Shown here: positions 1 to 64,000 of the stretch, piece by piece
Position numbering within the stretch: position 1 is the first letter of the stretch
Layout: each line of letters begins with the position of its first letter
NCBI GenBank assembly: GCA_902791035.1
Contig: CADAUA010000006.1
Coordinates: forward strand, 80,457-144,456
DNA length: 64,000 bases
Source of the DNA: an uncultured Coriobacteriaceae bacterium
Lineage (GTDB): Bacteria > Actinomycetota > Coriobacteriia > Coriobacteriales > Atopobiaceae
Direction of reading: 5' to 3'
The notes under the pieces: model-generated
What the model was told of the DNA's origin: nothing
Databases searched by the model: none
Seen by the model: the letters and a program-made list of their open reading frames with translations, nothing else
Position numbers and translations under genes: made by a program

Positions 1-1
1 G

Positions 2-826
2 ATCCACGCCAACGACGTGAAGATGGAGCCCGGCATCGACCTGGGCGTGATCGCCCGCTCCACCCCCGGTGCCTCCGGCGCCGACCTGGCGAACATCATC
101 AACGAGGCGGCCCTGCGTGCCGTGCGCTTCGGACGTCGCCGCGTGAGCCAGGAGGACCTGGTGGAGTCGGTCGACGTCGTCATCGCCGGCGAGAAGAAGA
201 AGTCCACCGTCCTCTCCGAGCACGAGAAGGAGGTCGTGGCCTACCACGAGACCGGCCACGCCATCGTGGCCGCCATGCAGAAGGGCTCCGCCCCCGTGCA
301 GAAGATCACCATCGTGCCGCGCACCTCGGGCGCCTTGGGCTTTACCATGCAGGTCGAGGAGGACGAGCACTTCCTGCAGACCCGCCAGGAGGCCAAGGAC
401 AAGATCGCGGTCCTGTGCGGCGGTCGCGCGGCCGAGGAGCTCATCTTCGGCGAGATGACCACCGGCGCATCCAACGACATCGAGAAGGCCACCCAGATCG
501 CCCGCGCCATGGTCACGCAGTACGGCATGTCCGACAAGTTCGGCATGGTCGCTCTCGGCCAGCAGCGCAGCCGCTACCTGGGCGGCGGCGCCGAGCTCAC
601 CTGCTCCGAGGGCACCGCGCAGGAGGTCGACGCCGAGGTCCAGCGGCTCGTGGAGGAGGGCCACCAGCGCGCCCTGACCTGCCTGCGGGACAACCGCTTC
701 AAGCTGCACGAGATCGCCCACTACCTGCAGAAGAAGGAGACCATCACGGGCGAGGAGTTCATGAGGATCCTCGAGCGCGACGACGGCTTCGCCCCCAAGT
801 TCGCGGCCGCCACGTCGCAGCAGTAG
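2..826 (+). CDS. ftsH: ATP-dependent zinc metalloprotease FtsH, C-terminal portion (5' end upstream of window)
   Basis: The frame is open from base 2. It shows the AAA+ lid (GASGADLANIINEAALRAVR), then an M41 peptidase domain with zinc motif HETGHA. Stop at 824-826. Confidence 0.9.
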   Translation: MHANDVKMEPGIDLGVIARSTPGASGADLANIINEAALRAVRFGRRRVSQEDLVESVDVVIAGEKKKSTVLSEHEKEVVAYHETGHAIVAAMQKGSAPVQKITIVPRTSGALGFTMQVEEDEHFLQTRQEAKDKIAVLCGGRAAEELIFGEMTTGASNDIEKATQIARAMVTQYGMSDKFGMVALGQQRSRYLGGGAELTCSEGTAQEVDAEVQRLVEEGHQRALTCLRDNRFKLHEIAHYLQKKETITGEEFMRILERDDGFAPKFAAATSQQ

Positions 827-845
827 GGGCTTGTCCGCACGGTAG

Positions 846-908
846 GGGCCTCCCCGGTTCCACGGAAGATGAGCTTCGCGAAATCTTCCTTTGGAACCGG
901 GGAGGCCC
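846..908. terminator. Long GC-rich hairpin between convergent ftsH and methyltransferase genes (putative bidirectional terminator)
   Basis: GGGCCTCCCCGGTTCCA(c)GGAAGAT - 12 nt loop - ATCTTCC(tt)TGGAACCGGGGAGGCCC. The arms are complementary over about 24 bp. There is no clean U-tract; TTCTCT follows. Confidence 0.5.
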
Positions 909-1050
909 TTCTCTGTAGATAAGGACCGGCTGGCCCGAAGCGGCGGCGGACTTGGGGGCGAGGACGCCGGGGCGCTGCGCAGGGCCGGATTCGGGCATTA
1001 GGGGAGTACCCCTTTGTACCCACTCCTTTGTGCCCACCGCGGTGGAACGC

Positions 1051-1932
1051 TTAGTCGCGGAAGAGCTGCCAGAAGGCGACCGCGCTGCTGGTCGCGACGT
1101 TCAAGGAGTCAACGCCGTGGGCCATGGGGATGATCACGCTCTTGTCGCATGCGGCGATCGTGGCAGGGTCCAGGCCATAGCCCTCGCAGCCGAAGAAGAG
1201 CGCGCGCTTCTTGCCCGCTGCACCTGCGGCGCCCGGTCCGCCCTCCACGCGCGACCCGCCCGCGGAGCCCGCGACACCCTCGAATGACGGGTCGTCGATG
1301 GCCACCGCATCCTCGCGCAGAGCCAGCGCCAGGCACTCGAAGCCCCGCTCGTGGAGAAGGTCGACCACCCCGCGCGGCCACTCCCCCGCCCCGGCGCGGG
1401 CCCAAGGCACCTTGAGGACGCAGCCCATGGAGGTCCGGCACGCCCTTCTCTGCAGGGGGTCAGCGCAGCGCGGCGAGACCACGACCGCGTCTGCCCCCAG
1501 GGCGGCGGCGTTCCTGAAGGCGGCACCCACGTTGGTCACGTCCACGAGCCCCTCGAGCAGGGCCACGTGGCGCGCGCCGTCGAGCACCTCCCCCACCGTG
1601 CGCTCGCGCGGCCGCCGCATGGCCGCGAGGAAGCCCCGCGTGACGTTGAAGCCGGCCAGGCGGCTCAGCTCCTCGCGCGCCAGCACGAAGACCGGAGCCG
1701 ACCCCTGTCCGTGCGCATCGAGCAGGTCCTGGGCCACCTGGGCGTGCAGGTCGTCCACCAGGAGCGACTCCGCGACCACGCCCTCGGCGAGCGCGACCTC
1801 CACCACCAGCCGCGACTCGGCCACGAAGAGAGCCTGCTCGGGGTGGAGCGAGCTTCTCAGCTGGTGCTCCGTGAGCCGCGCGTACACGTCGAGCCGGGGG
1901 TCATCCAGGGCGTCCAGCCGTGCGATTGTCAT
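1051..1932 (-). CDS. TrmH/SpoU-family RNA 2'-O-methyltransferase
   Basis: The ATG at 1932 is preceded by GGGAGGGGAG. SpoU motifs are present: NVGAAFRNAAALGAD, LFFGCEGYGL and IPMAHGVDSLNVATSSAVAFW. The longer track ORF (to 2445) adds an Arg/Gly/Ala-rich extension that overlaps the next gene and is unlikely to be real. Confidence 0.8.
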   Translation of the reverse strand: MTIARLDALDDPRLDVYARLTEHQLRSSLHPEQALFVAESRLVVEVALAEGVVAESLLVDDLHAQVAQDLLDAHGQGSAPVFVLAREELSRLAGFNVTRGFLAAMRRPRERTVGEVLDGARHVALLEGLVDVTNVGAAFRNAAALGADAVVVSPRCADPLQRRACRTSMGCVLKVPWARAGAGEWPRGVVDLLHERGFECLALALREDAVAIDDPSFEGVAGSAGGSRVEGGPGAAGAAGKKRALFFGCEGYGLDPATIAACDKSVIIPMAHGVDSLNVATSSAVAFWQLFRD

Positions 1933-2065
1933 GGAAAGCTCCCCTCCCGTTCGCGATGCGCGCCCGCGCGCCACTCCTGAGGTACGATACCCCAATGGAC
2001 ACCACGCCGCCGCGCGCCATCGCGCACCACCCGCAGCGCGGCCCAGAGATAGAGGTAGCTCAAAC

Positions 2066-3670
2066 ATGGCAATGCTCAGCAAGAACGATGCCCCCAAGCA
2101 CGCGCCGAAGCACGCCGCGCCCAAGGGCTCCAAGAAGGTAATCGAGAACACCACCAAGGTGGCCAAGGACGCAAAGCCCAAGAAGAAGCATGCCGCGGAG
2201 ACCGTGACCACCGCTAAGCCCGTCGTGCCCGTCGTCCCCGCCGCGACCGTGGCGGATGTGGCCCCCGCCCCCAAGCGCAAGCGCCACCTCTGGGTCATCC
2301 CCGTAGTGGCCGCCGGCATCCTGGGCGCCGCGTACCTGGGTGGCGTCGCGTACTTCTCGAACACCTTCCTCCCCGGGACCACCGTGGACGGCACGTCCGT
2401 CTCGCTCAAGTCCACCGAGGCTCTGGCCGCCCTCAAGAGCTCCACCTACGACGACTACGAGATCCGCGTGCAGGGCGAGGGGCTCGACACGACCGTGAGG
2501 GCCGCCGACATAGACCTCGCCTTCGACGGGTCGGGCTACGCCGCGCGGGCCATGGCCTCCATCGACCCCTGGGCCTGGCCGCTCGAGATCTCGTCCACAC
2601 GGGCGCTCACCGTGGGCCCCGTGGTGACCTACGACCACGACAAGCTCGTCCAGGTCATCCAGACCGCCATCGACGCCGCAGACGCCGCGGCCGACGAGGC
2701 GGGCAAGACCTCCATCGCCTTCGACGCCACGGCCGGGCAGTACACGGCCTCCTCGGCAGCCCTCACCGAACACCTGGACGCGGGCCTCGTGGCCGACACC
2801 GTGGCCACGCACTTTGCCACGCTGGACGAGGTGGCCGAGGTCGGCGCCGACTGCGTGACCGGCGAGTCCGACGTCCGCGCCGCCCTCAACCAGGCCAACA
2901 CCTACGTGGCCTCCACCATCGACGTGACCCTCGGCGGCGAGCACGTGACCGACGTGACGGCCGAGCAGATAGCCGGCTGGGTGAAGATCGGCGACGACCT
3001 GAGCGTGTCCCTCGACACCGCCGCCATCGAGGACTGGTGCCACGGCGAGCTCTCCGACATGACGGACAGCTACCAGACCGAGCGCACCTACACCCGCCCC
3101 GACAACGTGGAGGAGACCGTGACGGGCGGCCGCGGCGTGTACGGCTGGATCATCGACGGCACGACGGCCGCGACCCAGATCGAGGAGGCCCTGGCCACCG
3201 GCCAGCCCTCCACGCTCGACCTCCCCACCAAGAAGCAGGCCGAGACCTACAACCCAGGCGGCCAGGACTGGGGCGACCGCTACATCGACGTGGACATCTC
3301 CGACCAGCACGCGGTCTTCTTCGACGGCGGCCAGGTGATCTGGGAGGCCGATGTGGTGACGGGCCTGCCGGCCGAGAACCGCGACACCCCGCAGGGGGTC
3401 TGGACCATCACCGAGAAGCGCACCGATGCCAACCTCAAGGGCCCGGTGGACCCCGAGACGAACGAGCCCGAGTGGGACTCCCACGTGGACTTCTGGATGG
3501 GCATCGTGGGCACGGCCGTGGGCTTCCACAACGCGCCCTGGCGGTCGGCCTTCGGCGGCACCATCTACCAGTGGAACGGCAGCCACGGCTGCATCAACCT
3601 GAGCTACGAGAAGGGCGAGGCCCTCTACAACCTCTGCAAGGTGGGCGACGTCGTGGTGGTTCACGAATAG
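2066..3670 (+). CDS. Membrane-anchored L,D-transpeptidase (YkuD domain)
   Basis: The ATG at 2066 follows AGAGGTAG. The N-terminus is Lys-rich, followed by a TM segment (LWVIPVVAAGILGAAYLGGVAYF). The C-terminal YkuD catalytic motif is HNAPW...NGSHGCINLS. Confidence 0.8.
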   Translation: MAMLSKNDAPKHAPKHAAPKGSKKVIENTTKVAKDAKPKKKHAAETVTTAKPVVPVVPAATVADVAPAPKRKRHLWVIPVVAAGILGAAYLGGVAYFSNTFLPGTTVDGTSVSLKSTEALAALKSSTYDDYEIRVQGEGLDTTVRAADIDLAFDGSGYAARAMASIDPWAWPLEISSTRALTVGPVVTYDHDKLVQVIQTAIDAADAAADEAGKTSIAFDATAGQYTASSAALTEHLDAGLVADTVATHFATLDEVAEVGADCVTGESDVRAALNQANTYVASTIDVTLGGEHVTDVTAEQIAGWVKIGDDLSVSLDTAAIEDWCHGELSDMTDSYQTERTYTRPDNVEETVTGGRGVYGWIIDGTTAATQIEEALATGQPSTLDLPTKKQAETYNPGGQDWGDRYIDVDISDQHAVFFDGGQVIWEADVVTGLPAENRDTPQGVWTITEKRTDANLKGPVDPETNEPEWDSHVDFWMGIVGTAVGFHNAPWRSAFGGTIYQWNGSHGCINLSYEKGEALYNLCKVGDVVVVHE

Positions 3671-3707
3671 CAATGGGGGTCTGGTTCACGAATAGCAATG
3701 GGGGTCG
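3658..3707. repeat. 25-bp perfect-type tandem duplication (x2) spanning the L,D-transpeptidase stop codon
   Basis: GGTTCACGAATAGCAATGGGGGTC(T/G) occurs at 3658-3682 and again at 3683-3707. The second copy runs into the family-1 palindrome. Confidence 0.9.
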
Positions 3708-3795
3708 GAGCTCGTGTCACGGGGGGTCGGAGCTGCTGTCACGCTCGCGTGGCGTGACAGCAGCTCCGACCCCCCGTGACACGAGCTCCGACCCC
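3701..3795. repeat. Family-1 dispersed repeat: perfect 44-bp inverted repeat built from two 22-nt units (probable bidirectional terminator)
   Basis: The left arm (3701-3744) is the exact reverse complement of the right arm (3752-3795), with a 7-nt loop. Unit consensus is GCGTGACA(C/G)(G/C)AGCTCCGACCCC. It lies between convergent ldt and ffh. Confidence 0.9.
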
Positions 3796-3806
3796 GGGCC
3801 AACCAC

Positions 3807-5213
3807 CTAGCGGCGACGGCCCCGACGGGGCTGGGGCATGCCCATGCCGCCACCCATGCCGCCGCCGTACTGGCGCATCATGGCCTGCATCTGCCGCGAG
3901 GCCTTCTTGTTGCCGCCCTTCATGGCACCGCGCATGGACTTCATCATCTTGGCGATCTCTTCGTACTGCTTGATGAGCTGGTTGACCTCCTGCACGGTGT
4001 GGCCCGAGCCTTGGGCGATGCGGCGGCGACGCTGGCCGTTGATGATCTTGGGCCTGGCGCGCTCCTCCTTGGTCATCGACTGGATGATGGACTCCACCTG
4101 CTTGAGGGCCTTCTCGTCGTTGATGCCGCCCTGCTGCGCGAGGGCGCGCTCGCCGCCCGGCAGCGCCCCGATGATCTTGGTCAGGCCACCCATCTTGCGG
4201 ACCTGCTGCATCTGGGCCAGGAGGTCGTCCATGGTGAAGCCCTCGTTGAGCATGCGCTCGGCGGCTTCCATCTGCTCCTGGTCGGCCACCTTCTGGGCCT
4301 GCTCGATGAAGCTCACCACGTCGCCCATGCCCAGGATGCGCTTGGCCATGCGGTCGGGATGGAAGACCTCGAGCGAGTCGGGCTTCTCGCCCATGGACAC
4401 GAACTTGATGGGCTTGCCCGTGACGGCGCGGACCGAGAGGGCGCCGCCGCCACGCGCGTCGCCGTCCAGCTTGGACATGATCACGCCGTCGAAGTCCGTG
4501 CGGTTGGCGAACTCCGTTACCACGTTGACGATGTCCTGGCCGGTCATGGCATCCACGACCATGAGGATCTGGTCGGGGCGCACGGCCTCCTTGATGGCCA
4601 CGGCCTCCTGCATCATCTCCTCGTCGATCTGCAGGCGGCCGGCCGTGTCCACGATCACGATGTCGCACATGCGGTCCACGGCGGCCTGGATGGACTCGCG
4701 CGCCACCTTGACGGCGTCCTTGCCGTCGCCGCGGTACACGGGCACGCCGATCTCCCCGCCCAGGGTCTGGAGCTGGTCGGCAGCGGCCGGGCGGTGGGTG
4801 TCGCAGGCGGCGAGGAGCGGCGCGTGCTTCTGGCCCTTGAGGAGGTAGGCCAGCTTGGCCGCGGCGGTCGTCTTGCCCGAGCCCTGCAGGCCCACGAGCA
4901 TGATCACGTTGGGCGTGCGGTTCTGGGCCAGGACCAGCTTGGACTCGGTGGAGCCCAGGAGCTCGGTGAGCTCGTCCAGCACGACCCTGACCACGTTCTG
5001 GGCGGGCGAGAGCGACTGCAGGACCTCGGCCGTGAGGCACTTCTCCTTGCAGCGGGCCACGAAGTCCTTGACCACGCGGTAGTTGACGTCGGCCTCCAGG
5101 AGGGCCATCCGCACCTCGCGCATGGCGGAGTTGATGTCGTCCTCCGTGAGGCGGCCCTTGCTGCCGAGCTTGGCGAAGGTGTCCTGGAGGCGCTCGCTCA
5201 GGCTGTTGAACAT
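3807..5213 (-). CDS. ffh: Signal recognition particle protein Ffh
   Basis: NG domain motifs are GLQGSGKTT and DTAGR. A Met-rich M domain and a basic C-terminal tail follow. Confidence 0.95.
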   Translation of the reverse strand: MFNSLSERLQDTFAKLGSKGRLTEDDINSAMREVRMALLEADVNYRVVKDFVARCKEKCLTAEVLQSLSPAQNVVRVVLDELTELLGSTESKLVLAQNRTPNVIMLVGLQGSGKTTAAAKLAYLLKGQKHAPLLAACDTHRPAAADQLQTLGGEIGVPVYRGDGKDAVKVARESIQAAVDRMCDIVIVDTAGRLQIDEEMMQEAVAIKEAVRPDQILMVVDAMTGQDIVNVVTEFANRTDFDGVIMSKLDGDARGGGALSVRAVTGKPIKFVSMGEKPDSLEVFHPDRMAKRILGMGDVVSFIEQAQKVADQEQMEAAERMLNEGFTMDDLLAQMQQVRKMGGLTKIIGALPGGERALAQQGGINDEKALKQVESIIQSMTKEERARPKIINGQRRRRIAQGSGHTVQEVNQLIKQYEEIAKMMKSMRGAMKGGNKKASRQMQAMMRQYGGGMGGGMGMPQPRRGRRR

Positions 5214-5216
5214 GTG

Positions 5217-6125
5217 CTACTTCCCCTCCTCGCCCACGAGCGCGCGGCAGAAGTCCAGCGCGTCGAAGGACTGCAGGTCGTCGATGGACTCGCCCACGCC
5301 GATGCGATAGATGGGCAGGCCCAGCTGGCTGGATATGGCGATGGCGATGCCGCCCTTGGCGGTGCCGTCGAGCTTGGTGACGATAAGGCCGTCCAGGTCC
5401 AGGGCGTCGTTGAACTCCTTGGCCTGGTTGAGGCCGTTCTGGCCGGTGGTGGCGTCGATCACGAGGACCACGGAGACGGGGTACTTGTCGGCGCAGCGCT
5501 TGCGCGTGACGTTCACGACCTTGGCCAGCTCGCGCATGAGGTCGGAGCTGGTGTGGAGGCGGCCCGCCGTGTCGATGAGGACGAGCTCGCTCCCGCGCCT
5601 CTCGGCCTCGTCGATCACGTCGTAGCAGACGCTCGCCGGGTCCGCGCCGCGGCTGCGGGTGACCACGTCCACATCGGCCCGCTGGCCCCAGACCTCCAGC
5701 TGCTCGATGGCTGCCGCGCGGAAGGTATCGGCCCCGCCGATGAGGCAGCGGATGCCGTCGTCCTTGGCGCGACCGGCCAGCTTGCCCACGGTGGTCGTCT
5801 TGCCGGCGCCGTTGATGCCCACGAAGAGCACGCAGGAAGGCAGGCTGGTAAAGGGGTCGCGGCCGGGCGCCGTGAACTCCTGGGCCAGACGCTCGGCCAG
5901 GGCCTTGCGGATCTGCGGGGCGCGCGTGAGGTTCTCGCGGGCGGCCTGCTCGCGCAGGTCGTCCACCACACGCAGGGCCACCTCGCCACCCATGTCGCCC
6001 ATCACGAGAGTGTCCTCGAGGTCCTGCCACCAGTCCTCGTCCACCTCGCCGCCCATGTAGAAGATCTCGTTTATGGCCTCGCGAGACCGCGAGAGGCCGC
6101 GCTTGAGGCTGTCGAAGAAGCCCAT
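5217..6125 (-). CDS. ftsY: SRP receptor FtsY (short form, no acidic A domain)
   Basis: GINGAGKTTT, DTAGRL and TKLDGTAKGG motifs are present. It lies immediately upstream of ffh. Confidence 0.95.
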   Translation of the reverse strand: MGFFDSLKRGLSRSREAINEIFYMGGEVDEDWWQDLEDTLVMGDMGGEVALRVVDDLREQAARENLTRAPQIRKALAERLAQEFTAPGRDPFTSLPSCVLFVGINGAGKTTTVGKLAGRAKDDGIRCLIGGADTFRAAAIEQLEVWGQRADVDVVTRSRGADPASVCYDVIDEAERRGSELVLIDTAGRLHTSSDLMRELAKVVNVTRKRCADKYPVSVVLVIDATTGQNGLNQAKEFNDALDLDGLIVTKLDGTAKGGIAIAISSQLGLPIYRIGVGESIDDLQSFDALDFCRALVGEEGK

Positions 6126-9100
6126 CAGGCGTCCACCACCCTTCCCGTGGCATGGTCGAGGCGCTGGCTCACCACGTGGCTCACGCCGTCGGCCTGCATA
6201 GATACCCCGTAGAGCACGTCCGCCTGCTCCATCGTGCGCCTCTGGTGGGAGATCACGATGAGCTGGGTGGACTCCTTGAGCTGCTCGATGGCATCGAGCA
6301 GGCGCGAGAGGTTGGAGTCGTCGAGGGCGGCCTCAACCTCGTCGAACACGTAGAACGGCACCGTGCGCGTGCGGTACACGGCAAAGAGAAGGGCAAGGGC
6401 CGTGAGGGACCGCTCGCCGCCGCTCATGAGCGTCATCTTCTGGATCTTCTTGCCGCGCGGCTGGGCCACGACCTCCACGCCCGTCTCGGACAGGTGCTCG
6501 GGATCCGTGAGCTCCAGGTGGGCCTGGCCGCCCGGGAAGAGCATGGAGAAGATCTCCGAGAAGTTCTTGTTCACCCGCTCGAAGACCGTGACGAAGCGCG
6601 TGCGCATCTTGCGATCGATGGCGGAGGTGATCTTGCGCAGGGCCACCCGGGCCCGCTCCAGGTCCTCCACCTGGCCGGCGATGTAGTCTGCCCGCTCCTT
6701 GAGGCGGTCGTACTCGTCCATGGCCACCTCGTTCACGGGACCGATGGAGTCCATCTGGCGGCGGAGGTCGGCGGCCAGGCGCTCGGAGCGCTCGCGGTCG
6801 TCGGGCGCGGGGAGCTGGAGGGCCTCGTCGAGCACGGCACCCGTGGCCACGATGCGCTCCACCGCGGCCTGGACCTGGGCCTCCAAGCGGCCCATGTCCA
6901 CCTTGACGGCGTTTGCCGCGGACTTTGCTTCGTCGAGCTCCTTTGTGGCGGCGTCGCGGGCGTCCTTCGCCTCGCCGATCGTGCGCTTGAGGGAGTCCGA
7001 GTCCGCCTCGGCCAGGCTGGCCCGGTCCTTGAGGCGGGCCGCCCACTCCTGGGCGCGGGTGCGGATGGCGTCGTAGCGCGCGTGGAGGGGGTCCACGCGC
7101 AGGCGGACCACGTCGAGCGCGCGGGCGGACTGCTGGGTCTGCTCTATGCGCTGGTCCAGGTCGCGGACGTTGCGCGAGAGGTCCCGCTCGCGGCGCTCCA
7201 GGTTCTGGCGGCGCTCCCCCGTCATGGCCAGCTGGATGCGGCCGTCGGAGAGGTCGTGGGAGGCCTTGCCCTGGGCGTGGATGGCGTCCTCGTGCTGGGC
7301 CCGCACGTCCTCCAGCTGGTGGGCCAGCTCCTCGGCGCGGGCAGTGGCTGCCTTGGCGGCTGCCCGGTGGCCCTCCACCTGACCGCGGGCCCGCTCGGCC
7401 TTCTGGGCCGCAGAGGCGCGCGACCGGGTGACCTGCTCGCGCTCGGAGGTGGCCGAGCTCAGCTGGCCCTCCAGCCGGCCCGACTCGCTGGTCACGGAGC
7501 TGAGCTCGCCCTGGAGGCGCGCTGCCTCGCCCTTGGCCTGGGCCGCGGCGTCGCGGGCGGCGTTAAGGGCGCCCTCGGCGGCGGCCACGGCGGCACCGGC
7601 CTCCTCGAGCGCCTCGCGCTCCCCCGCAAGGCCCGCCTCCAGGGCGCGGATGCGACGCTTGCGCTCGAGGGCGCCCCTCTCGTTCGTGGGGGTGGAGCCC
7701 ACGACCACGCGGCCGTCGGGAAGGACGGTCGAGCCGTCGGCCGCCACGTAGGTGAGGGCGGGGGCCTGGGCATGGGCGGCCACGGCTTCGGCCACCGTGG
7801 CGACCAGGCGCACGTCGCCCAGAAGGGCCTCGATCAGGGGGCGGGACTCCTCGTCCACCCGCAGGCGGGCCACCAGGGACGCACCGGGCGCCCCTTCCAC
7901 GACGGCCCTTGCCGGTGCCGCCTGCGACACGACGACCGCCCGGCCGCCCTTGCGCGCTAGCCTGAGCGCGCCTTGGGCTAGCTCTGCGGCATCCGCGTCC
8001 GAGGCCACCACGAAGGCGGCCAGGTCGTCTCCCAGGAGGCGCTCCACCAAGGGCTCCACCTCGGGGTCCGCGTCCACCAGGTCCGCCACGCGGCAGACCA
8101 CGCGACCCTGGGCCTCGGGGCTCTTGGCCACGGCGGCCACGAGGGGCGAGGCCTTCTCGACGTCCGCGTCCACGGACCGCAGGGCCTTGAGGGTGGCCTC
8201 GGAGCCGTTGAGGCGCGAGCGGGCGTCCTGCTCGGCGCGCCGGGCGTCGCGGAGGGCCGCCTGGAGCTCGGGCACCTTGGCCTGGGCATCGTCCGCGGCG
8301 GCCCGCGCGGTGGAGAGAAGGTCGTCCAGCTCCTCGCGGCGGCGCTCGCGCGCGGCCAGGGCCGCCTGGGCGGTCTCGGCCTGCTCGTCTATCTGGCGCA
8401 GGCGCGAGGCGTACATCTGGTCCTCGACCTCGGCGTTCTTCACCTGCTCCTCGAGGCGGGCGTAGGCCAGGGTCTCGCGGTCGGACTCGTCGCGGGCCGC
8501 GCGCTCCGCCTTCTGGAGCCGGTCGAGCTCGGCGTCGAGCCTGCGCCGGGCGTCCACGGCCTCGCGGCTCGCGCGGGAGAGCTCCTCCACGCGGCCCTTG
8601 AGCTCGCCCTCGCGCGCCCGGGACTCTGCCAGCTGGTCGGCCACGCGGTCGTGGTCGCGCTGGGCGTCCGTGCGCTGCTTGCGCATGGTGGAGAGGCTCA
8701 TCCGCATGTCGGAGAGCCGGGAGACCATGTTCTTGCCCTTCTCCTCCAGGAGGCGCATGTCGGAGTCCATGCGGCCGAGCACGTCCTGCATGTGGCGGCG
8801 CTGCTCGCCCAGGTCCCCCACGAAGAGGCCCTTCTGCTCCAGGAGGGACTGGAGCTTCTCCAGCTCGCGGGACTTCTCGTCCAGGCGGTACTGGGCGAGC
8901 TCCACCGCGGCCTCGGCCTCGCGGCCCCGCACGGAGAGGCGGCCGTACTGGTCCTGGAGCTGGCGGAGGTCGTCCACGGCCAGCTGGGTCGTGACCTCCT
9001 TGAGCTGGCGCTCCAGGTCGTGGGCCCGACGGGCCTTGTCCACCTGGCGCTCCAGGGGCTTGAGCTGGCGGTTTATCTCGCGCTGGAGGACCTTGGCACG

Positions 9101-9667
9101 GGCCAGGTTCTCGTCCATGCCCTTGAGCTTGCGCTCGGAGCGCTCCTTGCGGCGGCGGTGCTTGGAGATGCCGGCCGCCTCCTCCACGAGCTCGCGGCGC
9201 TCCTCGGGGCGGCTCTGGAGGATGGAGTCCAGCTTGCCCTGGGAGATGATGGAGTGGGTCTCCTTGCCCAGGCCAGAGTCGTGCAGGATGTCCTGCACGT
9301 CCAGGAGGCGGCTGGGGGCGCCGTTGATGAGGTACTCGGACTCGCCCGAGCGGTACATCCGGCGGGTGATGGCCACCTCGGCGAAGTCGATGGGGAGGGT
9401 GTGGTCAGTGTTGTCGAGCACGAGGGTGACCTCGGCCACGCCCACGGCCCCGCGGGCGGTGGAGCCCGAGAAGATCACGTCCTCCATGGACTGGCCGCGC
9501 AGCATCTTCGCGCTCTGCTCGCCCAGGACCCAGAGGATGGCGTCCGACACGTTGGACTTGCCCGAGCCGTTGGGGCCCACGACCACGGTGAGGCCGGGGT
9601 CGAAGACCATGACGGTGCGGTCGGCGAAGGACTTGAAGCCCTTGAGGGTGAGCGACTTGAGGTACAC
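6125..9667 (-). CDS. smc: Chromosome partition protein Smc
   Basis: The protein is 1180 aa. It has an N-terminal Walker A (GPNGSGKSN), long coiled coils, a hinge, and C-terminal signature MSGGERSL plus Walker B FYVFDEVEAALD. Its stop overlaps the ftsY start. Confidence 0.95.
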   Translation of the reverse strand: MYLKSLTLKGFKSFADRTVMVFDPGLTVVVGPNGSGKSNVSDAILWVLGEQSAKMLRGQSMEDVIFSGSTARGAVGVAEVTLVLDNTDHTLPIDFAEVAITRRMYRSGESEYLINGAPSRLLDVQDILHDSGLGKETHSIISQGKLDSILQSRPEERRELVEEAAGISKHRRRKERSERKLKGMDENLARAKVLQREINRQLKPLERQVDKARRAHDLERQLKEVTTQLAVDDLRQLQDQYGRLSVRGREAEAAVELAQYRLDEKSRELEKLQSLLEQKGLFVGDLGEQRRHMQDVLGRMDSDMRLLEEKGKNMVSRLSDMRMSLSTMRKQRTDAQRDHDRVADQLAESRAREGELKGRVEELSRASREAVDARRRLDAELDRLQKAERAARDESDRETLAYARLEEQVKNAEVEDQMYASRLRQIDEQAETAQAALAARERRREELDDLLSTARAAADDAQAKVPELQAALRDARRAEQDARSRLNGSEATLKALRSVDADVEKASPLVAAVAKSPEAQGRVVCRVADLVDADPEVEPLVERLLGDDLAAFVVASDADAAELAQGALRLARKGGRAVVVSQAAPARAVVEGAPGASLVARLRVDEESRPLIEALLGDVRLVATVAEAVAAHAQAPALTYVAADGSTVLPDGRVVVGSTPTNERGALERKRRIRALEAGLAGEREALEEAGAAVAAAEGALNAARDAAAQAKGEAARLQGELSSVTSESGRLEGQLSSATSEREQVTRSRASAAQKAERARGQVEGHRAAAKAATARAEELAHQLEDVRAQHEDAIHAQGKASHDLSDGRIQLAMTGERRQNLERRERDLSRNVRDLDQRIEQTQQSARALDVVRLRVDPLHARYDAIRTRAQEWAARLKDRASLAEADSDSLKRTIGEAKDARDAATKELDEAKSAANAVKVDMGRLEAQVQAAVERIVATGAVLDEALQLPAPDDRERSERLAADLRRQMDSIGPVNEVAMDEYDRLKERADYIAGQVEDLERARVALRKITSAIDRKMRTRFVTVFERVNKNFSEIFSMLFPGGQAHLELTDPEHLSETGVEVVAQPRGKKIQKMTLMSGGERSLTALALLFAVYRTRTVPFYVFDEVEAALDDSNLSRLLDAIEQLKESTQLIVISHQRRTMEQADVLYGVSMQADGVSHVVSQRLDHATGRVVDA

Positions 9668-9676
9668 GGCGCCCGC

Positions 9677-10486
9677 CTAGAGGGAGTCTGTGGTGGACGG
9701 CTGGGCCGCCACCTCGCCGTCGGGCCCCACCCGGAGCCTGCCGTGGTCGGTCTGCTGGGCCAGCATGTGGTGGACGTCGCCCAGGCCCTGAGCGGAGCCC
9801 TCGCCCATGCGACGCAGGGCGTCCTCTGCGGCCGCGGCCTCGGAGGCCTTCTTTGACGAGCCGGTGCCACGGCCCACGCGGATGTGGTCCACGAGGACCA
9901 CGCTGGTGAAGGTGGGGTCGTGTGCGGGGCCGGCCTCGGACACCAGCTTGTACTCGGGGGCGCAGTGGAGGTCGCGCTGGGTGACCTCCTGGAGGCGGGA
10001 CTTGGGGCTTATGGGCTTGACGGCCAGGGAGGGCGTCACATAGGGGTCGAGCGTGCGTACCACGAACTCGTGGGTGACCCTGTATCCCGCATCCAGGTAG
10101 AGGGCGCCCACGATTGACTCGTAGACGTTCTCGAGCGCGGAGTGCATGCCGCGCGCGCCGGTGCCGCGCTCGGACTCGCCCATGAGGATGAGGGGACCTA
10201 TGCCCAGGGAGTCCGCCACCTTGGAGAGGGTCTCGCCCGACACGAGCGAGACCTTGAGGCGCGTGAGGGCGCCCTCGTCCATGGCAGGGAAGCGCTCGTA
10301 GAGGTCGGTGGCCACGATCGCGCCCAGGATGGAGTCGCCCAGGAACTCGAGGCGCTCGTAGGAGGCCGAGACGGGCTTGCCCTCCACGGCAGACGGGTGC
10401 GTGAGGGCGCTCTCTATGAGGCTCTTGTCGGCGAACTGGTGGCCGCAGATCCGCTCGACCTCGGCCACCGCCTGGTGCATCTTCAA
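9677..10486 (-). CDS. rnc: Ribonuclease III
   Basis: The RNase III signature ERLEFLGDS and a dsRBD (SRLQE...GSSKKASEAAAAEDAL) are present. A C-terminal extension of about 40 aa follows. Confidence 0.95.
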   Translation of the reverse strand: MKMHQAVAEVERICGHQFADKSLIESALTHPSAVEGKPVSASYERLEFLGDSILGAIVATDLYERFPAMDEGALTRLKVSLVSGETLSKVADSLGIGPLILMGESERGTGARGMHSALENVYESIVGALYLDAGYRVTHEFVVRTLDPYVTPSLAVKPISPKSRLQEVTQRDLHCAPEYKLVSEAGPAHDPTFTSVVLVDHIRVGRGTGSSKKASEAAAAEDALRRMGEGSAQGLGDVHHMLAQQTDHGRLRVGPDGEVAAQPSTTDSL

Positions 10487-10505
10487 GGTATCGTGCCGCC
10501 TAACC

Positions 10506-10745
10506 CTAGCGGGCAGCCATGATGCCGTCGACGGCGTCGCGCACGGTCACGATCTTCTCGAGGGCCTCGTCGTCGAAGGTGAGGTCGAACTCGTCCTCGA
10601 GGGCGGTCACGAGCTCCAGAAGGTCGAACGAGTCCGCGCCCAGGTCCTTGAAGTTGGTGTCCTCGGCAAGCTCGGTGCCCTCCGGCACCTCCAGCGTCTC
10701 GTTGACGACGTCCAGCACCTTGGCGAGCGTCTCCTCGCGATCCAT
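10506..10745 (-). CDS. acpP: Acyl carrier protein
   Basis: I chose the ATG at 10745 because GGAGGAAGCC precedes it. The phosphopantetheine site context is [12 protein letters not shown]. The product is 79 aa. Confidence 0.9.
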
Positions 10746-10845
10746 GGCTTCCTCCATCCCCGGCCTGGTGGCCGTCATGCCCACAGGCCCGCGACCGGCC
10801 CAGCGCCCGCCACGGTCCCACTCGTATACCAGCTGATTCTACCCG

Positions 10846-11835
10846 TTAGGCCCCGGCCTCGCAGGCCTGGGCGATCTTGTCCACGAGCTCGCCGCGAACC
10901 GCCGCGGCCGCAGCGAGCGTGCCGTTCTTTACCGCCTCGGCCGACGTGTTGCCATGGCCCTTGACCACGGGGGCCTTGAGGCCCAGGAGGATCGCACCAC
11001 CATAGGCGTCGCCCGAGATCTCGCCCACCACGGACTTGAGCGGCCCCACGAGCAGGCCCGCCCCCACCTTGGCCTTGAGGGAGCCGGCGGCCGCGGCCTT
11101 GAGGCGGTCCTTGATGAAGCGCCCCGTGCCCTCGATGGTCTTTATCGCCACGTTGCCCGTAAAGCCGTCGGCCACGATCACGTCGAAGGAGTCGCCCAGG
11201 AGGTCGGTGCCCTCGGCGTTGCCCACGAAGCCGCAGTCGCCGGCCGCGAGCGCCGCATGGTAGGCCAGGGCCAGCTCGGAGCCCTTGGTCTCCTCCGCGC
11301 CGTTGCAGAGGAGGCCCACCCGCGGATCCTCCACCCCCAGCGCCACCTGGGCGTAGGCGCGCCCCATGTGGGCGAACTGGACCATGACCTCGGGCTTCAC
11401 GTCGGCGTTTGCCCCCATGTCCAGGAAGACCGTCTTGTGGTCGCCGGGACCCGGGAAGGGCAGGGAGAGCGCCGGGCGCTTGATGCCCTTGATGCGGCCC
11501 ACGCCAAAGGTCGCGGCAGTGAGGACGGCACCCGTGGAGCCTGCGGAGAAGAGCCCGTCGGCCTGGCCCGAGCGCACCGCGGCGGCGGCCCGCACGATCG
11601 AGGCGTCCTTCTTCTGGCGGACGGCGTTTGCCGGGTGCTCCGACATGGTGATGACCTGGGTGGTAACGAGCGGCTGGATGCGGTCGGACTCCTTGACGGC
11701 GGCGGTCACGGCCGACTCGTCGCCGGCAAGAAGGACGGTGAGGTCGGGGTCGGCCGCGAGAGCCAGCTTGACGCCCTCGACGATGACGGAGGGGTCCTTG
11801 TCGGAGCCCATCGCGTCGACGCAGATCGTGGTCAT
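10846..11835 (-). CDS. plsX: Phosphate acyltransferase PlsX
   Basis: The protein is 329 aa with PlsX-type sequence (MTTICVDAMGSD..., GNAEGTD, VKGHG). The plsX-acpP-rnc order is conserved. Confidence 0.95.
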   Translation of the reverse strand: MTTICVDAMGSDKDPSVIVEGVKLALAADPDLTVLLAGDESAVTAAVKESDRIQPLVTTQVITMSEHPANAVRQKKDASIVRAAAAVRSGQADGLFSAGSTGAVLTAATFGVGRIKGIKRPALSLPFPGPGDHKTVFLDMGANADVKPEVMVQFAHMGRAYAQVALGVEDPRVGLLCNGAEETKGSELALAYHAALAAGDCGFVGNAEGTDLLGDSFDVIVADGFTGNVAIKTIEGTGRFIKDRLKAAAAGSLKAKVGAGLLVGPLKSVVGEISGDAYGGAILLGLKAPVVKGHGNTSAEAVKNGTLAAAAAVRGELVDKIAQACEAGA

Positions 11836-12013
11836 GAGTCCTCCAATGCTTGGTAGGGCCCGGTGCCAGCGGGGCCGGGCGCGTGGTGTGTAGATTGCGG
11901 TTGGGTTCCATTATGCCCCAATGCCGGCGCGCAGCGGGTGCGGGGTGGAGGCGCGGGGGTGCGGGGCACTGCGGGGACGGTCGCTCGCACCCGCACCGCG
12001 CACGCATCGCACG

Positions 12014-12052
12014 CAAAAGAGAGGGCCGACCCTCTGCGGGACGGCCCTCTCT
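12014..12052 (-). terminator. Rho-independent terminator downstream of rpmF
   Basis: On the minus strand it reads AGAGAGGGCCG - 13 nt loop - CGGCCCTCTCT, followed by TTTTG. Confidence 0.6.
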
Positions 12053-12091
12053 GGCTGGCTCGTGCAAACGAGGTGCAAACGGGTGCCGAGG

Positions 12092-12271
12092 CTACTCGGT
12101 GACGACGACCTCACGGTCCTTGTAGTAGCCGCAGTTGGGGCACACGTGGTGCGGCAGCTTGGGGGCGCCGCAGCGCGGGCACACGGAACGACCCGGCATC
12201 TCGACCTTGCTGTTCGCCGAACGGCGGCTGTGGGTGGCGCCGCGACCCTTCTTTTGCTTAGGAACTGCCAT
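12092..12271 (-). CDS. rpmF: 50S ribosomal protein L32 (below the ORF-track length cutoff)
   Basis: Hand translation gives MAVPKQKKGRGATHSRRSANSKVEMPGRSVCPRCGAPKLPHHVCPNCGYYKDREVVVTE. This has the L32 N-terminal signature and a CxxC...CxxC zinc ribbon. GAGAGG lies upstream. Confidence 0.9.
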   Translation of the reverse strand: MAVPKQKKGRGATHSRRSANSKVEMPGRSVCPRCGAPKLPHHVCPNCGYYKDREVVVTE

Positions 12272-12477
12272 CTTGAACCTCTCAGACTCTACTCGCGCCC
12301 GCGCGAACCGGGCGTGGGCCTACCTCCAAAAATCATGCAAGGGCTACTATACCACGCAGTCCACAAAAAGCACCCCAATCAAAGGATTTTCACGCGGCGG
12401 GCGAAAAGTCGAGGCTCAGGCGCAAAGCCGCGGGCCGGACTCCGCGGGCGTGCCCCGCCCTGCACGCCTCGAGTGCC

Positions 12478-13041
12478 CTAGTCGTCCAGCTTGAGGTCCT
12501 TGAGGGCCGAGAAGGGACTCGTGCCCATGCGCTCCAGGCGGATCTGCTCCGCGTGGCCGCAGTCCTCCTCGTTGAGGTTGGCGCCGCAGACCGGGCAGAG
12601 CCCCTTGCAGTCGGGCTTGCACAGGACCACGAAGGGCGTCTCCATCACGAGCGTGGTCTGGAGGGCAAGCGACAGGTCCAGCGTGCCGTCGGGGTTGACC
12701 AGCTGGAAGTCGATGTCGTCCTCGTCGTCCTCGTCCTTGTCGCCGGCGGATCCAGCGGGCTCCTCGAAGAGGTAGTACTCGTCCACCTCGCCGTCGATGT
12801 CGAACTCCGCGCGCTCCAGGCAGCGGTCGCACACGCCCACGACGTGCGTGCTCAGCATGCCCGTGACGAGGATGCCCTCGCCGGCGTTGGTGAGCACGAG
12901 GTCGTAGTCGATGCCCTCGGGCAGCTCGAAGTCATGGTCGCCCAGCGAGTAGGCCCTCTCGTCCAGGTGGCCCGCACAGGGCAGGGTGTCGCCCGGGTTG
13001 GCAAGCCTATCGTCGAGCGCGAAGATCACAGGCTGCATCAT
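12478..13041 (-). CDS. DUF177 (YceD-like) protein
   Basis: It is an acidic protein with CDRCL and CxxxCKGLCPxCG motifs. It holds the conserved position directly upstream of rpmF. Confidence 0.85.
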   Translation of the reverse strand: MMQPVIFALDDRLANPGDTLPCAGHLDERAYSLGDHDFELPEGIDYDLVLTNAGEGILVTGMLSTHVVGVCDRCLERAEFDIDGEVDEYYLFEEPAGSAGDKDEDDEDDIDFQLVNPDGTLDLSLALQTTLVMETPFVVLCKPDCKGLCPVCGANLNEEDCGHAEQIRLERMGTSPFSALKDLKLDD

Positions 13042-13044
13042 GCG

Positions 13045-13542
13045 CTACCACGGCACGTTGTTCGTGGTGTTGCGGGGACCGGAGTTCTCGTCCAGGGTCT
13101 GGCGCACGCGCGAGACGGAGCTGCTCAGCGACTTGAGGTTCTCCTCCAGGTGCGCCAGGACCGTGTCGGCGTACTCCTCCGCGTTGTAGCGGGTGTCGCG
13201 CTCATACTGGTCGGCCTTGTCGCGCGTGGCGTCGGCCTGCTGCTGGGCCAGGCGCACGATCTCCTGGTCGCCCGCGAGGATCATGGCCTGCTGCTGGGCG
13301 TCGGCGATGATGCTGTCGGCCTGCTGCTGGGCGCGGTCGAGCGTCTCCTGCTCCTCCTTGAGGATGCGACGCGCGTCCGCGAACTCCTGGGGGAAGACGC
13401 GACGGATCTCGTCGAGGATCTCGTAGACGTCCTGCGAGTCGACGATCTTCTTCTGGCCGCCACCGCCAAAGGGCGACTTGGCCTCCGTGACCATCTGCTC
13501 GAGCTCGTCGATTAGGTTCTCCAACTCCTCGCCTGGCTGCAT
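13045..13542 (-). CDS. Glu/Gln-rich coiled-coil protein, function unknown
   Basis: The ATG at 13542 is preceded by a strong AAAGGAGA. The 165-aa product is predicted to be largely helical (EEQETLDRAQQQADSIIADAQQQA...). I do not recognise the family with confidence. Confidence 0.6.
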   Translation of the reverse strand: MQPGEELENLIDELEQMVTEAKSPFGGGGQKKIVDSQDVYEILDEIRRVFPQEFADARRILKEEQETLDRAQQQADSIIADAQQQAMILAGDQEIVRLAQQQADATRDKADQYERDTRYNAEEYADTVLAHLEENLKSLSSSVSRVRQTLDENSGPRNTTNNVPW

Positions 13543-13769
13543 CCAGGTCTCCTTTCGTAACGGCTGCGCAAACGGACGCGCTGCCGCCCCCGATGCCCAT
13601 TCGTGTAGAGAATACCAGATTGGGACGGCGCGGCCTGCAAAAACGCAGTCTGTGCACGCATATGCCAGCAAGCGGGTGGCGAAAGGCGGAATCGGGAGGG
13701 CCGGCGCTAATGGCGGAAGGCGGCACCGGCGCTCGCACGGGCAACAAGGCCCCGTTGCCGGGGGATCTT

Positions 13770-13839
13770 GGGTGCGGCGTCTCGAGCCGGGCGTCTCGGG
13801 TGCGGCGTCTCGGGCTGGGCGTCTCGGGTGCGGCCCTCT
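13770..13839. repeat. 14-bp (28-bp) tandem repeat, about 5 units, abutting the coaD stop codon
   Basis: The units are GGGTGCGGCGTCTC / GAGCCGGGCGTCTC / GGGTGCGGCGTCTC / GGGCTGGGCGTCTC / GGGTGCGGCCCTCT. The last unit overlaps the coaD stop (13838-13840). Confidence 0.85.
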
Positions 13840-14359
13840 AGCCCTCGTACCTCTCCGCGTAGTGCTCGCGTAGGCAGCGCTCCACGTTGGGCGGCACGAG
13901 GAAGCTCACGTCGGACCCCATGCTGGCGATCTCGCGCACCACCGAAGACGACACGAAGCCGTAGTCCGTGCCCGACATGACGAAGACGGACTCCAGGTCG
14001 GGGTCCAGGTGGCTGTTGAGCCCGGCCTGCTGGAGCTCGTACTCGAAGTCCGTCATGGCGCGCAGGCCCTTGACCACGCCGCCCGCGCCGTGCTGGCGGC
14101 AGAAGTCCACGAGGAGGCCGGTGAAGGGTATGACCTCGATGTCGGAGAGGCCCTCGAGCTCGAGCGCCTCGCGCAGCATGCCGGTGCGCTCCTCGAGCGA
14201 GAAGGTCGTCCCGTGGGCGTGCTTGTTCACACTGGCGGCCACGGCGACCGTGACCTTGGGGAAGAGCCGCGAGGCCCGCCGGATCACGTCTATGTGGCCC
14301 AAGGTGACGGGGTCGAAGGTCCCCGGCACCACCACGTGCGTCACGCGCTCACTGCCCAT
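13838..14359 (-). CDS. coaD: Phosphopantetheine adenylyltransferase
   Basis: The start is MGSERVTHVVVPGTFDPVTLGHID (T/HxGH motif). The product is 173 aa. The 5' end overlaps the rsmD stop by 11 nt. Confidence 0.95.
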   Translation of the reverse strand: MGSERVTHVVVPGTFDPVTLGHIDVIRRASRLFPKVTVAVAASVNKHAHGTTFSLEERTGMLREALELEGLSDIEVIPFTGLLVDFCRQHGAGGVVKGLRAMTDFEYELQQAGLNSHLDPDLESVFVMSGTDYGFVSSSVVREIASMGSDVSFLVPPNVERCLREHYAERYEG

Positions 14360-14939
14360 CCGCTGCCTCCCCTCCCCCGTAGACCGCAAGGTCCACGCAG
14401 GTGATCCCGTGCTTCTTTGTCCTGGCGGGCGCCAGGCCCGCGACGGCCAGGCCCGGGGCCTCCGCCGCGCGCTCGTAGCACACCACGCAGCCAGGGGCCA
14501 GCTGTCCCGAGGCTGCGAGGCCCGCGACCACGGACGATACCACGTCTGCGCCCATGGCGTAGGGCGGGTCGAGGAAGACCACGTGGAAGGGGGCACCGGG
14601 CAGGCCGGACGTGGCCAGGCGCAGGGCGTCGCCGCGCACCACCTGCGTGCGGTCGAGGGCGCCCAGGGCCTTGCAGTTGCGGCGCACTCGGGCGGCCGCG
14701 CCCCTGTCGGCATCCACGAATGTGCAGGTGGCGGCCCCGCGGGAAAGGAGCTCGAGCCCCATGGCGCCCGAGCCGGCAAAGGCGTCGAGCACGTGGGCGC
14801 CCGCCAGGTCCAGGCCGCGCGCCGAGAGGATCATGGAGGCGATGGACTCCCGCATGCGGTCCGTGGTGGGCCGCGTGACGGAGCGCCCGTCCGGCGCCTC
14901 CAGCTGCCTGCCGCGCCACTCCCCGCCAACGATCCTCAT
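14349..14939 (-). CDS. rsmD: 16S rRNA (guanine966-N2)-methyltransferase RsmD
   Basis: The ATG at 14939 follows GAGGAGAGGAGAGGG. Motifs are VLDAFAGSGAMGLE and FLDPPY. The first 15 codons of the track ORF lie inside a family-1 repeat. Confidence 0.9.
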   Translation of the reverse strand: MRIVGGEWRGRQLEAPDGRSVTRPTTDRMRESIASMILSARGLDLAGAHVLDAFAGSGAMGLELLSRGAATCTFVDADRGAAARVRRNCKALGALDRTQVVRGDALRLATSGLPGAPFHVVFLDPPYAMGADVVSSVVAGLAASGQLAPGCVVCYERAAEAPGLAVAGLAPARTKKHGITCVDLAVYGGGEAADGQ

Positions 14940-14964
14940 GCCCTCTCCTCTCCTCACGCCGTCT

Positions 14965-15073
14965 GGGGTCGGAGCTCGTGTCACGCGGGGTCGGAGTTGC
15001 TGTCACGCTCGCCGAGCGCGTGCCATGGGGCGTGACACGAGCTCCGACCCCGCGTGACAGCAACTCCGACCCC
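14965..15073. repeat. Family-1 dispersed repeat, four units (two forward, two inverted)
   Basis: GGGGTCGGAGCTCGTGTCACGC and GGGGTCGGAGTTGCTGTCACGC are followed, after a 22-nt centre, by GCGTGACACGAGCTCCGACCCC and GCGTGACAGCAACTCCGACCCC. It lies between the rsmD start and the recG stop. Confidence 0.9.
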
Positions 15074-15087
15074 AGGCGTCACGGGCG

Positions 15088-17250
15088 TCACGCACGCTCG
15101 AGCTCGTCGAAGTATGCCCCAAAGCGGTCGCGCACCTCAAGGGCGCACGTGATGTGCTCCGGCCGTGCGAGCCCCGGGTCGCCCGCCGTGATGGCCCGCG
15201 CATCGTCGTGCGCCCACTGCACCAGGTCCTTGTCAGCATCCAGGTCAGCCACGACCAACGGCACCGACCCGCTCTGCCTGTAGCCCAGCACCTCGCCCTC
15301 CCGGCGTAGCTTGAGGTCGAGCTCCGCGAGCTCGAAGCCGTCGGTCGTGCGCTCGAGCGCGGCCAGGCGCTGGCGGGCCGGCGAGTCCTTCCTTGCCGCG
15401 CACTCCAGCCACACCGTGCCCGCCGCGTCGCCCCTGCCCACGCGTCCGCGCAGCTGATGTAGGGTGGCCAGGCCAAAGCGGTCCGCGTCGCGCACCAGCA
15501 TGGCCGTGGCGTTGGGCACGTCCACGCCCACCTCGATCACGGTCGTGCACACGAGGACCCGCACGCGCCCGGCACGGAAGTCGTCCATCACGGAGTCCTT
15601 GTCGGCAGCTCCCATCCGCCCGGTGAGGAGCGCGCAGCGCACGTCCGGCAGGAGCCGGCCCACCTCCTCGAGCGTCCGCGTGGCAGAGTGGGGCTTGGCG
15701 GCGCCGGACTTGACCGAGTCGGGCACGTCGTCGAGGTCAGCACCGTCGTCGGCGTCATCCACGAGGGGGCAGACCACGTAGGCCTGGTACCCCGCGTCGA
15801 GCGCCTCGCGGATGCCACCCCAGGCGAGGTCCAGGTTCTCGGGCGCGAGCACGTGGGTCTCCACGCCTGCCCCGGCGCGCGGGCGGTGGCGGATGCGGGA
15901 GACCTCTACGTCGCCGTAGAGCGAGAGGGCCAGCGTGCGCGGGATGGGCGTGGCCGTCATGGCCAGGAGGTCCGCCCCCGCCCCCTTGCGGCGCAGGGCC
16001 GCGCGCTGGTCCACGCCAAAGCGGTGCTGCTCGTCGATGACCACGAGCGAGAGGGCCGAGAAGTCCATGTCGTCCCCGAGGACCGCCGTGGTGCCGAAGA
16101 CCACCGTGAGCTCGCCTCGGGCCAGGGCGGAGGAGGTGAGGGCGCGCTCGTCGGACGGCGTGGCGCCCGTGACGAGCGCCCAGCGCACGTACGCGCGGGT
16201 GAGGAGGGGACCGACCTTCTCCGCGTACTGGCGCGCCAGGACCGAGGTGGGCGCCATGACGGCTGCCTGGGTCCCGGTGTCGGCCACCGCCGCCAAGGCC
16301 ACGGCCGCCACGGCGGTCTTCCCGGTGCCGACGTCGCCCAGGAGCAGGCGGTTCATCACGTGGGGCGAGGCCATGTCGGCCAGGATCTCCCGGCAGGCGG
16401 CCTCCTGCTCGTCGGTGAGCGAGAAAGGCAGCGCCGCACGGAGGGCCTCCACGTGGGGGCCGTCCGTCACATGGGCCGTGGGCACGACGTCCGCGAGCTC
16501 GATCGTGCGGCGCGAGAGAAGGGCCAGCTGCAGGGCCAGGAGCTCGTCGTAGGCCAGGCGGCGGCGGGCGTCCTCGGCCGCGGCGGGCGTGGGCGGGAAG
16601 TGGACCTCGCGCAGGGCCCGACCCTCGCCCATAAGGCGGCGGCGCGCCACGAGGGGCGCCGGCACCCAGTCCGCGACGTCGCCCAGGTCGCCGAGCGCCG
16701 TGCTCACGTAGCGGCGCATCATGCCGTCCGACACACCCTCGGTGAGCGGGTAGTGGGGCAGGACGCGGGCATAGCGGCCCTCGCGGGCAGCCTTGGCGTC
16801 GAGGACCTCCAGGTAGGGGCCGCGCATCTGCTTGAAGCCATAGGCGAAGGTCACCTTGCCGGAGAGCGCCACCACGTCGCCGGGGTGGACCTTGTCGGCG
16901 AGCCAGGGCTGGCGGAAGAAGGACGCCTCTATCACGCCGGTCTCGTCGAAGGCGTAGACCTCCACTACCTGCATGCGGGGGCGGGGGCGCTTGAGGAGGA
17001 CCTTGTCGACCGTGACCTTGAGGGTGGCCTCGGAGCCCACGTCCGCCATGGCCACCGTGGTGGGGTGGGAGAAGTCGTCGTAGCGGCGCGGCACGTGGAG
17101 CAGGAGGTCGCGCACGCGCCGGATGCCCATGCGGGCGAGCGCCTCGGCCCGGGCGCCCTTGACGAAGCGCACCCGCTCCACAGAGTCCGAGAGGGCGCAG
17201 GTCCGCTGCACCCTCTCGCTTGCCGCTCCTATGTTCGGGCGCGTGCCCAT
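15088..17250 (-). CDS. recG: ATP-dependent DNA helicase RecG
   Basis: The ATG at 17250 follows GGAGGAG. A wedge/OB region is followed by helicase motifs GDVGTGKT and DEQHRFG, giving 720 aa. The 1308-aa track ORF is a read-through of the frame into the next gene. Confidence 0.95.
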   Translation of the reverse strand: MGTRPNIGAASERVQRTCALSDSVERVRFVKGARAEALARMGIRRVRDLLLHVPRRYDDFSHPTTVAMADVGSEATLKVTVDKVLLKRPRPRMQVVEVYAFDETGVIEASFFRQPWLADKVHPGDVVALSGKVTFAYGFKQMRGPYLEVLDAKAAREGRYARVLPHYPLTEGVSDGMMRRYVSTALGDLGDVADWVPAPLVARRRLMGEGRALREVHFPPTPAAAEDARRRLAYDELLALQLALLSRRTIELADVVPTAHVTDGPHVEALRAALPFSLTDEQEAACREILADMASPHVMNRLLLGDVGTGKTAVAAVALAAVADTGTQAAVMAPTSVLARQYAEKVGPLLTRAYVRWALVTGATPSDERALTSSALARGELTVVFGTTAVLGDDMDFSALSLVVIDEQHRFGVDQRAALRRKGAGADLLAMTATPIPRTLALSLYGDVEVSRIRHRPRAGAGVETHVLAPENLDLAWGGIREALDAGYQAYVVCPLVDDADDGADLDDVPDSVKSGAAKPHSATRTLEEVGRLLPDVRCALLTGRMGAADKDSVMDDFRAGRVRVLVCTTVIEVGVDVPNATAMLVRDADRFGLATLHQLRGRVGRGDAAGTVWLECAARKDSPARQRLAALERTTDGFELAELDLKLRREGEVLGYRQSGSVPLVVADLDADKDLVQWAHDDARAITAGDPGLARPEHITCALEVRDRFGAYFDELERA

Positions 17251-17293
17251 CCTATGGCAGCTCCTCCGTTGCCTCCCGCCTGCCGGCGTCAAA

Positions 17294-17347
17294 GCGTGAC
17301 ACAAGCTCCGACCCCGCGTGACACGAGCTCCGACCCCGCTGTCACGC
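17294..17347. repeat. Family-1 dispersed repeat, two direct units plus a short inverted tail
   Basis: GCGTGACACAAGCTCCGACCCC GCGTGACACGAGCTCCGACCCC GCTGTCACGC. It ends 2 nt from the stop codon of the DAK2 gene. Confidence 0.9.
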
Positions 17348-17348
17348 G

Positions 17349-19037
17349 CTACTCGAGGGAGAAGATCACGGGGTAGAGGGGCTGCTCGCCGCGGTGCGGG
17401 TTGAGCTCCAGGTCGGGCTGGGCCTCGGCGATGGCGTCCTGCAGCGCCTGGAAGGCGTCGTCGTCCAGGTCGGAGCCGGCCAGGATCGTGAGGGTGTCGC
17501 CCTCCTCGTCGGCCTGCATCTTCGCGATCAGGTCCAGCGTGACCTGCTGCACGTCGGAACCCACCACGGTTATCTGGCCGCCCTCGATGCCCATGACGTC
17601 GCCCGCGTGTATGGGGGTGCCGTCGGCCGCCGCCGAGTCGCGCACGGCGGTGGTCACCTCGCCGTCGCGAATCTCGCCGATCGCCTCGGTCATGGCCTCC
17701 ACGTTGTCCTCGAGGGTGCCCTCGGGGTCGACGTCGAACATGGCCGAGAAGGCCTGGAGCACGCTCTTGGTGGGTACGACGGCCACCTTGGCGTCCTCGC
17801 AGGCGCTGGCGGCTGCCTCGGCGGCCATGCGGATATTGCCGTTGTCGGGCAGGACGATCACCGAGTCGGCGTTCGTGGCCTCGATGGCGTCCAGGATGTC
17901 GGCCGTGGACGGGTTCATGGTCTGCCCACCGGACACCACGACGTCCACGCCCAGGGACTTGAGGATCTCGGCCTCGCCCGAGCCGGCGGCCACGGCCACG
18001 AAGCCCAGGGGCTTGCGCGGCGCGGCGTGCTTGGGGGCGACCTTCTCGGCCTCGGCAGCCTTGTCGGCCGCGATCTTCGCCGTGCGGTCCTTGGCCTCGA
18101 GGTCCATGTTGTGGATGAAGACCTCGAAGATCTGGCCGCGCTGCAGCATGTAGTTGAGGACCTTGTCGGGCGTGTTGGAGTGCACGTGGACCTTGTAGTT
18201 GGGGTTCTCGCCCACCAGGAGCTCGCAGTCGCCCATGGTGGCCAGGAACTTGAGGCAGGCCTCCTCGTCGAAGCTCTTGTCGTTGGCGTGGAAGAGGAAC
18301 TCGTTGCAGTAGCGGTACTGGGAGCCCTCCCAGTCGTCGTTGAGTTCGATCTGGACCTTGGCCGCCACGTCGGACTTGGCGTCGCCCGTGGTCACCGTGG
18401 TCTTGAAGTCGGTGGTGCCGGACTTGCCTTCCACCGCGTTCACGAAGCCCTCGAGGAAGGTGGCGAAGCCGTAGGCGCCGGAGTCCACCACGCCGTTCTC
18501 CTTGAGCACGGGGAGAAGGTCGGGCGTGCGGGCCACGGACTCGTAGGCCTCCACCACGAGCTCGTCGAGCATCTCGGCGGTCGTGACCTTGGTCTTCTCG
18601 AGCTCGTTGGCACGCTCGGAGACGTCGCGCAGGACGGTGAGGATGGTGCCCTCCACGGGCTTGCGCACGGCCTTGAAGGCGACCTTGACGCCACGGCGGA
18701 AGGCGTGGGCCACGTCCGCTGGAGTGGGCTCGTCCTGGTTCTTCGCGTCGCAGAGGCCCTCGGCCACGCCGCGCAGGATCTGGCTCGTGATTACGCCGGA
18801 GTTGCCGCGGGCGCCCATGAGGGAGCCGTGGGTGATCGCCTTGGCTATGTCCTCCATGGTGGCGTCGGCCGGCAGGGCCTCCACCTCGCGCACGACGGTC
18901 CCCAGCGTGAGGGACATGTTCGTGCCGGTGTCGCCATCGGGCACGGGGAAGACGTTGAGCTTGTTGATCTCCTCCGCCTTGTCGGCCACCACCTTGGCGG
19001 CCACCGGGAAGCACGTGCGCATAACTGTGGAAATCAT
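17349..19037 (-). CDS. DAK2 (DhaL-like) domain protein, YloV family
   Basis: The ATG at 19037 begins an N-terminal DhaL-type motif (NVFPVPDGDTGTNM). The product is 562 aa. The Asp23 - DAK2 - recG order is conserved. Confidence 0.9.
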   Translation of the reverse strand: MISTVMRTCFPVAAKVVADKAEEINKLNVFPVPDGDTGTNMSLTLGTVVREVEALPADATMEDIAKAITHGSLMGARGNSGVITSQILRGVAEGLCDAKNQDEPTPADVAHAFRRGVKVAFKAVRKPVEGTILTVLRDVSERANELEKTKVTTAEMLDELVVEAYESVARTPDLLPVLKENGVVDSGAYGFATFLEGFVNAVEGKSGTTDFKTTVTTGDAKSDVAAKVQIELNDDWEGSQYRYCNEFLFHANDKSFDEEACLKFLATMGDCELLVGENPNYKVHVHSNTPDKVLNYMLQRGQIFEVFIHNMDLEAKDRTAKIAADKAAEAEKVAPKHAAPRKPLGFVAVAAGSGEAEILKSLGVDVVVSGGQTMNPSTADILDAIEATNADSVIVLPDNGNIRMAAEAAASACEDAKVAVVPTKSVLQAFSAMFDVDPEGTLEDNVEAMTEAIGEIRDGEVTTAVRDSAAADGTPIHAGDVMGIEGGQITVVGSDVQQVTLDLIAKMQADEEGDTLTILAGSDLDDDAFQALQDAIAEAQPDLELNPHRGEQPLYPVIFSLE

Positions 19038-19122
19038 TTCGTAGGGACCTCGGTTCCTTCTCGGCGCTCTGTGTGAGATTGCGGGCCGCGCGCGTGGCCC
19101 GCGGGCCACGCGGCCGGGCCGG

Positions 19123-19470
19123 CTAGCGGGCCTTGCGGATGCCCTCGATGTGGATCTTTACCTCGACCTCGCCGAGCTCGGCGATCTGCTTGAGGATGAA
19201 CTTGACGGAGCTCGTGAGGTTGCCCACCACGGACGCCATGTTCACGCCATCCTCCAGGACCACGTGGAGGTCCACCGTCACGACGCCGTCCTTGGCGCCC
19301 ACGTCGATGCCCTTGCGCAGGCGGTAGGCGGGCAGCAGGCGCCAGGCGGCGGAGTCGGGGTCGATCTCCGCCATGCCCACGACGCCGTAGCACTCGAGGG
19401 CGGCATAGCCGGCGAGGTCCGCGATGCAGTCGTTAGAAACCTTGAGCGTTCCCGGAACGGTACCAGACAT
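19123..19470 (-). CDS. Asp23/Gls24 family envelope stress protein
   Basis: The ATG at 19470 follows GGAAGGAGA. The 115-aa product has Asp23-type sequence (VSNDCIADLAGYAALECYGVVGM). Confidence 0.9.
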   Translation of the reverse strand: MSGTVPGTLKVSNDCIADLAGYAALECYGVVGMAEIDPDSAAWRLLPAYRLRKGIDVGAKDGVVTVDLHVVLEDGVNMASVVGNLTSSVKFILKQIAELGEVEVKIHIEGIRKAR

Positions 19471-19808
19471 GGAGTCTCCTTCCGCGCGGTCTCCTTCTGG
19501 GTCTTTGCGGTGCTGGCCTGGGCCTGGGGCCGGGGCCGATGTTGCAGTATCCATGTGAGTATAGCGCAGCGCCGCGCGCGGCACGTGGGGCGGCCCGGGA
19601 TGGAGGTGGGATGGGGACAAGGACGGCGGGCCGGAGGCAAGGGCCGCTGGCTGGGGACGAGGGCCGCGAGCTGGGACCCAGGGGCCACCACCTGCAGTGC
19701 CGCGCGGGAGCGGCCATCCGTGTCCCCCTGCGCCCAGCTGGGCGGCCTTGCGGGGACAAGACCTTGTGGTTCCCACACAAACCCGACACAAGACACGGAG
19801 TTCGGGGC

Positions 19809-19836
19809 TTGTGCGCGCTTTTCTGTGTGCTATATT
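19809..19836 (+). promoter_or_regulatory. Candidate sigma-70-type promoter for rpmB
   Basis: TTGTGC (19809-19814), a 16-nt spacer, then TATATT (19831-19836), in a locally AT-richer patch about 65 nt upstream of rpmB. This is a sequence-only guess. Confidence 0.35.
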
Positions 19837-19901
19837 CATACGGCTGTGATTCGAAACCGGGAGCGGGGCGCCGCGCCCATTCGCGCCCATGGAGGTAAGT
19901 C

Positions 19902-20090
19902 ATGTCGAAGGTTTGTGATATCTGCGGTAAGCACGCCGTTGCCGGTCGTTCCGTGAGCCACTCCCACCGTACCGTCAACCGTACGTTCAAGCCCAACATC
20001 CAGCGCGTCTACATCGTCAAGGACGGCCGCAAGCAGAAGATGAACGTCTGCACCCGTTGCCTCAAGAAGGGCAACCTCGTCCGCGCGTAG
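19902..20090 (+). CDS. rpmB: 50S ribosomal protein L28
   Basis: MSKVCDICGKHAVAGRSVSHSHRTVNRTFKPNIQ... is the canonical L28 sequence. GGAGG lies 8 nt upstream. Confidence 0.95.
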   Translation: MSKVCDICGKHAVAGRSVSHSHRTVNRTFKPNIQRVYIVKDGRKQKMNVCTRCLKKGNLVRA

Positions 20091-20115
20091 TGCTGGCACA
20101 GGATCGCAAGGCCAA

Positions 20116-20146
20116 GGGGAGGACGCTTCGGCGCCCTCCCCTTTTT
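20116..20146 (+). terminator. Rho-independent terminator of rpmB
   Basis: GGGGAGGACGC - TTCG - GCGCCCTCCCC (one mismatch), followed by TTTTT. Confidence 0.75.
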
Positions 20147-20177
20147 GCGTGACGCGGGGTCGGAGCTCGTGTCACGC
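20147..20177. repeat. Family-1 dispersed repeat, single unit with short inverted flank
   Basis: GCGTGAC GC GGGGTCGGAGCTCGTGTCACGC. The TGA stop of the HAD-TPK gene (20172-20174) lies inside the unit. Confidence 0.85.
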
Positions 20178-21527
20178 GGGGAGGAGGTAGGCGGCGATCA
20201 CGCCGGAGACGCAGGTCACGCGCGCGTCCGTCGCCGTCACGCGGTTGGACACGCCCTCGTCGCCCAGGAGCGGAAGCTCCTTCTCGCTAGTCTCCCACCT
20301 CATGCCCCGCTCGGTCACCCGCGCCCCCTCGGACAGCGCGATCGCAGAGAAGGTGGAGCCCAGGGCCTGCTCCCCCAAGTCCCACGTGGCCGCGCCCAGA
20401 GGCGAGAGGACCCGCATCTCGAAGCCGTCCTCCACCTCGCGTGCCGACGCGTCGGCCGCCCCCGCCAGGAGGCCGACCACCGCGAGCGCGTGGTCCGGCC
20501 GGCCACCCGCCGCGCACGTGACCGTGAGCTCGAGCCTGGCCTGCCGCCGCGCCGCCTCGTGCCTGGCGCAGTCTATGGCGATGGCCAGGTCGGTCGCGTA
20601 CTTCTCGCTTGGATATTTGATGTCTGTCCCGGCGGCGCCGCGCGCCCAGCCCGCGCTGCCGCCGTCCACGGAGTCATCGTCGCCGCAGAAGACATCCGGC
20701 CTCACGCCCGCCGCGCGGCAGGTCTGGGCCCCACGGTCGGCGGCAATCACGTAGTCCGCCTCCCCCGCGAGCCGCGCCACGAGCCCCGCAGACGAAGCCT
20801 CCGGCGAGCCGTCCACCACCAGGGCCCGCAGCACGCCGGCCTCCCCGCCCACCGCTACGGGCCGCTCGTAGTCGGCGATGAGCTCCAGCGTGACCTCGCC
20901 GAAGCCATGCGCGAACACGTCCGCGTACCTGCGCAGGAAGGCCTCGTCGCGCCCGTCGTGATCGTTGAAGAGCGCACACACGGGAAATCCCGCCTGCCGC
21001 GCCGTCCGCACGCCAAAGGGCGCGTCCTCGAAGACCCAGGTGCTGGCGCGGTCCGTACCGAGTCGCCGCAGGGCCTCCTCGTAGACGTCGGGGAAGTCCT
21101 TGTCGCGCCCGCCCACGTCCTCGGTGCTCACCACGTCCACGAAGAAGCCCGCCATGCCGTGGGCCTCGAGGCAGGCGACCACCTCGCGCTTGGGGGTGGA
21201 GGTCGCCACGATCATGGGAATCCCCGCATCGCGCACGGCCCGCAGGAAAACGAGCGCACCCGGCATGTCCTGGACCTCGTGGACGTACCTCTCGGTAACG
21301 GTGGCGCAGATTTCGTCGTATACCGCCTGCGTGGACTCCCCTCCCCCGCACTCCTCGTGGAGCACGCGCGCCTCGTCCCATAGCGAGAGCGACTCAATCC
21401 GCTTGAAGAAGTCCGGCGGCACGTCGCCCGCGTAGCGCCGTCCGAGCTCCGTGAGGACGTCGTGCCACATGCGCATGGAGTCCACGAGAGTTCCGTCGCA
21501 GTCGAAGATCGCCCCGGTGAATCGCAT
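20172..21527 (-). CDS. Fusion protein: HAD-superfamily hydrolase (N-terminal) plus thiamine pyrophosphokinase (C-terminal)
   Basis: HAD motif I is FDCDGTLVDS. The TPK motifs are GDDDSVD, EKYATDLAIA, GGRPDH and a thiamine-binding tail (STFSAIAL...GVSN). I chose the ATG at 21527 because GAGGGAG precedes it; an alternative start is at 21545. Confidence 0.8.
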   Translation of the reverse strand: MRFTGAIFDCDGTLVDSMRMWHDVLTELGRRYAGDVPPDFFKRIESLSLWDEARVLHEECGGGESTQAVYDEICATVTERYVHEVQDMPGALVFLRAVRDAGIPMIVATSTPKREVVACLEAHGMAGFFVDVVSTEDVGGRDKDFPDVYEEALRRLGTDRASTWVFEDAPFGVRTARQAGFPVCALFNDHDGRDEAFLRRYADVFAHGFGEVTLELIADYERPVAVGGEAGVLRALVVDGSPEASSAGLVARLAGEADYVIAADRGAQTCRAAGVRPDVFCGDDDSVDGGSAGWARGAAGTDIKYPSEKYATDLAIAIDCARHEAARRQARLELTVTCAAGGRPDHALAVVGLLAGAADASAREVEDGFEMRVLSPLGAATWDLGEQALGSTFSAIALSEGARVTERGMRWETSEKELPLLGDEGVSNRVTATDARVTCVSGVIAAYLLPA

Positions 21528-21713
21528 GGCACTCCCTCGCGTCACCGCCCGTCCCGTGCCTGCGGTCGGGCGTTCCCTCCCCTTTCCACACGAAGTTTAG
21601 ATGATAAGGGCATGGCGCGCGCAAACGACGTGGCGCCGGGGCGTCGAGTTGGGTAAAGTAGCCTTCGGCCCGGTAGTCCGGGCAGCACGCGTGGATGTTT
21701 GCGGAGGATGAGA

Positions 21714-21989
21714 ATGGCTCGTTACGACTATCAGTGCCCGGCATGCGGAACCCGCTTCGAGGTGGAGCACCCCATGAGCGCCCACCCCAAGGTCACCTGC
21801 CCCAGGTGCGGGCACGAGGCGGAGCGCGTGTTCGACCCCTCCGGGATCGTATTCAAGGGCTCGGGCTTCTACAACACCGACCAGCGCGGCGGGTCCAGCG
21901 CCACGAGCGCGAGCAACAGCGCCGCCAAGGCGGCCGCGCCCGCACCGGCGGCGAAAGGTGCCTGCGAGAACTGCCCGCACAAGGCGTAG
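21714..21989 (+). CDS. FmdB-family putative regulatory zinc-ribbon protein
   Basis: MARYDYQCPACGTRFE...CPRCG is the CxxC...CxxC zinc ribbon signature. GGAGGA lies 5 nt upstream of the ATG at 21714. Confidence 0.8.
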   Translation: MARYDYQCPACGTRFEVEHPMSAHPKVTCPRCGHEAERVFDPSGIVFKGSGFYNTDQRGGSSATSASNSAAKAAAPAPAAKGACENCPHKA

Positions 21990-22120
21990 GCGCGGCAGAC
22001 CGGCACGGACTTCAGGCTGTAGGCCGGATGAACCTCTGGTCAGGCAAGCCTCAGGGCAGGCAGTAGGTCAGGCAAGCTGTAGGGCAGGCAAGCAGTAGGT
22101 CAGGAAAACATGCAGGTTCG

Positions 22121-22161
22121 ACGGGGTGGTGTCCCACGGGATGCCGCCCCGTTTCGTGTTT
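22121..22161 (+). terminator. Candidate terminator downstream of the zinc-ribbon gene
   Basis: ACGGGGTGG - 14 nt loop - CCGCCCCGT, followed by TTCGTGTTT (interrupted T-tract). Confidence 0.45.
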
Positions 22162-22200
22162 GGCCGGCCTGGCCAGCGTCCGGCGGGGGGTGCTAGGACG

Positions 22201-22464
22201 GGGTTGCACGTTTGCTGCGCGGGATTGCACGTTTGCTCCGCGGGATTGCACGTTAGCTCCGCGGGGCAGCCCGTTTGTGGCCCACAAACGGGCACGGGTC
22301 GCGGGAGCACGTTTGTCCCGCGAATCCACACGTTAGTTCCGCAGGGTTGCCCATAAGCTCCGCAGGGTTGCCCATAAGCTCCGCAGGGTTGCACGTTTGT
22401 GGCCCACAAACGGGCACGGGTCGCGGGAGCACGTTTGTCCCGCGAATCTGCACGTTTGCGCCAC
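22201..22464. repeat. Degenerate 21-bp-periodic tandem array (about 13 units) containing two copies of a 57-bp two-hairpin module
   Basis: Units are of the type GGGATTGCACGTTTGCTCCGC. The core GCACGTTTG or a close variant recurs about 9 times. Near-identical modules sit at 22270-22326 and 22392-22448, offset by 122 bp. Confidence 0.9.
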
Positions 22465-22472
22465 GCGCGGGG

Positions 22473-23939
22473 CTAGGCCCCGGTGCGCACCAGTACCGCG
22501 CAGAAGTGCACGTCGGCCCGGCCGCCGTCCGGATGCAGCCGACCCTGGTCCACGAGCGAGAAGCCCGCACCCGCAGCCCCGCCCAGGAAGACATCTACCA
22601 CCCGCTCGTCCTCCTCGGGCAGGAGGGAGCAGGTGGAGTACACCAGCCGCCCGCCCGGCGCCACTCGGGCCACCGCGGCCGAGAGGATCCTCCCCTGCAA
22701 GTCTGCCAGCTCGACCACGTCCTTCTGGCCCAGCGACCAGGCGATCTCCGGATGGCGCCGCAAGGTGCCCGTCCCCGAGCAGGGGGCGTCGACCAGCACC
22801 ACGTCGAAAGGGCCAAGAAGCTCCTCGGGCAGGTCATCCCCGGCCAGGCGAGTGCCATCCCAGGCAAGGCAGGTCACGCGGTCAGCCAGTCCCGCGCACG
22901 CCACCCGACCGCGGGCCACGCCAACCTTGCGGGCATCCACGTCGCAGCTCGTGAGGTGCGCGCCCTCACCCATCGCAGCCGCCATGAGGACGGTCTTCGT
23001 CCCCCGGCCGCAGCCCACCTCAAGCGCCCTCTGACCCGCACCGGGAACGCCGAGCGTGGCCACATGCTGCGCCGAGAGGTCCGCAGGCAGCACGTCGACC
23101 GCCTCCACGAGACCCGAACCCGCAAGGCCCGCCGGTGCCCCAAGCTCGAAGGCCACGACCCCATCGCGGGTAGTTCCGTCGGAAGTAGCTCCGTCGGGGG
23201 TAGCTCCGTCGGAAGTAGTTCCGTCGGACATGACCCTCCTCGGGTCCAGCCCCGCCATGGCGAGAAGGTCGAAGGCCTCGTCCGCCGTGTGGCGCGCCAC
23301 ATTGGCCGCCACGTACACGGGGGCCGGCTCGAGCGAGCGGGCGACCGCGGCGCCCTCCCCGCACTCGACTGCCGCAGCCGCAAGCCACTCCGGGACGCCG
23401 CCGACAAGCGCCACGTCGGTGACAGCGAGCTCGCGCTTGCAGGCCCCGGCAACCGCGACCTCACGCTCGCTCGCGCCCACGGCGCCCGGCCCAGCCTCGT
23501 TAACGCCACCCGCACCCACGCGCATCCGCGCGGCAGCCACCATCGGCGCGCCCTTCTCGGCCACCCGGCGCAGGACGGCGTTGGCAAGCCCCGCCGCCCG
23601 CGGCGAGACCGACCGCACGAGCTCCACGCCCTGGCTCACCGCAGCGGATGTGGGCGTATCTAGGTAGCAGATCTCGAAGGCCGCCATCCGCAGCGCGTCG
23701 CGCACGCGGGGCTCCAGCCTGCCGTGGCCGCGGGACAGGTGCGCACCAAGAAGCCCGTCCAGCGTGCCGCGCGCCGCCACCGTGCCCAGGACGAGCCGCG
23801 TGGCCAGTGCCCGGTCGCGGGGGTCGAGCCCCACCATGGCATCCGAGGCCCGCAGCAGGTCGCGCGCACGGGCGTCCCGCCGCCGGCACTCCCCCAAGAG
23901 CGCGAGCGCCACGCGTCGCGCAGGCGCCAGCCTCGCCAC
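22473..23939 (-). CDS. rsmB: 16S rRNA (cytosine967-C5)-methyltransferase RsmB/Sun
   Basis: It has a NusB-like N-domain and MTase motifs DAPCSGTGTLRRHPE and YSTCSL. I infer a GTG start at 23939, 2 nt after the fmt stop with AGAGGG upstream. The first ATG downstream would truncate the N-domain. Confidence 0.8.
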   Translation of the reverse strand: MARLAPARRVALALLGECRRRDARARDLLRASDAMVGLDPRDRALATRLVLGTVAARGTLDGLLGAHLSRGHGRLEPRVRDALRMAAFEICYLDTPTSAAVSQGVELVRSVSPRAAGLANAVLRRVAEKGAPMVAAARMRVGAGGVNEAGPGAVGASEREVAVAGACKRELAVTDVALVGGVPEWLAAAAVECGEGAAVARSLEPAPVYVAANVARHTADEAFDLLAMAGLDPRRVMSDGTTSDGATPDGATSDGTTRDGVVAFELGAPAGLAGSGLVEAVDVLPADLSAQHVATLGVPGAGQRALEVGCGRGTKTVLMAAAMGEGAHLTSCDVDARKVGVARGRVACAGLADRVTCLAWDGTRLAGDDLPEELLGPFDVVLVDAPCSGTGTLRRHPEIAWSLGQKDVVELADLQGRILSAAVARVAPGGRLVYSTCSLLPEEDERVVDVFLGGAAGAGFSLVDQGRLHPDGGRADVHFCAVLVRTGA

Positions 23940-23941
23940 CT

Positions 23942-24886
23942 CTAGGCCCTCTGCCAGGTGCGCCCTGCGTCGCGCAGGCCGGCAGCCCACGCGCTGGCGT
24001 CCATCTCGCGCTTGCCGTCGGGCTTCACGCGCACGAGCTCCAGCGCACCGTCGGCGCAGCCCAGGGCCACGCGCCCGTGCGCCACGGCCACGGCGCCCGC
24101 GGCCAGGCCAGCCGCCGCCCCAGCCACCGCATCCACGCCAGCGCCCGCCACGCGCGCCTCGGTCACGCGCAGCCCCCGTCCGCACACCAGGGCCCGCGCC
24201 GGCGCCGCACCGCTCGATGCCCGCACCCGACGGACGTTGGCCTCCGCCCCCTCCTCAGGATCCAGCAGCATCTCGGCCTTGTCGACCTTGTGTGCGTAGG
24301 TGACCTGCGACTCGTCCTGGTCCTCCCACACGGCGGTCCCCGCACGCATCTGGTCCAGCCCGGTCACGAGCTCCCGCGCGCCCAAGTCCGCGAGCGCGGC
24401 CGTGAGCTCCTCAGTGTTCATGGAGCCGACCTCCACCGACGCCTGGCGGCAGTAGGTACCGGCGTCGAGGTCGTGCGCCACCCTCATGATGGAGACGCCG
24501 GCCCGCTCGTCGCCCGCGAGGATGGCCCGCTGGATGGGGGCCGCGCCGCGCCAGCGCGGCAGGAGCGAGGCATGCACGTTCACGGCCCCCATGGGCGCCA
24601 CGGCAAGAAGGTCGTCCGGCAGGATGCAGCCGTATGCCGCCACGCAGATAACGTCCGGGGCCGCCGCCCGCACCGCCGCCAGCTGGTCCTCGCGGATGCG
24701 CGAGGCCTCGAGCACGGGAAGCCCCAGCTCGAGGGCCTTCTCCTTGACCGGCGAGGGCTCGAGGCGCTTGCCCCGGGACCGCACCGCGTCCGGCCGGGTG
24801 ACCACGAGGGTCACCTCGTGCCGCTCGGCCACGGCAGCCAGCGAGGGCACGGCGAAGGACGGCGTGCCCATGAAGACCACGCGCAC
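23942..24886 (-). CDS. fmt: Methionyl-tRNA formyltransferase
   Basis: The sequence starts VRVVFMGTPSFAV, with HASLLPRWRGAAPIQRAI downstream. I infer a GTG start overlapping the def stop (TAGTG). Confidence 0.9.
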   Translation of the reverse strand: MRVVFMGTPSFAVPSLAAVAERHEVTLVVTRPDAVRSRGKRLEPSPVKEKALELGLPVLEASRIREDQLAAVRAAAPDVICVAAYGCILPDDLLAVAPMGAVNVHASLLPRWRGAAPIQRAILAGDERAGVSIMRVAHDLDAGTYCRQASVEVGSMNTEELTAALADLGARELVTGLDQMRAGTAVWEDQDESQVTYAHKVDKAEMLLDPEEGAEANVRRVRASSGAAPARALVCGRGLRVTEARVAGAGVDAVAGAAAGLAAGAVAVAHGRVALGCADGALELVRVKPDGKREMDASAWAAGLRDAGRTWQRA

Positions 24887-25431
24887 TAGTCCTCCACCTC
24901 CACGTCGCCGGGGCGGGCGCCATGGGCCAGGGCGTCCTGGTACTCGCGCATGGTCCGCATGCGCTCGCCGGGACGCAGGTGGTCCACCATGGTCACGCCG
25001 TGCAGGTGGTCGATCTCGTGCTGGAGGCAGATGGCCATGAGGTTGTCCTGTGCCTCGTACTGCATGAGGTCGCCGTCCAGGTTCTTCGCACGCACGATCA
25101 CGTGGCTCGGACGCCTGACCTGCACCTGGATGCCCGGGAAGGAGAGGCAGCCCTCGCCGGACTCGCGCTCCTGGCCGTCGGCCACCACGATCTGGGGGTT
25201 GATGAGGACGTAGGGGTTCTTCTTGCCTTCGGTCCAGTCCACGTCGATGACCACGAGCTGCACGAGCTCGCCCACCTGCGGGGCCGCAAGGCCGCAGCCG
25301 TCGGCGGCGTACATGTCGCGCAGCATGCGGTCGGCCAGGGCGCGGACGTCGTCGGTGATCTCGTCTATGGGGGCGCACTCGGTCTTCAGGCGGTCGTCGG
25401 GTGCGCACACGATGTCTTCGAGCTCGTTCAT
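24886..25431 (-). CDS. def: Peptide deformylase
   Basis: Motifs GCGLAAPQVG, EGCLSFPG and HEIDHL are present. The ATG at 25431 follows AAGGAGAG. Confidence 0.95.
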   Translation of the reverse strand: MNELEDIVCAPDDRLKTECAPIDEITDDVRALADRMLRDMYAADGCGLAAPQVGELVQLVVIDVDWTEGKKNPYVLINPQIVVADGQERESGEGCLSFPGIQVQVRRPSHVIVRAKNLDGDLMQYEAQDNLMAICLQHEIDHLHGVTMVDHLRPGERMRTMREYQDALAHGARPGDVEVED

Positions 25432-25551
25432 GACTCTCCTTGGGTGCAGGCGCCAGGCCACGTGGTGTCCCATCCCCGGCCGGCGCGCGGTCTCGTCTTC
25501 CTGATGTTACTACCCGCGCGGGCGCATTTGCAGACGGCGACAGGCGTTGCC

Positions 25552-25629
25552 GCGTGCCAAAAGCGTCTCGCGTGCCAAGAGTGTCTGACACCCTCGGCAC
25601 GTCGCCCTTGGCGCGACGCCCTCGGCACG
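25552..25629. repeat. Family-2 dispersed hairpin repeat (core 25571-25601) with flanking half-copies
   Basis: The core is CGTGCCAAGAGTGTC-T-GACACCCTCGGCACG. Half-copies GCGTGCCAAAAGCGTCTC and CCCTTGGCGCGACGCCCTCGGCACG flank it. It starts directly after the priA stop. Confidence 0.85.
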
Positions 25630-25630
25630 G

Positions 25631-27928
25631 CTACATCATGTCGTGGGCGTCCACGTCCACGGCCAGGCTCACGCCCGGGCGCGCCTTGACCCGCGCGGCG
25701 CAGTCGCCGAGAAGCCCGCCCAGGTCCGCCCCCACCGGGCACTTAACCATCACGTGCCGGCGGGTCCGGTCCTTCACCCGGGCCTTCACGCAGTCGGCGG
25801 GCCCCAGGACCTCCCAGCCCGCGCGCTCCCCCACGACCACGCGCAGGCCGGCCGCCAGCTCGTCGGCAACCTCCCGCACGGCCGTGGCGCTGCGCCCCGT
25901 CACGGTCACGTTTCCCAGGCGCGAGAAGGGCGGGTATCCGGCCTCCCGCCGCTCGGCCAGCTCCGGCTCGAGGAAGACCTGCCGGTCGTGGGCCACCACG
26001 GCCTGGATGGCCGGGTGCGCCGCCCAGTAGGTCTGCACGATCACCTGGCCGACCTTCTCCCCTCGCCCGGCACGGCCCGCCACCTGCTCGAGCAGGTCGT
26101 AGGTGCGCTCGGCCGCACGGAAGTCGGGCAGCTTGAGCATGGTGTCCGCGTTTATCACGCCCACCAGCGTGACCTCCGGGAAGTCCAGCCCCTTGGCGAT
26201 CATCTGCGTGCCCACGAGCACGGCGCACTCAGCCGCGTCGAACTGCTCCAGGAGGCGCTGGTGGGCGCCCTTCTGGCGCGTGGTGTCCGCGTCCATGCGG
26301 ATGACCTCCACCCCTGCCGGCAGGAGCATGCGGAGCTCGTCCTCCACCCGCTGGGTGCCCACGCCATAGGCGGCCATGTAGCGGCTGCCGCACACGGGGC
26401 AGGCCGTCGACGGGTCCGGGTAGGCCCGCACCGGCCAGGACCTGCCGCAGCTGTGGCACATGAGGGAGTGGGTGCGCTCGTGGTAGGTGAGGGCCGTGGA
26501 ACAGTGGGGGCACTCGGGCACGGCCCCGCACTCGCGGCACATGAGGAAGTTGGCGAAGCCCCGGCGGTTGAGCAGGAGGACGGCCTTCTCGCCCCGCTCC
26601 ACCACGCCCTCGAGCGCCTGGCGCAGGGGCGGCGAGAAGACCGACCTGCCCCCGTCACGGAACTGCTGGGCCATGTCGACCACCGTGACCTTGGGCAGGA
26701 CCGCCCCGCCCGGCCGCTCCGGCATGGACATGCGCGTCCACGTCCTGCCGCGCCAGCTCCCCTCGCGGCAGCGCTCGAGGGCCTCGAGCGACGGCGTGGC
26801 CGACCCCAGCACGAGCGCACAGCCCCGCTCGGCCGCCAGCCGCGCGGCCACGTCGCGCGCGTGGTAGCGGGGGGCCTGGTCCTGCTTGTAGGACCCCTCG
26901 TGCTCCTCGTCGATGATGATGAGGCCGGGGTCAGCGAGCGGTGCGAAGAGGGCCGACCGGGCGCCCACCACCACGTGTACCCGCCCCTGGCGCACCAGGT
27001 CCCACTGGTCGTAGCGCTCTCCCGTGGAGAGCCTGGAGTGCAGGACCGCTACGTCCTCGCCAAAGCGCGAGCGGAAGCGCCCCACGGTCTGCGCCGTGAG
27101 GGATATCTCGGGCACGAGCACGAGTGCCCCCCGCCCCTCCGCCAGGGCGTGCTCGATGGCATCCAGATAGACCTCGGTCTTGCCCGAGCCCGTTACGCCA
27201 TCCACCAGCACCACGGAGCCGTCGGCGCGCCTGCGCGCGGCATCGATGACAGCCAGGGCCTCGGTCTGGCCGCGCGTGAGGGATTCCGGCCGCGGGGCCG
27301 CCGCCGACGAGAGCGTCGTGCCCTCGCCCCCACGCACCAGCCGCCGGGACGTGACCTCCACCACGCCACGCTTCTGGAGCGCACGCACGGCCGTGCCGGC
27401 CCCGGGGATGGTGGCCGAGAGCTCGGCCAGGCGCTGCGGCCCGGCAAGAAGCGCCTGCACCACCGCGCGCTGGCGGCTCGCGTTTCTCACCGGCTCGAAG
27501 CCGGGATCCAGGAGCTCCACCCAGCGCGCGTCCATGGGACCGGCCTGCTCGCGCACGAGCTCCCAGGGGGACGCCTCGTCCGTCCGCGTGACCTTGACCC
27601 GCTGCCCGGGTGCCAGCCAGGGCCGCACCGCCTCGCAGAGGGGGCAGGCGTACTCGTGGGCCATCCAGCGGATCACGACCGCGGCGTGCTCGTCGAAGGC
27701 CGAGGGCGCGAGCACCTGCGCGACGGGTTGGACCTTCTCCGCAGGCACGCCGGCCGGCGGCTCGTCGGAGGTGGCCAGCACGTAGCCCACCACGTTGCGG
27801 TGCGAGAAGGACACGAGCACCGTGGCCCCCACCACGCAGGCAGCCTCCATCTCCTCCGGCACCAGATAGTCGAAGGTGTCCCGCAGCGCGCGGGTGGGTA
27901 TGTCGGGAATGACGGATGCGAAGCGCAC
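25631..27928 (-). CDS. priA: Primosomal protein N' (PriA helicase)
   Basis: Walker A is DGVTGSGKTEVY. Cys-rich zinc motifs (CRECG...CPHC...CHSCG...CPVCG) are present. I infer a GTG start at 27928, preceded by GGGAGG. Confidence 0.9.
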   Translation of the reverse strand: MRFASVIPDIPTRALRDTFDYLVPEEMEAACVVGATVLVSFSHRNVVGYVLATSDEPPAGVPAEKVQPVAQVLAPSAFDEHAAVVIRWMAHEYACPLCEAVRPWLAPGQRVKVTRTDEASPWELVREQAGPMDARWVELLDPGFEPVRNASRQRAVVQALLAGPQRLAELSATIPGAGTAVRALQKRGVVEVTSRRLVRGGEGTTLSSAAAPRPESLTRGQTEALAVIDAARRRADGSVVLVDGVTGSGKTEVYLDAIEHALAEGRGALVLVPEISLTAQTVGRFRSRFGEDVAVLHSRLSTGERYDQWDLVRQGRVHVVVGARSALFAPLADPGLIIIDEEHEGSYKQDQAPRYHARDVAARLAAERGCALVLGSATPSLEALERCREGSWRGRTWTRMSMPERPGGAVLPKVTVVDMAQQFRDGGRSVFSPPLRQALEGVVERGEKAVLLLNRRGFANFLMCRECGAVPECPHCSTALTYHERTHSLMCHSCGRSWPVRAYPDPSTACPVCGSRYMAAYGVGTQRVEDELRMLLPAGVEVIRMDADTTRQKGAHQRLLEQFDAAECAVLVGTQMIAKGLDFPEVTLVGVINADTMLKLPDFRAAERTYDLLEQVAGRAGRGEKVGQVIVQTYWAAHPAIQAVVAHDRQVFLEPELAERREAGYPPFSRLGNVTVTGRSATAVREVADELAAGLRVVVGERAGWEVLGPADCVKARVKDRTRRHVMVKCPVGADLGGLLGDCAARVKARPGVSLAVDVDAHDMM

Positions 27929-27974
27929 GGGACACCTCCCTGGTCCATGCAAGTGCTGAGACGACCCTTCCAGC

Positions 27975-28982
27975 CTAGTCCTCGAGGGCGCCCTCCGGAT
28001 CTGCCAACGAGACCGCTACGTCCTGCCACCTGGGGTTGGTCAGGATCTCCGCGTCGTCTCCCAGGAAGGCACTACCTGCCTCGGCGTCCCTCTGGAGCCA
28101 GTAGCAGAACCAGGCCGTCATGTACCCGTCGGCCTTCGAGAGCATGTCCCCGTGCTCGGCCCCCACCAGCCGAGCCATGGCCTTGGGCACGTCCGCGCCC
28201 ACGGCATCATAGTTCTCATGCATGGACCAGAGCGGTGCGATGCCCGCGTTGCCATCCTCCTTGCCGTCGCCCGCATCGGACGCGCCCGTGCCCGCGACCA
28301 TGAGGTAGGGAGCCTTGATCGCAGAGGCGTCGTAGGGCCAGCCAAGGTTCTGGGCCAGCAGCTGGAAGGTCGTGCTGGCGCCAAAGACCGCCTTGTAGGT
28401 CATGGCGTGCGGCTGCGTGGTCGCCGCGTTAACGACCGCCACACCGCCCTGGGAGTGGCCCGCCAGGCCGACCCTTTCGCCGTCGATGCGCTGGTAGAAG
28501 ACGCTTTGGGCATCCTCGTTCTGCGCAAGCAGGAAGGCCAGGCTCCGCTCGCAGGACTCCCCGCTCCAGGAGCTGGGATCCTCGTTGCCCACCACGACGA
28601 AGCCCCACGAGGCCAGGTGCTCGAAGACGGCCTGGTACTTGCTCGCGGGGGTGCCGGTCCCGTTGGCCACGACGACCACAGGCCATGCCCGGTCGGAGCC
28701 CTCCAGGTCGGCGGGGTACCACACCTCGTACTTCTTTATGGTGTCGTCTGCGGCGTCGAAGTCCTGGTGGCCCACCTGGTAGGGGCCCATGGCCGTGTAG
28801 CGTGCCTCCACGGGGCCACCCGCCTCCACGTGCTCGTAGTAGTCTTGCGCCACCGTGGGCATGGCCGAGCCCACCACCAGCAGGGCCACGACCAAGCCCA
28901 CCACCACAAGCACCACGATGCCCAGGACCTTGAGCACACGCCTCACACCCCTCAGGCTCCCCGCCCCTTTGCGCGCCACCAT
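27975..28982 (-). CDS. Membrane-anchored alpha/beta hydrolase (dienelactone-hydrolase / cutinase-like fold)
   Basis: The ATG at 28982 follows GGGAGGAGA. It has an N-terminal TM (VLGIVVLVVVGLVVALLVVG), a nucleophile elbow GHSQGG, and a candidate catalytic His in GAEHGDM. Confidence 0.75.
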   Translation of the reverse strand: MVARKGAGSLRGVRRVLKVLGIVVLVVVGLVVALLVVGSAMPTVAQDYYEHVEAGGPVEARYTAMGPYQVGHQDFDAADDTIKKYEVWYPADLEGSDRAWPVVVVANGTGTPASKYQAVFEHLASWGFVVVGNEDPSSWSGESCERSLAFLLAQNEDAQSVFYQRIDGERVGLAGHSQGGVAVVNAATTQPHAMTYKAVFGASTTFQLLAQNLGWPYDASAIKAPYLMVAGTGASDAGDGKEDGNAGIAPLWSMHENYDAVGADVPKAMARLVGAEHGDMLSKADGYMTAWFCYWLQRDAEAGSAFLGDDAEILTNPRWQDVAVSLADPEGALED

Positions 28983-29053
28983 CCGTCTCCTCCCACGATA
29001 CGACAAGGACCGGACGCATTCGCCCGGCCCCTGCCCAGCCCATTCCGTAAGTC

Positions 29054-30082
29054 CTACTCCCCCACCGGCAGGTAGCGGTCCAGGTACTCCTCGACCTTCT
29101 CCATGTAGGCACGGTTGACGTCGCCGTCGTTCTGCAGGCCATGGCCCGAGTGCTCGGCCACGAAGTACTCGTGGGGCACGCCGTGCTCCGTGAGGGCCGC
29201 GTCCAGGCGGACGGAGGCCAGGTAGGGCTGCATGGTATCGTACTTGCCGTAGGCCATGACGGTGGGGACCGTCTGGTCCGTCACCCAGAGCAGGGCGCTC
29301 GCGGGCTTTGTGGCCTCGTCCCAGGCCGGGGTGCCCAGCATGTCGGGCGTGAGGGTGGCGCCGCACATGGTGGAGAAGAGCCCGCAGGCGGCCTCTATGT
29401 TCTCGGGCTTGTCGAAGCCGTAGCAGGTCCAGTCCTCGGGATAGAAGCTGGAGGGGCCCACGGCCTCGAAGACCATCCGCACCGGCACGGGCGAGGTGGC
29501 GGCGTCGCGGTAGCCGTAGATGAGGGCCAGGCAGCCGCCGGCAGACCCGCCCGCCACGGCCATCTGGTCCACGTCGTAGCCCGCGGCCCGCGCCGCCTCC
29601 ACCACGTGGGGCATGGCGTCGCGGATCTCCTCGGACTGGGTGAGGACGTTGGCCTCGGGGTTCTCCTCCGAGAAGAGCGTGTAGTTGATGCCCGCGGCCA
29701 CGTAGCCCTTGGAGCAGAGCCACTGGAGCATCTCCGCGTCGCCGGACTTGTCACCGGAGGTGAAACCACCCGGGTGCAGGTAGACCACCAGGCCGTAGTG
29801 GTCGCGGCTCGCATCCGCCGGCAGGTATAGGTCGAACTTGTTGGCCGGGCCGTCGCCGTAGGGGAGGTCGGTCTGCTTGGTGCCGATGGCATCGGACCAC
29901 TCCACGCTGTACCTCTTGGCCCAGTCGGGCTTGGCCAAGAGCTTGCTCGCCACTCCCACGCCAGCCGCCAGGATGAAGACCAGGATCGTCAGTGCCACGA
30001 ACTTCCCCGTTCCCCTCGCCTTGCGCTCCGCCCTGCGGGCCGCTCGGCGCGCCTTGCGCGCGTCCTTGTCCTCGGCCGTCAC
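29054..30082 (-). CDS. Membrane-anchored esterase/lipase (alpha/beta hydrolase fold-3 type)
   Basis: The oxyanion motif is HPGGF and the nucleophile elbow is GGSAGG. A basic N-terminus precedes a TM (FVALTILVFILAAGVGVAS). I infer a GTG start at 30082, overlapping the stop of the upstream small ORF. Confidence 0.7.
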   Translation of the reverse strand: MTAEDKDARKARRAARRAERKARGTGKFVALTILVFILAAGVGVASKLLAKPDWAKRYSVEWSDAIGTKQTDLPYGDGPANKFDLYLPADASRDHYGLVVYLHPGGFTSGDKSGDAEMLQWLCSKGYVAAGINYTLFSEENPEANVLTQSEEIRDAMPHVVEAARAAGYDVDQMAVAGGSAGGCLALIYGYRDAATSPVPVRMVFEAVGPSSFYPEDWTCYGFDKPENIEAACGLFSTMCGATLTPDMLGTPAWDEATKPASALLWVTDQTVPTVMAYGKYDTMQPYLASVRLDAALTEHGVPHEYFVAEHSGHGLQNDGDVNRAYMEKVEEYLDRYLPVGE

Positions 30083-30216
30083 AGGAAGTCGCCCCCAAGG
30101 AGCGTGCCGCCCAGGAGCAGGTTGCCCACAGCGCGCAGGGCCAGCCGGCCGACCACGAAGCCCACGACCGCCGCAACGACCAGGATCACCACGCGTCTCT
30201 TCGTAAGGAATCTCAT
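30079..30216 (-). CDS. Candidate 45-aa small membrane protein, translationally coupled to the esterase
   Basis: The product is MRFLTKRRVVILVVAAVVGFVVGRLALRAVGNLLLGGTLLGGDFL. GGAGG lies 5 nt upstream of the ATG at 30216. Its TGA overlaps the GTG of the esterase (GTGA). Confidence 0.4.
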   Translation of the reverse strand: MRFLTKRRVVILVVAAVVGFVVGRLALRAVGNLLLGGTLLGGDFL

Positions 30217-30436
30217 GCTTGCCTCCAACACCCATGGCCTGAAGTGTCCCTTTCTCGGATGTGACATTTGTACCATCAATGGCTGACAAAGGCCACGTCT
30301 GGCGGAAAATGGCGCAAAGGGGCCGATTTGTACCATCGCGATTGGCCGGGGTTGCGGCACACGCCCCTCCCGCATCAACCAACCATCCCCCTTCCGCATC
30401 AACTAACATATGGACAGACCAAGAGAGGCGGAACCC

Positions 30437-31120
30437 ATGGGAAAGACAAGGCGCAAGAAGCAGGCAACGGCCAGGACCCAGGAGAGGGCGCGCGAGCGCG
30501 CGGCCGAGGTCTCGGCGCTTCCGGACTACGCCCTGCGCGGGACCATCTTTGCGGGCAGGACGTCATACACGAACGACATGCTGGCGCGCGTCGCCAAGCT
30601 CTCCCTGGGCGAGAACGCAGCCAAGGCCTACACCGCCATCGCCGCGGTCTTCGGACTAATGGGCCTGCAGCTGGTACAGGGGGAGGCTGGCCTGCCGAGC
30701 GTCCTGATGGGCCTCGCCTCGCTGGTCATCTGCCTGGTCCTCTTCGCCTGGACGACCGTCGCGCCGCCCATCGCCGCCTGGCTCCAGGGCCGCCGGCTCG
30801 ACAGGGCCGCCAAGGATGCCTCCGCCCCGGCGCGGGACTACCACTTCTACGTGACCAAGAAGGAGATCGGCATCGTGAGACCCGATGGCGAGGAGGTGCG
30901 TCGCCCGCTCGGGGACTTCGTCTCCTACGCCACGGACGACGTCCTCTATGCGCTGGTCCCGCGCGGTGCCGGAGGTGCCACCAGCTCGCGGCACATCCTG
31001 TCGTGGGGCCTCGACCCGACCCGCGGGGTCGTGGCCCTGCCCCTAGACGACATGGACTACGGCATCCCGGCCGACCTGGCCGCCTTCGTAAGGGAGCAGG
31101 TAGGACAGAAGGTCCAGTAG
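30437..31120 (+). CDS. Hypothetical membrane protein (two predicted TM helices)
   Basis: I chose the ATG at 30437 because GAGAGG lies upstream; the ATG at 30410 has no SD. The N-terminus is basic, followed by two hydrophobic segments and a soluble C-domain. I recognise no family motif with confidence. Confidence 0.5.
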   Translation: MGKTRRKKQATARTQERARERAAEVSALPDYALRGTIFAGRTSYTNDMLARVAKLSLGENAAKAYTAIAAVFGLMGLQLVQGEAGLPSVLMGLASLVICLVLFAWTTVAPPIAAWLQGRRLDRAAKDASAPARDYHFYVTKKEIGIVRPDGEEVRRPLGDFVSYATDDVLYALVPRGAGGATSSRHILSWGLDPTRGVVALPLDDMDYGIPADLAAFVREQVGQKVQ

Positions 31121-31160
31121 CCACGACGGCGATTCGAAGGCGTCCGAGAGGGCCCTGCGT

Positions 31161-31225
31161 ACCAGTCCTTTGAACCAGTCCTTTGAACCAGCCCTTCGTA
31201 CCAGCCCTTATCCAACCCCTTGCAC
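31161..31225. repeat. 13-bp degenerate tandem repeat (about 5 units) immediately upstream of the bcp ribosome-binding site
   Basis: The units are ACCAGTCCTTTGA, ACCAGTCCTTTGA, ACCAGCCCTTCGT, ACCAGCCCTTATC and CAACCCCTTGCAC. Confidence 0.8.
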
Positions 31226-31239
31226 CGAGAGGAGCTTCC

Positions 31240-31704
31240 ATGCTAGAGATCGGGACCCTTGCACCAGACTTCGAGCTGCCCGACCAGGACGGCACCACCC
31301 ACCGCCTCTCTGACTACCGCGGCCGCAAGGTGGTGCTCTACTTCTACCCGCGCGACAACACCGCCGGCTGCACCAAGCAGGCCTGCGGCTTCGCCGAGCT
31401 CTACCCCGCCTTCAACGAGCGCGGGGCCGTGGTCCTGGGCGTGTCCAAGGACTCCGTGGCATCCCATAAGCGCTTCCAAGACAAGTACGGCCTGCCCTTC
31501 ACCCTCCTTTCCGACCTCGACCACCAGGTCATAGAGGCCTACGGCGCCTGGCAGGAGAAGAAGAGCTACGGCAAGGCCAGCATGGGGACCGTCCGCACCA
31601 CCTACCTGATCGACGAGGAGGGCGTGATCCGCCGCGCCAAGGAGAAGGTCAAGGCGGCAGACGACCCGCAGGCGGAGCTGGACGCCCTGGCCGAGCTCGG
31701 CTAG
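31240..31704 (+). CDS. bcp: Thiol peroxidase, Bcp-type peroxiredoxin
   Basis: The ATG at 31240 follows GAGAGGAG. The peroxidatic Cys context is FYPRDNTAGCTKQAC. The product is 154 aa. Confidence 0.9.
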   Translation: MLEIGTLAPDFELPDQDGTTHRLSDYRGRKVVLYFYPRDNTAGCTKQACGFAELYPAFNERGAVVLGVSKDSVASHKRFQDKYGLPFTLLSDLDHQVIEAYGAWQEKKSYGKASMGTVRTTYLIDEEGVIRRAKEKVKAADDPQAELDALAELG

Positions 31705-31736
31705 CCCGGTGGAAGCGGACCGGTTGGCAGCATACC

Positions 31737-32483
31737 ATGAAGATAATCATCTCCCCCGCCAAGAAGATGCGCGCCGACTGCGACGACCTGCCCACGGCGA
31801 GCGAGCCCGCCTACCTGGACCGTGCGCAGGAGGTCCTGGACTGGTTGCGGACCCTCTCGTACGACCAGGCCAAGGCCCTTTGGACCTGCAGCGACGCCAT
31901 CGCGAGCCCGGCCTACGACCAGCTGCAAGCCGCGGACCTCTCCGGCCCCACGGTGCCGGCCGTCCTCTCCTATGACGGCATCGCCTTCACCTACATGGCG
32001 GCGGGCGTCATGGAGGAGGCCCAGCTCGGCTACCTCCAGGACCACCTGGTCATCCTCTCCGCCCTCTACGGGGCGCTCCGTCCCTTCGACGGCGTGGTGC
32101 CCTACCGCCTGGAGATGCAGGAGAGGGCCCACGTGGCGGGCACGCGCAACCTCTATGAGTACTGGGGCGACGCCGCCTATCGCGCCGCCATGGACGAGGA
32201 CCGCGTGGTCGTGAACCTGGCATCCAAGGAGTACTCCCGCATGGTGGGTCGGTGGCTGCGCCCGGGCGACCGGATGGTCACCTGCACCTTTGCGAGCGAG
32301 GTCGCGGGCAGGCTCGTGCAGAAGGGCGTCTACTGCAAGATGGCCCGGGGCGAGATGGTGCGCTACATGGCGGTCCACGGCGTGGAGCGCCCTGAGGACC
32401 TGGTCGGCTTCGACTCGCCCGACTGGCGCTTCCGCGAGGACCTCTCCCAGCCGGACGAGCTTGTCTTCGTCCGCAAGGCCTAG
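31737..32483 (+). CDS. yaaA: Peroxide stress protein YaaA (DUF328/UPF0246)
   Basis: MKIIISPAKKM... is the N-terminal signature. The product is 248 aa and the gene is adjacent to bcp. Confidence 0.9.
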   Translation: MKIIISPAKKMRADCDDLPTASEPAYLDRAQEVLDWLRTLSYDQAKALWTCSDAIASPAYDQLQAADLSGPTVPAVLSYDGIAFTYMAAGVMEEAQLGYLQDHLVILSALYGALRPFDGVVPYRLEMQERAHVAGTRNLYEYWGDAAYRAAMDEDRVVVNLASKEYSRMVGRWLRPGDRMVTCTFASEVAGRLVQKGVYCKMARGEMVRYMAVHGVERPEDLVGFDSPDWRFREDLSQPDELVFVRKA

Positions 32484-32514
32484 GCGTGCCAAAGGTTTCT
32501 GACACTCTTGGCAT
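32484..32514. repeat. Family-2 dispersed hairpin repeat
   Basis: GCGTGCCAAAGGTTTC-TGA-CACTCTTGGCATG, directly after the yaaA stop. Confidence 0.8.
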
Positions 32515-32626
32515 GACTTGTTCAGTAATTCGAAAGCTATGGTCACTTCCTCGATTGCCCCAAGGCGCTGGGTCGCATAGAGTACAAGGCGTCAAAAGGG
32601 CGGTGCCACCAAACAAGGCACAAAAT

Positions 32627-32690
32627 GGCTTGTAATCCCTCGGGAGCAACGACCAGGACCCAGCAGGAGCTGGGGTCTGGTCGTTTTTTT
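32627..32690 (+). promoter_or_regulatory. RAT (ribonucleic antiterminator) overlapping a rho-independent terminator in the PTS leader
   Basis: GGCTTGTAATCCCTCGGGAGCAACGACC matches the RAT pattern GGnTTGTnA...GCAAnnACC. It overlaps the 5' arm of ACGACCAGGACCCAGC-AGGA-GCTGGGGTCTGGTCGT, which is followed by a run of T. Confidence 0.65.
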
Positions 32691-32786
32691 GTTGGCCACC
32701 GCCCGTCAAGCCTGTCAGAAGGGCTGCAGACCTCCTGGTAGGACAGCCGAAAAAGGGGAACTGGATCGGATGGGAGGTAGCACGGC

Positions 32787-34499
32787 ATGAGCGAACGACC
32801 GCAAGCCGGCACGACCGAGCAGGCCATCATCGGGCTCCTGGGTGGGGGCCAGAACGTGACCTTCTCGCACGCGACGGCGCAAGGCCTGATGTTCATCGTC
32901 AAGGACCAGAGCCTCGTGGACCTGGGTCAGATTTCGCAAATGGGGGAAGTCCGGTCCTGCGAGCTCGCGGACGGAACGCTCACCGTGTCTCTCGGAAACA
33001 CCAAGGAGGACCAAATGGCAAGCAAGTATCACGACTTTGCAGGCGAGGTGCTCGAGAACGTCGGCGGTCTCGCCAACGTGAAGGGCCTCACCCACTGCAT
33101 CACCCGTCTCCGCTTTACGCTCGCGGACGAAGGCAAGGCTAACACCGACCACCTGAAGGACATGGACGGCGTCATCACCGTCATGCAGGCGGGCGGCCAG
33201 TACCAGGTGGTCGTGGGCAACAAGGTCGACGACGTCTACGACACCCTGGTCAACGAGTTCGGCGTCAAGGGCGCGGGCGAGGTCCCGGCCGACGAGGGCC
33301 AGGACGACCCCTCGGGCGAGAAGACCGACCTCTTTACCGCCCTCATGAACACGATCTCGGGCGTCATGGGCCCCTCGCTCATGGGCCTGGCCGCGGCCGG
33401 TATGATCAAGGGCATCATCTCCCTCCTCGTGGCCCTCGGCCTCATGCAGACGACGGACGGCGCCTACATGGTGTGGTACGCCATCAGCGATGGCTTCTTC
33501 TACTTCCTGCCCATCATCCTGGGCTACACCGCCGCAAAGAAGTTCGGCGCGAACGAGTTCATCGGCATGACCATCGGCGCCGCCCTCGTCTACCCCGCCA
33601 TGGTCAACCTGGCGACCACCAACGAGGTCGTGGGCTCGCTCTTTGTCGGCACGGTCTTCCAGATGGACTACTACAACACCTTCTTTGGCCTGCCCATCGT
33701 TCTACCTGCCGCTGGCTACCCCATGTCCGTGATCCCCGTCATCCTGGCCGTGTGGGTTGATTCCATGCTGGAGAAGTGGCTCAAGGGCATCATCCCCGAG
33801 TCCCTCAAGGGCTTCCTGGTCCCCTCCATCTGCATCGCCGTCATGGGTCCCCTCACCTACCTGCTCATCGGCCCCATCGCCGGCCTGATCTCCGGCGTCC
33901 TCACCTTCATCGCCGAGACCATCTACAACATCCCCGTGGCTGGTGCGGCCATCTCCGGCCTGGTCATCGGCGGCGCCTGGGGCACCCTGGTCATGTTCGG
34001 CCTGCACTGGGCCATCGTCCCCGTCTTCCTCAACAACTTCGCGACCCTTGGCTTTGACTACGTGTCTGCCGTGACCCTGATCGGCGGCTTCATCGGCCTG
34101 GGCCAGGGCGTGGCCTTCCTCATCAAGACCAAGAACAAGAAGATGAAGGACATTGCCGTCCCCGCCGTCATCTCCCAGGCCATCGGCATCGGCGAGCCGC
34201 TCCTCTACGGTATCCAGATCCCCAGCAAGATCCTCTTCGTCCAGAACATCATCCTGTCCGCCATCGGCGGCCTGATCCTGGGCCTCTTCAAGGTCAAGGT
34301 CTACATGCCGGGCGGCATGGGCTTCTTCACCTTCCCCTCCTACATCGACCCCGCCAACCCCGGCGACCTTTCCAACATGATCATCTGCTTCGTCGTGGTG
34401 ATGGCGATGATGGTCGCGGGCTTCGCGCTCACCATGGTCACCTACTCCGACGAGAAGGCCGGCTTCGCTCCCAAGGGCACCCAGAAGGTCGCCGCCTAG
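32787..34499 (+). CDS. PTS beta-glucoside-family transporter, EIIB(degenerate)-EIIB-EIIC, no EIIA domain
   Basis: The EIIB active-site context is GLTHCITRLRF and a multi-TM EIIC follows. The N-terminal 76 aa resemble a second EIIB lacking the Cys. An internal ATG at 33015 with AAGGAGG is an alternative start. Confidence 0.85.
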   Translation: MSERPQAGTTEQAIIGLLGGGQNVTFSHATAQGLMFIVKDQSLVDLGQISQMGEVRSCELADGTLTVSLGNTKEDQMASKYHDFAGEVLENVGGLANVKGLTHCITRLRFTLADEGKANTDHLKDMDGVITVMQAGGQYQVVVGNKVDDVYDTLVNEFGVKGAGEVPADEGQDDPSGEKTDLFTALMNTISGVMGPSLMGLAAAGMIKGIISLLVALGLMQTTDGAYMVWYAISDGFFYFLPIILGYTAAKKFGANEFIGMTIGAALVYPAMVNLATTNEVVGSLFVGTVFQMDYYNTFFGLPIVLPAAGYPMSVIPVILAVWVDSMLEKWLKGIIPESLKGFLVPSICIAVMGPLTYLLIGPIAGLISGVLTFIAETIYNIPVAGAAISGLVIGGAWGTLVMFGLHWAIVPVFLNNFATLGFDYVSAVTLIGGFIGLGQGVAFLIKTKNKKMKDIAVPAVISQAIGIGEPLLYGIQIPSKILFVQNIILSAIGGLILGLFKVKVYMPGGMGFFTFPSYIDPANPGDLSNMIICFVVVMAMMVAGFALTMVTYSDEKAGFAPKGTQKVAA

Positions 34500-34522
34500 C
34501 AAAAGCGCGCATAGCACTCCCC

Positions 34523-34560
34523 GACGCACCGTCTGTTCCAGGCGGTGCGTCTTTCGTGTT
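34523..34560 (+). terminator. Candidate (partial) terminator between the PTS gene and the antiterminator gene
   Basis: GACGCACCG - 11 nt loop - CGGTGCGTC, followed by TTTCGTGTT. Confidence 0.4.
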
Positions 34561-34600
34561 GGTGGTACCTTTGAAGGCCGTGACGAGAGGGGGCAGCCCT

Positions 34601-35434
34601 ATGTGGATTCTCAAGAGCATCAACAACAGCTGTGCGTTCGGTCGGGATGCCGATGGCAAGGACGTCATCGTGTTCGGCAAGGGCATCGGGTTCCGCAAGG
34701 CCCCCTACGAGCTCACCGACCTCTCGCGCGTAAGCCGCACCTTCTACGGCGTCAAGCCCTCGCAGGCAGGCATCGTGGCCGACGTGCCGGAGGAGACGGT
34801 GCTCGTGGCTGCCGACATCGTAGGGCTCGCGCGGGCCGAGCTGGGGGTCAAGCTGAGCCCGAACGCGGCCTTCGTCCTGGCAGACCACATCAACTTCGCC
34901 ATCACTCGCGCGGCCCAGGGGATAGACCTTGCCACGCCTCTGGCCAACGAGATCCGGCACTTCTTCCCCCGCGAGTACAGGGTCGGCAAGGTCGCGCTGA
35001 ATCTGGTGAACGACCGGCTGGGCACCAGCCTGCCCGACGACGAGGCCGCCAACATGGCCCTCCACATAGTCGACGCCGAGGGCGAGCCAGGCGGCACCAC
35101 CTCGGCAGGCCAGGCCACGCGGATAATCGCCGACGTGACCCGCATCGCCGAGGAGGAGCTGGGCATCCCCGTCGATACGGAAAGCGCGGACTACGCCCGC
35201 TTTGTCACGCACCTGCGCTTCCTGGCCGAGCGAATCTCCGGCAACGTGCACCGAGAGGACGGCGTGGCCCCCATGCTGACGCCGCTGAGCGAGACCTACC
35301 CCCAGGCTGCCGCCATAGTCCGGCACATCGTGGCCTACTTCTACGACCAGTGGCACTGGGAATGCGACGAGAGCGAGACCCTCTACCTGCTCGTACACGT
35401 CCAGAGGCTCCGCTCCAGCCTCCAGGACGCCTGA
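34601..35434 (+). CDS. BglG/LicT-family transcription antiterminator (CAT-PRD1-PRD2)
   Basis: The ATG at 34601 follows GAGAGGGGG. The CAT domain reads MWILKSINNSCAFGRDADGKDVIVFGKGIGF, and two PRD-like regions follow. At 277 aa it matches LicT in length. Confidence 0.9.
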   Translation: MWILKSINNSCAFGRDADGKDVIVFGKGIGFRKAPYELTDLSRVSRTFYGVKPSQAGIVADVPEETVLVAADIVGLARAELGVKLSPNAAFVLADHINFAITRAAQGIDLATPLANEIRHFFPREYRVGKVALNLVNDRLGTSLPDDEAANMALHIVDAEGEPGGTTSAGQATRIIADVTRIAEEELGIPVDTESADYARFVTHLRFLAERISGNVHREDGVAPMLTPLSETYPQAAAIVRHIVAYFYDQWHWECDESETLYLLVHVQRLRSSLQDA

Positions 35435-35469
35435 CGGCATCCCGGGGTTGTCCTCTACGGGGGTCTACC

Positions 35470-36018
35470 CTACGCCCTTCCGGCCACGCTCTCGACGTGC
35501 TGGAGCTCAAAGCGCCACTCTTGCACGGCATCCGGGTACTTCTCGTGGTCGACGGGAGAGAGGAACATCGCCTTCGGTCGCACCCAGAGCGAACCGTCCC
35601 CGTAGAGCTTGCGATACACCACTAGCTCCTCACCCGTCTCGGAGTCGCGCGCGACGTCCTCGACGAGGTAGTAGTCGCCTTTGAAGTGGCGATAGATCCC
35701 GTGGACCACGAGGGGGTTCTCGGCGGGATCCGGCTTAGGGGCAGGTACGGGACCTGGCTCAGGTGCAGGCACGGGCGCGGGCTCCGGCGCAGCCGGCTCC
35801 TCCGCCACGGCGGCCCTCGCCTCGAGCGCCTGCCTCAGGCACTCCTTCACGCGGCCCCTGCACTTGCCGCACTTGGTTGCCGCGCCAGTCATGCGCTCGA
35901 TGTCCGCCATGCTCGTCGCGCCTGCGTCCACCGCTGCCCTGACGTCCGCCTTGGTCACGTGCTTGCAGCTGCAGACGACGTCCTTCTTACCGCCCTTGCC
36001 ACCGTGCTTCTTGCCCAT
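35470..36018 (-). CDS. Fusion of a BFD-like [2Fe-2S]-binding domain and a DUF1653 domain via a Pro-rich linker
   Basis: The N-terminus carries CSCKH...KCGKC (BFD-like four Cys). A linker APEPAPVPAPEPGPVPAPKP follows. The C-terminus reads YRHFKGDYYLVEDVARDSETGEELVVYRKLYGDGSLWVRP, which is DUF1653-like. Confidence 0.7.
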   Translation of the reverse strand: MGKKHGGKGGKKDVVCSCKHVTKADVRAAVDAGATSMADIERMTGAATKCGKCRGRVKECLRQALEARAAVAEEPAAPEPAPVPAPEPGPVPAPKPDPAENPLVVHGIYRHFKGDYYLVEDVARDSETGEELVVYRKLYGDGSLWVRPKAMFLSPVDHEKYPDAVQEWRFELQHVESVAGRA

Positions 36019-36092
36019 GTCGCTCCCAACGTCGCGATCCGATTCATGGCAACATTCTGCACGAGTCGATCAAATCCGTCGCGGTGCACCGA

Positions 36093-36134
36093 GCCAAAGG
36101 TGTCGTGCCAAGAGTGTCAGACACCTTTGGCACG
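36093..36134. repeat. Family-2 dispersed hairpin repeat with an extra half-site
   Basis: GCCAAAGGTGTC is followed by CGTGCCAAGAGTGTC-A-GACACCTTTGGCACG. Confidence 0.85.
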
Positions 36135-36169
36135 GGTCATCTTCCGAGCGTCGGAGTGTGTCCACGCAA

Positions 36170-36582
36170 GGTAGTCCCCCCAGGGGTCCACCCTTCCCCC
36201 TCCCCGCAAGGTAGTCCCCTCCGGGGGTCCACCCGCTGCTGACTTCCGGGATTTCCGGCCGGTACCGGGGGGATAACGTGGTTAGGTAGTCCCCTCCGGG
36301 GGACCACCACCCCCGGCCCCGCAAGGTAGTCCCCTCCAGGGGTCCACCCGTCGCGAACATCCGGGGTCCCCGCCCGGTACCGGCGGGATAACGTGGTTAG
36401 GTAGTCCCCTCCAGGGGTCCACCCTTCCCCCTCCACGCAAGGTAGTCCCCCCCAGGGGGTCCACCAATCGCGAACATCCGGGGTCCCCGGCCGGTACCGG
36501 GGGGGATAGCGTGGTTAGGTAGTCCCCCCAGGGGGTCCACCCCTCCCCGGCCCCGCAAGGTAGTCCCCTCCGGGGGTCCACC
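36170..36582. repeat. Family-3 phased hairpin array: 8 copies of GGTAGTCCCC-N3-4-GGGGTCCACC in four repeats of about 115-118 bp
   Basis: Hairpin starts are 36170, 36210, 36285, 36325, 36400, 36441, 36518 and 36559, giving intervals of 40,75,40,75,41,77,41. The long linkers carry a second GGTACC-centred palindrome. Confidence 0.95.
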
Positions 36583-36602
36583 AATCGCCAAGAAGAGCGA
36601 GC

Positions 36603-37496
36603 CTATCCGTGACGGGCGGGGCTAGACGCCCGATAGGAGCTGGGGCTCTCCCCCACCATCTGGCCGAAGCGGTAGGAGAAGTTGCTCTCGCTCGCGAAGC
36701 CCACCTCGGCGGCCACGCGCGCCACGGGCAGGTCGGTCTCGGCCAGGAGCTCGCGTGCCTTCGTCACCCGCCACCGCAGCAGGTAGTTGTAGGGGGTCGT
36801 ACCCAGCTGCCGCTTGAAGAGCCGCACAAGGTAGGAGGGGCTCACGCCCGCCTCGGCCGCCATCTGCTCCACCGTGAGGGGCTCCCGGTAGCGCTCCCGC
36901 ACCATCCGCATGGCCACCTCCACGGGCTGTGCGTCCCTATCGCTCGTGCTGCCTGCCAGCACCGCCTCGGCCAGGGGCTCCAGGAGCCCGTGCACGGCAA
37001 GGCCCAGCCTGAGCATGGTCCGCGGCCCCTCCCGCGGCATCAGCGAGAAGACCTGGTCGAACTGGCGGCGCGCGAGGGCCCCGTCGAGGGCGCAGGGCAC
37101 CAGCGTCGGCAGGCCCACCACCTGTGCGATTTCTCTAACACCGGAACCGTCCACATGTGCCCAGAGGTGGTACCAGCGCTCCGATCCGGCGGCCGTGCCG
37201 TAGCGTTGGGGACTCCTACAGTCCATGAGGAGGGCCTGGCCGCGCCCCAGACGCACCACCTGCCCGCCCTGCTCCACCTCCCCCTGACCATCCAGCGTGA
37301 AAAACACGAGGTAAGAGTCCTTATTGGTACGCTCGGTGCTAAAGCCGCCCAGCGCGTAGAAGCACCCCGCCTCCGCGCACTGGAAGGGCTGGGCGAGCTC
37401 GCGGGCGCTTAGGGTCGACCTCAGCCAGGTGCTGCGTGGTTCCAGGTCCAGGTTATAGCTCAGCACAGGTCCGTCCTTCTCTAGAGATAAGTTCAT
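36603..37496 (-). CDS. AraC-family transcriptional regulator (cupin sensor plus HTH), divergent from the rhaB operon
   Basis: The C-terminal AraC HTH reads VSPSYLVRLFKRQLGTTPYNYLLRWRV...FASESNFSYRF. The N-terminal region is cupin-like. Confidence 0.85.
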   Translation of the reverse strand: MNLSLEKDGPVLSYNLDLEPRSTWLRSTLSARELAQPFQCAEAGCFYALGGFSTERTNKDSYLVFFTLDGQGEVEQGGQVVRLGRGQALLMDCRSPQRYGTAAGSERWYHLWAHVDGSGVREIAQVVGLPTLVPCALDGALARRQFDQVFSLMPREGPRTMLRLGLAVHGLLEPLAEAVLAGSTSDRDAQPVEVAMRMVRERYREPLTVEQMAAEAGVSPSYLVRLFKRQLGTTPYNYLLRWRVTKARELLAETDLPVARVAAEVGFASESNFSYRFGQMVGESPSSYRASSPARHG

Positions 37497-37626
37497 TTAT
37501 TCGAAAGTCCTTGTCATTCTAGCGTATGGAGCGCAACGTGGCGGCGGCGTATGCTCTGTGCCAGCAAGCACGGGATGGGCACGGGCGGGCCGGCGGGCAG
37601 CCGGCCGCGCGAGAACGGGGGACGCA

Positions 37627-39057
37627 ATGGCACGGCATCTGGCTATAGACATCGGCGCCTCGAGCGGGCGCGGCATCGTGGGCGAGGTCGTGGACGGCCG
37701 CATGGTGCTCACCGAGGTCCACCGCTTCGAGAACGGGCTCGTGCGCCGCGGCGGCCATCTCTGCTGGGACGTGGAGTCCCTGGCGGCAAACGTTGTGGAG
37801 AGCCTGGCCGCGGCCGAGGCACAGGGCCTGCGCCCCGCGACCGTGGGCATCGACACCTGGGCCGTGGACTTCGCGCTCGTGGACAAGGACGGCCAGCTCG
37901 TGGGCGACACCGTGGGCTACCGAGACTCCCGCACGGCTGGGGTACGCGACGAGCTGGAGGCCTCGGGCATCCTGGCCTTCGCCGACCACTACGCCACCAC
38001 GGGCATCCAGTACCAGCAGTTCAACACCTGCTACCAGCTGGTGGCGCTCAAGCGCGAGCACCCCGAGCAGCTGGAGCAGGCGGACGCCCTTCTCCTCATG
38101 CCCGACTACCTTGGCTTCCTCCTCACCGGCGTGCGCGCCGCGGAGTACACCAACGCCAGCACCACCGCCCTTGTCTCCGCCGCCACGCGCGACTGGGACG
38201 ACGCCCTGATCGAGCGCCTGGGCCTGCCGCGCCGGCTCTTCCAGCCCATCGCCCAGCCCGGCACCGTCCTGGGGACGCTCCGGCCCGAGCTCGCGGGGCG
38301 CCTGGGCTTCGACTGCGAGGCCGTCCTGCCCGCCACGCACGACACCGGGTCCGCCTGGCTTGCCGTGCCCGCGCCGGACGACCGCTCCGTCTACCTGAGC
38401 TCCGGCACCTGGAGCCTCATGGGCGCCGACCTGGGCGAAGCCGTGACCTCCCCCGCCAGCGCCGAGGCCAACTTCACGAACGAGGGCGGCGCCGAGGGCC
38501 GCTTCCGCTACCTCAAGAACATCATGGGCCTCTGGATGATCCAGAACGTGCGGCGCGAGTCGGGCGACGCCGAGGGCAACCTGCCCAGCTGGGGCGACCT
38601 CGTGGCAGCGGCCGAGGCCGCGCGCGCCGAGGGCTTCCACGCCGTCGTGGACGCCGACGAGCCCCGCTTCCTGGCCCCGGAGAGCATGAGCGAGGCCGTG
38701 CGCGAGGCCTGCCGCGAGTCGGGCCAGCCGGTGCCCGCCACCACGGGCCAGCTCGCCCTCACGGTCTACGACTCCCTGGCCGCCGACTACGCCCGCACGG
38801 TCCGCGAGCTCGCGCGCCTCACAGGCACCGTCTACGAGCGCATCAACGTCGTGGGTGGCGGGGCGAACAACGCCTATCTCAACCAGGCCACTGCCGATGC
38901 CTGCGGGCTTCCCGTCCTGGCCGGCCCCACCGAGGGCGCGGCGCTCGGCAACCTCATGGTGCAGTTCGTGCACGCGGGCGAGTACGCGAGCCTTTCCGAG
39001 GCACGCGCGGCCATCCCCGCAAGCTTCCCGATCCGCGAGTTCCAACCCCGCGGCTAA
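37627..39057 (+). CDS. rhaB: Rhamnulokinase (FGGY family)
   Basis: Close motif-level match to E. coli RhaB from memory: DIGASSGR, HRFENG, IDTWAVDF, YRDSRT, LLMPDY, SSGTWSLMG, NEGGAEGR.RYLKNIMGLW. Confidence 0.9.
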   Translation: MARHLAIDIGASSGRGIVGEVVDGRMVLTEVHRFENGLVRRGGHLCWDVESLAANVVESLAAAEAQGLRPATVGIDTWAVDFALVDKDGQLVGDTVGYRDSRTAGVRDELEASGILAFADHYATTGIQYQQFNTCYQLVALKREHPEQLEQADALLLMPDYLGFLLTGVRAAEYTNASTTALVSAATRDWDDALIERLGLPRRLFQPIAQPGTVLGTLRPELAGRLGFDCEAVLPATHDTGSAWLAVPAPDDRSVYLSSGTWSLMGADLGEAVTSPASAEANFTNEGGAEGRFRYLKNIMGLWMIQNVRRESGDAEGNLPSWGDLVAAAEAARAEGFHAVVDADEPRFLAPESMSEAVREACRESGQPVPATTGQLALTVYDSLAADYARTVRELARLTGTVYERINVVGGGANNAYLNQATADACGLPVLAGPTEGAALGNLMVQFVHAGEYASLSEARAAIPASFPIREFQPRG

Positions 39058-39068
39058 CCAGACAGGCC

Positions 39069-39098
39069 GTACCAAGAGGGTCAGGCACTCTTGGCACG
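39069..39098. repeat. Family-2 dispersed hairpin repeat (degenerate) in the rhaB-isomerase gap
   Basis: GTACCAAGAGGGTC-AGG-CACTCTTGGCACG. Confidence 0.7.
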
Positions 39099-39135
39099 CG
39101 AAGCGGGGCCCGAGCCCCGAGACAAGGAGAAGGAC

Positions 39136-40554
39136 ATGCTCGTAGAGACCAAGGCCAAGGTTGGCGTCTTCTCGATCGCCCTGCAGGCCTACCTGCCCCA
39201 GTTCCCCCAGCTGGTGCCGGAGTTCGAGAGCCAGTACGCCGCCTTCAAGGCCAGCCTGCCCACCACGGTGGAGCTCGTGGACGGCGGCATGGTAACCACC
39301 AAGGAGGCCGCCGCGGCCGCGGGCGACAAGTTCCGCGCCGCCGACGTGGACCTCGTGATCCTCCAGCTCCTCACCTACTGCACCTCCTACAACATGCTGC
39401 CCGCCGTGCGCGACCTGGACGTCCCCGTGGTGCTCGTGAACCTCCAGAAGGTCCGCTGCCTGGACTTCGCCACCGCAGGCACCGCCGAGTGGCTGGGCCT
39501 GGGCTACGCGGGCGGCGCCGTAGGCGAGATGGTGGCCGACCTGGAGCGCGCCGGCAAGCGCCACGCCGTGGTCACCGGCGTCCAGGGCGATGACCCCGAG
39601 GTCGCCGCGCAGATCGAGGACTGGTGCCGCGCCGCCCAGGTGCGCCGCCGCTTCCGCACCACCAACCTGGCCCAGATCGGCCGCCCCTACCCCGGCATGA
39701 TGGACCTCTACATCGACGAGACCAACCTCTACAACCGCATGGGCGTCTACACCAAGCAGTTCGACTGGGAGCGCATGTGGGCTATCGCCGACGACGTGAC
39801 CGACGAGGCTGCCATCGCCGCCAAGGTGGCCGACATCCACGGCACCTTCGACGTCCTGGGCGACTATGACGAGAAGGACATCCACGAGATGGCCCGCTAC
39901 GTCCTGGCCTTCGAACAGTGGGTCCGCGACGAGGACCTGGGCTTCGTGGCCTCCCACTACGACGGCCTGGCCCAGGGCAAGGCGGGCGTGCTGGACTCCA
40001 TGCTGATCCCGGCCTTCTCCATGCTCATCAAGCAGGGCGTGGCCTGCGCCGTGGAGGGCGACATCAAGGTGGCCCTGGGCATGTCCATCATGAAGACCAT
40101 CTCCGGAGCCTGCCAGCTCTCCGAGTTCTACACCTTCGACTTCGACGACGACGTGGTCCTCATCGGCCACTCCGGCTCCGGCGACGCGGACTTCTCCACC
40201 GCCCGCAAGGCCACGATGGAGATCGTCCCCGTCTTCCACGGCAAGACCGGCGGCGGCTACCTCACGCGCTTCTACCCCAAGGCGGGCCCCGTGACCTACC
40301 TGGGCATCACGCAGGACGCAGACGGCCACTTCAAGTTCGTGGTGAGCGAGGGCACGATCGAGGACGGCCCCACCTTGGGCAACGGCGACACGACCTTCCG
40401 CACGCGCTTCTCCATCGGCGCGCGCGAGTGGAACAACCGCTGGTGCGAGTGCGGCCCCACCCACCACTTCGCGGCCGCCCAGGGCTCCTGGACCGACACC
40501 ATCGAGAAGGTCGCCAAGGTCCTAAACGTGCCCGCGCAGGTCGTGTGCAGGTAG
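39136..40554 (+). CDS. AraA (L-arabinose isomerase)-family sugar isomerase, candidate L-rhamnose isomerase by context
   Basis: The ATG at 39136 follows AAGGAGAAGG. It aligns by eye to E. coli AraA catalytic regions: VEGDIKVA vs GEGDWKTA, LSEFYTFDF...IGHSG vs FMEDYTYHF...LGSHM, and GPTHHFAAA vs GGAHHTVFS. Confidence 0.65.
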   Translation: MLVETKAKVGVFSIALQAYLPQFPQLVPEFESQYAAFKASLPTTVELVDGGMVTTKEAAAAAGDKFRAADVDLVILQLLTYCTSYNMLPAVRDLDVPVVLVNLQKVRCLDFATAGTAEWLGLGYAGGAVGEMVADLERAGKRHAVVTGVQGDDPEVAAQIEDWCRAAQVRRRFRTTNLAQIGRPYPGMMDLYIDETNLYNRMGVYTKQFDWERMWAIADDVTDEAAIAAKVADIHGTFDVLGDYDEKDIHEMARYVLAFEQWVRDEDLGFVASHYDGLAQGKAGVLDSMLIPAFSMLIKQGVACAVEGDIKVALGMSIMKTISGACQLSEFYTFDFDDDVVLIGHSGSGDADFSTARKATMEIVPVFHGKTGGGYLTRFYPKAGPVTYLGITQDADGHFKFVVSEGTIEDGPTLGNGDTTFRTRFSIGAREWNNRWCECGPTHHFAAAQGSWTDTIEKVAKVLNVPAQVVCR

Positions 40555-40563
40555 TTCCTGGCG

Positions 40564-40607
40564 GGTTCTTGTCAGGTTCTTGTCAGGTTCTTGTCAGGTT
40601 CTTGTCA
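40564..40607. repeat. 11-bp perfect tandem repeat x4 (GGTTCTTGTCA) in the isomerase-rhaD gap
   Basis: The four units are 40564-40574, 40575-40585, 40586-40596 and 40597-40607. Confidence 0.95.
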
Positions 40608-40667
40608 ACTAGTCATCCGAATGCAGGCATCACGAAAACAGGCGTCACGAAGAGAAGGGAAACCATC

Positions 40668-41495
40668 ATGGCAATCGAGGATCTGGACTTCGTCAAGGGC
40701 TTCTGCAGGATGTGCGACGACGGCTTCGCCCAGGGCTGGCACGAGCGCAACGGCGGCAACCTCACCTACCTCATGAGCACGGACGAGGTCGCCGCTGCCC
40801 GCCCCGGCTTCGACGAGCCCCGCGAGTGGGTGGCCATGGGCGTGGAGGACGCCACGCTGGCCGGGCGCTTCTTCCTCTCCACCGGCTCCGGCAAGTACAT
40901 GCGCAACGTCATGGACGACCCCGCCCACAACATCGGCATCGTGGAGATCAACGAGACCGGCAGCGCCTACCGCATCGTGTGGGGCCTGCTCGACGGCGCC
41001 AAGCCCACGAGCGAGTTCCCCAGCCACTACATGAACCACTGCGTGCGCGTGGCCGCCGACCCCACCAACCGCGTGATCTACCACTCCCACACCCCTGGCG
41101 TCATCGAGATGAGCTTCATCGTGCCGCTCGAGGACCGCGCCTTCTCCCGCATCCTCTGGCAGATGATGACCGAGTGCGTGGTCGTGTTCCCGCAGGGCGT
41201 GGGCGTGGTGCCCTGGATGGTGCCCGGCGGCTCCGACATCGCCTACGCCACGAGCAAGCTCATGGCCAAGTTCCCCGCCGCCGTGTGGGCCCACCACGGG
41301 CTCTTCGTGTCCGGCCCGGACTTCGACACCGCCTTCGGCCTGGCCCACACCATCGAGAAGGCCGCCGAGCTCTACATCGCCACGCGCGCGGCCAACGGCG
41401 GGTCCGACAAGTTCCTGAACTACATCACCGACCAGGACCTCAAGGACACCTGCCGCGACTTCCACGTGGAGATCAACCCCGACTTCGTGGACTAG
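40668..41495 (+). CDS. rhaD: Rhamnulose-1-phosphate aldolase (class II)
   Basis: The ATG at 40668 follows GAGAAGGGA. It matches E. coli RhaD over GWHERNGGNLT, TGSGKYMRNV, PTSEFPSH, ECVVVFPQGVGVVPWMVPG and HGLFVSGPDFDTAFGL. The product is 275 aa. Confidence 0.9.
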   Translation: MAIEDLDFVKGFCRMCDDGFAQGWHERNGGNLTYLMSTDEVAAARPGFDEPREWVAMGVEDATLAGRFFLSTGSGKYMRNVMDDPAHNIGIVEINETGSAYRIVWGLLDGAKPTSEFPSHYMNHCVRVAADPTNRVIYHSHTPGVIEMSFIVPLEDRAFSRILWQMMTECVVVFPQGVGVVPWMVPGGSDIAYATSKLMAKFPAAVWAHHGLFVSGPDFDTAFGLAHTIEKAAELYIATRAANGGSDKFLNYITDQDLKDTCRDFHVEINPDFVD

Positions 41496-41503
41496 CCCTG
41501 GTC

Positions 41504-41612
41504 GCGCCACGGGTGTCCCGCGCCACGGGTTTCCCGTGCCACGGGTGTCCCGTGCCAAGGGTGTCCCGCGCCACGGGTGTCCCGCGCCACGGGTGTCTGA
41601 CGCTTTTGGCAT
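41504..41612. repeat. 16-bp tandem repeat (5 units, GCGCCACGGGTGTCCC) ending in a family-2 hairpin
   Basis: Units start at 41504, 41520, 41536, 41552 and 41568. A sixth copy continues as GCCACGGGTGTC-TGA-CGCTTTTGGCATGG. Adjacent units form CACGGG-TGT-CCCGTG mini-hairpins. Confidence 0.9.
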
Positions 41613-41653
41613 GGGCCGCACGACAACGAAGCACTGTCGCCCGCCCTGTTGCA

Positions 41654-41710
41654 CCCCTCTCGTCTTCAGGTAGCATGTTCTTGTTTGTGGTTGCCTGACG
41701 ACGAGAGGGG
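41654..41710 (+). promoter_or_regulatory. 17-bp-stem hairpin sequestering the Shine-Dalgarno of the Zn-ADH gene
   Basis: CCCCTCTCGTCTTCAGG - 23 nt loop - CCTGACGACGAGAGGGG, with one mismatch. The 3' arm contains GAGAGGGG, 7 nt upstream of the ATG at 41717. Confidence 0.5.
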
Positions 41711-41716
41711 TTCCCT

Positions 41717-42823
41717 ATGCAGATCAAGGCTATGGTCATCCACGAGAAGAACGGTCCCTACCAGCTCGAGGACGTGGAGCTGGACGAGCCCCGGGAGGGC
41801 GAGGTCCTCATCCGCAACGTGGCCTCGGGCATCTGCCACACCGACGAGTTTGGCCGCTCCCAGGGCGTGCCCATCGCGCTGCCGCTGGTACTGGGCCACG
41901 AGGGCGCCGGCATCGTGGAGAAGGTCGGCCCCGGCGTCACGGACCTCAAGCCCGGGGACCACGTGGGCGTGACCTACGCCTTTGACGGCACCTGCCCCGC
42001 CTGCCGCAACCGCGAGCCCTACTACTGCGTCAACTTCAACCAGATCAACTTCGGTGGCGTCATCGGCACCAACCGCACCACCCGCCTGCACCAGAACGGC
42101 AAGCCGGTGAGCATGTTCTTTGGCCAGTCCAGCTTCGCCACCTACTCCGTGGCGTCGGCCGCGAGCGTCTCCAAGGTGGATGACGACGTGGACCTGGCCC
42201 TCGTGGCCCCGCTGGGCTGCGGCGTGCAGACCGGCGCCGGCGCCATGATCAACGTGGCCAAGGTCGGCTCCGAGGACCAGGTGGCCGTGTACGGCTGCGG
42301 CGCCGTGGGCATGTCCGCCATCATGGGCGCGGCAGTGGCCGGCTGCAAGACCATCATCGCGGTGGGCGGCAACCCGCGCAGCCTGGAGCTCGCCCGCGAG
42401 CTCGGCGCCACGCATACCATCAACCGCAAGGAGGTGGAGGACGTGCCCGCCGAGGTCCAGCGCATCACCGGCACCGGCGCCGACGTGGCCCTCGACACCT
42501 CGGGCAACGGACGCATGATGACCAACGCCATCCGCGGCCTCAAGTACCACGGCACCTTCCTGCCCGTGGCCGCGGCCGGCACCATCGAGCACTTCGACGT
42601 GGGCAACGACATCATGATGCCCATGCGCACCATGAAGGGCACCTGCGAGGGCGAGTCCGACCCCAAGACCTTCGTCCCGCAGATGGTGCGCTGGTACAAG
42701 GAGGGCCGCTTCCCCGTGGACCGCATCCTCTCCTTCTACGACTTCAAGGACATCCAGCAGGCCCTGGACGACTCCGCCAACGGCAAGATCATCAAGGCGG
42801 TCCTGCGCATCTCGCAGCAGTAG
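41717..42823 (+). CDS. Zinc-dependent alcohol dehydrogenase (MDR family), candidate lactaldehyde reductase by context
   Basis: The catalytic zinc motif is GICHTD...GHEGAG. The structural zinc Cys cluster is CPACRNREPYYC. The Rossmann motif is GCGAVG. Confidence 0.85.
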   Translation: MQIKAMVIHEKNGPYQLEDVELDEPREGEVLIRNVASGICHTDEFGRSQGVPIALPLVLGHEGAGIVEKVGPGVTDLKPGDHVGVTYAFDGTCPACRNREPYYCVNFNQINFGGVIGTNRTTRLHQNGKPVSMFFGQSSFATYSVASAASVSKVDDDVDLALVAPLGCGVQTGAGAMINVAKVGSEDQVAVYGCGAVGMSAIMGAAVAGCKTIIAVGGNPRSLELARELGATHTINRKEVEDVPAEVQRITGTGADVALDTSGNGRMMTNAIRGLKYHGTFLPVAAAGTIEHFDVGNDIMMPMRTMKGTCEGESDPKTFVPQMVRWYKEGRFPVDRILSFYDFKDIQQALDDSANGKIIKAVLRISQQ

Positions 42824-42914
42824 GTGAGCCGCGCCTGCAAGCACGGTGGGCAACGGGCACCGCGCTTGCGAGAGGGTGCACTTGTTGCCTGTTGTGGCCG
42901 TGAAGTTGCCCCCC

Positions 42915-43040
42915 TTGTCCCAGCTCGTTCTCTTTGTCCCAGCTCGTTCTCTTTGTCACAGCTCGTTCTCTTTGTCCCACCTCGTTCTCTTTGTCCCAGC
43001 TCGTTCTCTTTGTCCCACCTCGTTCTCTTTGTCCCAACTC
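42915..43040. repeat. 19-bp tandem repeat, about 6.5 units (TTGTCCCAGCTCGTTCTCT), downstream of the ADH gene
   Basis: Unit starts are 42915, 42934, 42953, 42972, 42991, 43010 and 43029, an exact 19-bp phase. The unit is not a multiple of 3. Confidence 0.95.
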
Positions 43041-43042
43041 AT

Positions 43043-43376
43043 GGGTGGTCCCCCTCGGAGGGCCACCCACTACTTATGTCTGCAGGTTTCACGAGAGATT
43101 CGGTACATAACACCGATAGGTAGCCCTCTGCGCAGGACCATCTTTGTCGGGCCCCAAGGGTAGACCCCTCTAGGGGTCCACCCACTCTTGACGAACGGGG
43201 ACTTTTGGGTCAAGCCCGGGAATAACACCGATAGGTAGTCCTCTCCGCAGGACCATCTTTGTCGGGCCCCAAGGGTAGACCCCTCTAGGGGTCCACCCAC
43301 TCTTGACGAACGGGGACTACCAGGTCAAACCCGGGAATAACACCGATAGGTAGCCCTTCTCAGCGGAGTACCAACC
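43043..43376. repeat. Family-3 phased hairpin array (6 hairpins, 115-bp period)
   Basis: Hairpins start at 43043, 43119, 43158, 43234, 43273 and 43349, with intervals 39/76 from 43119 onwards. The 115-bp unit ...ATAACACCGATA GGTAG...CCAAG GGTAGACCCCTCTAGGGGTCCACCC... repeats nearly exactly. Confidence 0.95.
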
Positions 43377-43535
43377 CATCGGCCGGCGCAATGGTCCCCG
43401 CCCAGCTTAGACTGAAAGCAATCTTTCCAGATGACTCTTCTGTCTACTGTATATTTCCTCACGGCCGTGGGTATCCTTACCCTCGCCACCAAACGCCCTC
43501 CAACAACACTCGGTGGTCTATCTGAGAGGAGGGCC

Positions 43536-44555
43536 ATGACTGTCATCATCACCGGTTCGTCAGCGCTCGAATACCTGCGGGCAAAGCCGCCAACCATATG
43601 GCCGGCCCCTCGGTTCGAGGAACCCTTTAACTTGGCCAGCAACCCCACGGACTTTCGCCAGGCAGCCAAGCTTGATGCGAGCAGTCTTGGACTGGCTCGC
43701 AGGCCCATCCATGTGCTCGTTCCGAGAGGACATTATCACAGCAACTCACGCAACATCCGAACACATGAGCTCATGCTCAACCCCATACCCGGCGACCTGC
43801 TCCTGGAAGTGGCGCCGGATGTTCTAGTGTGTGGTCCGGAGCTTACCTACTTCCAGACCAGCCCGCGTCGCTCACTCGTGGGCGACGTCGTGCTTGGTTG
43901 CGAACTCACTGGAGAGTACTCTCATTTCTCTCAGCTCGTGTCCGGCTACTATGAACGCCCGCCCCTGACCTCGATTGAGTCACTCGTCTGCGCCAGTGAG
44001 CGGCTGTCTGGCCTCTTTGGGATCAAGAGCGCAACCAAGAACCTCGAATGGGTCTGCGAGTGCTCACGCTCGCCGATGGAAACCGTCCTGGCCACCGAGC
44101 TCTGCCTTCCCACACAAGTCGGCGGGGAGGGTTTCGCAAAACCAACCTTGAACTACGAAGTGCCACTGGACGACGCAGCCAAGGCGATCACACACACCAA
44201 GACGTCCTACGTAGACATTGCCTGGCCGGACGCCATGGTAGGCGTGGAGTACGACAGCGACGAATGGCACACCGACAAAGACAAGGACAGACGGCGAGCC
44301 GAAGCGCTGCAACACATGGGCTGGGACATCTACACCGTGCACCTAGACCAAATGCACAAGGTCAGCGAGCTCGAGAAGACCGTCGCCCTCCTTAGGGGGC
44401 ACGCGCCACAGCTAGAGGAGGCGGAAGAGCCGAGCCGGACGCTCAGACGTCAACTCCACGAGAAGCTCCTGCGTGCCACCAGGTTCGGGATTGGTATGAG
44501 CGCGGCCCTCTTTCCTCCGTCCGTCAATGCGAGAGGAATCAAGCTCCATATCTGA
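43536..44555 (+). CDS. DUF559-like (Vsr/restriction-endonuclease-fold) domain protein, lower G+C than its surroundings
   Basis: The ATG at 43536 follows GAGAGGAGGG. The C-terminal VDIAWPDAMVGVEYDSDEWHTDKDKDRRRAEALQHMGWDIYTV matches the DUF559 pattern. Codon third positions look less G/C-biased by eye. Confidence 0.6.
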   Translation: MTVIITGSSALEYLRAKPPTIWPAPRFEEPFNLASNPTDFRQAAKLDASSLGLARRPIHVLVPRGHYHSNSRNIRTHELMLNPIPGDLLLEVAPDVLVCGPELTYFQTSPRRSLVGDVVLGCELTGEYSHFSQLVSGYYERPPLTSIESLVCASERLSGLFGIKSATKNLEWVCECSRSPMETVLATELCLPTQVGGEGFAKPTLNYEVPLDDAAKAITHTKTSYVDIAWPDAMVGVEYDSDEWHTDKDKDRRRAEALQHMGWDIYTVHLDQMHKVSELEKTVALLRGHAPQLEEAEEPSRTLRRQLHEKLLRATRFGIGMSAALFPPSVNARGIKLHI

Positions 44556-44648
44556 CGACAGGATCCAAGGGAGCCACTGGGGTCATAGGCTCGCACGAAC
44601 CAGTCTTCGCACCGACATCCCTATCGGGCACAGCAGATCACGACGGCG

Positions 44649-44906
44649 ATAGGCACTCCCGCAGAGGGCCACCGTCGACTCGGCCGACTTGGTATCCCCC
44701 TCTAGGAGACCACCAATACTGGACATTGGAAGATTCTTGGGCCATACAGCCAGATAACAGCGATAGGTAGTCCTCTATAGGGGACTACGGCAGCTCGCCT
44801 TACCTAGGTAGTCCTCCCTAGGGGACCATCCTGGTTTGATATTTGTAGATTTCGGCTCCGGACTCCTAAGTAACGGTGCTAGGTAGTCCTGAGCGTTCCC
44901 TACTTC
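44649..44906. repeat. Family-3 phased hairpin array (5 degenerate hairpins)
   Basis: Hairpin starts are 44649, 44691, 44766, 44807 and 44882, giving intervals 42,75,41,75. The last hairpin overlaps the EamA gene stop region. Confidence 0.85.
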
Positions 44907-45874
44907 TATGCCGCGCGATGGAACACGTCAGAAGCCGCCGAGACCTCGCAAAGCAGGGCTGGGCTACCCGGGGCGGCCTCAGGCTGGGTCAGCACAGCCT
45001 CGGCGACCTGGGGCTCCGCGACCTTCTTGCCACGCCCGACCAGTTCGCTCGCCGCAGCGCCGCCCAGCACCAGCACGGCACCCAGCACACGCGCCGGGCC
45101 AAAGGCCTCGCCCAGCACCAGCGCAGAGAGGACCACCGCGGAGAGCGGCTCCAGGTAGCCGAGCACGCTCACGCTCTGGACGTCGAGGGCACCCATCGCG
45201 GAGAAGTACAGGTAGCAACCGAGGCCGGTATTCACGAGGCCCAGCACCAGGATGGGAGCGACCTCGACCACACCCGGCATCTGGAGCCCACCGGTCACGA
45301 CGGCATAGGCGGCAGCCACGGCAAAGCTCGCCACCAGCTGGATCGTGGCTGCCTCGAGCCCCTGCACATCGGGCGCACCCTTGCCAGCGATGACCATCAC
45401 GGCATAGAAGGCCGCCGCACCCAGGCCACACAGCACGCCGGCCGGCTCCAGCTGCACGCCTCCGGCGGAGACGACGAGGAAGGCACCGGCGAGCACGGCC
45501 CCAAAGCAGGCAAGCTGACGCGCACGCAGCCTCTGGCGCATCACGACCGGAGAGAGGGCCATCACGATCACGGGGCCCAGATAGTAGAGCAGCGTGGAGG
45601 TACCGACACCGGCAAGCTTGTATCCCTCGAAGAGGAAGACCCAGCTCGCACCGAGGGCCGCACCGGAGGCTGCGAGCGAGGCCACCTGGCGCGGGTGCTC
45701 GCGACCGGCGAGGGACGTACGGCTGAGCGCGAGCAGGGCTACCAGCAGGGCGGCACCCAGGAAGGTGCGGAGAAGCACGATCTCGTGGCTGGGCAGCAGG
45801 ATGGCCGAGGCCACGATGCCGTTGCTGCCAAAGAGCGCGAGCGAGACGAGATACTTGATGTGCTGCTTGGACAT
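44906..45874 (-). CDS. EamA/DMT-superfamily transporter
   Basis: The ATG at 45874 begins a protein with about ten hydrophobic segments in two EamA-like halves. The hydrophilic C-terminal tail extends into repeat DNA. Confidence 0.85.
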   Translation of the reverse strand: MSKQHIKYLVSLALFGSNGIVASAILLPSHEIVLLRTFLGAALLVALLALSRTSLAGREHPRQVASLAASGAALGASWVFLFEGYKLAGVGTSTLLYYLGPVIVMALSPVVMRQRLRARQLACFGAVLAGAFLVVSAGGVQLEPAGVLCGLGAAAFYAVMVIAGKGAPDVQGLEAATIQLVASFAVAAAYAVVTGGLQMPGVVEVAPILVLGLVNTGLGCYLYFSAMGALDVQSVSVLGYLEPLSAVVLSALVLGEAFGPARVLGAVLVLGGAAASELVGRGKKVAEPQVAEAVLTQPEAAPGSPALLCEVSAASDVFHRAA

Positions 45875-46006
45875 GTGCACCCCCGTATTTCTTACCAAAC
45901 ACATGGTGGCAGCATTATGTACATGCGTAAAGCGCGACTATTGCATGCGTTCCATGAGTAATTCGCATACAATTGCAGCAAGTCCATAGGCGGGAACGGA
46001 GGGCTC

Positions 46007-46876
46007 ATGGAGGGCAACATAGCCAAGTACCAGGCTCTTTGCGAGGTTGCGCGGCTGGGGAGCCTGACGGCCGCCGCCCGCGAGCTGGGCTACTCCCAGT
46101 CCGGCATGAGCCGTATAATGCAGGACCTTGAGCGCGAGTGGGGCGTCACCCTGCTCAGCCGTGGACGGCATGGAATCACGCTCACGCCCGATGGCGATCG
46201 GATCCTTCCCATGGTCCAGCGCGTCGTGGACGACCAGCGGCGCGTGAACGAGCTCGTGGGCGAGGTCCGCGGGCTCGAGACGGGGTCGGTACGCGTGGGG
46301 ACCTTCTCGTCGGTGGCCACCTACCGGCTGCCCCGCGTGCTCGGACACCTGCAGGCGGCGCATCCCAAGGTGGAGTACGAGCTCCTCATGGGCGACTGGG
46401 GCGAGATCGAGCGCTGGACGAACACGGGGCGAGTGGACGTCGGGTTCATCCCCTTTGCGCCGGCGGCACCCCTGCAGTCGCGCGTGGTCGAGAAGGACGA
46501 GCTCATGGCGGTCGTCCCGCGAGAGCACCCACTTGCGGCGCGGGCCGAGGTCCGGCTGGGGGAACTCACGGCTGATCCCTATCTCATGCTGGAGCGAGGG
46601 GACAACGGTGTGATCCCCCGGATGTTCGCGGATGCCGGGCTGGAGCCCCGGGTGTGGCTCACCACCTGGGATGACTACGCGATCATGTCCATGGTGGAGG
46701 CGGGGCTGGGCGTCTCCGTCCTGCCCCGCCTCATTCTGCAGCGCTGCCCCTTCGACGTTACCATCCTGCCGTTGGCGGGCCATCCCTACCGCGAGATCAA
46801 CGTCATCTGGCGCGACGAGGCCACGCTGTCCCGCGCAGCACGCGACTTCCTCGAGAGCCTGGACACGTGGGGATAA
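46007..46876 (+). CDS. LysR-family transcriptional regulator, divergent from the EamA gene
   Basis: The N-terminal HTH is LGSLTAAARELGYSQSGMSRIMQDLE. A LysR substrate-binding domain follows. GGAGGG lies upstream. Confidence 0.9.
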   Translation: MEGNIAKYQALCEVARLGSLTAAARELGYSQSGMSRIMQDLEREWGVTLLSRGRHGITLTPDGDRILPMVQRVVDDQRRVNELVGEVRGLETGSVRVGTFSSVATYRLPRVLGHLQAAHPKVEYELLMGDWGEIERWTNTGRVDVGFIPFAPAAPLQSRVVEKDELMAVVPREHPLAARAEVRLGELTADPYLMLERGDNGVIPRMFADAGLEPRVWLTTWDDYAIMSMVEAGLGVSVLPRLILQRCPFDVTILPLAGHPYREINVIWRDEATLSRAARDFLESLDTWG

Positions 46877-46885
46877 GCGCGCGGA

Positions 46886-46950
46886 CGTGACAAGAACTCC
46901 GGAACGTGACAGGAACTCCGACCCCATGTCGCGGACCCCCTGTCGCGGGG
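46886..46950. repeat. Family-1 dispersed repeat, degenerate copy
   Basis: CGTGACAAGAACTCCGGAA and CGTGACAGGAACTCCGACCCC are followed by ATGTCGCGGACCCCCTGTCGCGGGG. It lies between convergent lysR and htpG. Confidence 0.7.
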
Positions 46951-46955
46951 CGGGA

Positions 46956-48929
46956 CTACATGAGGCTCGTGACGTTCTTGGCAAACTCCACCGGGTCGTC
47001 GATGGGCAGGCCCTCCACCAGCAGGGCCTGGTCGTAGAGCACCTGGCCCAGGAGCTTGAGCCGGTCCTTGTCGCCCGCGTCCTCGGCCGCCACCAGCTTG
47101 CCGAATACCGGATGGCCCGGGTTGAGCTGCAGCACGCGCCTGACCTCGGGCATGCCCTCGGAACCACCCGGGTTCTGGGCCGCCACGCGCTCCATCTCGA
47201 GCGAGATCGGACCCTCGCTCGCCACGGCCGCCGGCGCCTCGCCAAGGCCCGCCACGACCTTGACCTCGCCGACCTTCTCGCCCAGGGCCTCCTTGAGGTC
47301 GGCAAGAAGGGCGTCCTTGCCCTCGGCGGCCTCCTCGGCCCGCTTCTTCTCGTCCTCGGTGGCCAGGTCCAGGTTGGCGTCGGACACGTTCTGGAACTCG
47401 ACGTCGCGTGCCTCGGTGCCCTTGTGCTCGGAGTCACCCGCCTGCGAGTCCACGTGCCAGCTGCGCATCATCTGGAACATGAACTCGTCAACATCCTCGG
47501 TGCAGAGAAGCACGTCAAAGCCATGGTCCACGGCATTCTTGACCACGGGCATCTTGCCCAGGCGGTCCTGGGAGTCGCCAGCGGCGTAGTAGATCCTGTC
47601 CTGGCCCTCCTTCATGCCGGCAACGTACTCGGCGAAGGTGACCTGCTTGCCCTCGCGCGCGGACCAGAAGAGCAGGAGCTGCCCCAGGTCGGCGGCGTTG
47701 GAGCCGTAGGCACTGTAGATGCCGAACTTGAGGCCGCGGCCGAAGTTCTTGAAGAACTTCTCGTATGCCTCGCGGTCGTTGTCGCGCATGTCGCAGAGCT
47801 CGGAGTGGACCTTCTTCTCCACGCGGCGGGCGATGGCGCGCAGCTGGGAGTTCTGCTGCAGGGTCTCGCGGGAGATGTTGAGCGTCACGTCGGGCGAGTC
47901 CACGATGCCGTGCACGAAGTTGTAGTAATCAGGCAGGAGGTCGGCGCACTTCTCCTGGATCATGACGTTCGAGGAGTAGAGCGCCAAGCCCTTCTCGTAG
48001 TCCTTGCTGTAGAGGTCCCAGGGCTGCTGGCTGGGGATGAAGAGAAGCGCGTCGTAGCTCAACGCGCCCTCGGCGTGGAAGCTGATGGTGCGCGCGGGCT
48101 TCTCCCAGTCGTGGAAGGTGGACGTGTAGAACTCGTCGTAGTCCTTCTGCTCCACCTCCGAGCTGCGCTTCTTCCAGATGGGGGTCATGGAGTTGAGGGT
48201 CTCGAGCTCCTGGTAGCTCTCGTACTCGGGCTCGTAGTCCTCGGGGGCGTCCTCGGGCTTGGGCTTCTGGCGGCTCTTCTCCACCATCATGCGCACGGGA
48301 TAGCGCACGTAGTTGCTGTAGCGCCTGACCAGGTCGCGCAGGCCCCACTCGGAGAGGAACTTGTCGGTGTCCTCGTCGTCCGTGGAGGGGCGCAGATGCA
48401 GGGTGATGGTGGTGCCGTGGTCGTCCGCGCCGTCGCGCTCGCCGGGCTCGGCCGCGCCCACGGTATAGCCCGTCACGCCGTCCGACTCCCAGGCGTTGGC
48501 GGCGTCGGCCCCCAGCGCGCGGGACACCACACGAACGCGGTCGGCCACCATGAAGGCGGAGTAGAAGCCCACGCCAAACTGGCCGATGATGTCCATGTCG
48601 TCGCCCTGGTGCTCGGCATTGGCCTGCTTGAACTCCTGCGAGCCGGAGTGGGCTATGGTGCCAAGGTTCTTGTCGAGCTCATCGGCCGTCATGCCGATGC
48701 CGTTGTCGCTCACGGTGATGGTGCGGGCGTCCTTGTCGAAGGCCAGGTCGATGGCCAGGGCGTCGCGGTCCACCTGGACGTCCGGGTTGTTCACGGCCTC
48801 GAAGCTCAGCTTGTCCAGCGCGTCCGACGCGTTGGAGATGAGCTCGCGCAGGAAGATCTCCTTGTTCGTATAGATGGAGTTGATCATCAGGTCGAGGAGC
48901 TTCTTGCTCTCGGTCTTGAACTGCCTCAT
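46956..48929 (-). CDS. htpG: Molecular chaperone HtpG (Hsp90)
   Basis: The ATG at 48929 begins MRQFKTESKKLLDLMINSIYTNKEIFLRELISNASDALDK, the GHKL ATPase N-domain. The product is 657 aa. The track ORF's extra 108 codons are Arg/Pro/Gly-rich. Confidence 0.95.
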   Translation of the reverse strand: MRQFKTESKKLLDLMINSIYTNKEIFLRELISNASDALDKLSFEAVNNPDVQVDRDALAIDLAFDKDARTITVSDNGIGMTADELDKNLGTIAHSGSQEFKQANAEHQGDDMDIIGQFGVGFYSAFMVADRVRVVSRALGADAANAWESDGVTGYTVGAAEPGERDGADDHGTTITLHLRPSTDDEDTDKFLSEWGLRDLVRRYSNYVRYPVRMMVEKSRQKPKPEDAPEDYEPEYESYQELETLNSMTPIWKKRSSEVEQKDYDEFYTSTFHDWEKPARTISFHAEGALSYDALLFIPSQQPWDLYSKDYEKGLALYSSNVMIQEKCADLLPDYYNFVHGIVDSPDVTLNISRETLQQNSQLRAIARRVEKKVHSELCDMRDNDREAYEKFFKNFGRGLKFGIYSAYGSNAADLGQLLLFWSAREGKQVTFAEYVAGMKEGQDRIYYAAGDSQDRLGKMPVVKNAVDHGFDVLLCTEDVDEFMFQMMRSWHVDSQAGDSEHKGTEARDVEFQNVSDANLDLATEDEKKRAEEAAEGKDALLADLKEALGEKVGEVKVVAGLGEAPAAVASEGPISLEMERVAAQNPGGSEGMPEVRRVLQLNPGHPVFGKLVAAEDAGDKDRLKLLGQVLYDQALLVEGLPIDDPVEFAKNVTSLM

Positions 48930-49057
48930 GGTGCCGTGCTTCCTTTCCGCTCGTACAGGTACAGGAGACGTTCTACCCGAACCGCGGAAGTTATACGCAG
49001 ACAAGGGCCACGACAAGGCCGATTCCCCAAGCCATGCCAAGGGTGGGCCCGCGGCCA

Positions 49058-49870
49058 CTAGAAGAGGCAGGCCTCCAGGACGTCGCGGTCGCGCAGGGCG
49101 CGGAGCCACTCCTGCGGGATGCCGTGCTCGCCGCCAATGCCCCACAGCGTGCCCGCGAGCGCGCCGGCCACAGCACCCGTAGTGTCGGTGTCCTCGCCCA
49201 GGTTCACGGCAAGAAGGACGGCGTCGCGGTAGCACTCGCTCCTGCCCACGCACCAGATGGCTGCGTCGTACGTATGGCGAACGAACCCCGAGGAGCGCAC
49301 GGCATCGCGCGGGGTACCGGCAGCCCGTTCCGCCAGGCGCGCGTGCGTGGCCTCGGGGTCGGTCGCGGCGGCGCGCAGCAGGTGCACGAAGTCCACGCAG
49401 AGGCCGCAGGAGAGCTCGTGGGCGTGCGTGACGGCGGAGACCGCACGGACCTCGTCGTCCGTGGCGTCACAGAAGGCGAGCGGCGCGATACGCATAAGGG
49501 AGCCGTTGCCGTTGTCCCACTCGCCCGCGAGGCCGTGACCGAGGCGAATGGCCTGAGCCGTGGTGTTGCCCACGTCAAAGGTGTCGCCGCCGCATGCGTA
49601 GCGGCCGCGGTAGAGCCAGTCGGCGAAGCGGTCGTGAATGTCAGCCGGGTCGATGCGGCCAAGCTCGCGGATGGAGTCCGCCGTGGCGACGGCCATGGAG
49701 GTGTCGTCGCTCCAGGTGCCTGCGGGCTGGTGGTGCGAGCCGTAGCCCACCATGTCCGTGCAACGGAAGGTATCGCGCGCCAGGAACTCGTAGGGCACGC
49801 CAAGCGCGTCGCCCACCGCCTCGCCGTACATCGCGTCCCGCAGCGCCTTCGACCTCATGTCCTTGTCCAT
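49058..49870 (-). CDS. ADP-ribosylglycohydrolase family protein
   Basis: GDALGVPYEF...GTWSDDTSM and the C-terminal GEDTDTTGAVAGAL are the ARH metal-binding motifs. The start is taken at MDKDM (49870). Confidence 0.85.
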   Translation of the reverse strand: MDKDMRSKALRDAMYGEAVGDALGVPYEFLARDTFRCTDMVGYGSHHQPAGTWSDDTSMAVATADSIRELGRIDPADIHDRFADWLYRGRYACGGDTFDVGNTTAQAIRLGHGLAGEWDNGNGSLMRIAPLAFCDATDDEVRAVSAVTHAHELSCGLCVDFVHLLRAAATDPEATHARLAERAAGTPRDAVRSSGFVRHTYDAAIWCVGRSECYRDAVLLAVNLGEDTDTTGAVAGALAGTLWGIGGEHGIPQEWLRALRDRDVLEACLF

Positions 49871-49884
49871 GACTCCCCCATCCC

Positions 49885-49913
49885 GCGCCAAAAGTGCCAG
49901 ACACTCTTGGCAC
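49885..49913. repeat. Family-2 dispersed hairpin repeat
   Basis: GCGCCAAAAGTGCC-AGA-CACTCTTGGCAC, between the YbaK-like gene stop and the ARH gene start. Confidence 0.75.
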
Positions 49914-49930
49914 ACACCCGCGTGGTAGAC

Positions 49931-50485
49931 CTACTCGCCGTCACGCCAGCCCTTGCAGACGTCCACCCAGCCGTCCGCCTGACCCCACTCCTCCAGCTCC
50001 GCCAGCGTACAACCGATGGCGCTGTTCTCGCTCCCCGCCGCCGGCCACACCCGCTCGAAGCGACGCAGGCTCTCGTCCAGGTAGCAGGCCACGCCGGGTC
50101 TACGGTCGAAGGGACAAACGCCGCCCATGGGGTGGCCCACCAGGCGCTCCAGGTCGTCGGCAGGCACCATGCGTGGCTTGGTGTGGAAGCGGGCCTTGTA
50201 CGGCGCGTTCCAGACCTTGGCGTCGCCCGCGCACACGATGAGGATGGCACGGGTCTTGTCGCTCCCGTCGTCGCCCTCGCTCCCGTCGTCGCCCTCGCTC
50301 CTGTCGTCGCCCTCGCTCCCGTCGTCGCCCGGCACCAGGAAGGCCATGGTCTTGGCGATGCGTGCAGGCTCCACGCCCACGTCTTCCGCCGCCTGCCCCA
50401 CCGTGGCGCTTGGCTGGTCGAACTCCAGGATCTTGTCGCCCGCGCCGTACCGCTCGAGATACGCCCTCACGCTCTGCACCGACAT
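49931..50485 (-). CDS. YbaK/ProX-type aminoacyl-tRNA deacylase domain protein carrying an acidic hexapeptide repeat insert
   Basis: The ATG at 50485 begins a YbaK-like sequence (IAKTMAF...ILIVCAGDAKV...VGHPMGGVCPF). The insert (GDDGSE)x4 is encoded by 18-bp repeats at 50261-50332. Confidence 0.75.
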   Translation of the reverse strand: MSVQSVRAYLERYGAGDKILEFDQPSATVGQAAEDVGVEPARIAKTMAFLVPGDDGSEGDDRSEGDDGSEGDDGSDKTRAILIVCAGDAKVWNAPYKARFHTKPRMVPADDLERLVGHPMGGVCPFDRRPGVACYLDESLRRFERVWPAAGSENSAIGCTLAELEEWGQADGWVDVCKGWRDGE

Positions 50486-50598
50486 GTGTACCTCCCGGTC
50501 CTCGTAATAGCACACAAGGATAGCAGCCAAGAGATGCAGTCGAGCTTTCGGCAGGGCTGCCCGTTCCCTCAAGGGAACTACCCATCGAGCTAGGATTC

Positions 50599-50892
50599 GG
50601 GTAGCCCTCCGCAGGGGGCTACCCACGGGGCGGGACAAGGTAGTCCCCCATGGAAGACCACCCAACACCGTTATCCTCCCATTTGGCCGAGAAACCCCGG
50701 GACATCAACCGTGGGTAGCCCTCCGCAGGGGGCTACCCACGGGGCAGGACAAGGTAGTCCCCCATCGAGGACTACCTATCAATGTTATGTCCCGATTTCT
50801 CCACAGAATTCGAGATATCAAGAGTGGATAGTCCCCCAGGCAGGACCACCTTGGTCGACCGAGACAAGGTAGTCCCCCAAGCAGGGCCACCC
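50599..50892. repeat. Family-3 phased hairpin array (6 hairpins)
   Basis: Hairpin starts are 50599, 50639, 50713, 50753, 50826 and 50868, giving intervals 40,74,40,73,42. The variant GGGTAGCCCTCCGCAGGGGGCTACCC alternates with GGTAGTCCCCCA...CCACC. Confidence 0.9.
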
Positions 50893-50899
50893 TGCCGCA

Positions 50900-51071
50900 G
50901 GTTTGCCCCCTCACGCGCACGAGGTCCAGGACCGCCTCGGCGTAGGGCACCGCCATGCCCCTCTCACGCGCAAGGGCCACGACCTGCCCGTTGATGGCGC
51001 CGATCTCGGTGCGGCGGCCGCGCGCCAAAGAGGCACCCCATGGCGCCTGCGCCCAGAACCGCGATCCTCAT
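50900..51071 (-). pseudogene. Remnant of 2-dehydropantoate 2-reductase (panE/apbA) with a large internal deletion and frameshift
   Basis: The N-terminal Rossmann start MRIAVLGAGAMGCLFGA (ATG 51071) abuts, out of frame, the C-terminal motif GRRTEIGAINGQVVALARERGMAVPYAEAVLDLV. About 250 codons expected between them are absent. Confidence 0.55.
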
Positions 51072-51164
51072 GCCGGCCCCCGTTCGACACGCGCCATTAT
51101 CCGCCCGACAGCCACGACGAGCGGCGGCCGCCGACAGCTCTCCGTTGCCGCGCGCCTGCCCGGA

Positions 51165-51232
51165 GCGTGACAGCAGCTCCGACCCCGCGTGACAGCAGCT
51201 CCGACCCCGCGTGTCACGGACCCCTGTCACGC
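51165..51232. repeat. Family-1 dispersed repeat, two direct units plus an inverted tail
   Basis: GCGTGACAGCAGCTCCGACCCC occurs twice, then GCGTGTCACGGACCCCTGTCACGC. The ABC gene's TGA stop (51227-51229) lies inside the tail. Confidence 0.9.
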
Positions 51233-53128
51233 GAACTGGGAGCGGTAGAGCTCTGCGTAGGAACCGCCCGCGGCCAGGAGCTCCTGGTGGGTGCCCTTCT
51301 CGATGATGTTGCCGTGGTCCATCACCAGAATCAGGTCGGCGTCGACGATCGTGGAGAGCCGGTGCGCGATCACGAAGCTCGTGCGGTTCTCCATGATGGC
51401 CTCCATGGCACGCACGATGGCCTGCTCGGTGCGGGTGTCCACGCTGGACGTGGCCTCGTCGAGTATGAGGATGGCCGGGTCCGTGAGCATGGCGCGCGCT
51501 ATGGTGAGTAGCTGCCGCTGGCCCTGGCTGAGGTTCTCGCCGTCGTTCTCCACCATGGTGTCGTACCCACGGGGCAGCGTGTGCACGAAGAAGTCCACGT
51601 GCGCGGCACGTGCCGCCGCCTCCACCTCCTCGCGCGTGGCGCCGGGGTGCCCGTAGGCGATGTTGTCTGCGATGGTGCCCTCGAAGAGCCAGGAGTCCTG
51701 CAGCACCATGCCGAACTGGCGGCGCAGGTCGGCGCGGGCCATGTCGTGCGTGTCCACGCCGTCCAGGGTGATCCGGCCGCCGTCCACCTCGTAGAAGCGC
51801 ATCAGGAGGTTGATGAGCGTGGTCTTGCCAGCGCCCGTCTCGCCCACGATGGCCACCTTCTGGCCGGGCTCGGCCACGAATGAGACGTCCTGCATGAGGG
51901 GCTTCTCGGCCGTGTAGCCAAAGCGCACGTGCTCGAAGGCCACCCGGCCACGCACGGGCTCGATCGGCAGCCGGGGCGCCACGGGGTCGGGCTCCACCTC
52001 GGCCTCGTCCAGGAAGGCGAAGACGCGCTCGGCCGCGGCCAGGGCGCTCTGCAGCATGTTGAGCGTCATGGCCATCTGGGTGAGGGGATCGGACGCCGTG
52101 AACATGTAGCCGAAGAAAGCCTGGAAGCCGCCGACGGTCATCTGGCCCGTGACCACCATGCCGCCTGCCAGAAGGCCAACGGACACGTTTGCCAGGCGCA
52201 GGAGGAAGCGCGTGGCCGGCCCGATGGACTCCATGAGGAAGTCCGCACGTGCGCTGGTGGCCGCGAGCTCGTCGGCGTCTGCACGGACCTGGGCGAGGCT
52301 GCGGTCCTCCAGGCCATAGGCCACCACCACGGTACGGCCGGCGTAGGCCTCCTCCACACGTCCGGAGAGACGGCCCATCACGGCCTGGCGCTTTGCCGCG
52401 ACAGTGATGGTGCGCCCGCCCGAGAAGCGCGTGAGTAGGAGGGTGGCCACGGCAAAGACCGCGTAAACCGCCGTGAGCCGCACGTTCGACACCAGCATGA
52501 GGGCAAAGGCGCCCACGAGCGACGCCACAGCCATGAGCAGCTGCAGGAGGCCGCGCTGCAGGACCTCGGAGACCTTGTCGAGGTCGTTTGTGGCGCGGCT
52601 GATGGTGTCGCCTGGCTGGTGGCGGTCGAAGTAGCTCAGGGGCAGGCGGGCCATCTTCGCGCTTATCTGCTTGCGGACGCTCAGGTTGAGCCGCTCGGCG
52701 AAGCTGGCCATGACGAAGATCTGCACGGAGTAGCAGCCCCAGGCAAAGGTCCAGATGCCCAGATAGCACAGGATCTCCTCCAGGCCGGAGCCCCAGCCCA
52801 CGCCGAAGGCGGCGCCTCCCTGCCAGGCCGTCTGGATCTTTGCCCAGAGAAGGTCCACGAGCCCGCCCGAGTAGGCAGTGGCCCAGAGCTGGCCCACGAC
52901 GCCTCCCACAGCTGCGACGGCTGCCACCACCAGGCGCCAACGCTCCCCCGAGGCCGCGCCCCACAGGCGCTTGGCCGTGCCCCAGGCGTCGGTGGGGACG
53001 TCCTCGTCCAGGTCGTCGTCGCTGGTCGCGGCGGCACCGGCGTCGGCCGCCGCATCCCCGGCAAGAAGGTCGTCCCTACTTTCGCGCTCGTCCTTGTCGC
53101 GCATGTCGCGCTCGTCCCGCCTAGTCAT
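51227..53128 (-). CDS. ABC transporter, fused permease/ATP-binding subunit (type I exporter half-transporter)
   Basis: Six-TM exporter domain, Walker A GETGAGKTT, signature LSQGQRQ and Walker B ILILDEATS are present. The N-terminus is acidic. The ATG at 53128 overlaps the upstream gene's end. Confidence 0.9.
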   Translation of the reverse strand: MTRRDERDMRDKDERESRDDLLAGDAAADAGAAATSDDDLDEDVPTDAWGTAKRLWGAASGERWRLVVAAVAAVGGVVGQLWATAYSGGLVDLLWAKIQTAWQGGAAFGVGWGSGLEEILCYLGIWTFAWGCYSVQIFVMASFAERLNLSVRKQISAKMARLPLSYFDRHQPGDTISRATNDLDKVSEVLQRGLLQLLMAVASLVGAFALMLVSNVRLTAVYAVFAVATLLLTRFSGGRTITVAAKRQAVMGRLSGRVEEAYAGRTVVVAYGLEDRSLAQVRADADELAATSARADFLMESIGPATRFLLRLANVSVGLLAGGMVVTGQMTVGGFQAFFGYMFTASDPLTQMAMTLNMLQSALAAAERVFAFLDEAEVEPDPVAPRLPIEPVRGRVAFEHVRFGYTAEKPLMQDVSFVAEPGQKVAIVGETGAGKTTLINLLMRFYEVDGGRITLDGVDTHDMARADLRRQFGMVLQDSWLFEGTIADNIAYGHPGATREEVEAAARAAHVDFFVHTLPRGYDTMVENDGENLSQGQRQLLTIARAMLTDPAILILDEATSSVDTRTEQAIVRAMEAIMENRTSFVIAHRLSTIVDADLILVMDHGNIIEKGTHQELLAAGGSYAELYRSQFA

Positions 53129-54917
53129 CGGCCCCACCTCCCCTCGTCTGCGACTCCTCGATCTCGCGGTACTCCCGGCAGTCCCTCATGAGCTCGTCGT
53201 GCGTGCCCAGGCCCACCACCTGGCCCTCGTCGAGCACCACTATCTGGTTGGCGTCGTGGATGGTGCTCACCCGCTGGGCGATGAGCAGCATGGCGGCATC
53301 CCCCAGCTCGCCGCGCAGGGCGTGGCGCAGGGCGGCATCGGTCTTGTAGTCCAGCGCGGAGAAGGAGTCGTCGAATATGTAGAGGTCCGCGTGGCGCACC
53401 AGCGCGCGAGCTATGGCCAGGCGCTGTCGCTGGCCACCGGAGAAGTTCTTGCCGCCCTGGCTCACGCGTGAGTCCAGCCCGTCGGGCAGGTCGCGAACGA
53501 ATCCCCCCTGGGCCACGTCCAGCGCGTGCCACAGCTCCTCGTCCGTGGCATCGGGCCGACCGTCCCGCAGGTTCTGGGCTATGGTGCCCGAGAAGAGCCA
53601 GGCCTGCTGGGGCACATAGGCCACGTGGCTGCGGAGGGCGCGCTGGGGAAGCTCGCGCATGTCGCGGCCCTGGATGAGCACGGCCCCCTCCGTGACGTCG
53701 AAGAGGCGCAGGAGCAGCTTGGCCACCGTGGACTTGCCGGAGCCAGTGTTTCCGATCACGGCGCACACCTGGCCGCGCCGCACGGAGAAGTCCAGGTCGT
53801 GCAGGGTGTCCACGTCCGCGTCGTCAAAGCGGAAGCTCGCGTGGTCGAAGCGCACGACCTCGTCCGCGGGGCCCGCCGCCACAAGCTCGCGGTCGGCCTC
53901 GGCCGCCTCCGGCGCGTCCAGCACCCGCGGCTCCGTCCCCAGCACCTCGGCGGCGCGGGCCAGGCAGGCCCGGGCGCGCGGTATCTGCAGGATGGCGAAC
54001 TGGGCCATCATCATGGAGAACATGATGATCATGGCGTAGTTGTTGAGCGCGTTGATGGAGCCGATCTGCATGGCGCCCGCCCCCACGCGGTCGGCGCCCA
54101 CCCAGATCACGAGCACCTCCACGAAGTTGGAGAGGAAGAAGGTGATGGAGTCCGCCAGGGTGAAGACCATGTTCACCCGGATGGCGTGGCTGGCGTAGTC
54201 CTCGAAGGTCCCGTCCAGCCGCTCGCGGTCCATGCGCTGGCGGTTGAAGGCGCGGATCACGCGCACGCCGGTGATGGACTCGCGCAGGCGAGTGTTCATG
54301 GCGTCGACGAGTTGTTGCATCTTGACGAATATGGGGGCGGACTTGGCCAGCGCCACGGCGCACACCGCGAGCATGCCCAGCGTGACCCCCAGCACCACCC
54401 AGCCCATCTGCCAGTCGGTGGCAAAGGAGAGGATCACGGCCGCCACGCAGGTGACGGGCACCGGCGCCAGCATGACAAAGCACATCATGAGGGTCTGCTG
54501 GACCACGTTTGCGTCGCCCATGGTCCGGGTGATCATGGAGCCCGTGCCCAGGCGCGAGAAGTCCGCGGCCGAGAGCGCGAGACTCTTCTGGTACACGGCA
54601 ACGCGCAGGTCGCGGGCCACGTTTGCCGCCAGGTGCGCTGCCATCCAGTAGGAGGCGATGCAGCCGCCCGAGCCCGCGATGGCCGCCACCAGCATGCGGG
54701 TGGCATGTGACAGAAGGTCTGACCCCTGCTGGCCGATCGCGGCGTTGATCATCGCGGAGAGCTCGGTGGGGATGTAGAGCATGCCCACCACGTCGCAGAG
54801 CAGCAGGAGGAGGGTGGCCACCACCTGGCCGCGGTAGGGCCGCACGAGCCGCACGAACAGCGCCAACGACTCGCGACGTCCCGGCATCGCCTCGCCCCCG
54901 GAGGTCCCCTGGCCCAT
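53121..54917 (-). CDS. ABC transporter, fused permease/ATP-binding subunit (partner half-transporter)
   Basis: Walker A is GNTGSGKST, the signature is FSGGQRQR and Walker B is LYIFDDSFS. The start is taken at ATG 54917; an alternative ATG is at 54887. The track ORF's upstream 218 codons overlap marR. Confidence 0.9.
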   Translation of the reverse strand: MGQGTSGGEAMPGRRESLALFVRLVRPYRGQVVATLLLLLCDVVGMLYIPTELSAMINAAIGQQGSDLLSHATRMLVAAIAGSGGCIASYWMAAHLAANVARDLRVAVYQKSLALSAADFSRLGTGSMITRTMGDANVVQQTLMMCFVMLAPVPVTCVAAVILSFATDWQMGWVVLGVTLGMLAVCAVALAKSAPIFVKMQQLVDAMNTRLRESITGVRVIRAFNRQRMDRERLDGTFEDYASHAIRVNMVFTLADSITFFLSNFVEVLVIWVGADRVGAGAMQIGSINALNNYAMIIMFSMMMAQFAILQIPRARACLARAAEVLGTEPRVLDAPEAAEADRELVAAGPADEVVRFDHASFRFDDADVDTLHDLDFSVRRGQVCAVIGNTGSGKSTVAKLLLRLFDVTEGAVLIQGRDMRELPQRALRSHVAYVPQQAWLFSGTIAQNLRDGRPDATDEELWHALDVAQGGFVRDLPDGLDSRVSQGGKNFSGGQRQRLAIARALVRHADLYIFDDSFSALDYKTDAALRHALRGELGDAAMLLIAQRVSTIHDANQIVVLDEGQVVGLGTHDELMRDCREYREIEESQTRGGGADD

Positions 54918-54946
54918 CGTGTCCTTGTCTATGTTCTTGTCCGCGC

Positions 54947-55456
54947 TCACAGCGCCCCCACTTCCAAGGTCTGGCTCTCCCCCGCCGCATCCAGCTCCCG
55001 GCGAAGGAGCCCCAGCTCGCGGTCCAGTCCCGCCACGTAGGTGCGGATGATCCGCACCAGGTCCCTCCGGTCCCCCGGCGGCAGCGCCGCGAAGGCCCGC
55101 GCCTCGGCTCGCATGGCCGGCGCGATGCTCCGCTCGCAGAAGGCACGGCCCGCGTCGGTGAGCCGCACGAGCTTGTCCCTGCGGCTGCCCTCCACGAACT
55201 CCAAGGTCACGAGCCCGCGCCGCTCCAGCGCCCGTACGCTGGAGCTCGCCGTCTGGCGGCTGAGGGAGTTGTTGTCCGTCACCTGGGCCAAGGTCTCGGC
55301 CCCGCCGGCCATGACGATGTCGTAGAGGATCCAGTAGGCGCTGTCCGCCACGCCGCAGCCACGCGCCGCCTCCCGATAGACGCGGTCCGTCTCCTGGAAG
55401 AGCGCGTCGATGTCGCGCGGCGTGAGCTCCGCCCCCTCCGTCTGTGCGGCCTGCAT
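54947..55456 (-). CDS. MarR-family transcriptional regulator, first gene of the ABC exporter operon
   Basis: The winged-helix region is LAQVTDNNSLSRQTASSSVRALERRGLV...RRDKLVRLTDAG. The product is 169 aa. Confidence 0.9.
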   Translation of the reverse strand: MQAAQTEGAELTPRDIDALFQETDRVYREAARGCGVADSAYWILYDIVMAGGAETLAQVTDNNSLSRQTASSSVRALERRGLVTLEFVEGSRRDKLVRLTDAGRAFCERSIAPAMRAEARAFAALPPGDRRDLVRIIRTYVAGLDRELGLLRRELDAAGESQTLEVGAL

Positions 55457-55535
55457 GCCCGCCTCCAGCTCGCATGGGCGGGCTCCCCCGCCACGGTCCC
55501 GCCATGGCCGGACCCTTCCCTACACTACTGCGATT

Positions 55536-55563
55536 GTCCGAATTCAAACAGTCCGAATTCGGA
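55536..55563. promoter_or_regulatory. Candidate MarR operator in the marR / malic-enzyme divergent region
   Basis: The direct repeat GTCCGAATTC occurs at 55536-55545 and 55551-55560. The second copy extends to the perfect 12-bp palindrome TCCGAATTCGGA (55552-55563). Confidence 0.3.
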
Positions 55564-55675
55564 TAAAACAAACGCAGCCAAGACTATCACGCCTTTTGGC
55601 CCCACACCAGCCCCACGCGGCGCCCGATTGGGATAGGCTCTATCCATCACACAACGTCCACGAAGGGAGCGGCAC

Positions 55676-57313
55676 ATGTCAAAGCGGGGCCTCGAGGTTT
55701 TGCGTGATCCGATGCTCAACAAGGGGTGTGCCTTCACACGTGCGGAGCGCGAGGAGCTGGGGCTCGACGGCCTTCTTCCCGCCGCGGTGCTCACGCAGGA
55801 CCAGCAGGAGGCCATGGTCTACGAGCGCTTCTGCGCCCAGCCCACCGACCTGGCCCGCCGCATGTACCTCATGAGCGTGCGCGACACGAACGCCCGCCTC
55901 TTCTTCTACAGCATGGGCAAGCACCTGACGGAGTACATGCCCATGGTCTACGCACCCACGGTGGCCCAGTCCATCGAGGGCTTCGAGGACCACTACTTTG
56001 GCAGCAACGTTGCCTACGTGAGCATAGAGGACGCGAGCGAGAAGGCCGTGGAGCAGGCGCTCCTCGCCTTCGCCGGGCCCGACGCGGACATCCGACTGGT
56101 CGTCTTCACCGATGCCGAGGGGATACTTGGCATCGGTGACTGGGGCGTCAACGGCGCGGAGATCCTCACGGGAAAGCTGGCCGTCTACACCGCGGCGGCC
56201 GCCATCGACCCAACGCAGATCCTGCCCGTGATGGTGGACGTGGGCACCAACCGCCAGAGCCTCTTGGACGACCCGCGCTATCCCGGCAACCGCATCGCGC
56301 GCGTGCGCGGCCAGCGGTATGACGACTTCATCGACGTGCTGGTGCGCGTGAGCCTGCGCCTGTGGCCCAAGGCCCTCCTGCACTGGGAGGACTTCGGCAG
56401 GCCCTGCGCCGCCCCCATCCTCAAGCGCTACCGTGACCAGGTGCTCACTCTGAACGACGACATCCAGGGCACCGGCGTCACGACCCTGGGCGCCCTCATC
56501 GGAGCCTGCCGCGTGGCGGGGCGTCCTCTGGCCGAGACGCGCATCGTGCAGTTTGGCGCCGGGACCGCAGGCATCGGCATCGACGACCAGATCGTGGACG
56601 CCCTCGTGCGTCTGGCTGGGCTCACGCCCGAGGAGGCCGCGAGCCGCATCTACCTGATGGACCGCCAGGGGCTGATCCTCTCCGGCATGGACGACCTCAC
56701 CGAGGGCCAGGCCCGCTACGCCCACGACGCCTCCGAGTTCCCCGAGGGGCTGGACACGCATGACCTGGCCGCGGTGGTGGAGGCCGTGCAGCCCAACGCC
56801 CTTATCGGCACCTCGACCGTGCACGGGGCCTTTACCGAGAGGGTCTGCCGGACCATGGCCGCCCACTGCGAGCGGCCCTTCGTCGCACCCATAAGCAACC
56901 CCACCAAGCTGGCCGAGGCCCGCGCGGCCGACGTCATGGCCTGGACCGAGGGTCGGGCGCTCGTGGTCACGGGCACGCCGTCGGCGCCGGTCGACCTGGG
57001 CGGCGTGACCTACCGCTTTGGCCAGTGCAACAACGCCCTCATGTACCCGGGTCTCTGCCTGGGGGCGCTGGTGGTGGAGTCGCGCCTGGTGAGCGACGGC
57101 ATGTTGCTCGCGGGCGCGCAGGCACTGGCAGACATGGTGGACGTGTCGCAGCCGGGTGCCGCGGTGCTGCCGCCCATGAGCGCGCTCACGGACATCACGC
57201 GCACGGTGGCGCGTGCCGTGGCCGAGGAGGCGGTGGGCGAGGGGCTCAACCGGGCGGACGTGCCGGACATCGACGCCGCCCTCGACGCCGTTGCCTGGGA
57301 CCCCAGGTACTAG
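55676..57313 (+). CDS. NAD(P)-dependent malic enzyme (or malolactic enzyme) family
   Basis: MSKRGLEVLRDPMLNKGCAFT, DAEGILGIGDWG, TGKLAVYTAAAAI and VDVGTN are malic-enzyme signatures. The product is 545 aa. AAGGGAG lies upstream. Confidence 0.9.
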   Translation: MSKRGLEVLRDPMLNKGCAFTRAEREELGLDGLLPAAVLTQDQQEAMVYERFCAQPTDLARRMYLMSVRDTNARLFFYSMGKHLTEYMPMVYAPTVAQSIEGFEDHYFGSNVAYVSIEDASEKAVEQALLAFAGPDADIRLVVFTDAEGILGIGDWGVNGAEILTGKLAVYTAAAAIDPTQILPVMVDVGTNRQSLLDDPRYPGNRIARVRGQRYDDFIDVLVRVSLRLWPKALLHWEDFGRPCAAPILKRYRDQVLTLNDDIQGTGVTTLGALIGACRVAGRPLAETRIVQFGAGTAGIGIDDQIVDALVRLAGLTPEEAASRIYLMDRQGLILSGMDDLTEGQARYAHDASEFPEGLDTHDLAAVVEAVQPNALIGTSTVHGAFTERVCRTMAAHCERPFVAPISNPTKLAEARAADVMAWTEGRALVVTGTPSAPVDLGGVTYRFGQCNNALMYPGLCLGALVVESRLVSDGMLLAGAQALADMVDVSQPGAAVLPPMSALTDITRTVARAVAEEAVGEGLNRADVPDIDAALDAVAWDPRY

Positions 57314-57380
57314 GCCAGATCGCTTCCTTGGGCCGCCTCCTTCCTGCCGGGGCCTGCGGGAAGGGTTGCAGACCCCGCCA

Positions 57381-57513
57381 GCTGCAGGTGACATGTCACT
57401 TGCAGGTGTCTGCGACCAGCCACCGATAGAAGCGACAAGCCCACTACCTGCGGAAACGCAAACGGCGCTGTTTGTGCAAGGCACCTGCAGGTGACATGTC
57501 ACTTGCAGGTGCC
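57381..57513. repeat. Family-4 composite element: two 30-nt palindromes about 103 bp apart
   Basis: CTGCAGGTGACATGTCACTTGCAG occurs around 57381-57409. GGCACCTGCAGGTGACATGTCACTTGCAGGTGCC occupies 57480-57513. A conserved spacer lies between them. Confidence 0.9.
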
Positions 57514-57557
57514 TTGTTCATGACGGGGAGCCGCGCATGGTCCCGGCGGGCCGATCC

Positions 57558-58970
57558 CTAGCCCAGTTCCTCGCCGTTGCTGGCGATGACCTTCTTGTAC
57601 CAGTAGAAGCTGTCCTTGCGGTAGCGCTTGAGGTCCTTGAGGTCGAACTCGTCGCGGTTCACGTAGATGAAGCCGTACCGCTTGACGATGCCCTCGTGCG
57701 TGGAGATGAGGTCCACCGCGCTCCAGGGGCAGTAGCCCAGCATCTGGACGCCGTCACTGATGGCCAGGCGCATCTGCTCGATGTGGGCCCGCAGGTAGTC
57801 GATGCGGTACTGGTCGTGGACGCTGCCGTCCTCCTCGAGCTTGTCGTAGGCGCCCAGGCCGTTCTCGGTGATGAGGATGGGCAGGTGGTAGCGGCTGTAG
57901 ACCTCGCGCAGGGTGTTGCGGAAGCCGATGGGGTCGATCTCCCAGCCGAACTCGGTGCGGGGCAGGTTGGGGTTGGGCATGGCTTTGAAGAAGCCCTCGA
58001 TGGTGGCGCCACGCTGCTGGTCGCCGGAGGTTCCGGCCTCGCCGGGCCCAGGCATGGCCACGGTGGCCGTGGAGTAGTAGTTGAAGGCGATGAAGTCGGG
58101 CTTGGCGGCGCGCATGATCTCCATGTCGCCCACCTGGATGTTCTCGGGGGTGGCGTCCTGCTCCTCCAGCCAGCTCCACACGAGGTTGTTGTAGATGCCG
58201 TAGACGGCCATGTCCAGGTAGAGCCAGTTGCGCAGGGCATTGAAGTTCTGCGCGGCCAGGATGTCCTCGGGCTTGTTGCTCGCGGGATACACGAGGGCGA
58301 TGTTTGGCGCGGGGCCGATCTTCGCGTCGGGCAGCATCTGGTGGCAGAGGCACATGGCCTTGGCCTGCGCCAGCAGCATGTTGTGGTTCATCTCGTAGAC
58401 GTGCTTGTTTGGGTTGTCGAACTTGGAGAAGTCGATGCCCATCACGGCCTCGGCCGCGAGCGTCATCATGTTCTGCTCGTTGATGGTGAGCCAGTACCTC
58501 ACGCGGTCGCCAAAGCTGCGGAACATCAGCTCGGAGAACTCCACGAAGGCGTCCACGGTGGCGCGGTTGGCCCAGCCGCCCCTCTCCTCGAGCGCCGCCG
58601 GCAGGTCAAAGTGGTACATGGTCACGAGCGGCTGGATCCCATACTTGAGGCACTCGTCGATGAGGGCGTTGTAGTAGTCCACGCCCTCCTGGTTGACGCG
58701 GCCCGTCCCCTCGGGCAGCAGGCGCGACCAGCTGATGGAGAAGCGGTAGGTCCTGAAGCCCATCTCGCCCATGAGGGCGACGTCCTCCTTGTAGTGGTGG
58801 TACTGGTCGGCAGCCACCTCGAAGCCCGACGTGCCGGCAGGCGGGGTCTTGACGTCCTGGACGGATGGGCCCTTGCCGTTGGTCAGGCTCGCGCCTTCCA
58901 CCTGGTAGGCGGAGGTCGAGGCGCCCCAGAGGAAGCCCTTGGGGAACTGCTTGAGGGTCTTGTGCAGCAT
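57558..58970 (-). CDS. 6-phospho-beta-glucosidase (glycoside hydrolase family 1)
   Basis: The ATG at 58970 follows GAAGGGA. Motifs are FPKGFLWGASTSAYQVEGA, the acid/base region TINEQN and the nucleophile ITENG. Confidence 0.9.
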   Translation of the reverse strand: MLHKTLKQFPKGFLWGASTSAYQVEGASLTNGKGPSVQDVKTPPAGTSGFEVAADQYHHYKEDVALMGEMGFRTYRFSISWSRLLPEGTGRVNQEGVDYYNALIDECLKYGIQPLVTMYHFDLPAALEERGGWANRATVDAFVEFSELMFRSFGDRVRYWLTINEQNMMTLAAEAVMGIDFSKFDNPNKHVYEMNHNMLLAQAKAMCLCHQMLPDAKIGPAPNIALVYPASNKPEDILAAQNFNALRNWLYLDMAVYGIYNNLVWSWLEEQDATPENIQVGDMEIMRAAKPDFIAFNYYSTATVAMPGPGEAGTSGDQQRGATIEGFFKAMPNPNLPRTEFGWEIDPIGFRNTLREVYSRYHLPILITENGLGAYDKLEEDGSVHDQYRIDYLRAHIEQMRLAISDGVQMLGYCPWSAVDLISTHEGIVKRYGFIYVNRDEFDLKDLKRYRKDSFYWYKKVIASNGEELG

Positions 58971-59042
58971 GTCGTTTCCCTTCTCTATGCCCGTGGACGA
59001 TGCCGGCTTGCCTTGCCCACCACGAAGCATAGCAAACGATGA

Positions 59043-59111
59043 CAAAAGGTCAGACCCCAGTTGGGCAAAAGGTCAGACCCCAGCTAGGCAAAAGGTCAGA
59101 CCCCAGCTGGG
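59043..59111. repeat. 23-bp tandem repeat x3 in the GH1 gene upstream region
   Basis: CAAAAGGTCAGACCCCAG(T/C)T(G/A)GG units start at 59043, 59066 and 59089. Confidence 0.9.
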
Positions 59112-59117
59112 CAGCGG

Positions 59118-59252
59118 GGCACCTGGGAGTGACATGTCAGTTACAGGTGCCTGCAAGCGGCCGTCAACAAGAGCGACAGGTCGTCTACCTGCGCAAACAC
59201 AAACGTGCAGAAACGCGAACGCACCTGCAAGTGACATGTCACTTACAGGTGC
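59118..59252. repeat. Family-4 composite element, second copy in the same orientation
   Basis: GGCACCTGGGAGTGACATGTCAGTTACAGGTGCC occupies 59118-59151. GCACCTGCAAGTGACATGTCACTTACAGGTGC occupies 59221-59252. The spacer aligns with the 57.4-kb copy (..AAGAGCGACA..CTACCTGCG.AAAC.CAAACG..). Confidence 0.9.
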
Positions 59253-59282
59253 GCACCCATGCGGTCTATGGTGAGAAGAACC

Positions 59283-59349
59283 CGCCCCACGCGAGCCTCG
59301 CCCCACGCGAGCTCCGCCCTATGCGAGCCTCGCCCTATGCGAGCCCGCC

Positions 59350-59361
<12 letters not shown>
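59283..59361. repeat. 16-bp tandem repeat x5 anchored on the metK stop codon
   Basis: The minus strand reads GAGCTCGCGTAGGGCG / GGCTCGCATAGGGCG / AGGCTCGCATAGGGCG / GAGCTCGCGTGGGGCG / AGGCTCGCGTGGGGCG. The first unit holds the last three codons plus the TAG of metK. Confidence 0.9.
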
Positions 59362-60597
<1,236 letters not shown>

Positions 60598-60679
60598 GTG
60601 GTTCTTTCCTTTCCTCTTGTCGATACAAGCTCTGGCCGCCCACGGTGCGGGTCGGCGTTGCACGACGCCTGCCGCGCGC

Positions 60680-61444
60680 CTATGCGGGCGTGGCGGTGGC
60701 GGAAGGCATGAAGTGGTTGCGGGCCTTCTCCGTACCCATGCCGTCGAAGGCGAGGTCCAGGAGCTGGCGGCCGAGGTCCTCGGAGGATGCGTGCGACCTG
60801 CTGAGCAGGGGCTCCTCCATGGCGGCGAAGATGAAGGCGCCCGTCACGGACACCGCGGCCAGGCGGGCGTCCACGTCGCGCCGGACGACCCCCTCCTCCT
60901 TGGCCCGCTCCAGCTGGGCGGCCACGATGGAGGTGCCCCTGGCCAAGTAGGTCTCCACGCTGGGCAGGACGGTGCTGTGGGAGTCCAGGAGCTCGCGGGT
61001 CATGGCCAGGGTGAGCGGGCTCTTGCTGGAGAGCCGGCTGGTAAAGACATAGGCCAGCCCCTCCATGGAGGCCGTGGCCGAGGGGGCGGCGCTCACCACA
61101 CCCTCGATCGAGTCCACCAGGTCGTCTATCGACCGGTCGAAGATGGCCTCCACCAACGCGCTCTTGTCGCTGAAGTAATAGTAGAGGGCACCCTTGGACA
61201 TGTTGCAGCGGGCGGAGACCTCGCTCATCTGGAAGTCCGTGTTGCCCCGCTCCACCATGAGGTCGGTGGCGGCCGCCATGATGCGCTCGCGGGTGGCCGC
61301 GGACTTGCGGGTCTTGGTACCGGCGCGCAGCTTGGTGGTCTGCTTGGCAACGGTCTCCTCGAGCGAAGCCCGGGCCGCCGCACCCGCCATCTTGAGCCCG
61401 TCGTGGAGCTCCACGCTCATGCCCTTGTCATCCAGAAGTGCCAT
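60680..61444 (-). CDS. TetR-family transcriptional regulator (start codon uncertain)
   Basis: The HTH is [27 protein letters not shown]. Candidate starts are 61444 (MALLDD), 61420 (MSVELH) and the TTG at 61531. A TAGAAT -10-like box inside the longest ORF argues for an internal start. Confidence 0.75.
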
Positions 61445-61560
61445 CGCAACGTCCCAACCATCGCCAGCAAAACGTGAGTATTCTACCGCCATTGCAAAGC
61501 GTTTTGAGCTGATTTCAAAAAAATCGGCCAAACAGTTGGCAAAAAGCGGGCACCACGTGC

Positions 61561-61584
61561 ATTATGTATTGGGTTCTACATAAT
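61561..61584. promoter_or_regulatory. Candidate TetR operator in the tetR / yhgE divergent region
   Basis: The inverted repeat is ATTATGTA - 8 nt - TACATAAT. It sits in an AT-rich patch between the divergent genes. Confidence 0.3.
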
Positions 61585-61652
61585 TCTCGCACACTACGTT
61601 CGTTTTTAGACGCTTTTCCATCGTTTCGTCGCTACCACAGGGAGAAAAGCCC

Positions 61653-64000
61653 ATGGACAAGGTCCTACAGATCTTTCGCCGCGACCTCCTGCGGATCTGC
61701 CGCAACCCCATCGCCCTGATCGTGACCCTGGGCGTGTGCGTGATCCCCTCGCTCTACGCCTGGTTCAACATCCTGGCCAACTGGGACCCCTACAAGAACA
61801 CCCAGGACGTCCCCATAGCAGTGGTCGACAAGGACGAGGGCACCACGGCGGGAGACATGGGCTACCTGAACGCCGGCCAGATGGTGGAGGAGCGCCTGGC
61901 CGAGAACGACCAGCTGGACTGGGAGTTCACCGACGAGGAGACGGCCCTCGAGGGCGTGACCTCGGGGCGCTACTACGCGGCCATCGTCCTGCCCGAGACC
62001 TTTACCGCAGACCTCGCGAGCGTGCTCTCCGGAGAGCTCGCCTCCCCCACCATCACCTACTACGTGAACGAGAAGCTCAACCCAATAGCCCCCAAGGTCA
62101 CCGACACCGGTGCCACCACCCTGGAGACGCAGATAAACGAGACCTTCGTGTCCACGGTGGCCCAGGTCGTGGTCGACAAGATGCAGGGCGTGGGCGGCCA
62201 GGTGGCGAGCGACGCCGAGGCCGCCACGACCGACGTGGTCACCCGCGTGCGCGACGTGAACGACACCCTGGGCCAGCTCGAGGCCAACATAGACGACACC
62301 CGGGCCACCATCGCCTCGGCCCACTCGAGCGTGGGCTCCGCGCAGGTCACCCTCTCCACCCTGCTCGTGAAGACGGGCGACGCCAAGGTGTCGCTGGCAG
62401 AGGCGACGGGCATGCTCTACACCGCCCGCGCCGGCGCCAACGGGGTGAGCACGAACGTCTCGAGCAGGCTCGCCCGCGCCTCGGCCGTGGTCACCCGCGT
62501 GTCGGGCAAGACGAACACCGCCATCGGCGTGGTGAGCGGGCGCATCGGAGAGGCCCAAGGGACCGTGGACGCCTCGCTCGCCCAGGCCCGCCTGGTAGCG
62601 AACGAGAACGCCGCCATCGTGAGCCAACTCGCGCAGGTGACCCCCTACGTGCCAGCCAGCCGTCGCGACGAGTGGAACGACCTCGTTTCCCGGCTGAGCG
62701 CCCAGGCGGCAGCGGGCCAGGAGGCCGTGGCCAAGCTCCAGACCGCCTCCGACGACATCAAGGCCCAGAACGCCGCCGTGGCCAACCTGTCCAACACCGT
62801 GAACGACGCCGTGACCACGGGCTCCGACACGGTGCTCCAGGCCCAGGGCACGCTGACAAGCTCGGTCCTGCCCCAGCTCGACACCGCGCTCGACGGCTTT
62901 GCCACCGCGGCCGGCCAGCTGCAGTCGGGCCTGGGCGGCGTGGAGCCCACCATCATACAGACCCAGGCCGTGCTCACCCAGCTGGACGGCACCCTCTCCG
63001 ACGCCGACGACGCCCTGGGCCTCACGCACGACGAGCTCGAGCAGGTCCGAACGCTCCTGGACGGGGTAGCCACCGACGTGGAGGCCCTCCAGTCCTCCGA
63101 GGTCCTGGCCCAGATCCGCCAGCTGGCCGACGCCAACCCAACCGACATCGCGACCTTCATGGCCACGCCCGTGACCATCGACGAGCAGCCCGTCTTCCCC
63201 GTGGCCAACTACGGCTCCGGCGTGACGCCCTTCTACACCGACCTGGCTCTCTGGGTGGGCGGCTTCGTGCTCGTGGCCATATATAAGGTCGAGGTGGACG
63301 ACGAGGGCGTGGGCGAGTTCAGGCCCTGGCAGGGTTACTTCGGCCGCTGGCTGCTCTTCTTCGTGCTGGGTACGCTGCAGGGCATCATATGCACCGTGGG
63401 CGACCTCGTGCTGGGCATCCAGTGCGTGAACCCGGGGATGTTCGTCCTCACGGGCATCATCGAGTCCTTCGTGTACGTGAACATCATCTATGCCTTCAGC
63501 GTGGCCTTCAAGCACATAGGCAAGGCACTCTGCGTCCTTCTGGTGATCCTGCAGATCCCCGGCTCATCGGGCACCTACCCCATAGAGATGATGCCGGGCT
63601 TCTACCAGGCCATCCACCCCTGGCTGCCCTTTACCTACGGCATCAACGCCATGCGCGAGTGCATAGCCGGCGCCTACGGCAGCTACTATGCCCAGAACAT
63701 CCTCATGCTGCTCCTCTTCGTGCTGCCGGCCCTGCTCATCGGCGTAGGCCTGCGCCGCCACATGCTCAACATCAACGTCCTCTTCGACCGCCGCCTGGCC
63801 GAGACCGACCTCATGATCTGCGAGCGCGACGGCATGGAGGTGGAGCACTACCGGCTCTCCTCCCTCGTCCAGGCCCTCATGCACTCCGAGGACTACCGCC
63901 AGCGGCTGGCCGAGCGCGTGACGAGCTTCGAGACGTCCTATCCCAAGCGCCAGAAGTGGCTCTTCATAGGCCTCCTGGCCCTGCCCATAGGCCTGGCCGT
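61653..64000 (+). CDS. YhgE/Pip-domain membrane protein (3' end beyond window; absent from the ORF track because no stop is reached)
   Basis: The ATG at 61653 follows GGGAGAAAAG. Hand translation gives MDKVLQIFRRDLLRICRNPIALIVTLGVCVIPSLYAWFNILANWDPY, then a long Ala/Thr/Val/Gln-rich extracellular helical region and C-terminal TM segments. The frame is still open at 64000. Confidence 0.8.
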   Translation, partial: MDKVLQIFRRDLLRICRNPIALIVTLGVCVIPSLYAWFNILANWDPYKNTQDVPIAVVDKDEGTTAGDMGYLNAGQMVEERLAENDQLDWEFTDEETALEGVTSGRYYAAIVLPETFTADLASVLSGELASPTITYYVNEKLNPIAPKVTDTGATTLETQINETFVSTVAQVVVDKMQGVGGQVASDAEAATTDVVTRVRDVNDTLGQLEANIDDTRATIASAHSSVGSAQVTLSTLLVKTGDAKVSLAEATGMLYTARAGANGVSTNVSSRLARASAVVTRVSGKTNTAIGVVSGRIGEAQGTVDASLAQARLVANENAAIVSQLAQVTPYVPASRRDEWNDLVSRLSAQAAAGQEAVAKLQTASDDIKAQNAAVANLSNTVNDAVTTGSDTVLQAQGTLTSSVLPQLDTALDGFATAAGQLQSGLGGVEPTIIQTQAVLTQLDGTLSDADDALGLTHDELEQVRTLLDGVATDVEALQSSEVLAQIRQLADANPTDIATFMATPVTIDEQPVFPVANYGSGVTPFYTDLALWVGGFVLVAIYKVEVDDEGVGEFRPWQGYFGRWLLFFVLGTLQGIICTVGDLVLGIQCVNPGMFVLTGIIESFVYVNIIYAFSVAFKHIGKALCVLLVILQIPGSSGTYPIEMMPGFYQAIHPWLPFTYGINAMRECIAGAYGSYYAQNILMLLLFVLPALLIGVGLRRHMLNINVLFDRRLAETDLMICERDGMEVEHYRLSSLVQALMHSEDYRQRLAERVTSFETSYPKRQKWLFIGLLALPIGLA

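Follow-up and report, generated by a model that had tools for sequence, protein, structure and literature searches.

The Family-1 repeats and the genes around them

The stretch of DNA analysed here (the window, 64,000 nt in all) comes from an uncultured rumen member of the Atopobiaceae (Coriobacteriia) and carries a 22-nt unit, GCGTGACASSAGCTCCGACCCC, dispersed over six sites between genes. Fourteen matches to this unit with at most 3 mismatches were found, against a mean of 0.02 in dinucleotide-preserving shuffles, and 14 was reached in 0/100 shuffles. They fall at exactly the six sites given in an earlier note, namely 3701-3795 (4 units), 14965-15073 (4), 17294-17337 (2), 20156-20177 (1), 46904-46925 (1, along with a 19-nt partial unit at 46885-46903) and 51165-51208 (2). 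All of these loci (6/6) lie between called genes and, as intergenic DNA makes up 13% of the window, the probability of this arising by chance is about 5e-6. A profile search of the unit with nhmmer recovered no further significant copies in the window, and no decayed old copies in the window, its flanks or the related genomes. Two 4-mismatch matches inside genes (54705 and 55415) were judged to be chance occurrences, and a 15-nt repeat containing AGCTCCG (23164-23228) lies within the coding sequence of rsmB and has no connection with the family. The Family-1 loci recur unchanged in assemblies built independently from other samples, and are therefore not assembly artefacts.

Locus A (3701-3795) is an inverted doublet lying between a ykuD-like gene (plus strand, stop codon at 3668-3670) and ffh (minus strand, stop codon at 3807-3809). 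Two minus-strand units (3701-3744) are separated by a 7-nt spacer (3745-3751) from two plus-strand units (3752-3795), and the two 44-nt arms are 100% complementary, forming the exact palindrome and 44+44-nt hairpin that had been proposed for this site, with a DNA folding energy of -68.9 kcal/mol (z = -17). The two outer units carry the same private variant, a C at position 1. A 25-bp exact tandem duplication of TGGTTCACGAATAGCAATGGGGGTC (3657-3706, plus strand, 2.0 copies, period 25, 100% matches) covers the stop codon of the ykuD-like gene as well as the first bases of locus A, and must therefore have arisen after the insertion. Locus B (14948-15092) is an imperfect version of the same arrangement and occupies the 148-nt gap between recG and rsmD. 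Its units (14965-15008, minus strand, and 15030-15073, plus strand) flank a 21-nt spacer and are themselves flanked on both sides by partial outer half-units; the 49-nt arms are 86% complementary (-56.2 kcal/mol, z = -7.3), and the palindrome is not mirror-perfect, the order of the unit variants being swapped. This element is bordered by the recG stop codon (15088-15090), a TGA found inside the sequence GCGTGA, and by the rsmD start (14939), with a local tandem duplication of 9 bp at the element border.

The other loci are simpler. Locus C (17256-17347, plus strand) fills the 98-nt gap between dak2 (TAG stop codon at 17349-17351) and recG (start at 17250) and consists of a 5' module of about 32 nt (17256-17284), two direct units (17294-17337) and an inverted half-unit, GCTGTCACGC (17338-17347). 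Locus D (20147-20177, minus strand) is a single unit (20156-20177) with a closing half-unit (20147-20155), together forming a hairpin with a 7-bp stem between the convergent rpmB (plus) and HAD-TPK (minus) genes; the TGA stop codon of the latter (20172-20174) is inside the GCGTGA of the unit, and rpmB has its own T-tract terminator at approximately 20117-20147. Locus E (46885-46948, plus strand) is a degenerate direct element in which the 19-nt partial unit is followed by the unit at 46904-46925, with 2 mismatches, and by the tail ATGTCGCGGACCCCCTGTCGCGG; it lies between a lysR-type gene (stop codon at 46874-46876) and the convergent hsp90 (stop codon at 46956-46958). Locus F (51133-51232, plus strand, z = -3.2) is again of the direct type, with the 5' module of locus C (51133-51160), two identical units (51165-51208) and the tail GCGTGTCACGGACCCCTGTCACGC (51209-51232), whose terminal GCGTGA contains the TGA stop codon (51227-51229, minus strand) of an ABC-transporter gene. 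The gene contexts described previously, convergent for locus A and co-directional for loci B (recG/rsmD) and C (dak2/recG), were correct.

Comparison of about 28 units shows a 22-nt module in which a dinucleotide with two forms (CG or GC) links the blocks GCGTGACA and AGCTCCGACCCC, both almost invariant; 20 of the 22 positions are nearly invariant, with variation concentrated at positions 9-10 and 12. On its own the 22-mer does not fold (-1.0 kcal/mol, z = 0.18) and has no palindromic core. Complete elements measure about 90-110 nt and come in two architectures. In the P-type, seen at 3/9 loci (A, B and L015 16400-16497, with z values of -17, -7.3 and -15.6 respectively), two modules are inverted relative to two others to give a hairpin with arms of 44-49 bp, each arm being made of two units instead of one. 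In the D-type, direct modules are closed by an inverted half-module, (GC)TGTCACGC, which pairs with the last GCGTGACA; the resulting stem of 7-8 bp at loci C, D and F involves only the last unit of the direct array and the closing half-unit. The D-type elements have no terminal inverted repeats, whereas the arms of the P-type are inverted. The module of about 32 nt common to loci C and F is found on the side opposite the closing half-unit and contains GGAG(G)AG, which resembles a Shine-Dalgarno sequence. Folding of the direct arrays gave little structure or none (z from -1.2 to -3.2). Private variants are common to the units of one array, and in the two perfect or near-perfect palindromes (z = -17 and -15.6) both arms carry matching ones. 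The earlier description of a dispersed, strictly intergenic and modular family, with units occurring singly, as direct pairs and as inverted pairs, is thus borne out. The 22-nt unit it rested on is real, but the repeat is larger than this unit, given the inverted half-units closing the direct arrays and the long module of loci C and F.

Copies beyond the window, empty sites and strain variation

The flanks of the window hold three more loci, bringing the total to nine in 80.4 kb of contiguous sequence. One is a hairpin of 2+2 units in the gap between FBPase and ftsH in the left flank (L015 16400-16497), downstream of FBPase_2; another is a direct array of 5 units in a divergent promoter region; the last is a variant array of 3 units located 3' of an ABC2 permease gene. 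The 5-unit and 3-unit arrays have neither an inverted partner nor significant structure, which implies that a hairpin is not needed at every locus. At locus G the period is 29 or 34 nt, with repetitive linkers of 7-12 nt. An unrelated 5.7-kb rumen contig (L005), mis-binned and filed under Lachnospiraceae, also has tandem copies at its extreme end and one internal variant locus. Occurrence outside the window, on which the idea of a genome-wide family depended, is therefore established by three flanking loci and a further contig.

Elsewhere the family appears to be absent. Exact-pattern scans of 185,579 species (one genome each), of JGI metagenomes and of viral contigs returned only isolated chance singles, L005 excepted, and such single matches in unrelated taxa were not counted as members. 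BLAST searches with locus A gave no match among 72,556 plasmids and one 24-nt chance match (E = 0.3) among 50,697 phage records. No Rfam family reached its gathering threshold; the sole match of locus A in E-value mode, mir-1294, scored 59.9 bits against a cut-off of 90 and is an artefact of the long hairpin. The translated stop-free strand of the array had no match at E <= 10 in a set of 5.8 billion proteins.

An indication of movement comes from orthologous sites in four relatives, in which RecG is 71-74% identical to that of the present organism. The gap between dak2 and recG is 3, 3, 12 and 3 nt long in these genomes versus 98 nt here, and recG and rsmD overlap by ATGA in all four versus a 148-nt gap here. 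Both widened gaps consist of repeat elements, and the extra DNA at locus C (about 94 nt) is a near-exact match to the 92-nt composite element. As the sites are empty in the four relatives and filled here, the copies are derived insertions, and this comparison of sequences shows that insertion of Family-1 took place within this lineage and at the boundaries of genes. The comparison of orthologous regions, which the earlier note had put forward as a way to detect mobility, thus points to mobility, as does one array that has 5 units in two samples and 3 in the STEW19 rumen strain (a difference of 44 nt). Array length changes between strains in steps of 22 nt. The strains compared are 99.5-100% identical, and between them no locus was seen to be gained or lost, this copy number being the sole change. 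Other tandem-repeat families of this genome likewise differ in copy number between near-identical strains.

The relatives carry different repeat families of their own, with a like architecture. In L056 the unit is 29 nt long (TGACAGAGGGGAC...TCTGTCA), is closed by an inverted half-unit and provides both coaD and an ABC gene with their TGA stop codons. O. uli has direct and inverted arrays of a 31-nt unit, and in L071 a palindrome of about 130 nt is inserted between rsmD and coaD. Family-1 is a real, lineage-specific family of 22-nt modules, and an unreported variant alongside REP, REPIN and MIRU.

Stop codons and junction ORFs

The association of Family-1 with gene ends is close, as 8/9 loci lie 0-11 nt from a stop codon. 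The usual stop codon in these genomes is TAG, and only 8/51 genes in the window end in TGA. Just three genes end in GCGTGA, and these are exactly the three that a unit abuts: the elements at loci B, D and F each supply the TGA stop codon of the neighbouring gene (TGA in 3/4 unit-abutted genes, hypergeometric p ~0.01). The O. uli orthologue of the ABC gene, which has no element at that place, ends in GCG TAG.

Two of the insertions also contain short ORFs. At locus B the TGA of recG overlaps a GTG from which a 36-codon ORF runs through the insert, its own TGA overlapping a GTG in the rsmD frame. The ORF at locus C, 18 codons long, stops 40 nt short of the recG start and is not coupled to recG, whose start is provided with a GGAGGAG of its own. 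With two cases only, these internal ORFs could be due to chance.

Relationship to known repeats and possible origins

Family-1 shares much with REP sequences and REPINs (PMC3337134, PMC3116915, PMC5581495), being about 20 nt in unit length, over-represented, strictly extragenic and species-specific, and forming singlets, tandem higher-order arrays and near-perfect hairpin inverted doublets of about 90-110 nt. REPINs are themselves inverted REP doublets forming hairpins, and tandem arrays of REPs also occur (PMC3337134). Neither kind of repeat has an obvious target duplication or encodes its own transposase. The differences are nevertheless substantial: the Family-1 unit lacks a palindromic core, each arm combines two variants of the unit, bare units form direct tandem arrays of up to 5 copies, and the elements overlap stop codons and occur inside operons. 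The label REP-like, which had been given to the family at the outset, therefore suits its genomic behaviour but not the unit itself, which neither folds nor contains a palindromic core. The host also differs, being an actinobacterium with no RAYT in the 80 kb read; in the survey of RAYT groups (PMC5581495) these come mainly from Proteobacteria, Cyanobacteria, Clostridia and other classes, and Actinobacteria are absent from its main text.

MIRUs offer a comparison within Actinobacteria. They are described (Supply et al. 1997, summarised in PMC3184786 and PMC12548453) as lying between operon genes, with ends overlapping the neighbouring ORFs, and as having empty and filled sites. Family-1 resembles them in its actinobacterial host, in its dispersed tandem units between genes of one operon, in having orthologous sites that are empty or filled, in the copy number of one array varying between strains, and perhaps in ends that overlap the stop or start codons of the neighbours, as GTGA does at both ends of the 36-codon ORF of locus B. 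It differs in that its unit is 22 nt rather than 40-100 nt with no sequence similarity, that many copies are inverted doublets between convergent genes, and that the internal ORF of locus C is not coupled to the downstream gene. Judged by MIRU-type features, Family-1 has a 22-nt unit where the range is 40-100 bp, head-to-tail copies, and one variable array with the other loci invariant in the strains available. BOX elements of Streptococcus pneumoniae and BIMEs of E. coli are likewise intergenic, with an end module, variable tandem units and a closing module, and are presumed to be mobilised in trans (PMC3184786). BIMEs, however, alternate the orientation of their REPs with defined linkers, while Family-1 units run head-to-tail. 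BOX modules are 45-59 nt long, those of Family-1 are much shorter (22 nt), and the sequences are unrelated. Finally, the units abut directly, with a period (22) equal to unit length, unlike a CRISPR.

Taken together, these comparisons lead us to lean towards Family-1 being a mobile repeat that is non-coding, non-autonomous and restricted to one lineage, comparable in general kind to REP/REPIN, BIME, MIRU and BOX. Several observations count against this reading: the 22-nt unit departs from REPs in lacking a palindromic core, no mobilising enzyme turned up in the 80 kb read, the 5-unit and 3-unit arrays are without an inverted partner, target-site duplications are not consistent across loci, whole elements were neither gained nor lost between the strains compared, Actinobacteria do not feature in the main text of the RAYT survey, and the near-invariance outside positions 9-10 and 12 could also reflect constraint by a binding protein. 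The arrays would then be functional sites for a sequence-specific host DNA-binding protein (nucleoid-associated, a global regulator or iteron-type), their dispersal being a side issue. The 22-bp period is close to two helical turns and would set successive GTGACA / AGCTCCGACCCC blocks on one face of the helix; the unstructured direct arrays make sequence, not the hairpin, the common denominator; in the divergent promoter region occupied by the 5-unit array, TATACT, the sole promoter-like site in 2.4 kb, is preceded at a distance of 18 nt by the last GTGACA of the array; and a second palindrome family in the window is also centred on GTGACA|TGTCAC. (GTGACA is depleted in coding DNA, owing to codon usage and to a stop codon in one frame, and we do not take this as evidence of function.) Still, the sites are empty in four relatives and the motif is missing from the species-representative genomes scanned except on the mis-binned contig, so there is no conserved regulon, and the families of the relatives are unrelated in sequence despite their like architecture. 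Most copies are at 3' ends, between convergent genes or in operons rather than at promoters, the period shifts at locus G, and near-identity among loci points to recent copying, not long conservation, which makes binding sites an unlikely explanation. A role at the RNA level, with hairpins kept by selection as bidirectional terminators or 3' stabilisers, seems less probable still. The hairpins at locus A and downstream of FBPase_2 (-66.2 kcal/mol) are very stable, nearly all loci are next to a stop codon, as intrinsic terminators with G+C-rich hairpins are, some between convergent genes, and in other bacteria REP hairpins are known to have taken on roles as terminators or attenuators (PMC3337134). 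Yet the sequences 3' of the hairpins (GGGCCAACC and CATTGCTA) contain no T-tract, the 44-bp stems are far longer than those of intrinsic terminators, and a scan of 3000-21000 and the left flank placed no terminator-like site at any Family-1 locus there. Both unit orientations relative to transcription occur, the 5- and 3-unit direct arrays, one of them in a promoter region, have no significant structure, and locus D sits beside the separate, canonical T-tract terminator of rpmB. The dak2-recG-rsmD-coaD operon holds two strongly or partly structured copies (loci B and C) between genes that in relatives are translationally coupled or overlap, and termination at such a place would be harmful; the earlier note was right that a terminator is not expected between these co-directional genes of one operon. 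Its suggestion of bidirectional termination at locus A fits the stable hairpin between convergent genes, but not the missing T-tract, and as a general role it is not supported.

Two further explanations concern how the copies arose. They could descend from an IS with a DDE transposase elsewhere in the genome, either as MITE-type deletion products or as solo terminal inverted repeats; such an IS would be bounded by GGGGTCGGAGCT...GTCACGC repeats. The P-type does look like a pair of terminal inverted repeats with hardly any DNA separating them, and its outer end (GGGGTC...) is like the GGGG with which Tn3-family terminal repeats begin. At loci B (GTGA...ATGA) and C (TAG...TAG) a stop codon is found on both sides and could represent a target duplication of 3-4 nt, although these flanking repeats (TGA/ATGA and TAG/TAG) are suggestive only. 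Loci A, D, F and the left-flank locus at L015 16400-16497 have no consistent flanking direct repeat, and neither a consistent target-site duplication nor a flanking target motif was found across loci. Direct tandem arrays of 22 nt are not expected from terminal inverted repeats, and the negative plasmid and phage searches, the chance singles of the species-representative scans and the 80 kb devoid of a transposase gene show no sign of the known IS terminal repeat whose fragments the earlier note had considered; we regard such an origin as improbable. The other explanation dispenses with transposition: the family would be a dispersed minisatellite, spread and homogenised by slippage during replication, by template switching and by gene conversion, with short GCGTGA-like sequences at the ends of genes as seeds. 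The 22-nt copy-number steps between strains, the tandem duplications at element borders (25 bp at A, 9 bp at B), the similar variability of other tandem-repeat families and native gene ends in relatives that resemble the start of the unit (GCATGA in recG, GCGTAG in the ABC gene) all agree with this. A first copy at nine separate loci is nonetheless beyond the reach of slippage, a discrete composite element makes up the whole insert at locus C, and the matching private variants in the inverted doublets suggest that a defined unit was copied, so that we give this explanation little credence.

If Family-1 is a non-autonomous mobile repeat, it may have spread through a trans-acting enzyme (RAYT or IS200/IS605-type) acting on single-stranded hairpin DNA without making target duplications, or else by template switching primed on GCGTGA-like gene ends. 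No transposase-like Pfam hit was obtained for any called gene of the 80 kb read, and having no element-encoded enzyme nearby is consistent with a non-autonomous element dependent on a gene far away. Survival inside operons could be explained by the element bringing its own TGA stop codon (GCGTGA), GTGA stop/start overlaps and/or a ribosome-binding site. Any effects on the host, such as hairpins serving as 3' mRNA stabilisers or weak terminators or GTGACA serving as a -35 hexamer, would be by-products and not the reason for the family's existence. More speculatively, and with rather low expectation of its being right, one could envisage an undescribed class of small mobile repeats throughout the Atopobiaceae with TGACA...TGTCA-type stems, integrating precisely at stop codons or stop/start junctions and replacing the native stop codon (usually TAG) by their own TGA. 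GTGA overlaps or a ribosome-binding site would allow these repeats to colonise zero-length coupled junctions, each species would have its own fast-evolving family, and the enzyme or template-switch mechanism would be one not yet linked to such repeats in Actinomycetota.

We found no description of interspersed repeats in Coriobacteriia in the literature searched and, if the mobile-repeat reading is true, the host range of REP/REPIN/MIRU-type selfish repeats extends to this class. The filled and empty sites provide unusually clean evidence of insertion into overlapping stop/start junctions of housekeeping operons with both genes left intact, and the TGA of the element, regularly fused to the final sense codon of a gene although the genome otherwise prefers TAG, bears on insertion-site specificity. 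On the practical side, metagenome assemblies break off at these repeats, as in contigs L017 and L005, both of which end in units, and mis-binning follows, as for L005; the array that varies in copy number could be used to tell strains of this rumen organism apart.

Occurrence of Family-1 and its source genome

All 14 matches to the Family-1 unit, GCGTGACASSAGCTCCGACCCC, found in the window at ≤3 mismatches (0.02 expected from shuffles) fall within the six loci named by the earlier note, to which a profile search added no further copy in the window. By the gene calls that accompany this organism's contigs, all six loci are intergenic, intergenic sequence making up 13% of the window. The loci are sequence-identical across independent assemblies from other samples, and the arrays cut off contig ends: two further Family-1 contigs, L017 and L005, terminate within them, as expected of a genuine dispersed repeat. 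The exact palindrome at locus A is also borne out, with 44-nt arms (3701-3744 and 3752-3795) around a 7-nt spacer and a DNA fold of -68.9 kcal/mol (z = -17).

The family extends beyond the window. The contiguous readable stretch from about -8.9 kb to +71.4 kb (window coordinates) holds nine loci, about one per 9 kb, and L005 (OMUP01000089.1), a 5.7-kb high-G+C contig, begins in a Family-1 array and also holds a variant locus. A rumen 'Lachnospiraceae' MAG (hRUG884) includes this contig, probably through a binning error. Apart from L005, scanning genomes, metagenomes and viral contigs for the exact pattern returned only isolated chance matches; BLAST against plasmid and phage collections gave nothing beyond one 24-nt chance match (E = 0.3), no Rfam family matched, and no support was found for the copies being fragments of a known IS repeat. 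The interspersed Family-1 repeats are real and form a lineage-specific family, inserted at gene boundaries.

The window is absent from the collection of species-representative genomes; its proteins are present on ENA metagenome contigs, including the cattle-rumen assemblies STEW18 and STEW19. For RecG, the only 100% match is the protein itself, and those that follow, at 71-74% identity, are named Olsenella, Thermophilibacter or Atopobiaceae; the source is therefore an uncultured rumen Atopobiaceae (Coriobacteriia). Its genome has about 68% G+C and strongly prefers TAG stops, TGA ending only 8 of the 51 called genes of the window, a usage unusual at this G+C content. Contigs of two relatives, L056 and L058 (O. 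uli), lean toward TAG in the same way; rpmB (L28; 19902-20090) faces the opposite way from its counterpart in both, lying here convergent with the HAD-TPK gene.

Insertion, and proximity to stop codons

In four relatives (L056/L057, L058, L071 and L072), 3-12 nt separate the dak2 stop from the recG start, as against 98 nt in the window, and recG and rsmD share an ATGA overlap, as against a 148-nt gap. The window's gaps are made up of locus C (17256-17347) and locus B (14948-15092), respectively; the conserved C-termini of RecG and Dak2 are retained, and the additional DNA at locus C corresponds almost exactly to a 92-nt composite element. Judged from these filled and empty sites, the Family-1 copies are insertions, and those between the co-directional genes recG|rsmD and dak2|recG lie within an operon. 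At locus C the insert puts GGAGGAG, part of a module described below, 11 nt upstream of the recG ATG, and at locus B the purine-rich GAGGAGAGGAGAGGG stands ahead of the rsmD ATG. Here the recG TGA overlaps a GTG opening a 36-codon ORF through the insert, whose own TGA in turn overlaps a second GTG, this one sharing the rsmD reading frame. Such stop/start overlaps have been described for MIRUs (PMC12548453, PMC3184786); with two cases, the likeness may be due to chance.

Eight of the nine loci start 0-11 nt from a stop codon. The genes ending in GCGTGA (recG, HAD-TPK and the ABC transporter) are exactly the three fused to a unit; the O. uli ABC orthologue ends in GCG TAG and has no element there, and in L056 the ABC gene and coaD both end in the TGA of that species' own repeat, TGACAGAGGGGAC. 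These gene ends point to elements inserting at the stop codon or over it; a target-selective enzyme could account for this, as could priming on gene ends that resemble GCGTGA.

Architecture of units and elements

Across about 28 units drawn from the window, its two flanks and L005, unit positions 1-8 (GCGTGACA) and 11-22 (AGCTCCGACCCC) are nearly invariant; positions 9-10 come in two forms, CG (or CA) and GC, and position 12 is occupied by either G or A. By computed folding, a single unit has no fold. Inverted-doublet (P-type) elements, found at loci A and B and at 16400-16497 of the left-flank contig L015, set two units inverted against two units, every arm consisting of one CG-type and one GC-type unit. 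Private variants are common to both arms at locus A and at the L015 locus; at locus B the two variants come in swapped order, so that the arms are 86% complementary. In D-type elements (loci C, D at 20147-20177 and F at 51133-51232, with E at 46885-46948 degenerate), the direct units are closed by a half-unit in inverted orientation, (GC)TGTCACGC, that pairs with the final GCGTGACA. On the side opposite the half-unit, loci C and F share a module of about 32 nt, gRCAGCT(C)CTCCGTTGCC.C.CGCCTGCC, at equal distance and in the same orientation; module, units and half-unit thus form composite elements of 92 nt (C) and 100 nt (F). Two arrays, one of five units (L015 18489-18598) and one of three with a 29/34-nt period (contig L059, 20716-20808), have neither an inverted partner nor significant structure.

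The relatives carry dispersed repeat families of their own: 29-nt units closed by an inverted half-unit in L056 (3354-3380, 5744-5770, 13257-13331), 31-nt unit arrays in direct and inverted blocks in O. uli (L058 13279-13533, 15179-15871), and a palindrome of about 130 nt in L071 (5208-5340) inserted between rsmD (TGA) and coaD, with a sequence resembling a Shine-Dalgarno site after it. Several provide the adjoining gene's TGA stop, and three species each have a different repeat at the same intergenic site following coaD. Together with Family-1, these repeats have species-specific sequences and a common architecture, the pattern of REPIN-RAYT, a co-evolving repeat/mobiliser system (PMC3337134, PMC5581495).

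Classification, possible roles and strain variation

The earlier description of Family-1 as REP-like holds in part. The family behaves like REPIN and MIRU elements, being interspersed and inserted at gene boundaries, but its unit is not palindromic and so fails one defining feature of REPs. Transcription termination, suggested for the hairpin at locus A, is unsupported as a general role, as copies are found both inside an operon and within a promoter region, units may run with or against transcription, and no Family-1 locus has a T-tract after the hairpin. Hairpin copies between convergent genes could nevertheless stabilise or end transcripts. In the divergent region of the 5-unit array, the last unit's GTGACA stands 18 nt ahead of TATACT, 34 nt before the FBPase_2 start; the 2.4 kb contain no other promoter-like site, making a by-product promoter possible.

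The 5-unit array has three units in an otherwise near-identical STEW19 strain; the other Family-1 loci are unchanged among the available strains. Exact tandem duplications of 25 bp (3657-3706) and 9 bp (15075-15092) lie over both the stop codon and the element border at loci A and B, and may reflect slippage next to hairpins, with which they are consistent.

Intergenic repeats, from several unrelated families, are unusually abundant in this genome. Tandem repeats at 22199-22456, 42915-43040, 36169-36588 and about 50599-50879 (units of 21, 19, 115 and about 115 nt) vary in copy number among strains 99.5-100% identical, with length differences of -21 nt in L061, +38 nt in L062 and +115 nt in both L064 and L060. 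Many other tandem repeats are short, with units of 11-28 nt, and fill intergenic stretches at 13757-13834, 21990-22451, 40564-40607, 41503-41597, 59043-59113 and 59281-59365. A second palindrome family, CACCTGCAGGTGACA|TGTCACTTGCAGGTG (57383-57410, 57477-57516, 59120-59150, 59220-59253), flanks a GH1 glycosidase gene on both sides in pairs about 100 nt apart, and might serve as an operator or represent a further mobile element. No Family-1 copy lies between 20.2 and 46.9 kb of the window; a repeat-rich island of lower G+C (0.64; about 40-48 kb) holds a gene (43431-44555) with a weak REase_MTES_1575/DUF559 endonuclease-like domain. Downstream of metK, the TetR/ABC2-permease region (60598-64000) is replaced or strongly diverged in a STEW18 rumen strain (L060 14923-19069), where only a portion of it can be aligned, at 82% identity, the remainder of the locus being 99.5% identical.

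Follow-up and report, generated by a model that had tools for sequence, protein, structure and literature searches.

Few non-coding elements of bacterial genomes are as abundant as REP/BIME repeats. To our knowledge their only dedicated enzyme is the RAYT transposase, which presumably copies them and is found essentially in Proteobacteria. BIMEs consist of regularly spaced REPs whose orientation alternates, and the rayT gene of E. coli is flanked by BIME-2 (Nunvar 2010, PMC2817692). GTAG-tagged REPs are short (20-40 bp), GC-rich stem-loops with an unpaired GTAG (GTRG) tag; they usually occur in >100 dispersed copies, and the RAYT gene is flanked by REPs (PMC3733652, PMC2817692). Di Nocera, De Gregorio & Rocco 2013 (PMC3733652) described HH, TT and HT dimers of these elements, as well as clusters in which dimers are reiterated in tandem together with flanking DNA, where dimer spacers keep their length but not their sequence and G-T pairs are frequent.

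In the window, the 64,000-nucleotide stretch of Coriobacteriia DNA analysed here, we found a family of hairpins with the consensus GGTAG-YCCC-loop-GGGR-CYACC, comprising approximately 26 copies (including degenerate end copies at 43349, 44650, 44882 and 50559) in four same-strand arrays plus one solo copy. An earlier note on this DNA had reported about 25 copies of the motif, in a single orientation and exclusively in intergenic DNA. The strict form of that pattern has nine exact matches, compared with 0.00 expected from 100 shuffles, and a covariance model built from 24 copies detected 22 plus-strand sites in the window at E <= 6e-5, all within 36166-50895, along with one weaker site at 35442-35473. 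The array copies either score better on the plus strand or are near-perfect palindromes, and a gene map supported by GC3 and Pfam places every copy between genes, which bears out all three parts of the earlier description. Each hairpin is 23-25 nt long and GC-rich, with a stem of 9-10 bp and a variable loop of 3-5 nt, and pairing involves 83.5% of cells in an alignment of 23 distinct copies. Of 24 aligned copies, 21 carry G-GTAG (the exceptions are GGTGG at 43044, GGTAT at 44691 and GATAG at 50827), and the GTAG lies inside the stem, where its pairing partner is CYAC and 16 of 23 copies contain an A.C mismatch. Stems stay complementary, with some compensatory changes, although covariation is only weakly above shuffles in this small and closely related family (both partners have changed in three pairs, and the observed score was equalled or exceeded by 51 of 500 shuffles). 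With loops that vary and stems that remain complementary, a stem-loop or cruciform is a likelier recognition target than a rigid duplex operator.

The solo hairpin (35446-35469; GGTTGTCCTCTACGGGGGTCTACC as read on the plus strand) lies between convergent BglG-like and DUF1653 genes and is given no strand, with covariance-model E values of 4e-4 on the plus strand and 6e-3 on the minus strand. Array 1 (36170-36582, plus strand) comprises eight hairpins of the form GGTAGTCCCC-loop-GGGGWCCACC, which start at 36170, 36210, 36285, 36325, 36400, 36441, 36518 and 36559; these starts, and the resulting intervals of 40, 75, 40, 75, 41, 77 and 41, agree exactly with those listed in the earlier note. This array is flanked by a DUF1653/BFD gene (35470-36018, minus strand) and an AraC-type gene (36603-37496, minus strand), is resolved by Tandem Repeats Finder into 3.6 copies of a 115-bp period with 85% matches, and has an identical sequence in three contigs that come from other samples (L120, L121 and L124). 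Array 2 (43044-43376, plus strand) consists of six hairpins in the order B, A, B, A, B and degenerate A, with starts spanning 43044-43349 at intervals of 75, 40, 75, 40 and 75. It is directly abutted by a plus-strand tandem array of a 19-mer (42915-43040; TTGTCCCAGCTCGTTCTCT, 6.6 copies) that possibly belongs to the same repeat island, and that has six copies in the window, L122 and L125 and four in L120 and L124. Array 3 (44650-44905, plus strand) has five hairpins (degenerate A, B, A, B and truncated A) with starts spanning 44650-44882 at intervals of 41, 75, 41 and 75; comparison with L124 and L125 shows that a 27-bp deletion has removed the 3' half of the last hairpin in the window. Array 4 (50559-50891, plus strand) has seven hairpins, the first of which is degenerate (GCCCGTTCCCTCAAGGGAACTACC), with starts spanning 50559-50868 at intervals of 41, 39, 75, 39, 74 and 41, and lies between a YbaK-like gene (49931-50485, minus strand) and an ABC-transporter gene (51227-53137, minus strand). 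Substitutions in the L125 version of array 4 keep the pairing.

Across the arrays, spacings of 39-41 bp alternate with spacings of 74-77 bp, so the alternation of 39-42 and 73-77 bp that had been noted at three further loci stands, except that arrays 2 and 4 begin one hairpin earlier than described. The repeat unit is a 115-bp head-to-tail hairpin pair, with linkers of 50-52 nt (n = 10) and 15-17 nt (n = 12). Between arrays, the long linkers share an identity of 0.55, compared with 0.52 +/- 0.05 for shuffles, which upholds the claim that linker sequences differ by locus. Two short elements are common to the arrays, namely an ATAAC-N5-TA box before hairpin A and a CAAGG junction before hairpin B, so the ATAAC box is not the sole shared one as had been supposed. 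Boxes also sit at fixed distances outside the hairpins: ATAAC precedes hairpin A by 7 nt, and a GAC/GAT/TAT motif follows hairpin B by approximately 10 nt. Linker sequence decays, then, while the stems, the boxes and the lengths of the linkers are conserved. Within arrays 1 and 2, the linkers of neighbouring units are 77-90% identical, indicating recent tandem duplicates, and Tandem Repeats Finder scores their units as 85-94% alike. This similarity, together with repeat lengths that vary by strain, shows that the arrays grow by tandem duplication of the 115-bp two-hairpin unit; the comparison between strains that the earlier note had proposed revealed this variation in both the 27-bp deletion and the four or six copies of the 19-mer. 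Array spacings correspond to approximately 4, 7 and 11 helical turns, and, taking 10.5 bp per turn, none of the seven spacing classes from four lineages departs from a whole number of turns by more than 0.16 turn (P of about 0.0003-0.004 in a post hoc test that was devised once the numbers had been seen). The retention of linker length without sequence, at spacings close to whole helical turns, fits selection on geometry. The suggestion that geometry rather than tandem duplication explains the arrays is therefore supported in its first half only, as duplication clearly builds them.

This array design is not unprecedented, since tandem dimer clusters with length-keeping spacers are known for GTAG-tagged REPs (PMC3733652). 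Like those elements, the hairpins feature a GTAG at the 5' end, a stem of 9-10 bp, a short loop and G-T pairs in the stem, and form dimers 20-100 bp apart that are reiterated with their flanking DNA, with spacers that keep length and not sequence. Unlike them, the GTAG is paired within the stem and no RAYT gene was found, and HT dimers, which are the exception in known GTAG-REP families, are the only form in these arrays. The resemblance to BIMEs that had been drawn earlier is likewise partial: the elements are REP-like imperfect palindromes in phased intergenic clusters, but all of them are head-to-tail instead of alternating.

All copies fall within 15.5 kb (35.4-50.9 kb) of the approximately 70 kb of the Olsenella-like source genome that was read, and the covariance model detected no site in the remaining 48 kb of the window or in 6 kb beyond it (approximately 54 kb). 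Approximately 100 kb of sequence from relatives contained no hairpins of this family, and relatives located via alcohol-dehydrogenase (ADH) homologues with 82-85% identity had neither such hairpins nor conserved synteny. The pattern GGTAGTCCYCN{3,8}GGWCCACC, which is loose, gave at least 119 single chance matches in unrelated taxa of a genome collection, none clustered among the matches listed, while a two-hairpin pattern returned one coding chance match in IMG/VR and eight stretches in JGI metagenomes, none of the hairpin family. The earlier note had suggested looking for a RAYT gene and for Rfam matches. Neither Y1_Tnp nor any other transposase, and hence no RAYT gene, was present among the window ORFs or the called genes of the flanking contigs, and no TnpA (Y1) or TnpB gene was found in the window or flanking contigs. 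Rfam gave no match at gathering score over the window and none over the arrays at E <= 1. There were no tRNA or tRNA-like elements, and blastn of the arrays against plasmids and phages gave no match. A CRISPR array was rejected on the basis that hairpins differ within an array (e.g. array 4), the spacers of arrays 1 and 2 are duplicated, spacer lengths alternate between two values and no cas-type genes were found. Integron attC sites, Xer/dif-like sites and BglG RAT sites were rejected on anatomy, as the repeats vary within an array and lack R''/R' cores, have no 11-6-11 layout and are unlike the RAT consensus, respectively. The literature searched for the motif string, or for a link of DUF559/Vsr-like proteins with repeats, contained nothing relevant.

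Arrays 2 and 3 bracket a gene (43536-44555, plus strand) that the earlier reading of phased arrays had missed. Array 2 ends 160 bp upstream of this gene, in the same orientation, and array 3 begins 95 bp past its stop codon. The gene has a GC content of 57-60% versus 68% for the window and is thus compositionally foreign. It encodes a protein of 339 aa whose N-terminal approximately 200 aa form a conserved domain of unknown fold, followed by a Vsr/DUF559/MTES_1575-type PD-(D/E)xK nuclease-like domain with the motif residues D227, E238-Y-D240, H245, D247, R254 and G262-W263. The core motif D ... E-x-D ... H ... D-x(2)-R ... G-W varies little or not at all among 31 homologues, 25 of which give weak matches to Pfam MTES_1575; the window protein itself scores 26 bits against a curated cut-off of 38.2. 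The best matches to solved structures are weak: PDB 3R3P (I-Bth0305I), with E 0.3 in both the profile and the fold comparison, and 1VSR (Vsr), with E 0.8. These values lie under the curated thresholds but agree with a place for the protein in the Vsr/DUF559/MTES_1575 PD-(D/E)xK nuclease superfamily. PADLOC returned a weak nuclease-domain match (PDC-S37, E 9e-4) without any toxin-antitoxin or defence assignment. The wider family comprises 7,045 clusters at 50% identity, and homologue clusters number 1,890 at E <= 1e-30; viral contigs and phage records yielded no homologue. Neither array 1 nor array 4 has an associated nuclease gene, which implies that arrays are able to exist without one. No pseudogene copies of the gene lie near these two arrays, and neither an empty site nor a second copy of the gene was found.

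The bracketing by arrays 2 and 3 led to the prediction that homologues would also be flanked by palindromes, which was then tested in relatives. In four further lineages (38-50% identity), the homologous gene is located at unrelated loci, with different neighbours in every lineage, and is flanked by lineage-specific palindromes that are often arranged as alternating pairs in direct orientation. In L153 (50% identity), nine hairpins of the form GGTTGTTCCCT-loop-AGGGAACAACC, five upstream and four downstream, recur with a period of 60-63. In L157 (38%), eight copies of a 35-nt palindrome, all oriented with the gene, lie five upstream and three downstream; these are of two alternating types with spacings of 52-53 and 94-98, none is found elsewhere in 21 kb, and the gene is additionally bracketed by a 175-bp direct repeat (87% identity). 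Both flanks of the L156 gene (47%) carry the same 28-nt AT-rich palindrome, and in L145-L152 (49%) three palindromes lie upstream of the gene. Adjoining palindromes in L145 have inverted loops, so head-to-tail orientation is not universal. All eight independent contigs of L145-L152 end within 1.1 kb upstream of the gene. Short lengths of homologue contigs in general were set aside as a weak sign of flanking repeats, because they are normal in that collection. The covariance model of the window hairpins did not detect the relatives' flanking palindromes, whose sequences differ and which have no GTAG tag. Lineage-specific palindromes therefore recur beside homologous genes at unrelated loci. Two distant Collinsella homologues (26-30% identity) have no flanking arrays, which, given the size of the wider family, means that the gene-array link may be limited to one clade.

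Arrays that bracket the gene, and relatives bracketed by their own, different palindromes, suggest a partnership of the REP/RAYT kind with another enzyme. As in REP/BIME and RAYT systems, short GC-rich imperfect palindromes form regularly spaced extragenic clusters, the gene is bracketed by palindromes of its own whose sequence differs from one gene lineage to another, and gene-less clusters exist elsewhere. The differences are that RAYT is a Y1/HUH transposase and the protein here carries a Vsr/DUF559-like PD-(D/E)xK-type domain, that the repeats are head-to-tail with a copy number that is so far low and local, and that the host belongs to the Coriobacteriia and not the Proteobacteria. Judging from the sequence, we see roughly even chances that the hairpins are the cognate recognition elements of the nuclease-like protein and that gene and arrays constitute one module. 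The gene and its flanking arrays of head-to-tail hairpin pairs would then form a single co-evolving unit, probably selfish or mobile, with arrays 1 and 4 and the solo copy as gene-less satellites within 8 kb. The protein, probably a multimer, would bind along a single face of the helix at the stem-loops or palindromes, as the spacing of approximately 4, 7 and 11 turns would allow, and binding or cleavage could serve propagation of the module, either by homing into arrays or by spreading them; alternatively, it could control the gene. More tentatively, it is possible that Coriobacteriia possess a putative nuclease of approximately 340 aa with a novel N-terminal domain that reads phased head-to-tail stem-loop pairs and maintains them, spreads them or homes into them, while gene and palindromes co-diversify. 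Intergenic repeats of several kinds are abundant in these genomes, which makes it easier for a gene and an array to adjoin by chance. The window itself contains numerous further tandem repeats.

Several alternatives share part of this evidence. The arrays could be RNA-level elements, acting as processing or stability elements, as terminators or as a repeat RNA that partners the nuclease-like protein, as in type III toxin-antitoxin systems. In ToxIN, a tandem repeat array lies just upstream of a nuclease-fold gene on the same strand, and Vsr-like RAP/FASTK domains bind RNA. Array 2 likewise consists of tandem, lineage-specific repeats directly upstream of a gene on the same strand, RAP-type mitoribosomal proteins are among the top fold matches of the protein, G-U pairs number 31 versus 11 between the strands, and folding z-scores reach -5.7 to -6.7 for array-4 units and -3.3 to -3.6 for array-2 units. 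Units of arrays 1 and 3, however, fold no better than shuffles, and the family as a whole was not credited with a larger conserved fold of the 115-nt unit, because its outer stems are present in arrays 2 and 4 and absent in arrays 1 and 3. A consistent RNA strand bias was also rejected: folding is better on the strand antisense to the gene in the window, on the sense strand in L157 and on neither strand in L153. The two genes that flank array 1, and the two that flank array 4, are encoded on the strand opposite to the array, promoter and terminator signals at the arrays are no more frequent than in shuffles, and helical phasing is a property of DNA; the lack of Rfam matches and of a PADLOC toxin-antitoxin assignment points the same way. 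The protein further differs from ToxIN in its fold, which is probably Vsr-like, and arrays also lie downstream and at gene-less loci. We therefore consider an RNA-level role unlikely.

A second possibility, which we regard as quite unlikely, is that the arrays represent an ordinary GTAG-tagged REP family of tandem head-to-tail dimers served by a RAYT (Y1/HUH) encoded elsewhere, with the nuclease-like gene as a bystander. The size, GC-richness, imperfect pairing, extragenic location and G-GTAG start of the hairpins all suit this reading, and tandem-reiterated dimers, length-keeping spacers and G-T pairs have precedent (PMC3733652). Against it stand the absence of any transposase from the window genes and the called genes of the flanking contigs, the confinement of copies to 15.5 kb, with none in the other approximately 54 kb or in approximately 100 kb of relatives, and the stem-internal position of the GTAG. 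Furthermore, the palindromes flanking the gene in relatives have no GTAG tag, HT dimers are rare in known families (PMC3733652) and there is no report of GTAG REPs in Actinomycetota. The arrays could instead be a neutral minisatellite, in which a 115-bp unit with two chance hairpins spread locally, so that its spacing is inherited and the adjacent gene coincidental. Local confinement, the similarity of units in arrays 1 and 2, the strain variation in the 27-bp deletion and 19-mer copy number and the many other tandem repeats of the window would all be expected from such a process. Neutral decay should erode every part of the unit, yet stems, boxes and lengths are kept while linkers are at shuffle identity; the L125 substitutions preserve pairing, and the design recurs with other sequences beside homologous genes in four other lineages. 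A purely neutral origin is therefore very unlikely.

The reading of gene and arrays as one module also invites comparison with other systems in which repeats flank a gene. IS200/IS605 elements and their miniature derivatives (PATEs) have imperfect hairpins in direct orientation at both ends, with conserved short boxes at fixed distances outside the hairpins, and their mechanism does not require fixed interior and exterior spacings. The arrays resemble them in layout only, with direct hairpins on both sides of a gene and boxes at fixed distances, but contain multiple hairpin pairs per end rather than one, and both interior and exterior spacings are fixed. In plasmid centromeres and iterons, such as parC1/parC2 around parAB of pB171, phased short repeats flank the gene for their binding protein, and repeats and protein co-vary. 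Helically phased repeats on both sides of a gene and co-variation of repeat and protein are likewise features of the present arrays. Unlike plasmid centromeres, these are chromosomal, with neither a partition ATPase nor a replication gene, their repeats are hairpin-forming palindromes with variable loops, and the protein has a nuclease-type domain. Finally, the Vsr-like/EDxHD homing endonuclease I-Bth0305I (PDB 3R3P; PMC3239194) shares the motif E-x-D ... H ... D ... R ... G with the nuclease-like protein, within the weak match (E 0.3) described above. Selfish behaviour as in homing endonucleases would explain both the foreign GC content and the variable loci of the gene. Unlike I-Bth0305I, the gene is free-standing within intergenic repeat arrays rather than in an intron or intein, and its N-terminal domain is unrelated.

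If the proposed partnership is correct, bacterial systems of palindromic repeats with an associated nuclease would have originated a second time, independently, pointing to repeated evolution of enzyme-palindrome partnerships, here in a Gram-positive lineage that is common in animal-associated metagenomes. The partnership would also provide a function for a large family (thousands of clusters) annotated only as hypothetical protein. With its fixed 40/75-bp geometry and its co-variation of protein and site, it would be a clean system in which to study the reading of extruded hairpins by proteins. Separately, the arrays break short-read assemblies and differ by strain, which makes them relevant to metagenome binning and strain typing.

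Array 1 (36170-36582, + strand) was found to consist, as the earlier note had described, of eight copies of GGTAGTCCCC-loop-GGGGWCCACC, which start at 36170, 36210, 36285, 36325, 36400, 36441, 36518 and 36559. The strict pattern of that note gave nine exact matches in the window, compared with 0.00 expected, and the remaining array loci were recovered with a more permissive pattern and with a scan that took the stem into account. A covariance model of the hairpin (R1), trained on 24 copies, detected 22 sites on the + strand of the window (E ≤ 6e-5) and weakly matched a solo hairpin at 35442-35473. The total, including degenerate terminal copies, is approximately 26, close to the 25 or so previously noted. 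Arrays 2-4 (43044-43376, 44650-44905 and 50559-50891, + strand) were also confirmed as loci, but arrays 2 and 4 start one hairpin earlier than reported, at 43044 and 50559. Alternating start-to-start intervals of 39-41 (n = 12) and 74-77 (n = 10) characterise all four arrays, and Tandem Repeats Finder assigned a period of 115 to both 36169-36588 (3.6 copies, 85% matches) and 43107-43357 (2.2 copies, 94% matches).

Each 115-bp unit comprises, in order, an ATAAC-N5-TA box, hairpin A, a 15-17-nt linker with CAA(G) at its 3' end, hairpin B and a 50-52-nt linker. Linker sequence differs between arrays while length stays, as had been proposed: the identity of long linkers between arrays is 0.55, versus 0.52 ± 0.05 in shuffles, and at least seven have diverged from one another, with lengths of 51 nt in eight out of ten and of 50 and 52 nt in the other two. 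The hairpin stem has 10 positions. Of 23 distinct copies, 16 have an A facing C at position 4 and six have A-U there; positions 6 and 9 vary between UA, UG, CG and AU. Stem pairs on the + strand comprise 186 Watson-Crick, 11 G-T and 53 mismatches, compared with 186, 31 and 33, respectively, on the - strand. Stem covariation is only weakly above shuffles because the hairpins form a small family of close relatives. Complementarity of the stems is kept despite loops of variable length, which favours a stem-loop or cruciform as the form that is recognised.

The window has a GC content of 68%, a gene order of priA-def-rsmB ... yloV(fakA)-recG ... plsX-acpP-rnc-smc-ftsY-ffh and an alcohol dehydrogenase with 82% identity to a homologue named Olsenella sp., which points to an uncultured, Olsenella-like source within the Coriobacteriia. 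All hairpin copies lie within 35.4-50.9 kb; R1 detected no copy in the remaining 48 kb of the window or in the 6 kb past its left end. There were likewise no copies in ∼100 kb from relatives, the two-hairpin pattern yielded one chance match only in IMG/VR and no member of the window hairpin family in JGI metagenomes, and blastn of the arrays against plasmids and phages gave no match. Over the sequence covered, the results are compatible with a motif restricted to the window, an outcome that the earlier note had named as refuting its proposal.

Arrays 2 and 3 flank a gene (43536-44555, + strand, GC 57-60%) whose 339 aa product gives only a weak MTES_1575 match. Of 31 homologues aligned at full length, 25 match MTES_1575 weakly and three match DUF559. 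D227, E238-Y, H245, R254 and G262-W263 are invariant in this alignment and D247 is nearly so, whereas D240 is a majority residue (<90%), a few members having Asn, Tyr or Lys instead. Among PDB sequences, a profile search returned only I-Bth0305I (3R3P; E 0.31), with an alignment that spans the motif. The AlphaFold2 model is confident (pLDDT 88, pTM 0.87); Foldseek gave no strong match to it, only a weak list headed by RAP-type mitoribosomal proteins, 3R3P, Vsr and VRR-NUC; the N-terminal domain matched no solved structure. Many polar residues are conserved across the N-terminal 200 aa (E12, R15, H59, H77, E102, E123, Y128, H130 and Y139 are invariant or nearly invariant), and the domain may form a second catalytic or nucleic-acid-binding site. 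The 54 close homologue clusters encode proteins of ∼338 aa, nearly all full-length members being 38-56% identical, with P0188 (31%) as the single outlier. At E ≤ 1e-3, 1e-10 and 1e-30, the wider family amounts to 7,045, 3,608 and 1,890 clusters, respectively; its named members, for example from Gordonibacter, are "hypothetical protein", and no paper tying the family to repeats was found in the literature.

The prediction that the gene is flanked by its own palindromes was checked in four further lineages, where the neighbouring genes differ each time. In L153 (50% identity), five hairpins of GGTTGTTCCCT-loop-AGGGAACAACC are located upstream (3641-3917) and four downstream (5033-5247), with a period of 60-63. 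In L157 (38% identity, Atopobiaceae), eight copies of AGAGGGAGTATACCGGTGGGTATACAGAGTC share the orientation of the gene and form two alternating types (52-53 / 94-98 bp); the gene is bracketed by a 175-bp direct repeat, and the remainder of the 21 kb has no further copies. A 28-nt AT-rich palindrome is present on both flanks in L156 (47% identity), plus a separate short-unit tandem array, and three 30-nt palindromes lie upstream in L145-L152 (49% identity), where all eight independent contigs stop ≤1.1 kb upstream of the gene. R1 matched none of these palindromes, so the sequences have diverged and the design has been kept. The association covers five lineages, a small sample, and is absent in two distant Collinsella homologues (26-30% identity), which have no flanking palindromes. 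No empty site, that is, the locus without the gene, was seen. A distant homologue (26% identity) is the sole content of a 1785 bp record, NZ_OY725722.1 (Collinsella aerofaciens 'plasmid 11'), submitted as a plasmid circle, which is probably an assembly fragment and conceivably an excised circle.

The spacing classes are 40 and 75 (window), 62 (L153), 64 (L145) and 53, 96 and 64 (L157); with 10.5 bp per turn, each deviates by ≤0.16 turn from an integer. In a post hoc test on few classes, such helical phasing has a probability of ∼0.0003 (maximum deviation) or 0.004 (mean). This whole-turn spacing suggests that the sites are placed on one face of the duplex.

The best-supported explanation is that the nuclease-like protein has the hairpin-pair arrays as its cognate sites. 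Together, gene and arrays would make up a co-evolving, probably selfish unit that parallels rayT and its BIMEs, and arrays 1 and 4 would be satellites without the gene. The arrays could have been generated or spread by the protein, or the gene could home into pre-existing arrays and split them, and these variants fit equally well; we infer binding, cleavage and mobility for the protein or module. One rival explanation is that the hairpins belong to a classical REP family whose RAYT is encoded at a distance. Among described classes, GTAG-tagged REPs come closest; they form head-head, tail-tail and, rarely, head-tail dimers with spacers of constant length and variable sequence, show frequent G-T pairs and occur in clusters where dimers and flanking DNA are repeated in tandem; reported hosts are Proteobacteria, Cyanobacteria, Chloroflexi and the Planctomycetes-Verrucomicrobia-Chlamydiae group, not Actinobacteria (Di Nocera et al. 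2013, PMC3733652). RAYT genes always have inverted REPs on their flanks, and E. coli rayT has BIME-2 on either side (PMC2817692). The BIME-like reading in the earlier note holds for the regular phased spacing but not for orientation, which is uniformly head-to-tail in the window hairpins and alternates in BIMEs (PMC2817692), and the RAYT gene sought on that reading did not emerge, with no Y1 transposase within the window or flanking contigs.

The hairpins might instead be RNA-level elements; the arrays and window gave no match in Rfam, the search returned no tRNA, and no promoter or terminator signals exceeded shuffles. Alternatively, the arrays could be a neutral minisatellite. The window locus is also present in several ENA metagenome contigs, and arrays 1-4 do not differ among L120, L121 and L124. 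Variation in repeat length between strains was observed as a 27-bp deletion in array 3 of the window (44890-44891 versus L124:13137-13163), which leaves the last hairpin without its 3' half (intact in two other contigs, GGTAGTCCTCTGCAGAGGACTACC), and in a 19-mer tandem array (TTGTCCCAGCTCGTTCTCT, 42915-43040) directly upstream of and abutting array 2, of which L122 and L125 have six copies, like the window, and L120 and L124 four. In L125, three substitutions within the first complete hairpin of array 4 preserve its pairing. Short contigs of the locus terminate within arrays, and L125 itself ends within array 4, in Illumina adapter sequence. When compared with window 37630-50879, L125 is 98% identical from 39135 onward; its FGGY-kinase gene just upstream is only 76% identical and sequence further left is unrelated. 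The contig represents either recombination in a strain, or a segment with arrays 2-4 shared by horizontal transfer, or else a chimeric assembly.

Several other repeats were encountered. A 22-mer, GCGTGACASSAGCTCCGACCCC, occurs in 13 copies (0 expected by chance) at five loci (3701-3795, 14965-15073, 17294-17337, 20156-20177 and 51165-51208) and forms a second, more dispersed family, mostly of tandem doublets that twice make inverted pairs and hence long palindromes; in appearance it comes closer than the window hairpins do to a REP/REPIN-type family spread over the genome. Micro- and minisatellites are unusually abundant in this genome. A dense patch of several unrelated tandem repeats, with units of 15, 16, 21 and 122 nt, occupies ∼22.0-23.2 kb (22033-22456 and 23164-23228). 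A GC3 frame screen gave no ORF at 21.6-24.9 kb, and an RsmB-like ORF (22473-24185, - strand) overlaps most of this patch, with the repeats at 22033-22456 immediately preceding the start listed for it. Further short tandem arrays, within intergenic DNA or close to it, are found at 40564-40607 (11-mer, 4 copies), 41503-41597 (16-mer, 5.9), 59043-59113 (23-mer, 3.1) and 59281-59365 (16-mer, 5.4). In the JGI contig Ga0307516_10097018 (L133:830-910), four iteron-like copies of GGTAGTCCCCAAACAGGGAC, which are only superficially like the window hairpin's 5' arm, lie inside the apparent C-terminal part of a replication-initiator-like ORF. Three unrelated high-GC JGI contigs (L130:1770-2000, L132 and L134; 70-72% GC) contain arrays built from GGGTAGCCCCC...GGCGGGCTATC units, the two exact matches being separated by 36 nt; these constitute another GTAG-containing palindromic array type of uncultured bacteria.
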